Below are positions 1 through 32,000 of a DNA stretch of 32,000 nt, one piece after another. Below the pieces are notes generated by a model. The model saw only the letters and a program-made list of their open reading frames with translations, was not told the origin of the DNA and ran no database searches. Origin of the DNA: Demequinaceae bacterium (lineage in GTDB: Bacteria; Actinomycetota; Actinomycetes; Actinomycetales; Demequinaceae); assembly GCA_965250005.1 (NCBI GenBank), contig OZ252279.1, forward strand, positions 840,001 to 872,000. The letters are read 5' to 3'. How positions within the stretch are numbered: the stretch's first letter is position 1; each line of letters opens with the position of its first letter. A program made the translations under genes and the position numbers.

Positions 1-275
1 GCACCCATCGCGTCTATGTCGGCTAGGTTCTGCGTCGCGGCTCGGAAGCCGACGTCTGCGCCCGTAGACCACTCGGCCCGGAAATGCTGGTCCTCAACGA
101 GGACATCGCTCGATACCACCAGATCGCCTGTGAGTGAGAGAACAGCAGCATCGTCCCCCGGACCCAAAATGGCGGCGGATGTTTGTGGGAGCCTTGGGGA
201 GAAGAGCGCAATGAGTTCATCTTCGCCAAGGTCAGCGATCTTCGGCACGTTCTCAAGGGTACGCGGCGGATTCAT
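1..275 (-). CDS. thiL: Thiamine-monophosphate kinase ThiL, N-terminal part (gene runs off the left edge)
   Basis: Absent from the ORF track because there is no stop in the window. My translation from the ATG at 273-275 (minus) gives MNPPRTLENVPKIADLGEDELIALFSPRLPQTSAAILGPGDDAAVLSLTGDLVVSSDVLVEDQHFRAEWSTGADVGFRAATQNLADIDAMG. This fits the ThiL N-terminal pattern (GPGDDAAV, D.LVE..HF, N..DI.AMG). Confidence 0.75.
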   Translation of the reverse strand, partial: MNPPRTLENVPKIADLGEDELIALFSPRLPQTSAAILGPGDDAAVLSLTGDLVVSSDVLVEDQHFRAEWSTGADVGFRAATQNLADIDAMG

Positions 276-294
276 TTCGCGCTTGGCGGACGTC

Positions 295-669
295 CTATTC
301 GCACCAAACGCCCTGGACGGGAAATCTCACAACCGCTCCGTCGGCAGGCGACACGGGAACCTCCAACGGGCCGCTCCAGTCGTCGGTCCCCTCCGTGCGA
401 ACGTAGAAGATCGCGGTGTCCGCCCCTTTGACGTAGTACGCCGGGATGGTGGCTGCGGGCCGGGCGAAGTAGATCTCCGTCGATGTTCCCTGCGACGGCT
501 CGTTCACGCCCCCGAACACCTCAATAGGTACGGCGCAGTCGTTCACGAGGTCCAGGCCGCCAACACTGTGGCATCCGCTCAGCGCGGCGACCCCTACAAC
601 CGCCATCGCGATCAGTGCCAATCCCCTTGGCGTGGGGCCCGGACCTCGCAAGTCTTCGGATCGCTTCAT
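295..669 (-). CDS. Hypothetical lipoprotein
   Basis: ORF 295-720 trimmed to the Met at 669. MKRSEDLRGPGPTPRGLALIAMAVVGVAALSGC has a charged n-region, a hydrophobic core and an L-S-G-C lipobox. Same strand as thiL, ending 19 nt upstream of its start. Confidence 0.55.
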   Translation of the reverse strand: MKRSEDLRGPGPTPRGLALIAMAVVGVAALSGCHSVGGLDLVNDCAVPIEVFGGVNEPSQGTSTEIYFARPAATIPAYYVKGADTAIFYVRTEGTDDWSGPLEVPVSPADGAVVRFPVQGVWCE

Positions 670-847
670 GACTCCATGTCTATCGGGGTGGCGCGCGCCG
701 GGGTGGGTTCGTTGCCGCACCGTGGCCGTATCGTGGCCCGACCGAGGCCGTACCGTGACGATCGTTACCTAGGGGTTGCCAAGGACGGCGGCGCGGGCGA
801 GCGGGCGCGGTGATTGGCGACTACGGCCGTAGCCCTAGGCTTGGAGA

Positions 848-1336
848 GTGACACGCCCAACAGTTTTCGCAAGAACTGGCATCGCCGTACTCGTCGCCGC
901 ATCGGTGTCCGCATGTGCGGTCCCGCTGACCGTCCAACCGGCTCCGCACGCGGCGGACCCCGATTGTGCCCGCGTGATGCTCGCGGCGCCAGACACATTG
1001 GGCGGCCTCGACGCTCGCGGCACCACCGCCCAGGCTGCCGAGGCCTGGGGCGTCGAATTCCCGATCGTCGTGCGCTGTGGAATCGAGATTCCGACTCCGT
1101 CTACTGACACGTGTTTCACCATCGACACCGGCGGCTACAGCGCGGACTGGGTCCTCCAAGACTCCGACGACTACTGGATCGCCGCAACATACGGTCGCGA
1201 CCCGGCTGTCGAGGTCGTGGTGCCCAAGGCCCGCGCGGACCAGGCGCTCGCAGAAGTCCTCCAGGACCTCACGCCGTCGGTGGCACTCGCTCCCACGACG
1301 GGGCGCGCCTGCCTCACACGGACTGACGTCGCCTAG
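848..1336 (+). CDS. DUF3515-like secreted/lipoprotein
   Basis: GTG start. Signal-like N-terminus (IAVLVAASVSAC). The overall pattern and the position beside ddl/thiL match my memory of actinobacterial DUF3515 proteins. Not verified by search. Confidence 0.65.
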   Translation: MTRPTVFARTGIAVLVAASVSACAVPLTVQPAPHAADPDCARVMLAAPDTLGGLDARGTTAQAAEAWGVEFPIVVRCGIEIPTPSTDTCFTIDTGGYSADWVLQDSDDYWIAATYGRDPAVEVVVPKARADQALAEVLQDLTPSVALAPTTGRACLTRTDVA

Positions 1337-1477
1337 CGCGCGCGTTTGTAAGCGCGAAACCGGGCGGTACGTAGTCCGCTGACCAAGTACCGTCAGCCGA
1401 CCTCAGAGACGGCTCCAGCGCGGCCAGGAGGCCCTAGAGCACGGAATAGGCGGGCCGCGATTAGGCGGACAACCGCC

Positions 1478-2587
1478 TTAGCGGAGCATCCCGGTGGGGC
1501 GCTCGAGCGCCGTGCGAAGCATGGTCTCGACTAGATCGGGGTAGTCGATGCCCGATTCGGCCCACATGCGCGGGTACATCGACGTGGGCGTGAAACCGGG
1601 CATCGTATTGATCTCGTTGACCACGACGGAGCCGTCGGCGCGCACGAACGAATCGACTCGCGCCAGTCCCTCCGCACCGATAGCCGCGAACGCGCGGCGC
1701 GCGTAGTCCTGCACCGTCGCGACCACGGCGGCATCGAGCTGCGCCGGGCAGATCAGGTCCACCGCCTCGTCGTCGAGGTACTTGGCATCGAAGTCGTAGA
1801 AGTCGTGGTCGCCACCGGTGACAACCTCCCCCGGCGGGCTCACCCGCACGCCAGTGCCGTCTGCAAACATCGGGCCGTCCTGAAGCACTGCGCACTCAAT
1901 CTCGCGGCCCTCGATGGCCACCTCTATGAGCACCTTCGGGTCATGCTCCGCCGCGCCCACGACCGCTACCTCGATCTCGTCCCACGCATCAACGCGCGAC
2001 ACGCCCATGGAGGACCCCGCGCGTGCGGGCTTGACGAAGAGCGGCAGCCCGAGAGCCTCGAGCTCGACCCTGCGGGAGTCAATGCTCTCACCCAAGCGCA
2101 GCACCACGTCGTCGGCGACGGGCAGCCCCGCAGCCCGCAAGGAAGTCTTCATGTGCTGCTTGTCCATGCCGAGCGCGGACGCGAGCACTCCAGCGCCCAC
2201 AAAGTGTGCGTCAATCAACTCGAGCGCGCCCTGCACGGTGCCGTCCTCGCCCCACGGACCGTGAAGCAGCGGGAACACCACATCGATCGCGGCGAGATCC
2301 TCGATGTGGCCACCTCGCACCACGCGCCACATGTGCTCGCCTGCGCGCTCGGGCATCAGCACAGGCGCTCCGTCTCCGGAGACCTCGGGAAGGTGCCGAT
2401 CGACAATGGCCCACTCGGCGGCATTGTCACTCGCCACCGTCCACAGGCCGTCGGGCGCAATGCCGATTGCGATGACATTCCAGCGGTCGCGATCAATCGC
2501 GCCCATCACACCACCGGCGGTGAGGCACGAGATCCCGTGCTCGGTGGACCTGCCCCCGAACACGACCGCAACAGTGGGACGGGACAT
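1478..2587 (-). CDS. ddl: D-alanine--D-alanine ligase
   Basis: 369 aa ATP-grasp protein with Ddl signatures: VAVVFGGRSTEHGISCLT, LHGPWGEDGTVQG, FVKPARAGSSMGVS, EINTMPGFT. Confidence 0.95.
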   Translation of the reverse strand: MSRPTVAVVFGGRSTEHGISCLTAGGVMGAIDRDRWNVIAIGIAPDGLWTVASDNAAEWAIVDRHLPEVSGDGAPVLMPERAGEHMWRVVRGGHIEDLAAIDVVFPLLHGPWGEDGTVQGALELIDAHFVGAGVLASALGMDKQHMKTSLRAAGLPVADDVVLRLGESIDSRRVELEALGLPLFVKPARAGSSMGVSRVDAWDEIEVAVVGAAEHDPKVLIEVAIEGREIECAVLQDGPMFADGTGVRVSPPGEVVTGGDHDFYDFDAKYLDDEAVDLICPAQLDAAVVATVQDYARRAFAAIGAEGLARVDSFVRADGSVVVNEINTMPGFTPTSMYPRMWAESGIDYPDLVETMLRTALERPTGMLR

Positions 2588-2589
2588 GA

Positions 2590-3591
2590 CTACTTGCCCT
2601 CTGCCTTCCGCGGCCGGGTCAGCAGCGCACTCATCACGGCTTCGATTGGTTCCCCGTGGTGCAGCATGTCCACCACCGCGTCGCAGATCGGGACATCCAC
2701 GCCTGTGTCCTGCGCGAGTTGCTGAATCGACAGCGAGGACTTGTAGCCCTCGGCAGTACCGCCCGCCTGCTCGATCGCCTGGTCAAGCGTGAGCCCACGG
2801 CCAATGTTTGCACCGAGCGTGTGGTTGCGCGACAGCGGCGAGGCACACGTCGCGATGAGGTCGCCCACACCGGCAAGGCCTGAGAATGTCTCATGCCTTG
2901 CGCCGAGCGGTAGGCCAAGGCGGGCGATTTCCGCGAGGCCGCGCGTGATGATCGTGGCTGTGGTGTTGTGCCCGAAACCCTTGCCAGACGTGATTCCCAC
3001 GCCAACTGCGATCACGTTCTTGTATGCGCCGCACAGCTCGACGCCCACGAGGTCGGTGTTGATGTACGGGCGGAAGTACGCGGACTGGGAGGCCTCGGCG
3101 AGCCTATCCGCGGTCTCTTCTGTGGAAGCGGCGACGACGGTCGCGCACGGCTGCTTGCCCGCGATCTCCCGCGCCAAGTTGGGCCCCGACACCACTGCGA
3201 GGCGCTCTTGCTCGATGCCCCATACTTGCCCGAGCACTTCGCTCATGCGCAGGTGGGAGCCCACCTCGATTCCCTTCATGAGAGATGCCACGAGGGCATC
3301 TCCAGGGATGAAGTCCTTGAAACCGTCGACGATGTCACGTAGGAACTGCGCGGGCAGCGCCACGGCCACGATGTCGGCGTCGGCAAGCGCCTCCTCGGGG
3401 TCGGTTGTGGCGCGCACGCTGTCGGGCAGCACGACATCGCCGAGCCTCGCGGAGTTCATGTGTTTGGCGTTGATCTCGTCCACAGCGTGGCCGTCGCGAC
3501 CCCACAGGGTGACGTCCGTGCCCGCGTCGGCGAAGACGCCCGCGAACGTGGTCCCCCATGCTCCGGTGCCGAGCACCGCTGCGCGCGTCAC
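2590..3591 (-). CDS. gpsA: NAD(P)H-dependent glycerol-3-phosphate dehydrogenase
   Basis: 333 aa. N-terminal Rossmann motif AVLGTGAWGTTFA, and GPNLAREIA, YKNVIAVGVG, RNHTLG motifs typical of GpsA. GTG start overlaps the plsC stop (GTGA). Confidence 0.95.
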   Translation of the reverse strand: MTRAAVLGTGAWGTTFAGVFADAGTDVTLWGRDGHAVDEINAKHMNSARLGDVVLPDSVRATTDPEEALADADIVAVALPAQFLRDIVDGFKDFIPGDALVASLMKGIEVGSHLRMSEVLGQVWGIEQERLAVVSGPNLAREIAGKQPCATVVAASTEETADRLAEASQSAYFRPYINTDLVGVELCGAYKNVIAVGVGITSGKGFGHNTTATIITRGLAEIARLGLPLGARHETFSGLAGVGDLIATCASPLSRNHTLGANIGRGLTLDQAIEQAGGTAEGYKSSLSIQQLAQDTGVDVPICDAVVDMLHHGEPIEAVMSALLTRPRKAEGK

Positions 3592-4403
3592 GCGCTGGCC
3601 TCGGGCTTCGCGACGTCAGTCTTTGCGGCAGCTGCTTCTCGAGCGTCGTCGTTCTTGATCTCGCTCTTCTTGCGCACCCCGTGCGAGTGCTTGCGCACGT
3701 CGTACTTCTCGGCCGGTGCCTTTTCTCCGCGCAGATCTTCGACCATGGTGGTGAGCGTAGCCATGATTCGGTCGGTCGCCTCGCGCAGAACCAAGTTGTT
3801 CATCGGTTTTGCGCGAAGGTCGTCGAGATCGATCTCTGGACCGCATACCATGGTGATCTTCTTGGGAGGGAAAGGTTTGAGGAGCTTGCCGTATCGGGCG
3901 AGCAGGCGGTGCGCGCCCCACTGCGCCACGGGGATCACGGGGACGCCCGCGCTGATCGCCATCCGTGCAGCACCCGTGCGCGCGACCATCGGCCACATAT
4001 CGGGGTCGCGCGTGAGCGTTCCTTCTGGGAACAGCGCGATCATGTCACCACGCGCGAGGAACGCGTTGCCGTCGTCCACGGCATCCTTCGCCTTCGATGT
4101 GCCACGGTGGACCGGCACCTGGTCTAGAGACCGCATTAGCCACCCGATCACCGGGACGCCGAAGAGCCCGGATTTGGCAAGGAAGCGCGGCGCTCGGCCG
4201 TTGGCGTAAATGAAGTGGGCGAAGGTAATCGGGTCGGCGTACGTGACATGGTTCGACACGGCGATGAAGCCGCCCTCGGCCGGGAGGTTCTCACCGCCGC
4301 GCCAGTCCCTGCGTGTAATAGGTCCCATAATCATGCGCAAGATCCACGCCGCGAAATGGTAGCCGCGCGGGACGTTCATCCGCCGCTTCACTTCGCGCTT
4401 CAC
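3588..4403 (-). CDS. plsC: 1-acyl-sn-glycerol-3-phosphate acyltransferase
   Basis: 271 aa. Acyltransferase HxxxxD motif (SNHVTYADP) and FPEGTLTRD block. Lys/Ala-rich C-terminal tail. GTG start. Confidence 0.9.
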   Translation of the reverse strand: MKREVKRRMNVPRGYHFAAWILRMIMGPITRRDWRGGENLPAEGGFIAVSNHVTYADPITFAHFIYANGRAPRFLAKSGLFGVPVIGWLMRSLDQVPVHRGTSKAKDAVDDGNAFLARGDMIALFPEGTLTRDPDMWPMVARTGAARMAISAGVPVIPVAQWGAHRLLARYGKLLKPFPPKKITMVCGPEIDLDDLRAKPMNNLVLREATDRIMATLTTMVEDLRGEKAPAEKYDVRKHSHGVRKKSEIKNDDAREAAAAKTDVAKPEASA

Positions 4404-4430
4404 GGGCGGTCTCCCGACGTCCTGAGCGCG

Positions 4431-5741
4431 CTACTCAAAGTCAGCGCCCAGTGCCGTGAGCTTGCCCCGGAAATTCTCGTAGCCCCGGTCGATGATGCCA
4501 ACCCCCGTGACGTTCGATGTGCCGTCGGCCACGAGCGCCGCGATCAGGTGTGAGAACCCGCCGCGCAGATCCGGGACGTCGATATCGGCCGCTTTGAGTG
4601 GCGTCGGCCCGGAGATCGCCGCGGAGTGCTTGAAGTTGCGCTGGCCAAATCGGCAGGCGTTGTCACCGAGGCATTCACGATAGAGTTGGACCTTCGCGCC
4701 CATGGCCACAAGGGCATCCGTAAAGCCAAAGCGCTGCTCGTACACCGTCTCGTGGACGATGCTCAGGCCCTTCGCTTGCGTGAGCGCAACCACGAGTGGC
4801 TGCTGCCAGTCGGTCATGAATCCTGGGTGAACGTCGGTCTGTAGGGCGATCGCTCTGAGGTCTCCGCCCGGGTGGTAGAAGCGGATGCCGTCCGCAACCA
4901 CCTCAAACTCGCCTCCGACCTTGCGGAAAACGTTGAGAAACATGCCCATGGTGCGCTGCTGCGCGCCGTGCACAAATACGTCGCCCTTGGTCGCAAGCGC
5001 CGCTGCCGCCCAGGAGCCGGCCTCAATGCGGTCGGACACCGCGGTGTGGTCGTAGCCGTGCATCTGCTTGACGCCCTCGATGGTGATGGAGCGATCCGTC
5101 TCCACCGAAATGATTGCGCCCATCTTCTGGAGCGTGTCGATCAGGTCCTTGATCTCGGGCTCAACCGCGGCGTTTTCGAGGCGCGTGGTGCCCTCGGCCA
5201 TGACGGCAGTGAGCAGCAATTGCTCGGTCGCGCCCACGCTAGGATAATCGAGCCGGTGCTTGATTCCGTGCAGCCCGTCGGTCGCACTTAGGCTGAGTCC
5301 GTCGCCCATCTCGTCGACGTGCGCGCCAAACTTCTTCAGTATCTCGATGTGGAAACCCACGGGCCGCTCGCCGATGCGGCAGCCGCCCAGATCGGGGATC
5401 ACCGCGGTGCCGAGGCGATGCAAGAGTGGGCCGCACAGCAGGATGGGGATGCGGCTGGAACCGGCATGGACGCCCACGTCTCCGATGAGCGCTGCCGACA
5501 CCTTCGAGGGGTCGATCTCGAGCACGCCAGACTCTCGGTCGTAACTAACTTTGGCGCCGTGTAGCTCCAGCAAGCCCGTCACCACGCTGACGTCGCGAAT
5601 GTCCGGGACGTTGCGTAGCGTCGACGGCGTGGAGCCCAGCAGTGCTGCCACCATGGCTTTGGAAACGAAGTTCTTGGCACCACGTACGGTGATTTCGCCC
5701 TTCAGGGGCTTGCCGCCGTGGATGCGGATCGAGTCGCTCAT
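4431..5741 (-). CDS. murA: UDP-N-acetylglucosamine 1-carboxyvinyltransferase
   Basis: ORF 4431-5855 trimmed to the Met at 5741 (MSDSIRIHGGKPLKGEITVRGAKN...); the upstream 38 codons are Arg-rich and overlap the leuD 3' end (stop at 5764). The active-site loop LGGCRIGERPVG keeps the catalytic Cys. Confidence 0.95.
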   Translation of the reverse strand: MSDSIRIHGGKPLKGEITVRGAKNFVSKAMVAALLGSTPSTLRNVPDIRDVSVVTGLLELHGAKVSYDRESGVLEIDPSKVSAALIGDVGVHAGSSRIPILLCGPLLHRLGTAVIPDLGGCRIGERPVGFHIEILKKFGAHVDEMGDGLSLSATDGLHGIKHRLDYPSVGATEQLLLTAVMAEGTTRLENAAVEPEIKDLIDTLQKMGAIISVETDRSITIEGVKQMHGYDHTAVSDRIEAGSWAAAALATKGDVFVHGAQQRTMGMFLNVFRKVGGEFEVVADGIRFYHPGGDLRAIALQTDVHPGFMTDWQQPLVVALTQAKGLSIVHETVYEQRFGFTDALVAMGAKVQLYRECLGDNACRFGQRNFKHSAAISGPTPLKAADIDVPDLRGGFSHLIAALVADGTSNVTGVGIIDRGYENFRGKLTALGADFE

Positions 5742-5763
5742 GGGTCTATCGTGCCCTATCGCG

Positions 5764-6402
5764 CTACGAGACCGGCCGAGCCGCCTTGATTTCTTCAGCA
5801 GGGAGCGTTTTTGCCGGCAGTGTCTTGGGACGCCACGCCTCGCGCGTCGCCTCAAACGCGGTGATTGCCGGCTCGTCGTCCAACGTGAGACTGATGTCGT
5901 CCAGGCCCTCTATCAGGCGCCAGCGCACGTAATCATTGATTTCGAACGGCACCGTAATGTCGCCAGCGGTGACGGTCTTGTCCTCGAGTGAGACGGTGAC
6001 CTCGCGACCCGGGTCCCCCTCGATCGTCTTCCACAGCAGTTCGATGTCGCTCTGCGCGACCTCGCCGGTGAGTAGCCCCTGCTTGCCCGAGTTGCCGCGG
6101 AAAATGTCTGCGAACCGACTAGCGAGTACCACCTTGAATCCGTAGTCCTTCAGCGCCCAGACGGCGTGTTCGCGGGACGAGCCGGTGCCAAAATCAGGCC
6201 CCGCGATGAGGACGGAGCCGGCCTGGTATGCGTCCTGGTTGAGGACGAAGTCCTCGTCACCACGCCAGGCGGCAAAGAGCGCATCCTCGAAGCCCGTGCG
6301 CGTGACGCGTTTGAGGTACACCGCGGGGATGATCTGGTCGGTGTCAACGTTGGAGCGGCGCAGTGGGACAGCGACGCCGGTGTGGGTGGCGAACTTCTCC
6401 AT
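5764..6402 (-). CDS. leuD: 3-isopropylmalate dehydratase small subunit
   Basis: ORF trimmed to [26 protein letters not shown] (ATG 6400-6402). Typical LeuD N-terminus and [13 protein letters not shown] block. Starts 4 nt after the leuC stop. Confidence 0.95.
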
Positions 6403-6406
6403 GGGT

Positions 6407-7813
6407 CTAACCTTCCAGGTCCGACGGGGCGGACAGCGTGCCCCGTATGGCGGTGGCGGCCGCGACGAGCGGCGACACCAAGTGGGTGCGGCCTCCCTTA
6501 CCCTGGCGGCCCTCAAAGTTGCGGTTGGACGTGGACGCGCTGCGCTCCTTGGGCTTCAGCTGGTCCGGGTTCATTCCCAGGCACATCGAGCAGCCGGCAT
6601 TGCGCCACTCGGCCCCAAAGTCGAGGAATACCTGATCGAGGCCCTCGGCCTCGGCTTGAAGCCGCACGCGAGCGGAGCCCGGCACGATCAGCACGGTGAT
6701 GTCGTCCGCCTTCTGCTTGCCCTTCATCATTGCGGCAGTGGCGCGCAGGTCCTCGATGCGGCCGTTGGTGCACGAGCCAACGAAGACCGTGTCGATCTTG
6801 AGATTCTTGAGCGGCGCGCCGGGCGTGAGGCCCATGTACTTGATGGCGTTCTCAGCGGCGACCCGTTCGCTCTCGTCGACGATGTCTGCGGGGTTTGGCA
6901 CGTTCGCGCTGAGCGGCAGGCCCTGGCCCGGGTTGGTGCCCCACGTAACAAAGGGCTCGAGCTCGGATGCGTCGAGTTCAACCTCGATGTCGAAGGTGGC
7001 GTCGTCGTCCGTCTTGAGGGTTTTCCAGTACTCGACGGCCGCGTCCCAGTCGGCGCCTTCGGGCGCATGGGGCCGGCCATCAACGTAGTCGAAGGTGGCC
7101 TGATCGGGGGCGATGAGGCCAGCGCGGGCCCCTGCCTCGATGGACATATTGCACACGGTCATGCGCGCTTCCATGGACAGCGCGCGGATGGCCTCGCCGC
7201 GGTACTCGAGCACGTAGCCTTGTCCCCCGCCTGTGCCGATCTTGGCGATGACCGCCAGGATGATATCTTTCGCGGTGCTGCCTTCGGGAAGCGCGCCGTT
7301 GACGTTGATCGCCATGGTCTTGAACGGCTGAAGCGCTAGTGTCTGGGTCGCGAGCACGTGCTCGACCTCGGAGGTACCGATGCCGAACGCGAGCGCGCCA
7401 AAAGCGCCGTGCGTTGATGTGTGGGAGTCGCCGCAGACAACCGTCATGCCTGGTTGCGTGAGACCGAGCTGCGGGCCGACTACGTGGACGACGCCCTGGT
7501 CGGCATCACCTAAGGAGTGCAGCCGCACGCCGAATTCCTTGGCGTTAACGCGCAGCGTGTCGATCTGGGTGCGGCTGGTGAGGTCGGCAATCGGCTTGTC
7601 GATGTCGAGCGTCGGGGTGTTGTGGTCCTCTGTCGCGATGGTGAGGTCCGGGCGGCGCACAGCGCGGCCAGCGAGGCGAAGACCCTCGAACGCCTGCGGG
7701 CTGGTGACCTCGTGGCACATGTGGAGGTCGATGTAGATGATGTCGGGCGAGCCGTCCTCACCCTTCTTGACCAGGTGGTCCTGCCACAGTTTCTCGGCAA
7801 GGGTCGTGCCCAT
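6407..7813 (-). CDS. leuC: 3-isopropylmalate dehydratase large subunit
   Basis: ORF trimmed to [15 protein letters not shown] (ATG 7811-7813). Aconitase-family Fe-S ligand blocks [36 protein letters not shown]. Confidence 0.95.
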
Positions 7814-7922
7814 TGTGTCCTCCGTGCGGTTCGCGTGTTGTCGAAAACTTGGCGGCAGTATCACTCTGCCAGAGATACCGAGCCTCTTGCCATCTCACAA
7901 TGCGAGACGCTAGTATCGTTCT

Positions 7923-8642
7923 ATGGACAATCATAGCGGAGTTGGCGTCATTGACAAGGCCGCCGCCATCCTTGGCGAACTAGAGGGCGGGCCAGCGACA
8001 CTCGCCGAACTCGTCACCTCGACGCACCTAGCCCGACCAACGGTCCACCGGCTCCTGCTCGCGCTCGAGCACCACCACCTAGTAGGCCGCGACTCCGCTG
8101 GCGCATTCAAGCTCGGAGCACGGTTCGCGCGCCTCGCTGCATCCGTCGGCGAAGACCGGCTGGTTGGCGCCGCCCAGCCCGTCCTGACCGTCCTGCGCGA
8201 CCGCACTGGCGAATCCGCGCAACTGTACCGACCTCACAGGGACCAACGGATTTGCATCGCTTCCGCGGACCGGCCTGTTGGGCTGCGCGACTCAATTCCC
8301 GTTGGCACGACCCTGACGATGGCCGCAGGCTCTGCCGCGCAGGTGCTGCTCGCGTGGGAGGAGCCCCCTCGCATGCACGCCGGGCTGGCCGGGGCTCGGT
8401 TCACGGCCGCCGACCTCGCCAGCGTTCGCGAGGCCGGACTCGCAGAGAGCTCGGGCGAGCGCGAGCCCGGTGTCTCGAGCGTGTCCGCGCCAGTCTGGGG
8501 AGCGGGCGGCACCGTGATCGCGGCGGTGTCCATCTCAGGGCCGACAGAGCGCCTCACCGACCACCCCGCCCAGGAGCACGCGCGTGCCGTGGTGGACGCT
8601 GCCCAACAACTCAGCGACGTACTGCGCCGTACGGACGCCTAG
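7923..8642 (+). CDS. IclR-family transcriptional regulator, divergent from leuCD (LtbR-like position)
   Basis: 239 aa. N-terminal winged-HTH (IDKAAAILGELEGGPATLAELVTSTHLARPTVHRLLLALE) plus an IclR-type effector domain. Its divergent position next to leuC matches the actinobacterial leu/trp regulator arrangement. Confidence 0.85.
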   Translation: MDNHSGVGVIDKAAAILGELEGGPATLAELVTSTHLARPTVHRLLLALEHHHLVGRDSAGAFKLGARFARLAASVGEDRLVGAAQPVLTVLRDRTGESAQLYRPHRDQRICIASADRPVGLRDSIPVGTTLTMAAGSAAQVLLAWEEPPRMHAGLAGARFTAADLASVREAGLAESSGEREPGVSSVSAPVWGAGGTVIAAVSISGPTERLTDHPAQEHARAVVDAAQQLSDVLRRTDA

Positions 8643-8793
8643 CCTCAACTCCGGCACAAATAGCAGCGCCTGTGGGGCTCCGGCGGAAAGCTGGCACGCG
8701 CTCCACCATCGCCCTCACAGGCGCCGACATCCTTTTGACCACCGGCCGATTGTCATCTCCGAGGTGCTCATCACAACCTTGGGCCGGCGCCCT

Positions 8794-9630
8794 CTACGCG
8801 GATACCGCCGGGCTAGGCGACGCAGTGTCCGTCGGCTTGCCGCCCGGAGTGCCCTCCGGCTTGCCGCCGCCAACGCCATCAGGTTTGCCTCCCTGAGCGT
8901 CCTCCGGCTCGTCATCGCCATCAGGCTTACCGCCCGGAGTGCCCTCCGGCTTGCCGCCGATGGCTTTGGCGCGCTCGCTCACGGCTGCGCCAAAATCTGC
9001 CCCGCGAGTCTCGCCGCTCGCCATGAATTGAAGGAGAGCCGAGACGCTCGCACGCGTGTCCGATGACTCGCCCGGGTTGTCATTTGAGACCGCCTCGGCC
9101 GCTACCAGCAGCGCGTCGGCCGCGCCGATCTCGCCGCTCTCGCGGAGAGCCTTGGCTGCATGTTCGATGGCCTCCTCAGCGTCACCTTGGTCATCCAGTT
9201 CGACTGCTTCGTCTAGGCGCTCGTCAATCCCTCCGTCGCCAAGGCCGAAGGCCTCGAACGCACGGTCAACGCCATAGAGGGCATCGCCGGGGATCGCGTT
9301 GTCAGCCGCCGCCGCGGTACCTGCCACACCAATCGATGCCGCCAGGGCGACGAGTCCCGCCACTCCTGCTCGGCGTCTCCAGGTCACAGTTTCGTTCTTG
9401 CTGGTGCCGAGCAGCCTCGATCGTGCGGGAGGCATGGATTCCGCCGAGTTTCGTGCGACTCGCGCCAGAGTAGAAGCGAAGTCCTGGGCGGCTGCCGCGG
9501 ATCCGTCGACCTCCGCCAGCGATCGAATTTTGTCGGTCATTGGCTTCAGGCGGGCAAGGTCTCGGCCCTCAGGGGACTGCCCTGAGAACAACGTGTCAAT
9601 ATCTCGGTCGGACCACTCGCGTTTTGTCAT
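8794..9630 (-). CDS. Putative anti-sigma factor, single-pass membrane protein with DUF5667-like ectodomain (module A partner)
   Basis: ORF trimmed to MTKREWSDRDIDTLFSG (ATG 9628-9630). One TM segment (AGVAGLVALAASIGVAGTAAAA) followed by PGDALYGVDRAFEAF, which resembles the DUF5667 start. Lies directly downstream of an ECF sigma. The C-terminus has a GGKPEGTPGGKP duplication. Confidence 0.65.
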   Translation of the reverse strand: MTKREWSDRDIDTLFSGQSPEGRDLARLKPMTDKIRSLAEVDGSAAAAQDFASTLARVARNSAESMPPARSRLLGTSKNETVTWRRRAGVAGLVALAASIGVAGTAAAADNAIPGDALYGVDRAFEAFGLGDGGIDERLDEAVELDDQGDAEEAIEHAAKALRESGEIGAADALLVAAEAVSNDNPGESSDTRASVSALLQFMASGETRGADFGAAVSERAKAIGGKPEGTPGGKPDGDDEPEDAQGGKPDGVGGGKPEGTPGGKPTDTASPSPAVSA

Positions 9631-9664
9631 GTCACTGCTGTTATCGCCGCCGGGCGCCGAAAGG

Positions 9665-10240
9665 TTACAGATCTGGCGGAATGCGTGCACGCAATGCCGC
9701 GAGCGCCCGATGCTGAAGGGTCTTTACCGCCCCGCTACGCTTGCCCGTGATCGCTGCCGTCTCAGCGACCGAGAACCCGCCGACGATCCTGAGCAGCAGC
9801 ACATTTCGCTGATCATCCGAGAGATCTTCGAGCAACGCTTGTGCGTCGCCGGATGCAATGTTCGCGAGCGCCTCGCCCTCTGCGTTTCCGCCCGCGAGTT
9901 CGAGCGTGGCGGGATCTACATCGGCTGATCGTGGCCGACGGCCAACCGCGCGTCGGTCGTCGAGCATGCGCCGATGCGCGATGACGAACACCCATGATCT
10001 AAACGCGGCCTCGTCGCCCTCGAAGCTTCCGATGCCGTTGGCGACCTGCAGGAACGTCTCGGAAGCGACGTCTTCGGGTTCGCGCGCTCCTCGGCCAGCG
10101 AGGTAGCCCGTCACGGGGCCGGCAAATTCTCGATGAATCTGAGTCCACGCCCACTCAGACCCCTCACGGGCGCCAGCGAGAACCGTCGGGAACGCCTTGC
10201 CTAGGCTCACGGCCCGCCACGCTCCCCATTCATTGACCAA
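9665..10240 (-). CDS. ECF (sigma-70 family) RNA polymerase sigma factor, module A
   Basis: Region 2 (EDVASETFLQVANGIGSF, FRSWVFVIAHRRMLDDRR) and region 4 HTH (LLLRIVGGFSVAETAAITGKRSGAVKTLQHRALAALR). The track start is a TTG. An internal GTG at 10210 is an alternative start. Confidence 0.85.
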   Translation of the reverse strand: MVNEWGAWRAVSLGKAFPTVLAGAREGSEWAWTQIHREFAGPVTGYLAGRGAREPEDVASETFLQVANGIGSFEGDEAAFRSWVFVIAHRRMLDDRRAVGRRPRSADVDPATLELAGGNAEGEALANIASGDAQALLEDLSDDQRNVLLLRIVGGFSVAETAAITGKRSGAVKTLQHRALAALRARIPPDL

Positions 10241-10340
10241 GTATCGCCTTCATGGGGCGCCGGTGGCTCGCGCGGCTCGCAACGGCAGGTAACTTTTGGG
10301 CCTGGAAGCGAAGAACTTCCTGCAGAGTGACGCCGAGTGG

Positions 10341-10416
10341 TGGTAGCCCCGACGGGATTCGAACCCGCGCTACCGCCTTGAGAGGGCGGCGTGCTAGGCC
10401 GCTACACAACGGGGCC
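10341..10416 (-). tRNA. tRNA-Glu (anticodon CTC), CCA encoded
   Basis: The minus strand reads GGCCCCGTTGTGTAGCGGCCTAGCACGCCGCCCTCTCAAGGCGGTAGCGCGGGTTCGAATCCCGTCGGGGCTACCA. It has a 7-bp acceptor stem, an anticodon stem CCGCC/GGCGG with loop CT-CTC-AA, and a T-arm GCGGG-TTCGAAT-CCCGT. Confidence 0.9.
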
Positions 10417-10565
10417 CTAGCGGTCCGGAGCGAATGCTCTCGAACGCGACTACACAGATTACCGCATTGACGCCGAGCCCCGCGACAATGCAGGCGATCG
10501 TCGCGTCGCGAATCCGAGTTGGGCAGTTAAGCACCACCCGAGTCCGGGTACTTCAGCAACGCGAA

Positions 10566-10611
10566 GTACCGCGCACGGCCACCGATGCGGATTCGCGGCC
10601 GTGCGCGGTAC
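10566..10611 (-). terminator. Perfect 15-bp inverted repeat hairpin downstream of the module B partner
   Basis: GTACCGCGCACGGCC (10566-10580) and GGCCGTGCGCGGTAC (10597-10611) with a 16-nt loop, 17 nt after the stop at 10628. No U-tract, so it is either an intrinsic terminator without a tail or an RNA-stability/boundary element. Confidence 0.45.
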
Positions 10612-10627
10612 TAGCTCTTGCGCGTTC

Positions 10628-11470
10628 CTACTGTTCGGCCAACCACTCCGCGTAGCCGGTCGCGTGGCCGGCGTCATACCCGGCAACCCAGCCCGCGTTG
10701 TAGCCGTTTACGAAGGCCACCGAGCCGCTATTGGTCGGCGGTGCATTGTCAGGCGCCTCGCCCGCTCGGCCATCCGCGTAGCCTTGCCAGTCACCTTCAT
10801 GTACGCCCTCGCCGTGTCCCAGGTTGTAGTCCCAGTCTGCGAGCGCGGCTTGGCCAGCGGCGTAGCCGTCATCGTACTTACTCCGCCAACCTGCCTGCCA
10901 ACCTGCAATGTAATCTGCCGAAGACGAGCAATCGTCAGGGGTGTCGTCGAATCCATTGTTGTCGTGGCCGTCCTGGTAGCCGGCCGCGTGCCCGTAGGAT
11001 TCGCCGTCGGCGAATCCGCTCGCGTATTCCTCAGACGGGTCCTGCGTGGGGACGGGGTCCGGGTGCGGGTCGGGGTCCGGGTGCGGGTCGGGATCGCTCG
11101 CGGTTTCACCCTCTGGAGCGGGCTCGTGCGTCTCCGTTTCCGGTTCTTCCGCGACGTGAGTGGGCGCTGGGCTGGGTGTGTGCTCAGCAACCTGATGCGG
11201 GTCGGGATCGGGGCTGTGTGTTGCACTCGGCGCGGGCGTCACGGATCCGGCAGCTATGTCGCCGCTTGCCTGGACGATGTTGGCCACCGCCATGCCGCCA
11301 AGCAACAATCCAGCGCCCACCGCGAGCGCCCCACCGCCGAGTTCCGCATGCTTGACCAAGCGGCCGCGGCGTGCCGCGCCCATCAGTTTCGCATCGGACG
11401 TATGCGCGCCCGGCTTCTGGTGCGCCGCGTCGCTCGCCATTTCTTCCATCATGTCGTGGATATTCTTCAT
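10628..11470 (-). CDS. Sigma-coupled single-pass membrane protein with acidic Pro/Asp linker and Gly-aromatic tetrad-repeat ectodomain (module B partner)
   Basis: ORF 10628-11662 trimmed to MKNIHDMMEEM. Its ATG (11468-11470) overlaps the sigma B stop (TGATG). One TM (GGGALAVGAGLLLGGMAVANIV), then a PDPDPH linker, then repeats such as FADGESYGHAAGYQDGH, IAGWQAGW, YDDGYAAG, NGYNAGWVAGYDAGHATGYAEW. Confidence 0.75.
   Translation of the reverse strand: MKNIHDMMEEMASDAAHQKPGAHTSDAKLMGAARRGRLVKHAELGGGALAVGAGLLLGGMAVANIVQASGDIAAGSVTPAPSATHSPDPDPHQVAEHTPSPAPTHVAEEPETETHEPAPEGETASDPDPHPDPDPHPDPVPTQDPSEEYASGFADGESYGHAAGYQDGHDNNGFDDTPDDCSSSADYIAGWQAGWRSKYDDGYAAGQAALADWDYNLGHGEGVHEGDWQGYADGRAGEAPDNAPPTNSGSVAFVNGYNAGWVAGYDAGHATGYAEWLAEQ
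11054..11095. repeat. 18-bp tandem repeat, about 2.3 copies, encoding (DPDPHP)n
   Basis: ggggtccgggtgcgggtc occurs at 11054-11071 and 11072-11089, plus a partial third copy. In frame within the module B partner. Confidence 0.85.
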
Positions 11471-12015
11471 CACTTGCCTCCATTTCCTAGGGCCACGCGC
11501 GCGGTTTCCCGCGGCGCAGCGTCGACCGCATCGCTTCCCAGCCGGACCCTGAGCTTGCCCGAAGCGTTGAAGACATATCGCTTCACCGTGCCTTCGGCGA
11601 GCTTCAGCGCGACTGAAATCTGTGGGGTTGTCATGTCCTCGAAGTACTTGAGCACGATGCACGCGCGTTCCTGGGGGCTGAGCCCCGCGAGCGCGCTGTG
11701 CAGATCCGCATGAGCGCCTACCCAGCCGTCATGACTTTCCGAAGCCTCGGGCAAGGCAATCGTCGCTTTCTTGGCGTTCGCGACGTTCGCCCGCCGAGCC
11801 CGACTGATTACTTCATTGGCGATTGCCCGCTTCACGTAGGACTCGGCTGAATCCACGGTGGTTTTCGACCGCCCGCGCACGAATGCCTTGACGATCGCTT
11901 CTTGAGCAACTTCCTCGGCGTCGGCCATCGAACCGGTCAAGAGATAGGCGTAGCCCACAAGCGCGCGACGCCGGTCGCGCACGACGCGCTCCATCACACT
12001 GTGCCAACTCTCCAT
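11470..12015 (-). CDS. ECF sigma factor, module B (paralogue of modules C, D, E)
   Basis: ORF 11470-12114 trimmed to MESWHSVMERVV (ATG 12013-12015, GGAGG 5 nt upstream). Region 2: RRALVGYAYLLTGSMADAEEVAQEAIVKAF. Region 4: LSPQERACIVLKYFEDMTTPQISVALKLAEGTVKRYVFNASGKLR. Confidence 0.85.
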   Translation of the reverse strand: MESWHSVMERVVRDRRRALVGYAYLLTGSMADAEEVAQEAIVKAFVRGRSKTTVDSAESYVKRAIANEVISRARRANVANAKKATIALPEASESHDGWVGAHADLHSALAGLSPQERACIVLKYFEDMTTPQISVALKLAEGTVKRYVFNASGKLRVRLGSDAVDAAPRETARVALGNGGK

Positions 12016-12330
12016 CGTGACCTCCGCTAGTGGTGCTCTCGTGTACTTAGACGCCACAGGTACACGATTGGTTGTATTGGCCCTCAAGTTTGCCGTGCGC
12101 GGCTTGGCCATCAAATTTCTTTGAGAAATGGTGAATCAAGGCCGGAGCACAGCAACCTAGCCGACGAACGTTCAGAAGTCGCATCCGGCTGCGACGCCCG
12201 CGGCATTGCGTTTCCTGGCGTTGACGGAAGCAAGGTTGGCGCGGTTCGAAGCCATAATCACCCGCGATAAGAACTGGGAGGCGCACCACATCCCACAAAC
12301 TGCCATGTCCCGGCCGGCCACCCATAGATA

Positions 12331-12356
12331 AAGAAAAAGGCCCGCCGAAGCGGGCC
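12331..12356 (-). terminator. Rho-independent terminator after tRNA-Gln
   Basis: The minus strand reads GGCCCGC-TTCG-GCGGGCC followed by TTTTTCTTTAT, 10 nt downstream of the tRNA-Gln 3' end. Confidence 0.7.
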
Positions 12357-12366
12357 TGAAACAAAG

Positions 12367-12438
12367 CTGGGGTACCAGGACTCGAACCTAGACTAAGAGA
12401 ATCAGAATCTCTCGTGCTGCCAATTACACCATACCCCA
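12367..12438 (-). tRNA. tRNA-Gln (anticodon CTG), CCA not encoded
   Basis: The minus strand reads TGGGGTATGGTGTAATTGGCAGCACGAGAGATTCTGATTCTCTTAGTCTAGGTTCGAGTCCTGGTACCCCAG. Anticodon stem AGAGA/TCTCT with loop TT-CTG-AT, T-loop GGTTCGAGTCC, and a U1-A72 pair typical of tRNA-Gln. Confidence 0.9.
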
Positions 12439-12577
12439 ATGGCCCCAACCGGAGTCCGGGCCGAGGCACCACTTTAGCGCCTCCGCGGTTGGCGCCCAAC
12501 CACAGCAGGTGCCTCCGGCCTCGGCGGTGACCGGCGCGCGCAGGGAAAAGGCCGCCGAGCGCGCCGCTCGCGGAACC

Positions 12578-13771
12578 CTAGAAGGTCTCGGCGTAGGCCG
12601 CCACACCCGCTGCGTACCCCGGGCCGTAGCTCGAGAGATAGCCGTCGGAGTAGCCATTCTGGAACGGGTACCAACTACCCCACTCGCTCTCTGGGTAGAA
12701 TTCGTTGCGTCCGTCCGGGGCATCGTCGCGGCTTCCGAAACCGTCGTCGTACCCGTCGGCGTAGCCATCGGCGGCGCCCGCGACCCAGCCATCATCGTAG
12801 GCCTTGTCGATCAGTGCCGCGAGGTGAGCCACTCCCTCCGCGTAGCCATCGGCGTACCCGATTCCGTAAGAAGCCTGGAAGCCAAGGCGCAGCCACTCTC
12901 GTTCGATCTCCGGTACCGATGCGTTGTAGTCACGGTCATTTGCGCCGTCATCGTAACCCTCCTCGTAGCCCCACTCCAGGCCCAATGCGTAGCCAGCTAC
13001 GTAGTCGTCTTCAGCCTCTTGCTCGCCGTGGGCGTACGCGTCCGCGTACGTCGCGGCGTACCCGGCTGCGTAGCCATCGCGGTAGGCCTCAGAACCATCG
13101 CCAACCTCAAATGACGCGTCGAACTCGTTGCCGTGGTATCCGTCTTGCACGCCTTGCTCTGACGCGGCGCCACTACCCGCTTCGTAGCCGTCGGCGTAGC
13201 CGCCGTCACCCTCTGGCGCGGGCTCGTCGTTCGGCTCGTCGTTCGGCTCGTCGTTCGGCTCGTCGTTCGGCTCGTCGTTCGGCTCGTCGTTCGGCTCGTC
13301 GTTCGGCTCGTCGTTCGGCTCGTCGTTCGGCTCGTCGTTCGGCTCGTCGTTCGGCTCGTCGTTCGGCTCGTCGTTCGGCTCGTCGTTCGATTCCGTCTGA
13401 CCGTCGCCTTCGTGTTCGTCTGCGTCAGTTTCTGTCGGGTGGTCAGGCTCGGGTTCATCATGCTCGGTTGCTTCGTTCTCTTCCTTCTCAACTTCTCGGT
13501 TCTCAAGTTCGTCGAGCCAGTCCTCGAATACATGGCCAGGGTCGTCGACACTGTTTGCGTCGGCGGCGTCTACGATGTTCGCAACGGCGACGCCGCCAAA
13601 GATGAGGCCGACAGACGCGACGAATGCCATCCCCGCGAGCCCCGTGGCCCACCTGGCGCGACTGCGGCGCGCTTGATCGATCAGTTCGACCCCGTCCGTG
13701 GCCGCCTTGGCCTTGTGCTCGGCGCCCGCTGCCGTAGCTAGGTCGCTCAGCGCACTGTTCATGTCGTTCAT
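12578..13771 (-). CDS. Sigma-coupled single-pass membrane protein with (NDEP)14 stalk and large Gly-aromatic tetrad-repeat ectodomain (module C partner)
   Basis: 397 aa. Its ATG overlaps the sigma C stop (ATGA at 13768-13771). One TM (WATGLAGMAFVASVGLIFGGVAVANIV), an acidic linker, (NDEP)14, then repeats such as YADGYEAG, YRDGYAAGYAATYADAYAHG, WGYEEGYDDG, IGYADGYAEG, DGYADGYDDGF, NGYSDGYLSSYGPGYAAG. Confidence 0.8.
   Translation of the reverse strand: MNDMNSALSDLATAAGAEHKAKAATDGVELIDQARRSRARWATGLAGMAFVASVGLIFGGVAVANIVDAADANSVDDPGHVFEDWLDELENREVEKEENEATEHDEPEPDHPTETDADEHEGDGQTESNDEPNDEPNDEPNDEPNDEPNDEPNDEPNDEPNDEPNDEPNDEPNDEPNDEPNDEPAPEGDGGYADGYEAGSGAASEQGVQDGYHGNEFDASFEVGDGSEAYRDGYAAGYAATYADAYAHGEQEAEDDYVAGYALGLEWGYEEGYDDGANDRDYNASVPEIEREWLRLGFQASYGIGYADGYAEGVAHLAALIDKAYDDGWVAGAADGYADGYDDGFGSRDDAPDGRNEFYPESEWGSWYPFQNGYSDGYLSSYGPGYAAGVAAYAETF
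13220..13387. repeat. Perfect 12-bp tandem array, 14 copies, encoding (NDEP)14
   Basis: The plus-strand unit cggctcgtcgtt (minus AAC GAC GAG CCG) occurs 14 times with one substitution in the terminal unit (ggg for cgg). The copy number agrees with the ORF length (128 + 56 + 213 = 397 aa). Confidence 0.97.
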
Positions 13772-14316
13772 CGCGTTCCTCCATCTTTGACTGCCACGCG
13801 GATAAGTTCCCGTGGTTCCGGATCAGCCATCGTGCTTCCCAGGGTGTCGCGGAGTTTCTCGGCCGCGTTGTGCAGGTAGCGCTTGACCGTGCCCGCCGAG
13901 AGCCTGAGCTCATCTGCGATTTGCGCCACTGTCATATCCTCGAAGTACCGCATAACTACGCACGCTCGTTCTTGCGCGCTCAATCCGGCAAGGGCCTTGT
14001 GAATGTCTGCGTGGACTCCTACCCACGTCTCGTGACCGGGCTCCGACTCCGCTGCAGCGAGGGCGGCGCTTCTTGCGGCAGCGACCTTTCGGTGCCGGGC
14101 ACGGTTGATCGTTTCGTTGACGATTGCCCTCTTGATATACGCTTCCGCGGTCTCGACTTCCCTCTTGGCCCGCCCACGAGCGAAAGTCTTGACGATCGCG
14201 TCCTGCGCAATCTCCTCGGCTTCGGACATTGACCCCGATACCAAGAACGCGTAACCCACAAGCGCATGGCGACGCTCGCGAACGATCCGCTCCATCACCT
14301 CGGCCCAACTAGTCAT
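13768..14316 (-). CDS. ECF sigma factor, module C
   Basis: ORF 13768-14355 trimmed to MTSWAEVMERIV (ATG 14314-14316, GGAGG upstream). RHALVGYAFLVSGSMSEAEEIAQDAIVKTF and LSAQERACVVMRYFEDMTVAQIADELRLSAGTVKRYLHNAAEKLR. It is the closest paralogue of sigma B. Confidence 0.85.
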   Translation of the reverse strand: MTSWAEVMERIVRERRHALVGYAFLVSGSMSEAEEIAQDAIVKTFARGRAKREVETAEAYIKRAIVNETINRARHRKVAAARSAALAAAESEPGHETWVGVHADIHKALAGLSAQERACVVMRYFEDMTVAQIADELRLSAGTVKRYLHNAAEKLRDTLGSTMADPEPRELIRVAVKDGGTR

Positions 14317-14340
14317 GCGCGCCTCCGTCGACTGTCCCTT

Positions 14341-14402
14341 CACTAAGACAGACACCGTAACGCCGCTTTTCGTTGTAGCCCAAGTCTGTGAGGTTTCTCA
14401 CA
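14341..14402 (-). promoter_or_regulatory. Upstream region of sigma C: CRP/GlxR-type box plus a block shared with the sigma B upstream region
   Basis: TGTGA-GGTTTC-TCACA at 14387-14402. The adjacent minus-strand sequence is ACTTGGGCTACAACG-N17-GTCTGTCTTAGTG. The sigma B upstream region (12045-12091) has ACTTGAGGGCCAATACAACC-N17-GTCTAAGTA. Confidence 0.4.
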
Positions 14403-14496
14403 CGCGCTCCGCCAGCCGCGCACAACCCTTAGATCGGCGTGCCGCGTGGGACGCGCCAGCGGCCCGCCTGCGCCGGGTCTCTCGCCAGGTCTCGTT

Positions 14497-15273
14497 CTAA
14501 TCGTCTTCGTCGTCTTGAGGGCCCCGGGAATCCTTCTTCGACTTGTCCTCGCTCTTGCCGTTCCCCTGGTTTTCGGGTCCTTGCGCATTCCCTTGCGCAT
14601 TCCCTTGCGCATTCCCTTGCGCATTCCCTTGCGCATTCCCTTGCGCATTCCGGCCGCTAGAGGAATTTGCGTCACCGGCATTCGCTGAAGAGCCCTCCGC
14701 TCGACCCGGGTTTTGCGCCCCGTGGGTCTTCGATTCATCGACGAACCCATCCACGTACCCATCGGCGAAGCCCCGCTGGTATCCCTCCTCATACGTAACG
14801 CCATCCTGGGCCGCGACGCGAGAAACCATGTCCGAGTCGATTCGCTCCGTCAGGCTCGCGCCGTAGATCAATCCCTCGGCATAGCCGTCTAGGTATCCCG
14901 CTGCAAGGCCTGCCTCAAACTCGTCAATCCCGTCGGAGTGCTCCGCGTTGCGGAGCGCCTGAAGCGCGGGGCCGACGCTACTCGGGTTGACCGTAGGAGG
15001 CGCGCTAGGGCCAAGGGAGGCTGCGTGCTCTGGGAGTTCAATGCTCGTCGCAGCTTGCGCACCCTCCGTCGAGGTCACCGCCGCAATCGCGGCGGAGCCG
15101 ATAGCCACCCCCACAACGCTGGCCAGAGCGGCGCTCGCGACTGCCGTGAGTCGCATGGCCTTGCCGCGCCTCACTGCCCGCACAACTTCCGTACCATCGT
15201 CCTCGGTCATGATCCGCGTACGGGTAGCGGCCGCGCGCGACAAACCCGAGAGCCTCTCACCCAAGATTCTCAT
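14497..15273 (-). CDS. Sigma-coupled single-pass membrane protein with Gly-aromatic tetrad repeats and C-terminal (GNAQ)6 array (module D partner)
   Basis: 258 aa. Its ATG overlaps the sigma D stop (ATGA at 15270-15273). One TM (LTAVASAALASVVGVAIGSAAIAAV), then EAGLAAGYLDGYAEGLIYG and EEGYQRGFADGYVDGFVDE, then (G/R)NAQ x6 and a Lys/Asp-rich tail. Confidence 0.75.
   Translation of the reverse strand: MRILGERLSGLSRAAATRTRIMTEDDGTEVVRAVRRGKAMRLTAVASAALASVVGVAIGSAAIAAVTSTEGAQAATSIELPEHAASLGPSAPPTVNPSSVGPALQALRNAEHSDGIDEFEAGLAAGYLDGYAEGLIYGASLTERIDSDMVSRVAAQDGVTYEEGYQRGFADGYVDGFVDESKTHGAQNPGRAEGSSANAGDANSSSGRNAQGNAQGNAQGNAQGNAQGNAQGPENQGNGKSEDKSKKDSRGPQDDEDD
14581..14652. repeat. 12-bp tandem array, 6 copies, encoding (GNAQ)6
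   Basis: ttgcgcattccc x5 (14581-14640) plus ttgcgcattccg (14641-14652). In frame in the module D partner. Confidence 0.97.
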
Positions 15274-15818
15274 TGCCCAACCCCGGTTCGTAGCGCTGCG
15301 CGGATCATCGCATGCTGGTCGCGCGGCTGACTGGACGCTTCTAGAGAGGTCTCAATTTTCGATATGGCGTTCTCCATGTAGCGGTCCACGGTCGTGACGG
15401 ACAGCCGCGTAAGAGCGACGATTTGAGCAGTCGATCGCTGGTCCACGTATCGAAGCACCACGCACGCTCTCTCCGCGACAGTCAATTCCTCGATCGCGTC
15501 GTGAACATCGGAGTGTATTCCCATCCACGGTTCACTTCTTCGCGTTGGAATCCGCCCCGTCAAGGATGCTCCGCGAGACTTTTGCGCGGGGTCGCGGCGC
15601 GCACGGTCAACAAGGCTCTTAACGATTCGGGCCTCAATACGGTCCTCGGCATCGCGGACGGTGAGACCGCTCTTGGCGCGGGAAAGAATTCCGACGATCG
15701 CGTCTTGCGCTGCCTGTTCCGCGTGGGGCATGGACCCGCAGATGAGAAAGGCGTAGCCCACGAGGGAGGGCCGACGCTCGCGCGCGATGGCCTCGATGAC
15801 TCCTGGCAACTCTGCCAT
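15270..15818 (-). CDS. ECF sigma factor, module D (more divergent paralogue)
   Basis: ORF 15270-15848 trimmed to MAELPGVIEAIARERRPSLVGYAFLICGSMPHAEQAAQDAIV (ATG 15816-15818, GAGGAG 8 nt upstream). Region 4: LTVAERACVVLRYVDQRSTAQIVALTRLSVTTVDRYMENAISKI. Confidence 0.8.
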   Translation of the reverse strand: MAELPGVIEAIARERRPSLVGYAFLICGSMPHAEQAAQDAIVGILSRAKSGLTVRDAEDRIEARIVKSLVDRARRDPAQKSRGASLTGRIPTRRSEPWMGIHSDVHDAIEELTVAERACVVLRYVDQRSTAQIVALTRLSVTTVDRYMENAISKIETSLEASSQPRDQHAMIRAALRTGVGQ

Positions 15819-15915
15819 GAGGTGCTCCTCAGGGAACGCAACCCCCACCGGGTCGCTAGTTTAGGCTAGCGCGCACCACAGACAAGTGCAGGGTGAGGCG
15901 CCCCGATCATACCGT

Positions 15916-16182
15916 TTACAACAATATATCCACGACAGATGTGAGAGATTTCACACGGTCCACGCGGGCGTCCGTGACCTCTTGTTCAGGGACCGACGGC
16001 CAGTTTCCGACGCGTTCACACCAGACGCCGCGTAGCCCGGGAGCCTTGGACGCCACCGCGTCGATGTCGAACTCGTCGCCGACGTACATGGTTCGCGCCG
16101 GGTCAGTATTGAGCCAGCGGCACGCCTCGAGGTAGACGCGCGAGTCTGGCTTGCCGAATCCTCTTCCAACACAGCCGAATGA
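15916..16182 (-). pseudogene. HAD-superfamily hydrolase remnant (C-terminal ~88 codons only)
   Basis: FGCVGRGFGKPDSRVYLEACRWLNTDPARTMYVGDEFDIDAVASKAPGLRGVWCER aligns with the C-terminal half of the intact HAD at 18050-18856 (VGKPDPRVFLLACEKLGTEPGQTLYVGDEFDIDGLGALNAGLQSAWLDR). No DxDxT motif-I region is found upstream in any frame. Confidence 0.55.
15940..15955. promoter_or_regulatory. CRP/GlxR-type box upstream of sigma D
   Basis: TGTGA-GAGATT-TCACA, both half-sites perfect, 122-137 nt upstream of the sigma D ATG. Followed on the minus strand by an AT-rich stretch (GGATATATTGTTGTAAACGGTATGAT). Overlaps the last codons of the HAD remnant. Confidence 0.4.
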
Positions 16183-16395
16183 ACGGGTTTGCCGGACTCC
16201 GGGCACAGCCCTACCGACACTTCCCAAGGCCAGGCAATCCGCCCGAAACTTCCCTGGCAAAGGGCGTCTCTTACTGCGCAGGAGGCAGTTCGAAGTTGTC
16301 CCACCAGTGGTCCATATAGATTTCGACGGCTCGGGCGTAGGTTCTCGACCACGATGACCAATGCGCCCCCCAGCCGCAGGAACAACGCGGCCGCA

Positions 16396-16429
16396 CTGTG
16401 GGTCGCGCACGTCTGCGCACGACCCACAG
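16396..16429 (-). terminator. 10-bp perfect stem hairpin just downstream of the ParB/AIPR-like gene
   Basis: CTGTGGGTCG (16396-16405) and CGACCCACAG (16420-16429) with a 14-nt loop, 8 nt after the stop at 16438. No clear U-tract. Confidence 0.4.
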
Positions 16430-16437
16430 CAAGATCC

Positions 16438-17820
16438 CTAGTGGTTCGCGCGCCGCAGGACCGACTCAAAAACATTCTGTGCGAGCCGGTAAACCTCGAT
16501 CGACTTGCCGAACTTCTGCGGGTCATAGTCGAGCGGAGCCATGAAGAGCGAGATCTGCGGCACGATCTCGGCAAGGTGCTTCTTCAGGAAGTCGGCAGGG
16601 TCTACCTTCCAACGCACCGTCTCCCCATCGACTTCAAGGAGCGCACGAAGACCGTATACGTACGGCCAGATGAAGCCCTCGGGCACCCGCCACTCAACAT
16701 TCGTACCCGTGAATGGCGTGACGTGCTGGATCTTGGAGTTCTGATTCATCTTCTTGTTGGCGGTGATCCGGCCCCACTTGCCACTCGCCTCGCTGTTGTA
16801 GAGACCGGGCACATTCGCGTAGATGTAGTCAAACAACTGCGGCATCTTGACCGCGACATCCAACGCGGACTTCACCGAGATGCTCGCAGGCACCTTGGCT
16901 GTCTGGCCAGGAGGAAAGACCTCCTGAGAAGACATGAGGCGCTCGAAACGGGAGACGCAGTCCCCCTTGCTCCGATAGAGGTTCTGAGGAACGGGAGCAG
17001 AGACTTCGCGCTCCTCGGAGTCCTTCGGCAGTTCCTCAACCACACCGAGCGGAACCCACGCGAGCGCGACGATATCGCCAACCTTGATCTTCCCACCCTC
17101 GTTGGTCTTCCACTCCACGTTCTGTGAGACGTCCTTCTGAAGGACTTCCTTGAGGTAGTCGAAGTAGCCCGCCTGGTTCGCCTTGGCCTCAATGCGCAAC
17201 TGCACGTTGTTGTTGCGCGCCGAGCAAATGGCGATGAGGGAGTCGTTGAAGGCGTCGACGGCGATCGGATCCTCAGGCTCCGACGGCACAATAAGTTCGA
17301 CGGGGACGAGAACATCCAGTTCAGGCGCAACGTCCTGTTGCGCCTTCACGCGGGTCTTGAGCGCACGCAGGGCTTCCGATTGCGCGTTCCAGAGGTCTCG
17401 GAACGCGAGCCAGTTCTTCGCCCCGCGAATATCCTTCTCGTTCACACCGGCAACCCGAAGCAGAAGGCGGCCGATCTCAAGCGAGTTGTGCCCGCCGTCA
17501 AGGATGCCCTCAAGCCGCGGCTCAACCACGCTGATCTCGTAACGGCCACGATCCCGCCGCGTGTACTTCGCGGATGCGAGGAGGATGCCCTTCGTCTTCA
17601 GGGGGAAGATGTCTGGAGTTTTCTCGATCGACTCTGCAATTGCGTCCGTCACGGACCCAACGCGCGCCGACCGGGGATTCGCATCGAGATCCACAACTTC
17701 GAGGATGTCAATGAAATTCTTGATCCGTACCATCCCCATGACTCGGACGATGTGATCAATTTCCTGTTCGAAGCTGTGCTCGAACTTGATGGTTACTGCG
17801 GTTTCAATAGAAGGCTTCAT
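16438..17820 (-). CDS. ParB/sulfiredoxin-like N-terminal domain protein, AIPR/DndB-like abortive-infection candidate
   Basis: ORF 16438-17877 trimmed to MKPSIETAVTIKF (ATG 17818-17820, GAAGGGGG upstream), 460 aa. VVDLDANPRSARVGSVTDAIAESI and EGILDGGHNSLEIG resemble ParB-fold NPR and DGxH(R/N) motifs. ICSARNNNVQLRIEAKANQ recalls AIPR-type blocks. GC looks lower than the flanks by eye. The function is inference. Confidence 0.7.
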   Translation of the reverse strand: MKPSIETAVTIKFEHSFEQEIDHIVRVMGMVRIKNFIDILEVVDLDANPRSARVGSVTDAIAESIEKTPDIFPLKTKGILLASAKYTRRDRGRYEISVVEPRLEGILDGGHNSLEIGRLLLRVAGVNEKDIRGAKNWLAFRDLWNAQSEALRALKTRVKAQQDVAPELDVLVPVELIVPSEPEDPIAVDAFNDSLIAICSARNNNVQLRIEAKANQAGYFDYLKEVLQKDVSQNVEWKTNEGGKIKVGDIVALAWVPLGVVEELPKDSEEREVSAPVPQNLYRSKGDCVSRFERLMSSQEVFPPGQTAKVPASISVKSALDVAVKMPQLFDYIYANVPGLYNSEASGKWGRITANKKMNQNSKIQHVTPFTGTNVEWRVPEGFIWPYVYGLRALLEVDGETVRWKVDPADFLKKHLAEIVPQISLFMAPLDYDPQKFGKSIEVYRLAQNVFESVLRRANH

Positions 17821-17878
17821 CAGATGAGCCCCCTTCCCCTGCTGTTGCAGGCGTAGGGGTGCACAGAAAACGGGCATG

Positions 17879-17908
17879 AAAAAACCGCCTCGTCATAGAC
17901 GAAGGCGG
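17879..17908 (-). terminator. Rho-independent terminator after the gltX-HAD unit
   Basis: The minus strand reads CCGCCTTCGTC-TAT-GACGAGGCGG (one bulge) followed by TTTTTT. It lies about 140 nt downstream of the HAD stop and immediately upstream of the ParB/AIPR-like gene. Confidence 0.65.
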
Positions 17909-18049
17909 CGCTCACGTATCCGTGGTCGCCGTGCACCTGTCCAGGCGTACATTCCGGCCACCCATCCGGGTGACCTCCGTCCAGCATACCGCATCGGCAA
18001 GGAATTGTGAGGCCCTACCGTGTGTCGTCTCGTGAAGCGTCTACCCGCG

Positions 18050-18856
18050 CTAGGTTTGCTCGACCGCGATACGAGCCACGTCGGCAAGCGACGTGGCTCG
18101 TATGAGCCCGCTCTCCTCGGCTGCTTCCATCTCATACGCTGGGATCTCGCGCGTCCGCACCCCCGGACGGTCGAGCCACGCTGATTGGAGCCCGGCATTG
18201 AGAGCGCCCAATCCGTCAATGTCGAATTCGTCGCCCACATAGAGCGTCTGACCTGGTTCCGTGCCGAGTTTCTCGCAGGCCAACAGGAAGACTCGGGGAT
18301 CCGGTTTGCCGACGAATCGCGGCGCTTGAGCGCCTGCGCCGGGAACATTTATAGGATTGGCGTTTCCGAATCCCAGCGTGTCCACGCCGACGAGCATGGG
18401 GACTCGCTCCAGACCAACGGCCGCGAGCTTGCCCGCTTGGTATCCGAATCGCGCATTACTTAGCGCGCCGTACGGGATCGCCTCAGCGTCAAGAAAATCG
18501 AGCAGCGGCGCGGCGTCGGGGTGCGCCACCCAGCCGTTCTGGAACGCCTGCTCGAACACGTCCACCCACTCGACGTACTCGTCGTCGCGGAGATCGGGTC
18601 CCTCGTACACCTGGTGCATGTCAACCACGCGCAGCTTGCGCTGCTCGAAGGCCGACGTCTCGCCGCGAGCGTGTGCGCGGTAGTGGCTGTAACGATCTGC
18701 GCGCCAGAACTCGGTGACCTCGAGCGCAGCTGCACCCGCCCGCAAGTGAGGGACGGCAACTACGGCGATCGCGTGCGCGAACGCCGCCTTGGTATCCACA
18801 AGTGTGTCGTCGATGTCGAGCAGCACTCCGTCAATGTCCCGCCCTCGCGCAGTCAC
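18050..18856 (-). CDS. HAD-superfamily hydrolase
   Basis: ORF 18050-19114 trimmed to an in-frame GTG at 18856 (VTARGRDIDGVLLDIDDTLVDT), 7 nt after the gltX stop. Motif I DIDDT, GKPDPRVF, and motif IV YVGDEFDID. The upstream part of the ORF overlaps gltX and is Arg/Ser-rich. Confidence 0.85.
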   Translation of the reverse strand: MTARGRDIDGVLLDIDDTLVDTKAAFAHAIAVVAVPHLRAGAAALEVTEFWRADRYSHYRAHARGETSAFEQRKLRVVDMHQVYEGPDLRDDEYVEWVDVFEQAFQNGWVAHPDAAPLLDFLDAEAIPYGALSNARFGYQAGKLAAVGLERVPMLVGVDTLGFGNANPINVPGAGAQAPRFVGKPDPRVFLLACEKLGTEPGQTLYVGDEFDIDGLGALNAGLQSAWLDRPGVRTREIPAYEMEAAEESGLIRATSLADVARIAVEQT

Positions 18857-18863
18857 GCCGGCA

Positions 18864-20345
18864 CTAGAGAGTGGCCCGGAGGCGGCGCAAGCGAGCGAGC
18901 GTAGACCCCTGTCCGAGTATCTCCATTGACTCGAATAGCGGCGGCGATACCAGCCGGCCGGTGACCGCGACCCGCAGCGGCCCGAAGGCGAACCGCGGCT
19001 TGATCTCCATCTTCTCCACGAGGACGACCTTGAGCGCGTCCTGCTGTGACTGAGCCGAGAAGTCCTCGAGCACATCAAGGACCGCGATCGACGCGTCAAG
19101 GATCTCGGCGGCATTGCCCGGTAGCTTGGCGATCGCCGCTACCTCGTACTCGATCCCGACGTCGGCGGTGAAGAAGAAACCGAGCATTCCCGGCGCCTCG
19201 CTGAGCATCTGAATGCGTTCTTGGACGAGCGGCGCAGCCGCAGCCAGAATGGCTTCTTCGTTCGGGAGCAAGTCGCGCACGGCTGACGCACTCACCACGC
19301 CCGCGGCGTGCAAGTACGGCACGAGCCTCACGACGAAATCCCCCATGGGCAAGAGCCGCATGTGTTCGGCGTTGATCGCCTCGGCCTTCTTCATGTCGAA
19401 CCGCGCGGGGTTGGAATTGACGTCGACAACGTCGAACGCGGTGATCATCTCGTTAAGAGTGAAGACGTCGCGGTCGGCCGAGATGCTCCAGCCGAGCAGC
19501 GCCAAGTAGTTCAGCAGGCCCTCGGGCAGGAAGCCGCGGTCACGGTGGTGGAGCAAGTTGGATTCAGGTTGGCGCTTGCTGAGCTTCTTGTTGCCCTCGC
19601 CGGTGACCATCGGCAGGTGCGCGAACGTAGGCACGGCATCGCCAATGCCCAATTCCACGAGCGCCCTGTGAAGAGTGATCTGGCGGGGAGTAGAACTCAA
19701 CAGGTCCTCGCCCCGAAGCACGTGCGTGATTTTCATCAGTGCATCGTCCACGGGGTTAACGAGCGTGTAGAGCGGGTCCCCATTGCCACGCACGATCACG
19801 AAGTCCGGGATGGAGCCCGCGGGAAATGTGACCTCGCCGCGCACCAAGTCAGTGAAGGTGATGTCCTCATCCGGCATGCGCACGCGTATGACGGGCTTGC
19901 GCCCCTCGGCAAGGTACGCAGCCTTCTGCTCGTTCGTCAGGTCGCGGTCAAAGCCGTCGTAACCGAGCTTGGGATCACGCCCGGCTGCCGAATGGCGCGC
20001 CTCGGTTTCATCGGGGGTGGAGAAGGACTCGTACGCATACCCGCCTTCGATCAGGCGACGAGCAACGTCGTCGTGCAGGTCTCGGCGTTGGCTCTGCCGG
20101 TACGGACCGTAGTCGCCGCCAACCTCGGGACCCTCGTCCCAGTCGAGACCGAGCCAGCGCAGCGACTCGAGCAGCTGCGTGTAAGACTCGTCCGAGTCGC
20201 GCGCGGCGTCCGTGTCCTCAATGCGGAAGACGAAATCCCCGCCCGTGTGCCGCGCGTACGCCCAGTTAAACAGCGCGGTGCGGATGAGTCCGACGTGAGG
20301 CGTGCCGGTAGGGGATGGACAGAAACGGACGCGAACCTTTGTCAA
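18864..20345 (-). CDS. gltX: Glutamate--tRNA ligase
   Basis: 493 aa. [16 protein letters not shown] (HIGH-type motif region) and KLSKR (KMSKS motif). TTG start with GAGGAG 5 nt upstream. Confidence 0.95.
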
Positions 20346-20373
20346 TTGCGCTCCTCGCTTGGCCGGGTGCCGA

Positions 20374-21162
20374 TCATCGGCGAACCACGGGGTTCATGAG
20401 TACTCCGATACCTTCAATGTCTACTTCGATCCGGTCACCGTGGACCATTTTGGCCACCCCTGCGGGCGTTCCCGTGAGGATCACATCGCCCGGTAGCAGG
20501 GTCACCACCTCGGAGGCAATCTCGATCGCCGTAGCTACGTCGCGGATCATGTCGCTCGTATTGCCCCCCTGGCACGACTTGCCATTAAGTCGCGAACGAA
20601 TCTCGAGACTTGACGTGTCCAGTTCCGTCTCGATCCAGGGCCCAAGCGGCAGCGACGTGTCGAACGCCTTGGCCCGGAACCACTGGTCCTCGTTGCGCTG
20701 CAGGTCGCGCGCCGTCACGTCATTCGCGCACGTGTATCCGTACACGTAGTCAAGCGCGCGCTCGGCCGTGACGTCCTTGGCCATGCGGCCGATCACCACG
20801 GCCAGCTCTGCCTCAAATTGCACGTCTTCGCTGTAGTGCGGCAGGACGATCGGGTCGTCCGGACCAATCACGGACGTGTTCGGCTTGAGGAACAGGATCG
20901 GCACGTCCGAGTCCGGGCCGCGGCTCGGAATCTCTCTAGCGTGCGCCTCGTAGTTCTTGCCAAGGCAGACTGCCTTGGACCGCGGGATGATGGGAGCGAG
21001 CAGTCGCACGTTGTCGGAATCAAGCGGAACGCGCTCGCCCGTTGGCTGCCCGGGAACGAACATTGGGTCCCCCGAGAGCACTACCAGTTCCTCGGCCCCA
21101 GGGTCACCTTCGACCATGGCATAGCGAGGGTCCTGACCAGTGGTGAACCGTGCGATGCGCAT
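20374..21162 (-). CDS. Fumarylacetoacetate hydrolase (FAH) family protein
   Basis: 262 aa. [54 protein letters not shown] blocks typical of FAH/HpcE-like enzymes. The position upstream of gltX is conserved in Actinobacteria (from memory). Confidence 0.9.
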
Positions 21163-21211
21163 AGCCCCAGGGTAGTCGGTGCGGGCGGGCGCTCGACGCT
21201 ACCCTTCTTCC

Positions 21212-22378
21212 ATGGAGCCCGACAGCACCGAGACCGCCGGCCGCGCCAAAACGCGCGGCGCAGGCCGCTTGGTGGGAATCGACATTGTCCGCGGCCTCGC
21301 CGTGCTCGGCATGTTCGCCGGCCACGTGGGCGATTGGGGATCGCGAGACTCAAACGGTGACGGGTGGTGGCTGCTGTTCGTAGCCGACGGGCGCCCCTCC
21401 GCCACGTTCGCGCTGCTCGTCGGCGTCTCGATCGCGCTCATGCTGACCGGACGCAGCGGCTCGGCGCCACTCGTGGGTGCCCCGCCAGCGAACCCTCCCC
21501 ACACCCGACTGCGCGTGGTGGTGCGAGCTGGCCTCGTCATCGCCCTGGGCTACGCGCTCATCGCACTCCACACCCCCGTCGCGGTGATCCTGGTGTCGTT
21601 CGGGACCATGTTTGCGCTCGCGACCATCGCGCTCCGCTGGCCAACAAGAGTGCTACTCGCACTGGCCGCGCTCTTCGCGATCGGCGGGCCGTTCCTTCTG
21701 AGGTGGCTCCGACCCAAGATCTCAAACACTGAACTGTATGACTTTCCCGTGGTCGAGTCCCTGTGGTCGTTCTACTACCCTGGCATCGTGTGGATGGCCT
21801 ACATTTTGGTTGGCCTGGTGGTGGGCCGGCTGGCGCTCAGTGAAAAGGCCACGCGGGCACGGCTCGCGCTCTACGGCGGCGCGCTCGCGATTGCAGGATA
21901 TGTCATCGCCCCACTGCTCGGAGGCACGAGCCCGCTTCCCAACAGCACCGCAGGCACGCACTGGTGGCTGAGCGCCGTGCCACATTCGCGCGGCCCATTC
22001 TCGGCATACGCGCCACCCGAGGTGCTCGGAAACATCGGGTGGACTCTGCTATGGCTCGCCGTGTTCCTCGCTCTCGCGAAGCGGTTTCGCCAAGCATTCG
22101 CGCCCATCGCGGCCATCGGATCCATGGCGCTCACCATCTACGTCGCGCACATTCTCGTGATCTGGGCGATCGACCGGATGTCGAGCCGCCCGGGCGGCCA
22201 CCTCTTGGTCTACGAGCCGAACAACATCTCGCTCGTCGCGTTCTGGATAGTGGGGCTGTCCTTCGCGTGGGTGTGGAAGCGGAACCTCGGCGCGGGCCCA
22301 CTCGAGAAACTGATGACAGCGGTATCGACATGGATCGCCGATGCGCTGGTGGGAAAGCGATACTCCAGGCGAAGTTAG
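21212..22378 (+). CDS. DUF418/DUF1624-type polytopic membrane protein (YeiB-like)
   Basis: ORF 21179-22378 trimmed to MEPDSTE. RLVGIDIVRGLAVLGMFAGHV is the typical N-terminal motif. Multiple hydrophobic segments run through to the C-terminus. Confidence 0.7.
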   Translation: MEPDSTETAGRAKTRGAGRLVGIDIVRGLAVLGMFAGHVGDWGSRDSNGDGWWLLFVADGRPSATFALLVGVSIALMLTGRSGSAPLVGAPPANPPHTRLRVVVRAGLVIALGYALIALHTPVAVILVSFGTMFALATIALRWPTRVLLALAALFAIGGPFLLRWLRPKISNTELYDFPVVESLWSFYYPGIVWMAYILVGLVVGRLALSEKATRARLALYGGALAIAGYVIAPLLGGTSPLPNSTAGTHWWLSAVPHSRGPFSAYAPPEVLGNIGWTLLWLAVFLALAKRFRQAFAPIAAIGSMALTIYVAHILVIWAIDRMSSRPGGHLLVYEPNNISLVAFWIVGLSFAWVWKRNLGAGPLEKLMTAVSTWIADALVGKRYSRRS

Positions 22379-22431
22379 ATCAGGCGCGTCGACTGACGCT
22401 CGCCACCGTCAAGCGTCGGTAGAGTCGAAAC

Positions 22432-22932
22432 GTGTCCAAGAAGAAGCTCACGGGCGGATCCACTCCCGCCATCGTCGCGCTTGAGCGCGCGGGCGTGGCG
22501 CACACGCTGCACCCGTACGAGCACGATCCGGCCAGCGACCTAGGCTACGGGCTGGAAGCGGCCGCTGCCATTGGTGTCGCCCCCGATCAAGTCTTCAAGA
22601 CGCTGTGCGTGCTGGCCGACGGCGAGCTCGCCATGGGCATCGTGCCCGTGGACTCGACGCTCGATCTCAAGGCGATGGCCGCCGCACTGGGCGCGAAGAA
22701 GGCGAGTATGGCTCCGGTGGCGGACGCCGAGCGCGCGACGGGCTACGTGGTGGGCGGGATATCGCCCATTGGTGGCCGCAAACAGCTCAGCGCCGCACTC
22801 GACGGTTCCGCCCTCAGGTTCGACGCCGTGTATGTGAGCGGCGGGCGCCGGGGCCTGGACGTAGGGCTCGCGCCCGCAGACCTGGTGGCGACCATCGGCG
22901 CCACGACCGCGTCCATCGCGAGGCGCGACTAG
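22432..22932 (+). CDS. ybaK: Cys-tRNA(Pro)/Cys-tRNA(Cys) deacylase YbaK
   Basis: 166 aa. TPAIVALERAGVAHTLHPYEHDP, VFKTLCV, ATGYVVGGISPIGG blocks typical of YbaK/EbsC. GTG start. Confidence 0.9.
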   Translation: MSKKKLTGGSTPAIVALERAGVAHTLHPYEHDPASDLGYGLEAAAAIGVAPDQVFKTLCVLADGELAMGIVPVDSTLDLKAMAAALGAKKASMAPVADAERATGYVVGGISPIGGRKQLSAALDGSALRFDAVYVSGGRRGLDVGLAPADLVATIGATTASIARRD

Positions 22933-23681
22933 TGGGGCTCGAACTCTCCCCCGGCGCGCAAGGCTGGGACTACGCGACTCGCCTGAACGAGGCGCGGGCA
23001 CGCGTGGACATCGCTGAGGCGCAGTCGGGCCGCGCGGGGTCCGGATGTCGCGTGATGGTGGCGACCAAGTCGTTCGACGCGGACGCCGTGCGCGCCGTGT
23101 GCACGGCGGGCGCGCTGCTCGTGGGCGAGAACCGGGCGCAAGAACTCGCCGCCAAGGGGCCCGCGCTTCGAGAGACGAAGGCCCGCGTCCACGTGATCGG
23201 CCCACTCCAGCGAAACAAGGCGCGCGAGGCGGTCGCCTGGGCTGACTGCGTCCAGACGGTGGACACCATCGAACTCGCCGAGCGGCTGTCCCGCCTGTGC
23301 GTCGAGGCCGAGCGCAAGCTCAACGTGATGATCCAAGTGAACGTCACCGGCGAGCCGCAGAAGCACGGCGTCGCGCCCGACGCCGCTCGCCAGCTGGCCG
23401 CAGCTGTCGCCGCCCTGCCCGCGCTCACCGTGACGGGGTTCATGACCGTCGGGCTCGACTCCCCAGACCAGGCGGCCGTCCGCGCCGGCTACGCGACGCT
23501 GCGCGAGATCCGCGATCGCAACCTGATCCTCGCCGAGCGCGGAGAGAACCCCGAGTTGGCGACCGCGTGGGAACTGTCGATGGGCATGTCGAGAGACCTC
23601 GAGTGGGCCGTCGCTGAAGGCGCGACCATGGTGCGTATCGGCACCGCAATCATGGGCGAGAGACTGCCCCGAGGTCACTAG
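22932..23681 (+). CDS. yggS: YggS-family pyridoxal-phosphate homeostasis protein
   Basis: ORF 22605-23681 trimmed to an in-frame GTG at 22932, which overlaps the ybaK TAG by 1 nt. VATKSF (PLP Lys), VGENRAQE, HVIGPLQRNK, ELSMGMSRDLEWAVAEGATMVRIGTAI. Confidence 0.9.
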   Translation: MGLELSPGAQGWDYATRLNEARARVDIAEAQSGRAGSGCRVMVATKSFDADAVRAVCTAGALLVGENRAQELAAKGPALRETKARVHVIGPLQRNKAREAVAWADCVQTVDTIELAERLSRLCVEAERKLNVMIQVNVTGEPQKHGVAPDAARQLAAAVAALPALTVTGFMTVGLDSPDQAAVRAGYATLREIRDRNLILAERGENPELATAWELSMGMSRDLEWAVAEGATMVRIGTAIMGERLPRGH

Positions 23682-23689
23682 CCGGCGGA

Positions 23690-24232
23690 CTAGCCGACGA
23701 GCGTCAAGTCCTCGAGCACGTACCCGGGAAATGTCACGCCCGTGAGCGTCACGTTGTATCCGCCCTCAAGCTGGTCGATCACGATGTTTCCCGTACTCCC
23801 AGGGCCGAGTGCTTCCAGCGGGCCGGTGCCATCGGGGTCGAGGTAGACGCAGATGCCATTTGCGCTGCAGTCGAGCGCGAACGTGCCAAGCTGTCCCGTC
23901 CACCCTGCGCCGTAGAGCGTGTAGAGCTCGATGCCAACGAACAAATCAGAGTCGTTGGTGTGGATGTGGTAATACGGGTCGGCCGGATTGGTCTCGACAA
24001 ATAGGTAGAAGAGCTCCGTCAGCGCGCTCGGGTCGACCGTGACGGAGACGTTGCCTTCCGCATCGGGGTCGCCTAGCGTGACGGGCGCGCCGGAAGCCTC
24101 GTCCGTGGGGGCGTTCGTGGTCTCTTCTGGGGGAGTCACTGGCGTCTCCTCATCCGAGTTCGCCGCCGTGGAGCAGCCGGCCACGAACAGGACCGCCGAC
24201 GCCGTCGCCACTGCAAGAGTTTTCCGAATCAT
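23690..24232 (-). CDS. Hypothetical lipoprotein
   Basis: ORF trimmed to MIRKTLAVATASAVLFVAGCS (lipobox FVAGC), followed by a Thr/Pro/Glu-rich linker and a beta-rich domain. No family recognised. Confidence 0.65.
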   Translation of the reverse strand: MIRKTLAVATASAVLFVAGCSTAANSDEETPVTPPEETTNAPTDEASGAPVTLGDPDAEGNVSVTVDPSALTELFYLFVETNPADPYYHIHTNDSDLFVGIELYTLYGAGWTGQLGTFALDCSANGICVYLDPDGTGPLEALGPGSTGNIVIDQLEGGYNVTLTGVTFPGYVLEDLTLVG

Positions 24233-24363
24233 GATCTTCTCCCCAAAACTAGTTAGCAGCCAGGCTACGGCCAGGCGTGACCGGCGTCCACTCATGGGCG
24301 AAGCCCGACGCACGCGAAGGCCCCTAACTAGTCGGAATCGCCCATGCTAGTTACCCTTGCTCC

Positions 24364-25086
24364 ATGACCGACAAAGCCCAAATGCCCAGCCCGTTCGAGG
24401 GCCCGGACGAGGCGAAGGTCTCTGGCAGACTCAACTGGCTGCGGGCCGGAGTCCTTGGCGCGAATGATGGCATCGTTTCCGTCGCCGCCCTGGTGGTCGG
24501 CGTTGCCGCAGCGACCGACGTGGACGCGACCATCGCGACCGCCGGGCTCGCAGGGATCGCAGCGGGAGCGCTCTCGATGGGCGTGGGCGAATACGTATCC
24601 GTGTACAGCCAGCGCGACGCTGAGGAAGCTCAGATTGCTCGCGAGAAAGTCTGGCACAAGGCGCGCCCGCAATGGGAACTTCAGCAGTTGGTACGCCTAA
24701 ATATGGAGACCGGGATGTCCATCAAGGTGGCCGAGCAGGCCGCCAAAGAACAGACAGCGCATGACCCACTGGCCATCCACGCGCTCATGCACCTAGGCGT
24801 CGACCCAGACGAGCTCACCAGCCCGATCCAGGCTGGCATCGCTTCGCTCATCGCGTTCACCGTTGGGGGCATCGCGCCCATCGCCACCATCTTGTTGGGG
24901 TCGGAGCAGTGGCGCATCCCGCTGACGTTCATTGCCGTGCTTGCGGCACTTGCCCTGACCGGAACGCTATCCGCGCGCGTCGCTCACTCTCCCTACCGGC
25001 GCGCAATCCTCCGCAACGTGCTCGGTGGCGCGGTCGCCATGACCGTCACGTATGGCATCGGCCTATTGGTTGGCGCCGTGGTCTAG
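24364..25086 (+). CDS. VIT1/CCC1-family iron/manganese transporter
   Basis: 240 aa. NWLRAGVLGANDGIVSVAALVVGVA and GEYVSV motifs plus C-terminal TM helices typical of the VIT family. Confidence 0.85.
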   Translation: MTDKAQMPSPFEGPDEAKVSGRLNWLRAGVLGANDGIVSVAALVVGVAAATDVDATIATAGLAGIAAGALSMGVGEYVSVYSQRDAEEAQIAREKVWHKARPQWELQQLVRLNMETGMSIKVAEQAAKEQTAHDPLAIHALMHLGVDPDELTSPIQAGIASLIAFTVGGIAPIATILLGSEQWRIPLTFIAVLAALALTGTLSARVAHSPYRRAILRNVLGGAVAMTVTYGIGLLVGAVV

Positions 25087-25139
25087 AGCGCTGCGGCACT
25101 CGGTCACCTGTGAAGCGACACCGCCACCCGGCGCGCCCG

Positions 25140-26747
25140 CTATTTGGCGGCGACGCCCGCGTGAATCAACCCGTAGGTGAGCGCTTCGGTGAGCGCCTCC
25201 CATGAGGCCTCGATGACGTTGGGGCCTACACCCACCGTGCGCCACCGGCCACCGGCCTCGGTGTCGATTGTGGTGATGAGGACGCGCGTGACGGCGTCCG
25301 TGCCGTGGGACGCGTCCAGGATTCGCACCTTGAAGTCGGACAGCTCAAAGCGGTTGATCTCCGGGTAGAAGCCTTCGACGGCCTGGCGCAGCGCGTGGTC
25401 GAGCGCGTTAACGGGGCCATTGCCCTCGCCGGTAGTGACAACCCGCTCGCCTCCGGCGACCATCTTGACGATAGCGTCGGCGTCCGCTTGCGTCGGGTCG
25501 TCCGCGGCGGTCTCGACATTGCAACGCCACGACTCCGTCTTCCAGTACTGCGGGCGGTCGCCCATCTCCTCGCGCAGCAACAACTCGAAAGACGCGTCGG
25601 CGGCGTCGAAGGTGTACCCGGATGCCTCGGCGTTCTTGACGCGCTCAGTCACTCGGCCCAGAAGCTCCTTCTGGCCAGCAAGATCGAACCCGAGCTCCTT
25701 GCCCTTCAGCTCGATCGACGCGCGGCCGGCCATCTCCGAGACCAACATGCGCATGGTGTTGCCCACGTAGGCGGGCTCCGTGTGCTGGTACAGGTCCGGA
25801 TCCACCTTAATGGCGCTCGCGTGGAGGCCGGCCTTGTGCGCGAATGCGCTGGCGCCCACGTACGGCTGGCGAGCGTACGGAGTGATGTTGGTGATCTCGC
25901 TGACCGCGTGCGAGATGCGTGCAGCGTCCTTGAGGCCGTCGCCCTTGAGTGCGACCATGCCACGTTTAAGTGCGAGGTTCGCCAGCACCGAGACGATGTC
26001 TGCGTTGCCCGTGCGCTCGCCATAGCCGTTGACGCATCCTTGAACGTGCGTGGCGCCTGCGGCCACGGCCGCCATCGAGTTGGCGACCGCGCAGCCCGAG
26101 TCGTTGTGCGCGTGCATGCCGAGCGCCGCATGCTTCTGCGCCGCAGTCTTGGCGACGACGGCCGCGACGATGCTCTGGACGTCGTCCGGGAGCATCCCGC
26201 CGTTGGTGTCGCACAGCACCAGGGTGTCGGCTCCGGCTTCGGCGGCGGCGAGTAGCGCCTTCACCGCGTAGTCAGGATCAAAGTTATAGCCGTCAAAGAA
26301 GTGCTCGGCGTCGAGGATCACCCGGCGGTCGTGCTCCACCAGAAGGGCGACGGTGTCACGGATCATCTCAAGGTTGTTCTCGCCCGTGGTCTTGAGCGCG
26401 CGCTCGACGTGGCGGATGTCCGACTTTGCGACGAGCGTGATGATGGGCGCCTCGGAATCGAGCAGCGCACGCACCTGCGCGTCGGCCGATGCTGTGGTGT
26501 CGGCCTTGCGCGTCGACCCGAACGCGGCAAACTGCGCGTTCTTGAATTCGAGTTCTTTGTGCACGAGTGCGAAAAACTCCGTGTCCTTGGGCACTGCGCC
26601 GGGCCAGCCGCCCTCGATGATTCCCACGCCTAGCTCGTCGAGAAGTGGCGCGATGGCCATCTTGTCCGCCACAGAGAGGTTCATGCCCTCTTGCTGCGCA
26701 CCGTCGCGAAGGGTGGTGTCGTAGACCTCGATCTGCTGTCCAGCCAT
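25140..26747 (-). CDS. cimA: Citramalate synthase (LeuA/CimA family)
   Basis: 535 aa. YDTTLRDGAQQEGMNLSVADKMAIAPLLDELGVGIIEGGWPGAVPKDTEFF is the CimA-type N-terminus. HAHNDSGCAVANS metal site. C-terminal LeuA-dimer-like regulatory domain. AGAAGGA SD upstream. Confidence 0.88.
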   Translation of the reverse strand: MAGQQIEVYDTTLRDGAQQEGMNLSVADKMAIAPLLDELGVGIIEGGWPGAVPKDTEFFALVHKELEFKNAQFAAFGSTRKADTTASADAQVRALLDSEAPIITLVAKSDIRHVERALKTTGENNLEMIRDTVALLVEHDRRVILDAEHFFDGYNFDPDYAVKALLAAAEAGADTLVLCDTNGGMLPDDVQSIVAAVVAKTAAQKHAALGMHAHNDSGCAVANSMAAVAAGATHVQGCVNGYGERTGNADIVSVLANLALKRGMVALKGDGLKDAARISHAVSEITNITPYARQPYVGASAFAHKAGLHASAIKVDPDLYQHTEPAYVGNTMRMLVSEMAGRASIELKGKELGFDLAGQKELLGRVTERVKNAEASGYTFDAADASFELLLREEMGDRPQYWKTESWRCNVETAADDPTQADADAIVKMVAGGERVVTTGEGNGPVNALDHALRQAVEGFYPEINRFELSDFKVRILDASHGTDAVTRVLITTIDTEAGGRWRTVGVGPNVIEASWEALTEALTYGLIHAGVAAK

Positions 26748-26797
26748 GGTGTCCTTCTCTCTTCAGACGGCTCGCCCGCGATGCACGCCGCTCCAAT

Positions 26798-26885
26798 AAA
26801 AAAACCTCCCAGCATGGGGAGGTTGCGCGTCTGCCAAAAGGCTGACGCGCTACTGAATAATGGTCGCGGTGTGCATCACGTTCAT
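26798..26885 (-). promoter_or_regulatory. Candidate leader-peptide transcription attenuator of cimA
   Basis: Minus strand, in order: an 11-codon ORF MNVMHTATIIQ (26885-26850); hairpin GCGCGUC.GCC-UUUU-GGC.GACGCGC (26850-26825); hairpin AACCUCCC-CAUGCU-GGGAGGUU plus U7 (26824-26798). It ends 50 nt before the cimA ATG. Confidence 0.4.
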
Positions 26886-27035
26886 TGTGGCACAACGCGC
26901 GGTGCGATGGGTAGCGATTGGCGTGCAACCTCAATGGTGGCCGCATGTTGGTGGCCCGCCTGGACGCTCGGATCGAATCCTCCTCACCATGGGGCGCGAA
27001 TCCGATCTAACCTGTAGCGGAACTGGGAGGCGGGC

Positions 27036-27598
27036 TTGGCGCTACCATGGCCGGAAATCATGGGCGAGCTCGCGAACGAGCGAGGGCGGCAATTGTTTGG
27101 CTACGCCTACTTGCTCACGGGTTCGGCCGCGGACGCCGACGACCTGGTCCAGGCCGCATTCGTAAGGGAATTCTCCGCTCGTCGCTCCTGGCCCCACGGG
27201 GCGACACCCGAAGCCAACGTGCTGCGCGCCATCCGTACCCTCTGTATCGACCTCAAGCACCTCGCCCGCAGAAGCCACGGAGATCGCGACACCAAAGCGG
27301 ATCAACCCCTGCCCCCTCCCACACCGGGTGTGCACAAGCGGCCCGCGCTCGAGAATGCCCTCGCGTTGCTCAGCCCCCCGAGCGCACATGCGTAGTGATG
27401 CGATTCCTCGACGACATGACCTCGCAAGCGATCTCTACCGAGCTTGGCCTTACACCCGCAGCTGTCCGCGAGCACGTGAGCGACGGCGTGAAGCGCCTGG
27501 AGCAGGCGCTTGGAGATCTGGGGCTAACCGTGGATGACGTCTTCCATGGCGGCACCGAAACCGTGCTGGTAGTCACTCGAAAGGTGGCGACCTCATGA
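27036..27598 (+). pseudogene. ECF sigma factor, module E, interrupted by a frameshift in a C6 run
   Basis: Region 2 is in the frame of 27036 (TTG, GGGAGG 5 nt upstream): RQLFGYAYLLTGSAADADDLVQAAFVREF ...ALALLSPP, then a stop at 27393. Region 4 is in the -1 frame: PPERTCVVMRFLDDMTSQAISTELGLTPAAVREHVSDGVKRLEQAL. The junction is at CCCCCC 27374-27379. Confidence 0.8.
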
Positions 27599-28560
27599 CG
27601 GCACAACTTGACCTGAAACGCGTCGCCGCCGCCGGCGAAGACCTGTACGACGAATCTCAACTTGCCCGCGGCATCGGCCCACTAGAGGCGAGGATTCGGA
27701 AGGGGCGAAGGACGCGCGCCGCCGGGCCCGCCGCGCTGGCACTCGCGGCGCTGGCCCTCGCGGCGGCACAATTGATGCAGGCCGCGCCGCCCACTGCCGA
27801 CGAGTTGCCGTTCACAGGCAGAATCCCGCCCGTGGAGTCCACGGTGGTCGCGATTCTCGCCGACCGACTGATCCCCTGGGATGGCGAATCCCCGGGACAG
27901 CGGCTTGCGATTTGCGAGCGGGCCGCAAACCCCAGAGCCAACGTTGACGTGCCGATCGGCTGGAACGGAGACGTCTCGCGCACCACCACATCGCTCGCTG
28001 AGAATGGGGCGCTCACATGCGAGCACATGGTCTTGCCCGGCGAGAATGTGATCGCGGCCACGGCGCGCGTCGACCTCAACTCGACAACGCAGCAGGCATC
28101 CGTGCAATTCACCATCACCAACCTGACGGCGTCCACGCTACAGATCAACGGCGTTTCCCCAACCGCGATCGTGTTCCTGCCGGGCGCACGGAGCGGCTCC
28201 ACACTAATGGGATTCGGCGGCGAACCAGCGAGCCGAGGCTGGAACGTGGTCGTTGTGAGCGACGACGTTGTCCCGTTCGACCCATACCTGCCCCACATCA
28301 TCGGCGACTCGAACCGCGCGTTGGACGCCGGCGAGACTTCTACGTTCACGTTTCTCGAGCGCGACCATAGTTCCACCCAGTTCCGCGAATCCCGACTGCG
28401 CCCCTTCATCCCCTGGCTGGCCGCCGCGCTGGCGACACCTGAGCTGATTGAGATATCTGTCTCGGTTCAACTTGCTCGTGGCTACGTGCCCGGAGTCGAG
28501 GAGGCGACGTTGTTCGAGCTGAACGTCGGCGAGGTATATGTGGATGGAGCGCCCGTCTAG
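27595..28560 (+). CDS. Sigma-coupled single-pass membrane protein, non-repeat ectodomain (module E partner)
   Basis: 321 aa. ATGA overlap with the sigma E stop (27595-27598). Short N-terminal segment, one TM (AAGPAALALAALALAAAQLM), then a ~240-aa beta-rich-looking domain with no tetrad repeats. Confidence 0.7.
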   Translation: MTAQLDLKRVAAAGEDLYDESQLARGIGPLEARIRKGRRTRAAGPAALALAALALAAAQLMQAAPPTADELPFTGRIPPVESTVVAILADRLIPWDGESPGQRLAICERAANPRANVDVPIGWNGDVSRTTTSLAENGALTCEHMVLPGENVIAATARVDLNSTTQQASVQFTITNLTASTLQINGVSPTAIVFLPGARSGSTLMGFGGEPASRGWNVVVVSDDVVPFDPYLPHIIGDSNRALDAGETSTFTFLERDHSSTQFRESRLRPFIPWLAAALATPELIEISVSVQLARGYVPGVEEATLFELNVGEVYVDGAPV

Positions 28561-28773
28561 GCGACCTCGGTCAGCACCTTCTGCGCGCGGCTGGGTGCCG
28601 CCGATGACCGTTGCGAGAGCGGACAGGCAGGCGGACTCGGACTCGGTGCCGTTTTCCGCAATGCTGTGGGCGGTGTTTCACAGGAAGCTGTGAAGGTTCG
28701 TGATGGTGTTCCTCTCGGTCGTCATGCCTTGAGGTTCGCAGCTAGGTATGTGACAACCCGTGTGACGGACTCT

Positions 28774-29349
28774 CTATTTGTGGACGATTCCGCCGGTGTT
28801 GAGCGCTTTGCGCTTGAGTTTCCAGTCCGGCAGGGCGCGGTCCATGACCGCGTAGAAGCGCGTGTTGTGGCCTCGCTCGATGAGGTGGGCGAGCTCGTGG
28901 ACCACCACGTACTCGAGCAGTTCGGGCTCGCGGCGCGCAAGTTCGAGGTTGAGGGTGATCCGCTTGGCCTGGACGTTGCAGGTGCCCCAGCGGGTGGTCA
29001 TACGGCACACGGTGAATGCCGGGACCTCGACACCGACTATCGTCGCCCAGTGCTCGATCAGCGGCGGGATAGCGCGCTTGAGTTCACGGCGCAGGCGGTT
29101 GGCTTCGGGACCAGGTTCGAGCGGAGCAGGCTGGAGGGCGATGCGCTGCCGGTGCTTCTCGATCCACGTGGCCTTGGACGCGACGAACGCACGCACGGCT
29201 CGCTCACTCACGTGCCAGGGCGCGGTTACTACGACTTCGCCGTCAGGTGCGCGCACCTTGAGGTTGATGTTCTTAACGGCCTTGCGCGTCAGCGTGACGT
29301 GGAAGGGGTCGAACGCCGTCGGAGCTAGCGTGTCTGGGCCGTTGGTCAT
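28774..29349 (-). CDS. YgjP-like M48-family metal-dependent hydrolase (DUF45)
   Basis: 191 aa. TTRWGTC and VVHELAHLIERGHN (HExxH) blocks characteristic of YgjP/DUF45 proteins. Confidence 0.85.
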   Translation of the reverse strand: MTNGPDTLAPTAFDPFHVTLTRKAVKNINLKVRAPDGEVVVTAPWHVSERAVRAFVASKATWIEKHRQRIALQPAPLEPGPEANRLRRELKRAIPPLIEHWATIVGVEVPAFTVCRMTTRWGTCNVQAKRITLNLELARREPELLEYVVVHELAHLIERGHNTRFYAVMDRALPDWKLKRKALNTGGIVHK

Positions 29350-29427
29350 GATGCGTCAAGCGTAAGCTGCGGGGCGGACAAGGCCATGCCGCAACGGCAC
29401 TCACCGCGCCGACGCCCAGTCAAACCC

Positions 29428-30075
29428 CTAGACCTGTTCCACGCGTTCCGCGTTAGCGGCAAGTGCGCGTAATTCGTCCGCGGTGGTGCGGACTCCGTAC
29501 GAGTTGGTGTCGCGCTCGACTCGCCAGCTCGCCGTGAGCGGGCCCAGGTCCACGGTGTCATAGCCGAGAGCGTCGAGGAACGCGGCGGCAGACGCCTTGG
29601 CTGCGTCGTCGTTGCCTGCGATGGGCAGGGCGCGTCGGTTGGGGGTGCCCGAGGGTGTGCCGTCCGTCGGGATCTGCTTGGCGTAGATGCTGTTGAAAGC
29701 CTTCACCACCTGAGACTCGGGCAGGTGCTCCTGCAGCAGCTCGGAGGTGGTGGATTCGTTGTTGTCGAGTGCGGGGATCCGGTCGTCGCGGCCCGGGTAG
29801 TAGTTGTTCGCGTCGAGCACCACCTTGCCCCTGAGCGGCTCCACGGGAATTGAGGCGCGGTGTTTGAGCGGCACAGCCACGAGGACGAGGTCGCCAGCCT
29901 CGGCTGCCTCGTGCGGCGTCGCGGCGCGGGCGCCAGCGCCCAGGTCCTCCACGAGCTCCGCGAGCGTCTCTGGCCCCCGCGAATTGCTAATTACCACGTC
30001 GAACCCGTGAGTGAGCGCCGCGCGTGCGACATTGCTGCCAATGTTTCCTGCGCCGATGATTCCCAGTGTTTTCAT
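29428..30075 (-). CDS. NADP/F420-type dinucleotide-binding oxidoreductase (COG2085, F420_oxidored-like)
   Basis: ORF 29428-30345 trimmed to MKTLGIIGAGNIGSNVARAALTHGFDVVISNSRGPETL (Rossmann GxGxxG at the N-terminus, ATG 30073-30075). VVKAFNSIYA and PIAGNDDAAKA blocks. The upstream (RSPP)n extension is rejected. Confidence 0.8.
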   Translation of the reverse strand: MKTLGIIGAGNIGSNVARAALTHGFDVVISNSRGPETLAELVEDLGAGARAATPHEAAEAGDLVLVAVPLKHRASIPVEPLRGKVVLDANNYYPGRDDRIPALDNNESTTSELLQEHLPESQVVKAFNSIYAKQIPTDGTPSGTPNRRALPIAGNDDAAKASAAAFLDALGYDTVDLGPLTASWRVERDTNSYGVRTTADELRALAANAERVEQV

Positions 30076-30121
30076 GCTGGGCTCAACCCCAGCGGGGGCC
30101 GGGTCATTCCGCGCCCTAGTT

Positions 30122-30319
30122 CTGCGAGGCGGACTGCGAGGCGGACTGCGAGGCGGACTGCGAGGCGGACTGCGAGGCGGACTGCGAGGCGGACTGCGAG
30201 GCGGACTGCGAGGCGGACTGCGAGGCGGACTGCGAGGCGGACTGCGAGGCGGACTGCGAGGCGGACTGCGAGGCGGACTGCGAGGCGGACTGCGAGGCGG
30301 ACTGCGAGGCGGACTGCGA
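30122..30319. repeat. Perfect 12-bp tandem array, 16.5 copies
   Basis: The plus-strand unit ctgcgaggcgga is repeated 16 times without substitution, plus ctgcga. Minus-strand frames read (SQSA)n, (RSPP)n and (RLAV)n. The SQSA frame is a self-contained 72-aa ORF (30116-30334). Confidence 0.97.
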
Positions 30320-30355
30320 CATGCTTGCGAGCATTGCGTACCCAAAGTGGAAGTT

Positions 30356-30682
30356 TTACCCTCTCAACTCAACGCCGCCCGAGTAGGTTGGCAAAACCAG
30401 GTGTTCCGAGGCGCCGCAAGGTCCGACCGCCAGCGACCAGTTGACCCGGTGCATCCACCCAAACTTGTCCTCAACGGGCCCGAACTGAATGCCGATCAAT
30501 CGGGCATTCACACCACGCCCAACACGCGCCCTCACGTGAACGCTATGAACGCTTTGCCACAGCCCAATCTGCCACTCACGCGCCGGTTGCTCATCGGCCA
30601 CCAGCCGCCAATACCCGATGATCTCGTTTGACGTCCTTGTCACTTTCGCCAAGACAACAAGACAACAAGAGCACCAACGCAT
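30356..30682 (-). CDS. Hypothetical Trp-rich small protein (weak call)
   Basis: ORF 30356-30847; only the part downstream of Met 30682 avoids the kinase start. EIIGYWRLVADEQPAREWQIGLWQSVH...GWMHRVNWSLAV is not low-complexity. However, third-position GC is only moderate and equals that of the antisense frame. Confidence 0.25.
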   Translation of the reverse strand: MRWCSCCLVVLAKVTRTSNEIIGYWRLVADEQPAREWQIGLWQSVHSVHVRARVGRGVNARLIGIQFGPVEDKFGWMHRVNWSLAVGPCGASEHLVLPTYSGGVELRG

Positions 30683-30725
30683 ACGCTGAAGGGGCAACGC
30701 CTCCCCGAAGGCATGAGGAGTCACC

Positions 30726-32000
30726 ATGGTGGCAGAGCGCAAGCGGCACGGCGCAGTGCCATTCGCAACACGAGCCGCCGCGCCACTGGCCACCCTTGTG
30801 TTGTTGCTGGCGGCGGACCTCGCAATCCCCGAGAGTTTCTGGCCCACCGTTCTTTACGGCGTCGTCGTGCTAGGCACCAGCCTCACCCGTCGAGTCTCGA
30901 TCGTTGCTATCGCCGTCATATTCGCGCTTACGGCGACCACAGCGGTCGGAGTCGCTAGTGCCGCGTCTGCACCAGGATTCATATCCTCCTCTGAGTTTGC
31001 TGGCCGCGTCGCCGTCGGCATCACCATTCTTCTGATCTACCCGCTATCGATCCAGCTGACACGCGGACTGCTCGCGCCGCCCGGCTACCCCTCCAAGTTT
31101 GCGCGCGACTTCCTCGCCGCTTCCCCGGACTCGAACGGCAGCGATCCGTCGCTCGACGCACGGTCGAAGACGCGCTTCACCACCCCCGCTGGCGACTACA
31201 CGGCGGAACTTGAGCACAGGCTAGGACGATTGCTAGAGGTCCTGCCGATCATGGTGTGGACCGCCAAACCGACAGGCGAGATCGATTTCGTCAATGAGGC
31301 TGGCACCGACTACTTTGGCTTGCCTGCGGAAGAGATCCTGGGGGAAAAATGGTTGTCGCTATTGCACCCGGATGATCGCGAGCAAACTCTGGCCAAGTGG
31401 GCATCGTCGATCGAGACGGGCGCGGCTTACGCAGTGCACCATCGTTTGCGTTCGCGCGACGGCGTATATCGGTGGTTCGCTGCCCGCGCGCTCGCCGAGA
31501 AGGACACCTCCGGAACAGTGGTGCGCTGGTGGGGTACCACAATAGACGTGCACGAAGAACGCGAGCGCGCGGCTGACGTGAGGCGCGTCCTGGACGCCCG
31601 CGAGCGCATCCTCGAAAACATCGGCGACGGCGTCGCAGAACTCGATCACGACTGGCGTATTGCCTTCGTCTCAGAGCAGGGCGCCGCTCTGATGGGCGCC
31701 ACGGTCGAGCAGCAGCAGGGCCGGATCTTGTGGGAGCTCAGCCCCGAGATGAAGGGGACGATTCTCGAGACAGAGTACTTAAAGGCGGTAGAGACCAGAC
31801 AACGGACCAAGTTCTCCATCCACAATCCGCTTTATGGCAAGTGGCTCGAGGTGACCGCGACGCCGACCGAGCACGGCCTCACCGTCGCGTATCGAGACAC
31901 CACCGAGACTCGAGAACTCCAAGCCAGTTTGCAGCAGGCGCAGCGACTCGAATCTGTGGGACAACTCACCGGTGGCATTGCCCACGATTTCAACAATCTC
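30726..32000 (+). CDS. Membrane-anchored PAS-PAS sensor histidine kinase (runs off the right edge)
   Basis: Absent from the ORF track because there is no stop in the window. ATG 30726 with GAGGAG 6 nt upstream. Several N-terminal hydrophobic segments (about 3-4), PAS-like LPIMVWTAKPTGEIDFVNEAGTDYFG...YRWF, a second PAS ILENIGDGVAELDHDWRIAFVSEQ, then H-box LESVGQLTGGIAHDFNNL at the window end. Confidence 0.85.
   Translation, partial: MVAERKRHGAVPFATRAAAPLATLVLLLAADLAIPESFWPTVLYGVVVLGTSLTRRVSIVAIAVIFALTATTAVGVASAASAPGFISSSEFAGRVAVGITILLIYPLSIQLTRGLLAPPGYPSKFARDFLAASPDSNGSDPSLDARSKTRFTTPAGDYTAELEHRLGRLLEVLPIMVWTAKPTGEIDFVNEAGTDYFGLPAEEILGEKWLSLLHPDDREQTLAKWASSIETGAAYAVHHRLRSRDGVYRWFAARALAEKDTSGTVVRWWGTTIDVHEERERAADVRRVLDARERILENIGDGVAELDHDWRIAFVSEQGAALMGATVEQQQGRILWELSPEMKGTILETEYLKAVETRQRTKFSIHNPLYGKWLEVTATPTEHGLTVAYRDTTETRELQASLQQAQRLESVGQLTGGIAHDFNNL

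Follow-up and report, generated by a model that had tools for sequence, protein, structure and literature searches.

Known ECF systems and the layout of the locus

The closest described systems pair an ECF (group 4) sigma-70 factor, which has sigma-2 and sigma-4 regions and no sigma-3, with a single-pass membrane anti-sigma factor encoded by a coupled downstream gene (Casas-Pastor et al. 2021, PMC7826278); the majority of the anti-sigma factors predicted for ECF sigmas are without a Pfam match and have a single TM helix (PMC7826278). What defines class I (ASDI, zf-HC2, RskA, RsdA and similar) is a cytoplasmic anti-sigma domain of four helices, about 50-100 residues long, that profiles can detect, the ASDI definition leaving out domains under 50 aa (PMC7406223). 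Class II factors with two helices are also known (PMC7406223): in this CnrY type, two short helices wrap sigma-2 and sigma-4, the cytoplasmic part is under 50 aa and there is a single TM.

We analyzed a window of 32,000 nucleotides from a Demequinaceae bacterium (GCA_965250005.1 OZ252279.1:840001-872000). On its minus strand, this Demequina locus carries four genes for ECF sigmas, every one with a gene for a single-pass membrane protein behind it, and has gltX, a HAD gene, tRNA-Gln, tRNA-Glu and IclR-leuCD as neighbors; a fifth, frameshifted sigma/partner pair lies at 27036-28560. The features are as follows, L031 and L002 denoting the nearest sampled relatives:

8794-9630, minus: partA, membrane partner of sigA (start uncertain, ATG 9630 or GTG 9690)
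9665-10240, minus: sigA, ECF sigma belonging to another family (r2 and r4_2 both pass in Pfam)
10341-10416, minus: tRNA-Glu (CTC; ARAGORN, Rfam)
10562-10609 (approximate), minus: 15-bp inverted repeat past the partB stop (read from the sequence)
10628-11470, minus: partB, 280 aa, TM aa 48-66 (ORF, hydropathy; no Pfam family)
11470-12015, minus: sigB, ECF sigma, 181 aa from MESW (= P0008; ORF reaches 12114)
12050-12075, minus: predicted ECF-type sigB promoter, ACAAC-N16-GCGTC (motif)
12338-12357, minus: intrinsic terminator that follows tRNA-Gln (L031 and L002 conserve it)
12366-12438, minus: tRNA-Gln (CTG; ARAGORN, Rfam)
12578-13771, minus: partC, 397 aa, TM aa 45-63 (ORF, hydropathy)
13768-14316, minus: sigC, ECF sigma, 182 aa from MTSW (= P0001; ORF reaches 14355)
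14351-14376, minus: predicted sigC promoter, ACAAC-N16-GTGTC (motif)
14387-14402, no strand: perfect CRP/GlxR-like palindrome TGTGA-N6-TCACA, next to the sigC -35 element on its upstream side
14497-15273, minus: partD, 258 aa, TM aa 48-66 (ORF, hydropathy)
15270-15818, minus: sigD, divergent ECF-like sigma (start uncertain, 15818 or 15848)
15922-16161, minus: 80 codons left from the 3' end of the native HAD gene (tblastn match to aa 152-231 of the L031 HAD, 58% identity)
15940-15955, no strand: a second TGTGA-N6-TCACA site, again a perfect palindrome, within the HAD 3' remnant and upstream of sigD
16438-17877, minus: 479-aa ORF, no assigned family, in the low-GC insert (ORF)
27036-27598, plus: sigE, the fifth sigma, with a frameshift in a C6 run (Pfam frame 27047-27598)
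27595-28560, plus: partE, 321 aa, one TM, partner-type N-terminal pattern (ORF, hydropathy)

The order of modules and tRNAs on the minus strand had been proposed in an initial annotation and is borne out by ORFs, ARAGORN and Rfam. Direct reading likewise recovers the overlaps that it listed between sigma stop and partner ATG (TGATG at 11468-11472; ATGA at 13768-13771, 15270-15273 and 27595-27598), and its spacings hold at 5612 bases from HAD to tRNA-Gln, 1950 between the tRNAs and 1699 from tRNA-Glu to IclR. While the first of these gaps has the right length, about 2.2 kb of it is an unrelated low-GC insertion that interrupts the HAD gene; the 479-aa ORF therein is outside the sigma system and fills part of the gap.

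Two ECF families at one locus

The sigA, sigB and sigC products have both Sigma70_r2 (PF04542) and r4_2 (PF08281) above the Pfam cut-offs and score 58-64 bits with TIGR02937 (cut-off 42.9). In sigD and the 27047-27598 frame only r4_2 is above cut-off, sigD reaching 33.6 bits with TIGR02937, under the 42.9 threshold. With group 4 membership defined by sigma-2 plus sigma-4, no sigma-3, and passage of the cut-offs of either TIGR02937 or Pfam r2 and r4, the predicted domain content places these proteins among the ECF sigma factors, sigD and sigE passing r4 only. The true starts of sigB and sigC are likely MESW (12015) and MTSW (14316), because these agree with the database proteins P0008 and P0001 and with the promoter positions.

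For sigB, sigC, sigD and sigE the best model is the SigE family (TIGR02983), at 108.1, 108.1, 55.3 and 30.5 bits, respectively; none reaches its cut-off of 141.55 bits, and we do not assign them to that family, although P0110 from Promicromonospora, 36% identical to sigC, carries the NCBI name 'SigE family'. Judged from TIGR02983 similarity only, sigB, sigC and sigD probably belong in the ECF222/ECF51/ECF38/ECF39 clade of PMC7826278. The SigE family is likewise confined to actinobacteria. However, S. coelicolor SigE (ECF39 subgroups 1-3) has a two-component system, whereas none is present here, and the sigB, sigC and sigD sequences constitute a separate Micrococcales branch with a C-terminal tail of ~21 residues. 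This tail after region 4.2 had been recorded earlier together with its motifs; both are present, and the tail is a family trait (median 21 residues in 110 homologues). The sequence motifs said to unite the paralogues are complete in sigB and sigC but partial in the others: sigD has SLVGYA and lacks DMT, and sigE has the variant QLFGYA. The frameshift of the copy at 27036 is confirmed, at a C6 run near 27381; by sequence this copy is closest to the Cellulomonas-type branch (41%).

The initial annotation placed all four modules in one sigma/partner cassette, naming sigma B, C and D and the frameshifted copy as paralogues. Module A belongs to another ECF family: sigA shares just 21% identity with sigB, and its nearest models make it a different, ShbA/BldN-like type by sequence. 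Neither family can be assigned outright, with PRK09648 (ShbA) giving 89.8 bits against a cut-off of 209 and TIGR02952 (BldN) 76.9 against 206.45. ShbA/BldN systems with RsbN-type (class III) anti-sigma factors resemble module A in being actinobacterial and in having a membrane partner downstream; they differ in that sigA falls far under both model cut-offs and the DUF5667 match of partA spans just 16 residues. That match, at the start of the model (PF18915), scores 17.0-17.3 bits where the model requires 27, and the earlier naming of partA as a DUF5667 protein is dropped. The protein has a single hydrophobic segment by hydropathy (aa 90-108) and C-terminal GGKPxG repeats, and in over 20 loci of Demequina its homologues come after sigA. 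Module A beside tRNA-Glu is widespread in Demequinaceae, but patchy.

Promoters and partner proteins

Within the window the motif TACAAC-N16-GYGTC has exactly two copies, those of sigB and sigC. Each of 11 related loci has a single copy, placed directly before the sigma gene, and just one of the remaining loci contains the motif; wherever a related locus carries a homologous sigma gene, the motif precedes it, but it is absent upstream of sigD. This placement suggests promoters of the autoregulatory type, and the general ECF type has the same AAC...CGTC-type promoter upstream of its sigma gene. As the promoter and the GTVKRY recognition helix are common to both, sigB and sigC probably feed one promoter class. 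At the other end of the B unit, the 15-bp inverted repeat forms a predicted terminator-like hairpin that closes it.

In the partners a single hydrophobic segment spans aa ~45-66, preceded by 2-6 Lys/Arg and followed by 0-1. They share with the general ECF type a coupled downstream position, one TM and an N-terminus inside. The GGAGG Shine-Dalgarno for the partner sits in the final sigma codons. Stop-start overlaps of 1 or 4 nt recur in L057 and L061-L067, except L064 (2-nt gap), and this tight translational coupling is conserved across Micrococcales families. The N-termini are alignable in 14 homologues from Demequina and Cellulomonas (L..LA...D...L...ARRGR..W), whereas the outer parts cannot be aligned between most homologues, except among those of the GY type. 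In partB the conserved ~40-aa N-terminus precedes an acidic outer part that has GY(xx)G repeats and segments rich in Pro, Asp and His. The outer part of partC is 30% Asp+Glu, with PNDE x14 from a perfect 12-bp array (13221-13389) followed by GY(xx)G repeats; partD has two GY blocks and NAQG x6 from a perfect 12-bp array (14579-14651); and the outer part of partE is only mildly acidic and not rich in repeats.

No anti-sigma model of Pfam or NCBIfam matches the partners; their N-terminus shows no anti-sigma domain match among PDB sequences, and its profile retrieved nothing significant from 5.8 billion proteins. With no profile match and only ~40-45 cytoplasmic residues before the TM, we rejected class I, and relative to the general ECF type the ~40-residue cytoplasmic part matches no described anti-sigma domain, while the outer part is acidic and of low complexity with no folded sensor domain (except in partE). 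The cytoplasmic length (<50 aa) and single TM match class II dimensions (PMC7406223), and the alignment pattern suggests two short conserved helical stretches; yet CnrY has no sequence similarity to the partners and is small with a short periplasmic part, whereas 100-330 residues of the partners lie outside. When a sigC-partC(1-68) fusion was modelled with AlphaFold2, sigma-2 and sigma-4 came out confident; the tail and the partner helix reached pLDDT 50-72 only, and the model, with one long low-confidence helix, is uninformative on the interface. Period-4 G-[YFW]-x-x-[GA] repeats, reminiscent of the FliH/YscL-type GxxxG, occur in the outer part of partB, partC and partD, with weak NCBIfam FliH matches (E 4e-6 to 2.5e-4); this likeness is one of composition and periodicity only, and the partner repeats are extracytoplasmic. 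A search with the GY repeats gave only 20 weak matches in 1.84 billion representatives, mostly long repeat proteins.

A variable region around the tRNA pair

The compact synteny expected for this locus in the initial annotation is right: in the outgroups Brachybacterium (L043) and UBA10649 (L046), IclR, tRNA-Glu, tRNA-Gln and gltX lie within about 0.7 kb. In contrast, about 45 Demequinaceae loci have every interval expanded, with contents that differ from locus to locus (C-type modules, for example, number 0 to 3), which points to a variable hot spot. One C-type module after HAD is the common arrangement, widespread but patchy (HAD-sigma-partner-tRNA-Gln in L060-L065), and L031 has, at the matching position, a sigC orthologue with 70% identity. 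Module D has its position in common with one relative, L031; at 32% identity, the orthology of the two sigD genes is mainly positional. Module B, a self-contained 1.9-kb unit between the tRNAs, is seen only in this genome, and comparison with L031 and L002 makes it an insertion relative to both; the best IclR identity among sampled relatives, 85%, limits the dating of its arrival. A tRNA-targeting integrative genomic island was considered and rejected: the ORFs scanned (some small ones left out) contain no integrase-like domain, 7800-19300 holds no tRNA-derived direct repeat such as a copied tRNA 3' end, and the module B boundaries have no target duplication.

The hot spot of the initial annotation thus survives as a region of gain and loss, but not its "locally amplifying" cassette. 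That a cassette is actively amplifying in place, yielding copy-number or surface variation, would accord with the three adjoining paralogous modules, the differing copy number between species, the tandem sigA/partA modules of D. gelatinilytica (L016) and the tandem sigma/partner pairs of Cellulomonas and Actinotalea; the perfect in-frame 12-bp arrays of partC and partD, the sole ground for surface variation, could slip in length. We nevertheless regard it as very unlikely, since the copies are old: sigB and sigC are 57-60% identical as proteins (best DNA stretch 72-75% over 108 nt) and sigD is about 35-41% identical to them. Moreover, in a neighbor-joining tree computed without support values, sigB is not sister to sigC, being no closer to it than to homologues of other genomes. 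Long direct DNA repeats do not flank the modules, the tandem pairs elsewhere are also old, and the C module has its orthologue in L031, D only its weak counterpart. The deep divergence and the positional orthologues hence favor a gain/loss hot spot over ongoing amplification. The converse scenario, in which the lineage inherited the entire array, module B too, from its ancestor and other Demequinaceae lost modules, the tRNA spacer never having been colonised, draws on C-type and A-type modules being widespread at the same positions, on a sigB divergence as old as the clade and on the want of insertion scars or an integrase. It appears highly improbable given that the tRNAs of the outgroups and of L031 and L002 are 114 bp apart with terminator and promoter flanks conserved, that other species have a clpB-like gene in this spacer, and that a sigB orthologue is absent from all loci examined and from the 120 best homologues.

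Proposed history and mechanism

On balance, we judge it fairly probable that this is a Demequinaceae gain/loss region around a tRNA pair, populated by two-gene ECF operons with putative membrane anti-sigma partners. The region would have grown, specifically in Demequinaceae, around tRNA-Gln/tRNA-Glu between gltX-HAD and IclR-leuCD, and in this genome would hold four such operons from two ECF families. Module A and one C-type module would be old residents; module B would have come complete, with its promoter, both genes and the hairpin, into the space bounded by the terminator of tRNA-Gln and the promoter of tRNA-Glu; and the duplications giving B, C and D would be ancient. Each operon would specify an ECF sigma and a translationally coupled single-pass membrane protein with its N-terminus inside and C-terminus outside, whose ~40-residue conserved cytoplasmic segment would act as a short anti-sigma domain holding the sigma at the membrane. 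A signal on the outer part or the envelope would then release the sigma to transcribe its own operon from TACAAC-N16-G(T/C)GTC, with two different sensors probably feeding the one promoter class of sigB and sigC. Both sigD, with a divergent sigma-2 region and without the promoter, and the frameshifted sigE may be diverged or decaying copies. The genes are of an ordinary kind and their copies old; only the crowding of modules is therefore unusual. Envelope sensing, as proposed earlier, is plausible for these putative modules.

The anti-sigma role itself, which we infer, has a competitor: the partners could be co-transcribed acidic surface or wall products, with the sigmas controlled at the transcriptional level, for instance through the CRP-like sites, or by their C-terminal tail. 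The absence of a recognised anti-sigma domain, a cytoplasmic part of just ~40 residues, the extremely acidic, repetitive outer parts resembling structural surface proteins, the perfect palindromes upstream of sigC and sigD, and the family-wide sigma tail are all in keeping with it. We consider it unlikely, because what is conserved across genera is the cytoplasmic N-terminus and TM and not the outer part, because the coupling to the sigma persists across families, and because Pfam-less, one-TM proteins are usual among predicted ECF anti-sigma factors (PMC7826278) and two-helix class II factors are known (PMC7406223).

Assuming an anti-sigma role, a bolder and unlikely extension is that the Micrococcales family represents a new anti-sigma class, with a ~40-residue two-helix hook and a hypervariable, acidic, repeat-built sensor. 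Were this so, the outer part, with its GxxxG-type GY repeats and 12-bp arrays, would be a tunable sensor of cations or the cell wall, the B and C sensors would converge on one promoter class, and the cAMP-receptor-type sites would give sigC and sigD a second input.

A variable locus around two tRNA genes

The clustering of sigma/partner genes pointed out in the initial annotation is real and striking: the window holds five ECF-type genes in 32 kb, four of them within 7 kb, and the coordinates, the distances and the stop/start overlaps (TGATG and ATGA) recorded there all proved correct on direct check. After a remnant of the HAD gene, the minus-strand order is sigD/partD, sigC/partC, tRNA-Gln, sigB/partB, tRNA-Glu and sigA/partA, each pair comprising an ECF sigma factor and its membrane partner (modules A-D); IclR, on the plus strand, and then leuC and leuD lie beyond sigA/partA. 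The G+C content of the window is ~64-65%, and its IclR protein is 85% identical to its counterparts in Demequina aurantiaca and D. oxidasica, which makes the window that of a Demequina species outside the species representatives searched. The other features of concern, with L031 being a comparable locus from a metagenome-assembled genome (MAG), are:

20374-21162, minus strand: FAH
18864-20345, minus strand: gltX
18050-19114, minus strand: HAD hydrolase ORF, homologous to the L031 HAD from ~18826
16438-17877, minus strand: 479-aa ORF of no family
15922-16161, minus strand: remnant of the HAD 3' end, 80 codons, 58% identity to residues 152-231 of the L031 HAD
27036-28560, plus strand: fifth sigma/partner pair (sigE/partE), sigE frameshifted

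Pairs of ECF sigma and anti-sigma factors belong to the commonest signaling devices of bacteria, with many per actinobacterium; hence, the mere presence of such genes here is unsurprising. As to their setting, the tRNA-Gln/tRNA-Glu neighborhood is a hot spot of gene gain and loss in Demequinaceae, whereas the outgroups are compact. The tight synteny stated as normal in the initial annotation holds in Brachybacterium (L043) and in the actinomycete MAG UBA10649 (L046), where IclR, tRNA-Glu, tRNA-Gln, gltX and FAH are separated by spacers of ~30-220 bp. In ~45 Demequinaceae loci, all three intervals are expanded, from 0.1 to ~10 kb, and the cargo differs: many species have a clpB-like gene between the tRNAs, and other contents include DCC1-like genes, a GH9 cellulase and a gene showing faint Ig-like matches, an ArsR/ArsP set and, in L056, an ABC transporter-like gene pair, judged from translations only. 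The clpB-like gene, which encodes an AAA+ protein (715-734 codons; between tRNA-Glu and tRNA-Gln in L004, L006, L022, L056, L060 and L061), is the usual inter-tRNA occupant in other Demequinaceae; no clpB is found in the 32-kb window, where sigB/partB occupies that spacer.

The modules themselves are unevenly distributed. The sigA/partA pair adjoins tRNA-Glu in more than 20 loci and is absent or fragmentary in others. In D. gelatinilytica (L016, 13822-17478) it occurs as a tandem pair beside tRNA-Glu, with copies clearly diverged by eye in translation; thus, module duplication has happened at this locus more than once. Within 10 kb of IclR, a sigB/C/D profile recovers C-type sigmas (those of the sigB/sigC/sigD family) only in L031 (two), L035 and L038, and none in L004, L006, L022, L024 and L041, where the interval is fully covered. 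The order gltX-HAD-sigma-partner-tRNA-Gln recurs in four further lineages (contigs reached via the homologous proteins P0017, P0038, P0004 and P0003). Being present in some lineages and absent in others, a single C-type module after HAD is therefore common but patchy. L031 has the same order as the window, with a sigC' module (70% identity to sigC) and a second module adjoining HAD, in which the sigma shares only 32% identity with sigD and the partner is of similar architecture. Two of the four window modules stand at positions where many Demequinaceae have a homologous module, the L031 counterpart of module C being a clear orthologue.

Sigma families and their relatives

The paralogy proposed for sigB, sigC and sigD stands (sigB and sigC 57-60% identical to each other, sigD 35-41% to both), whereas sigA, with 21% identity to sigB, belongs to another family. 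Likewise, the DUF5667 label given to partA could not be upheld, as it reflects a match of only 16 residues scoring 17 bits against a cut-off of 27; no papers on DUF5667 were found in the literature searched. The best NCBIfam model for sigB, sigC and sigD is TIGR02983, the actinobacterial SigE family, at 108, 108 and 55 bits, respectively, against a cut-off of 141.55, and sigA is nearest to the ShbA and BldN models with scores far under their cut-offs. The closest solved sigma structure is that of Mycobacterium tuberculosis SigL (E 1e-10). Two of the sigmas are atypical: sigD gives no significant sigma-2 (region 2) match and has an aberrant recognition helix (TVDRY versus the nearly invariant GTVKRY of the family), and sigE is split at a six-C run near 27381 by a frameshift that is either a sequencing error or the mark of a pseudogene. 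When repaired, sigE is nearest to a Cellulomonas branch (41%); its partner partE (27595-28560) is intact and has a public-database record (P0141).

Homologues of sigC with 37-47% identity occur in Cellulomonas, Actinotalea, Isoptericola, Xylanimonas and Promicromonospora. Those of C. flavigena, A. fermentans and I. variabilis adjoin an H+-pyrophosphatase gene and overlap partners (295-419 aa) that match no Pfam family, the C. flavigena one being annotated as 'conserved hypothetical protein'. Conserved tandem pairs are seen in C. flavigena (L057, 6001-9623) and A. fermentans (L067, 5001-8835), and the I. variabilis sigma/partner lies at L066, 5001-6433. In the 2021 reclassification of ECF sigmas, most predicted ECF anti-sigma factors match no Pfam family and contain a single TM helix, ECF222, ECF51, ECF38 and ECF39 form an actinobacterial clade with common anti-sigma types, and short C-terminal extensions occur in some groups (PMC7826278). 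The window pairs are best described as new, uncharacterized members of the ECF sigma/membrane partner kind, situated in a lineage-specific variable region round two tRNA genes.

Age of the copies and the origin of module B

Among the loci compared, a module in the inter-tRNA spacer occurs only in the window; L031 and L002 have just 114 bp there. Homology of the window to these two loci stops just past the tRNA-Gln terminator and restarts ~50 nt before tRNA-Glu, so delimiting a segment of ~1.87 kb that is a complete unit of promoter, sigB, partB and hairpin. Neither direct repeats flanking module B nor an integrase was found; direct repeats of tRNA fragments and att-like repeats were also sought and none was found.

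The initial annotation had read the cluster as a cassette amplifying locally. However, in a neighbor-joining tree and in BLAST rankings, sigC groups with the L031 sigC', sigB is more distant from sigC than are several metagenomic proteins (P0003-P0007, 62-66% identical), and sigB is about equidistant (57-61%) from every member of its clade. At the DNA level, the best-matching stretch between any of the three sigma genes spans 108 nt at 72-75%. These low identities and tree positions imply that the duplications are old and that sigB has no known close orthologue, which argues against ongoing amplification; the data are consistent with a permissive site at which modules were repeatedly gained and lost and occasionally duplicated. 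As a system, the sigma/partner pairs are of an ordinary kind.

Anatomy of the modules

The database protein P0001 corresponds to sigC from MTSW, and P0008 to sigB from MESW; thus, the true sigC has 182 codons and the true sigB 181. In every homologue examined, bar L064 (a 2-nt gap), sigma stop and partner start share 1 or 4 nt. The Shine-Dalgarno sequence of the partner (GGAGG or GGAGGA) falls within the final sigma codons, which accounts for the Gly-Gly near the ends of the sigma tails. The C-terminal tail itself, whose median length is 21 residues across 110 homologues, is a family trait; its alternating hydrophobic motif is clear only in the Demequina clade (48 of the 110).

Each partner has a single hydrophobic segment at about residues 45-66, preceded by Lys/Arg and followed by acidic residues, which places its N-terminus inside and its C-terminus outside. 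The N-terminal ~40 residues can be aligned across 14 partners from Demequina and Cellulomonas, with the pattern L..LA, a variable stretch, D...L...ARRGR..W and a Gly-rich TM segment. This region matched neither solved structures nor Pfam families, and its profile (a 70-column alignment) found no match at E <= 0.001 in 5.8 billion proteins; a domain this short and weakly conserved is out of reach in a database of that size. In annotation, the family is known only as 'hypothetical protein'.

The outer parts are unalignable between partners, except among the GY types, namely those with the period-4 G-[YFW]-x-x-[GA] repeats found in partB, partC and partD. In Demequina, they contain 16-46% Asp+Glu (pI ~4.1-4.8) and lineage-specific tandem repeats: partC has 14.1 perfect 12-bp copies encoding PNDE (13221-13389) and partD 6.1 perfect 12-bp copies encoding NAQG (14579-14651), both in frame. 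Orthologous partners elsewhere carry different repeats at comparable places, and the sequences suggest that repeat turnover in the outer parts is fast. The partA C-terminus (8821-8958) has imperfect 24/42-bp repeats encoding GGKP(E/D)G(T/V)PGGKP. We rejected the GY-repeat segment as a defined family (20 weak matches in 1.84 billion representatives, all to unrelated long repeat proteins) and dismissed as compositional both the PADLOC match of partC to PD-T4-6 (E 1e-6), which falls within the acidic repeats, and the NCBIfam matches of the partners to FliH and TonB.

Single-sequence AlphaFold2 modeling of a sigC+partC fusion was uninformative (mean pLDDT 54). With 4 paired and 74 sigma-only rows, the sigma was well modeled; the partner was modeled poorly, as was the tail, a low-confidence coil.

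A conserved promoter motif and other candidate regulatory sites

Alignment of the 160 nt 5' of sigma genes from the window, L031, L035, L057 and L060-L065 revealed cTACAAC-N16-G(T/C)GTCt ~30-60 nt before the sigma start codon in otherwise unconserved spacers. The core ACAAC-N16/17-GYGTC occurs exactly twice in the window, before sigB (12050-12075) and sigC (14351-14376), against an expectation of 0.36; sigD and sigE have no motif of this type. TACAAC-N16/17-GYGTC is present in 12 of 65 loci and directly 5' of a C-type sigma gene in 11 of these, the twelfth (L028), ahead of an unrelated ORF, probably being due to chance. The motif has the AAC/CGTC character typical of ECF promoters and is best read as a putative autoregulatory promoter. 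A strong terminator (12338-12357) lies 3' of tRNA-Gln, so that sigB is transcribed alone; a sigma-70 promoter scan of 8600-16500 gave no match.

Perfect TGTGA-N6-TCACA palindromes, the CRP/GlxR-type consensus, stand just 5' of sigC (14387-14402) and sigD (15940-15955); 0.01 are expected per window, and 67 other loci yielded two, one of them (L031, 20031-20046) at the equivalent site 5' of the second L031 module. The sigD palindrome may also be constrained by protein, since it sits within the HAD C-terminal coding remnant.

A proposed mechanism and its implications

The ECF domains, the translational coupling, the partner topology with a conserved cytoplasmic N-terminus and a hypervariable outer part, and the conserved promoter are established features of the modules. 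Briefly, we advance the following mechanism: the partner would be an anti-sigma factor anchored in the membrane and binding through a short class II-like segment; a trigger from outside the cell might cause it to release the sigma; and the released sigma would then switch on its own operon, with sigB and sigC presumably using one common promoter class. A less probable alternative is that the partners are no more than surface proteins expressed together with the sigmas, which fits less well with conservation confined to the cytoplasmic part.

The conserved motif of this uncharacterized Micrococcales ECF branch could serve for regulon prediction, and a family of 'hypothetical proteins' can now be recognized by a short signature in its cytoplasmic part. 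Should the partner turn out to be an anti-sigma factor, it would represent an additional type that combines a short domain with a disordered, acidic sensor region, which would be relevant to synthetic orthogonal sigma/anti-sigma pairs and to Gram-positive envelope sensing.

A rebuilt HAD gene

At 15922-18370, an insertion has reshaped the HAD hydrolase gene and left its native 3' end as the remnant. The intact HAD has a 19-residue junction insert just ahead of GKPD and a divergent 3' end, and between it and the remnant lie ~2.2 kb of low-GC DNA (0.59-0.61) carrying the 479-aa ORF. This ORF belongs to no family in Pfam, NCBIfam or PADLOC, its sole match being a sub-threshold one to AIPR (abortive infection; E 0.14), and displays NPR...DGGHN motifs; the insert may be a small defense or mobile insertion. 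The mechanically called HAD ORF starts 250 bases within gltX; as homology begins only at ~18826, the true start probably lies at that point, which would make the long N-terminal extension spurious.

What the first reader, a model, noticed from the sequence alone, without database searches (positions are those of the whole stretch)
10628..15273. Partner proteins share an unrecognised, hyper-acidic Gly-aromatic tetrad-repeat ectodomain and lack any known anti-sigma motif
Seen: partners B, C and D each have a 45-60 aa cytoplasmic N-terminus with no Cys/His zinc motif (no H-x3-C-x2-C), followed by one TM helix. The extracytoplasmic region is dominated by a 4-residue period, G-[YFW]-x-[DEAG]. Examples are YADGYEAG, YRDGYAAGYAATYADAYAHG, IGYADGYAEG, DGYADGYDDGF, AGYLDGYAEGLIYG, EEGYQRGFADGYVDGFVDE and NGYNAGWVAGYDAGHATGYAEW. 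The regions are almost devoid of Lys/Arg. Established: long GxxxG-periodic helices are known from the FliH/YscL N-termini and the Yae1/Lto1 deca-GX3 motif. Inference: this is a glycine-zipper-like helical repeat with a parallel aromatic stripe. It may bind cell wall, cations or other ligands and act as the sensor of a new anti-sigma class. I do not recognise it as a named domain.
Basis: partly seen in the sequence, partly recalled or inferred. Interest (0 to 1): 0.75.

Follow-up and report, generated by a model that had tools for sequence, protein, structure and literature searches.

The report
Anti-sigma-like proteins with glycine-tyrosine zipper ectodomains
Three neighbouring stress-regulator (ECF sigma factor) genes are each followed by a membrane protein whose outer part is built from one, two or three copies of a 60-residue acidic glycine-tyrosine repeat unit; the repeat is real and conserved, but it is a version of a known motif type and is not a constant feature of this regulator family.

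Summary
Partners B (10628-11470), C (12578-13771) and D (14497-15273), all on the minus strand, are translationally coupled to ECF sigma genes. Each has a Cys-free N-terminus of about 40 aa, one TM helix and an acidic ectodomain with a strong G-[YFW]-x-x period.

The tetrads are not loose low complexity. They form a 62-residue unit: a five-Gly run, a loop of about 18 aa, then a second Gly run. This unit occurs once in D, twice in B and three times in C. The glycine register is 100% conserved in orthologues from two other genomes, while the x positions vary freely.

The motif is the known GX3/YG type seen in FliH/YscL repeats, the Yae1/Lto1 deca-GX3 motif (Pfam PF09811) and the SMN YG zipper. 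The window proteins score below Pfam's threshold.

The same unit occurs in over 100 unrelated clusters of phage proteins and lipoproteins. In the two foreign contexts inspected there was no sigma gene nearby.

Five syntenic Demequina-like loci and about 13 representative clusters keep the N-terminus and TM helix but carry tetrad-free hyper-acidic tails. The conserved anti-sigma-like part is therefore the N-terminal module, and the ectodomain is a fast-evolving swappable tail.

Verdict: a real feature, and a new variant of known kinds. Function is inferred only.

The parts
15270..15848 (-). ECF sigma factor D (ORF; the likely start is nearer 15818)
   Evidence: Pfam Sigma70_r4_2 scores 37.8 bits against a 25.7 cutoff. 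TIGR02983 scores 55.3 bits, below its cutoff. It is 40% identical to sigma C over its full length.
14497..15273 (-). Partner D (258 aa): N-terminal module, TM helix (residues 39-69 = 15067-15159), one GY-tetrad unit, a GNAQ x6 array and a Lys/Asp tail
   Evidence: 4-nt ATGA overlap with sigma D; hydropathy; one match to the unit HMM.
14734..14922 (-). Partner D GY-tetrad unit (residues 118-180)
   Evidence: The unit HMM scores 58.3 bits over model positions 1-59 of 62.
14579..14651 (-). Perfect 12-bp tandem array (6.1 copies) encoding GNAQ x6
   Evidence: TRF reports 100% matches and score 146.
14350..14376 (-). ECF-type promoter-like motif ACAAC-N18-GTCT upstream of sigma C
   Evidence: This is one of only 2 matches in the 32-kb window, both upstream of sigma genes. 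The core TACAAC(C)...(G/C)GTCT is shared by six orthologous loci.
13768..14316 (-). ECF sigma factor C (182 aa from the ATG at 14316)
   Evidence: Pfam Sigma70_r2, r4 and r4_2 all score above their cutoffs, and TIGR02937 scores 62.6 bits against a 42.9 cutoff. It is 100% identical to database protein P0001 (182 aa). The nearest solved relative is M. tuberculosis SigL at E = 1e-10.
12578..13771 (-). Partner C (397 aa): N-terminal module, TM helix (residues 41-70 = 13562-13651), acidic linker with NDEP x14, and three GY-tetrad units
   Evidence: 4-nt ATGA overlap with sigma C; hydropathy; three unit matches; orthologues in L014 and L023.
13221..13389 (-). Perfect 12-bp tandem array (14.1 copies) encoding NDEP x14
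   Evidence: TRF reports 100% matches and score 338.
13019..13198 (-). Partner C unit 1 (residues 192-251)
   Evidence: Unit HMM score 56.7 bits.
12824..13006 (-). Partner C unit 2 (residues 256-316)
   Evidence: Unit HMM score 65.2 bits.
12599..12802 (-). Partner C unit 3 (residues 324-391)
   Evidence: Unit HMM score 57.6 bits. The segment WGSW..F..GYSDGY.SSYG.GYAAG is conserved in the L014 orthologue.
12366..12438 (-). tRNA-Gln(CTG) lying between pair C and pair B
   Evidence: ARAGORN and Rfam, 59.1 bits.
12049..12075 (-). ECF-type promoter-like motif ACAAC-N18-GTCT upstream of sigma B
11470..12015 (-). ECF sigma factor B (181 aa from the ATG at 12015; the ORF extends to 12114)
   Evidence: Pfam r2, r4 and r4_2 score above their cutoffs, and TIGR02937 scores 58.0 bits. 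It is 57% identical to sigma C.
10628..11470 (-). Partner B (280 aa): N-terminal module, TM helix (residues 44-68 = 11267-11341), Pro/Asp/His linker and two GY-tetrad units
   Evidence: 1-nt TGATG overlap with sigma B and a GGAGG ribosome-binding site; hydropathy; two unit matches.
10847..11029 (-). Partner B unit 1 (residues 148-208)
   Evidence: Unit HMM score 71.3 bits.
10649..10831 (-). Partner B unit 2 (residues 214-274)
   Evidence: Unit HMM score 68.4 bits.

Best explanation
The region holds three tandem paralogous operons in a Demequina-like actinobacterium. Each encodes an ECF sigma factor related to the actinobacterial SigE family and a translationally coupled single-pass membrane partner.

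The partner has two layers. The first is a conserved cytoplasmic segment of about 40 aa plus the TM helix. It consists of two short helix-like stretches, ending in A-R-R-G-R-x-x-W, then a TM helix ending in GG-x-A-V-A-N. I infer that this is the group-specific sigma-binding (anti-sigma) part.

The second layer is a hyper-acidic, fast-evolving ectodomain that grows by 12-nt slippage. In this lineage it has been built into 1, 2 or 3 copies of a 62-residue GY-tetrad unit: a GX3 run, a loop containing [FY]-[DN]-D-(T/S)-P, then a second GX3 run.

I infer that each unit is a pair of helices packed by Gly-aromatic ('YG zipper', GASright-like) contacts. On this reading the units act as self- or hetero-association and stalk modules outside the membrane. 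Their folding or association state (possibly dependent on charge or cations) would set how accessible the anti-sigma factor is to proteolysis, and so control sigma release and autoinduction from the TACAAC-N17-CGTCT promoter.

Shown here: gene structure, coupling, topology signals, repeat architecture, register conservation and distribution. Inferred: sigma binding, helical hairpin packing, and any gating role.
For: - Sigma identity.
- Translational coupling and ribosome-binding sites.
- One TM helix and positive-inside charge bias.
- N-terminal module: it aligns across 12 partners from 8 loci. It is the only part retained in five syntenic loci whose ectodomains lack tetrads and in about 13 representative clusters.
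- Promoter: the motif is present only upstream of sigma B and sigma C in the window (2 matches against 0.52 expected) and is conserved in six orthologous loci.
- Tetrad statistics.
- Register conservation: the tetrad Gly is conserved 18/18, 17/17 and 11/11 in L014_C, P0136 and wB relative to wC. Position x2 is conserved in only 4/18, 1/17 and 2/11.
- Unit definition: the 62-position unit aligns across 13 partner units and 3 foreign lipoprotein units. An HMM built from the 13 partner units finds 1, 2 and 3 units in wD, wB and wC at 57-71 bits, and none in 120 sigma-factor controls.
- Higher-order repeat: BLAST aligns one wB region to two wC regions about 70 residues apart.
- Helical prediction: AF2 places helices over every tetrad run. 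Positions x2 and x3 are rich in Ala, Glu and Asp.
- Same composition as FliH repeats, where Tyr/Phe make up over 45% of x1 and Glu/Gln/Ala about two-thirds of x3, and which are predicted helical (PMC2674601).
- Solved precedent: interdigitated Y and G motifs form a helical YG-zipper dimer in SMN (PMC8287954).
- GX3 motifs mediate Yae1-Lto1 complex formation (PMC4523923).
- Slippage: perfect 12-bp arrays encode NDEP x14 and GNAQ x6, and imperfect 12-bp periodicity lies inside the tetrad runs.
- Conserved acidity: the ectodomain net charge is -10 to -46 per 100 aa in all C-type partner orthologues, with or without tetrads.
Against: - There is no direct evidence that the partner binds sigma. The cytoplasmic segment is short and matches no known anti-sigma domain.
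- AF2 confidence is low (mean pLDDT 37 and 43), so neither the hairpin packing nor even the helicity is established.
- Close sigma orthologues (about 60% identity) work with tetrad-free tails. The tetrad units therefore cannot be essential to the basic signalling mechanism.
- The multiple alignments naturally favour aligning Gly with Gly, which inflates the register statistic somewhat.
- The unit HMM can also thread long continuous tetrad runs, so the count of 'full units' in foreign proteins is an upper bound.
Confidence: 0.5

Rival explanations
1. The ectodomain is a non-sensing, largely disordered polyanionic tail or spacer. The tetrads would be a by-product of 12-nt replication slippage on a GGC-TAC-GCC-GAC-type unit. 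All regulatory function would lie in the N-terminal module and TM helix.
For: - Perfect 12-bp arrays (NDEP x14, GNAQ x6) and imperfect 12-bp periodicity inside the tetrad runs.
- Orthologous partners in five syntenic loci have tetrad-free D/E/G/S tails.
- AF2 pLDDT is mostly below 50.
- No hit above threshold to any curated family.
Against: - Gly positions are invariant (18/18, 17/17) while x2 and x3 have diverged almost completely between orthologues that are only about 40% identical.
- There is a defined 62-residue unit with a conserved loop and a conserved aromatic residue at the start of the second run.
- The same unit recurs in unrelated secreted and phage proteins.
- These patterns point to selection for a structure rather than recent slippage alone.
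Confidence: 0.25
2. The GY-tetrad ectodomain would be a dedicated ligand sensor (cell wall, cations or another ligand) that defines a new class of anti-sigma factor tied to this sigma clade.
For: - Extreme acidity together with exposed aromatic residues is compatible with cation or glycan binding.
- All six proteins that combine the partner N-terminal module with tetrads (window B, C and D; two in L014; P0136 in L023) lie directly downstream of a sigma gene of this clade.
Against: - The ectodomain is absent from most partners of the same sigma clade.
- It occurs in over 100 unrelated protein clusters. The two foreign contexts inspected (L018, L024) have no sigma gene.
- Acidity within the tetrads is not conserved, since the L014 orthologue has K/R-rich tetrads.
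- Lack of a known anti-sigma domain is the rule for putative ECF anti-sigma factors, not a sign of a new class (PMC7826278).
Confidence: 0.12
3. The partners are not anti-sigma factors. They would be sigma-dependent envelope or surface proteins that are simply co-transcribed with their sigma genes, for example surface-coating or adhesive acidic proteins.
For: - The cytoplasmic segment is only about 40 aa and matches no anti-sigma domain.
- The GY unit is found mainly in surface or structural proteins of phages and in lipoproteins.
Against: - The start and stop codons overlap in all three pairs.
- Strict +1 position with conservation of the N-terminal module rather than the ectodomain across 8 loci. 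This is the pattern expected of a sigma-binding regulator.
- It meets the operational criterion used to call putative anti-sigma factors (PMC7826278).
Confidence: 0.1

Closest known systems
FliH/YscL AxxxG(xxxG)mxxxA glycine repeats (Trost and Moore 2009, PMC2674601)
   Same: The tetrad has the same make-up: Gly every fourth residue, Tyr/Phe dominant at x1, Glu/Gln/Ala at x3, and a predicted alpha-helix. NCBIfam FliH models are the best, though sub-threshold, hits to partners B, C and D.
   Different: FliH is a cytoplasmic regulator of the type III export ATPase, with one long run and a conserved C-terminal domain. Here the repeats lie outside the membrane, come as pairs of short runs (at most 5 Gly) joined by a conserved loop, carry Asp rather than Glu/Gln at x3, and have no FliH C-terminal domain.
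Yae1/Lto1 deca-GX3 motif, Pfam PF09811 Yae1_N (PMC4523923)
   Same: Both are GX3 periodic motifs with an aromatic x1. The motif mediates protein-protein complex formation. PF09811 is the only Pfam model that recognises these sequences: 12 bits for wD, 24.2 for the L014 orthologue and 45-62 for longer-run foreign relatives.
   Different: Yae1 and Lto1 are eukaryotic cytosolic adaptors with ten consecutive GX3 repeats. The window proteins score below the 27.5-bit gathering cutoff, have runs of at most 4 tetrads, and are bacterial and extracytoplasmic. The match is to a motif and does not show shared ancestry.
SMN YG box, the 'YG zipper' (Martin et al. 2012; PMC8287954)
   Same: Both have interdigitated GxxxGxxxG and YxxxYxxxY motifs in the G-Y-x-x register. 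The YG box is the only solved structure of such tetrads. It forms a soluble helical dimer in which Tyr packs on Gly of the partner helix.
   Different: The YG box is a single run of about 3 tetrads in a eukaryotic RNP assembly factor and is hydrophobic rather than acidic. Pfam SMN_YG-box does not hit the window proteins; there is only a weak hit (E = 0.048) in the foreign unit protein P0260.
Putative single-pass anti-sigma factors of actinobacterial ECF groups (SigE-like clade ECF222/51/38/39; Casas-Pastor et al. 2021, PMC7826278)
   Same: The partner is encoded at +1 of the ECF gene, has one TM helix and a short conserved cytoplasmic region, and matches no Pfam anti-sigma domain. The sigma factors hit TIGR02983 (SigE-fam_strep) best.
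   Different: Assignment to a specific ECF group was not possible with these tools, and the TIGR02983 scores (108, 108 and 55 bits) are below its 141.55 cutoff. I found no description of a GY-tetrad ectodomain for any such anti-sigma factor in the papers read.
Uncharacterised GY-tetrad lipoproteins and phage proteins (e.g. P0124, P0126, P0173; phrog_4785)
   Same: They share the two-run unit with a loop and a conserved aromatic restart. The unit HMM finds 82 foreign units scoring at least 25 bits in 62 proteins. They are secreted or surface-located and often very acidic.
   Different: They have signal peptides or lipoboxes, or phage N-terminal domains, in place of the sigma-partner module. No sigma gene was nearby in the two contexts inspected. 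Their functions are also unknown.

Membership tests
ECF (group IV) sigma-70 factors | Sigma-2 and sigma-4 domains only; score above the TIGR02937 / Pfam Sigma70_r2 and r4 cutoffs | tested here: met
   Sigma B: r2 34.6, r4_2 48.1, TIGR02937 58.0 (cutoff 42.9). Sigma C: r2 27.8, r4_2 57.3, TIGR02937 62.6. For sigma D only r4_2 (37.8) passes and TIGR02937 scores 33.6, below cutoff, but it aligns at 40% identity over the full length of sigma C.
SigE-family sigma factors (NCBIfam TIGR02983, SigE-fam_strep) | Score at or above the curated cutoff of 141.55 bits | tested here: not met
   It is the best-scoring model, but at 108.1, 108.1 and 55.3 bits. The sigmas are related to this subfamily but are not members by NCBI's criterion.
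Class I / zinc-binding anti-sigma domain (ZAS) | H-x3-C-x2-C motif and an N-terminal four-helix anti-sigma domain of about 80-90 aa (zf-HC2, RskA and similar) | tested here: not met
   There are no Cys residues in any N-terminus, and the cytoplasmic part is only about 38-47 aa. No anti-sigma Pfam or NCBIfam model hits at E <= 1. A PDB profile search finds nothing relevant.
Putative ECF anti-sigma factor (operational definition of Casas-Pastor et al. 2021) | Encoded next to the ECF gene (typically +1), with TM helices and a conserved cytoplasmic region | tested here: met
   The partner sits at +1 with overlapping stop and start codons, has one TM helix, and its N-terminal module is conserved in 12 partners. 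The criteria are quoted.
Anti-sigma factor (functional definition) | Binds its cognate sigma and inhibits it, releasing it on signal | not testable with these tools
   This needs an interaction assay or reporter experiment, or a confident complex model. A paired alignment for complex prediction could not be submitted.
Yae1_N / deca-GX3 (Pfam PF09811) | Score at or above the 27.5-bit gathering cutoff; ten consecutive GX3 repeats | tested here: not met
   wD scores 12.0 bits (E = 0.17); wB and wC give no hit at E <= 1. The longest Gly-xxx-Gly chain within the tetrad runs has 5 Gly. The L014 orthologue scores 24.2 bits, and foreign long-run proteins score 45-62 bits.
FliH/YscL | A conserved C-terminal FliH domain in addition to the N-terminal glycine repeats; score above the NCBIfam cutoffs (180-293 bits) | tested here: not met
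   Only the repeat segment matches. The best score is 26.6 bits against a 180-bit cutoff, and there is no Pfam FliH hit.
SMN YG box (Pfam PF20635) | Match to the YG-box model | tested here: not met
   No hit in wB, wC or wD at E <= 1. The G-Y-x-x-G-Y-x-x-G pattern is shared by inspection only.
Glycine-zipper / GxxxG helix-packing motif (pattern level) | (G,A,S)xxxGxxx(G,S,T) on one helix face; helical conformation; helix-helix packing | tested here: inconclusive
   The pattern is met: GxxxGxxxG occurs 9, 8 and 9 times in wB, wC and wD. Helices are predicted over all runs, but only at pLDDT 37-43. Packing was not assessable.

The most novel reading that the evidence does not exclude
The 62-residue two-run GY-tetrad unit may be an undescribed, widespread extracytoplasmic 'YG-zipper hairpin' domain. 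At present it is only partly caught, and misleadingly labelled, by Pfam Yae1_N. On this reading, phage surface proteins, lipoproteins and, in one Demequina-like lineage, anti-sigma factors all use it for homo- or hetero-association. The three paralogous partners, with 1, 2 and 3 units, would then zipper with one another outside the membrane and cross-couple the release of three ECF sigma factors.
Probability: 0.2. Interest if true: 0.6.

Novelty: new variant of a known kind. Interest (0 to 1): 0.4.

Why it matters
The work gives a concrete, testable example of how ECF anti-sigma-like proteins keep a small conserved cytoplasmic module while their extracytoplasmic parts are replaced and remodelled quickly by 12-nt slippage.

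It also shows that the GX3/YG tetrad is not confined to its three known cytoplasmic cases (FliH, Yae1-Lto1, SMN). It forms a defined unit of about 60 residues in many secreted, lipoprotein and phage proteins. If that unit is a soluble glycine-zipper association module, two things follow. It would be a new building block of bacterial and phage surfaces, and the automatic 'Yae1_N' labels on such proteins would need correcting.

For sigma-factor biology alone the finding is modest. The arrangement of genes and partners is the ordinary one.

Tried and rejected
- A homology search with the partner C ectodomain alone found nothing at E <= 1e-3.
- Exact-sequence look-ups of partner C, sigma C and P0001 were not on record. 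The window's partner proteins seem to be absent from the protein collections. They gave no self-hit, so family size is probably underestimated.
- The single genome-contig scan, run with a sigma alignment, returned only ECF sigmas about 23% identical from Cohnella and Paenibacillus. It was useless for context.
- The metagenome scan with the partner alignment returned only foreign lipoprotein loci.
- PDB sequence and profile searches with the ectodomain, the partner alignment and the N-terminal module gave no meaningful hits.
- Both AF2 models had mean pLDDT below 45. I therefore ran no fold search, because matches to such models are meaningless.
- Rejected: the ORFs are antisense artefacts of a high-GC genome. 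The partner frames show the coding GC1/GC2/GC3 pattern, and one antisense ORF (12814-13605, +) has GC3 of only 0.39, although another (10601-11713, +) does not differ. Orthologues are conserved in three genomes.
- Rejected: membership of a known cell-wall-binding repeat family (choline-binding, YG glucan-binding, LysM or SLH). No Pfam hit at E <= 1.
- A collagen-like, PPII or beta-solenoid conformation cannot be formally excluded. It is disfavoured by the Ala/Glu-rich x positions and the helical predictions.

Full report
**What is in the region.** The window is a housekeeping stretch of a high-GC actinobacterial chromosome. It carries ddl, gpsA, plsC, murA-like, leuC, an IclR regulator, gltX, a cimA/leuA-like gene and others. 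The closest sigma homologues with names come from Demequina, Cellulomonas, Actinotalea and Isoptericola, so a Demequina-like organism is likely. This is an inference.

Four sigma/partner pairs lie head-to-tail on the minus strand. Pair A (sigma 9665-10240, partner 8794-9630) is BldN/ShbA-like and is not part of the finding. Pairs B, C and D are the finding:
- sigma B 11470-12015 and partner B 10628-11470
- sigma C 13768-14316 and partner C 12578-13771
- sigma D 15270-15848 and partner D 14497-15273

The three sigmas are bona fide ECF sigma factors. Their best match, below cutoff, is NCBIfam TIGR02983 'SigE-fam_strep'. They are 57% and 40% identical to one another. The nearest solved relative is M. 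tuberculosis SigL.

Each partner start overlaps the sigma stop: TGATG for B and ATGA for C and D. Each has a GGAGG-type ribosome-binding site. The pairs are therefore translationally coupled.

**Checking the observation.** G[YFW]xxG occurs 8, 13 and 5 times in B, C and D, against 0.5, 1.1 and 0.2 expected from composition-preserving shuffles. No shuffle out of 5000 reached the observed values. Gly-Gly and aromatic-aromatic spacings are concentrated at 4 and 8 residues.

Each partner has one hydrophobic segment at about residues 39-70. It is preceded by 4 Lys/Arg in 15 residues and followed by none, and the N-termini contain no Cys. The ectodomains are strongly acidic, with net charge -38, -89 and -19.

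The N-terminus is about 38-47 aa. Partner B starts at 11470, not at the upstream GTG. Partner D has a Lys-rich tail.

**The tetrads form a defined unit.** BLAST aligns one region of partner B to two regions of partner C about 70 residues apart, which points to a higher-order repeat.

Aligning the segments gives a unit of about 62 residues. It has an aromatic-x-x-G run with five Gly, then a loop of about 18 residues often containing [FY]-[DN]-D-(T/S)-P-P and E-G/G-S, then a conserved aromatic residue that starts a second run of four to five Gly.

An HMM built from 13 such units finds exactly 1, 2 and 3 units in partners D, B and C (57-71 bits each). It finds three in each of two orthologues, and none in partners A or E or in 120 sigma-factor controls.

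**Relatives and register.** Sigma C homologues led to syntenic loci (gltX, HAD hydrolase, sigma, partner) in other genomes.

In L014 (sigma 70% identical) the partner C orthologue has 17 tetrads and the partner D orthologue has 6. A full HMMER scan of 1.84 billion representatives found one more such protein, P0136. It is encoded in the same synteny in L023.

Across these proteins, every tetrad glycine of partner C is conserved: 18/18, 17/17 and 11/11. The aromatic class is kept in 55-72% of cases. Position x2 is kept in only 6-22%.

The caveat is that aligners favour placing Gly on Gly.

The acidity of the tetrads is not conserved. The L014 orthologue has GYKAGYKAGYNR and GYERGYKAGK.

**The ectodomain is not tied to the sigma clade.** Five other syntenic loci (L015, L016, L020, L021, L022; sigma about 60% identical) encode partners with the same N-terminal module and TM helix. 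Their ectodomains consist of a Pro/Ser linker and a hyper-acidic D/E/G/S/H tail with no tetrads.

About 13 more representative clusters have the same build. Cellulomonas flavigena partners have non-repeat ectodomains.

The shared features are therefore two. One is the N-terminal module: M-x-x-[ILF]-x-x-x-L-x-x-L-A, a variable stretch, D-x-x-x-L-[IV]-x-x-A-R-R-G-R-x-x-W, then a TM helix ending GG-x-A-V-A-N. The other is a net charge of -10 to -46 per 100 residues outside the membrane.

**How the ectodomains evolve.** The ectodomains carry perfect 12-bp tandem arrays: 14.1 copies encoding NDEP in partner C and 6.1 copies encoding GNAQ in partner D. There is also imperfect 12-bp periodicity inside the tetrad runs. 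Twelve-nucleotide slippage is thus a visible source of four-residue periodicity and of rapid turnover.

**Comparison with known motifs.** The motif is a known type. In FliH/YscL glycine repeats, Tyr/Phe make up over 45% of x1 and Glu/Gln/Ala about two-thirds of x3, and the segments are predicted helical (PMC2674601). NCBIfam FliH models are the best, though far sub-threshold, hits to the partners.

Pfam Yae1_N (the deca-GX3 motif, which mediates Yae1-Lto1 complex formation; PMC4523923) gives 12 bits for partner D and 24.2 bits for the L014 orthologue. It gives 45-62 bits for foreign proteins with longer runs, against a cutoff of 27.5.

The one solved structure of G-Y-x-x tetrads is the SMN YG box. 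It is a soluble helical 'YG zipper' dimer in which Tyr packs on Gly of the other helix (PMC8287954).

None of these families includes the window proteins by its own criteria (see the membership table). The relation is one of motif and probable packing mode, not demonstrated ancestry.

**Distribution outside sigma partners.** The profile search found 230 representatives at E <= 1e-3. Apart from the partner orthologues, these are phage proteins (phrog_4785 and others) and lipoproteins or secreted proteins of other phyla.

The unit HMM recovers 82 units scoring at least 25 bits in 62 of them. They show the same two-run architecture and a 94% conserved aromatic residue at the restart. Two such contexts (L018, L024) have no sigma gene.

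**Structure.** AF2 on the partner C ectodomain, alone or with a four-row alignment, places helices over every tetrad run. Mean pLDDT is only 37 and 43, with a best stretch around 60-65. I therefore ran no fold search. Helicity is supported only indirectly, by the Ala/Glu/Asp-rich x positions and by the FliH and SMN precedents.

**Anti-sigma question.** No known anti-sigma domain is detectable in the N-terminal module by Pfam, NCBIfam or a PDB profile search. This is the usual state of putative ECF anti-sigma factors. Most match no Pfam anti-sigma domain, most are group-specific, and a single TM helix is the commonest architecture, seen in 82 groups (PMC7826278).

A motif ACAAC-N18-GTCT occurs only twice in the window, 34 nt upstream of the sigma B and sigma C start codons. 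Its core, TACAAC(C)...(G/C)GTCT, is shared by six orthologous loci. This fits the autoregulated promoters typical of ECF systems, a point that rests on established knowledge.

**Conclusion.** The finding is real. It is best read as ordinary ECF sigma/anti-sigma-like operons, triplicated in tandem. Their swappable, slippage-driven acidic ectodomains have, in one small lineage, been built from a conserved GX3/YG-zipper-type unit of about 60 residues. That unit is itself widespread but undescribed as a unit.

The proposed mechanism has two parts: sigma sequestration by the N-terminal module, and association or folding of the GY units modulating proteolytic release. Both parts are inferences. The new-sensor-class interpretation is not supported.

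Noticed in passing
window 27047-28560 (+): There is a fifth sigma/partner pair. The sigma ORF (27047-27598) shows only region 4, and its first ~100 codons read like out-of-frame Arg/Pro-rich sequence, which suggests a frameshift, a pseudogene or a wrong start. The overlapping partner (27595-28560, 321 aa) has the same RKGRRTR-plus-TM build but a non-repeat ectodomain with no Pfam hit.
   Followed up: partly
window 8794-10240 (-): Pair A consists of a BldN/ShbA-like ECF sigma (NF007230, 89.8 bits, below cutoff) and a partner with a weak DUF5667 hit. The partner's C-terminal GGKP(E/D)G(T/V)P repeat is encoded by 24/42-bp tandem arrays at 8833-8958. This is another slippage-built low-complexity ectodomain tail.
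   Followed up: partly
window 10341-10416 (-) and 12366-12438 (-): tRNA-Glu(CTC) and tRNA-Gln(CTG) genes sit between the sigma/partner pairs. Pair B therefore lies between two tRNA genes, a typical place for insertions or duplications.
   Followed up: no
window 15916-19114 (-): A 479-aa ORF (16438-17877) has no Pfam or PADLOC hit and lies in a lower-GC stretch (0.59-0.61). It is flanked by an intact HAD hydrolase gene (from 18050 to about 18840) and by a 3' fragment of a second HAD paralogue (from 15916 to about 16170; 42% identical to the C-terminus of the first). In related genomes a single HAD gene directly precedes the sigma gene, so an insertion seems to have truncated the ancestral copy.
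   Followed up: partly
window 13221-13389 and 14579-14651: Two perfect 12-bp tandem arrays (14.1 and 6.1 copies, 100% identity) lie inside coding sequence and encode NDEP x14 and GNAQ x6. Their perfection implies very recent expansion and possible copy-number variation between strains.
   Followed up: partly
L018 1661-4089 (+): A low-GC metagenomic contig carries two tandem paralogous lipoproteins (403 and 400 aa). Each has very long GY-tetrad regions followed by a conserved helical C-terminal domain of about 150 aa. They belong to the same family as P0124, P0126, P0129, P0132 and P0134. One cluster member is annotated by JGI as 'FliH', which is probably an annotation artefact caused by the repeat.
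   Followed up: no
L014 10192-13095 (+): In the closest related locus, a 967-aa GH9 cellulase (CelD_N + Glyco_hydro_9) and a flavodoxin-like gene lie between the sigma C pair and pair A, the interval where the window has pair B. This interval is evidently a hotspot of gene turnover.
   Followed up: no
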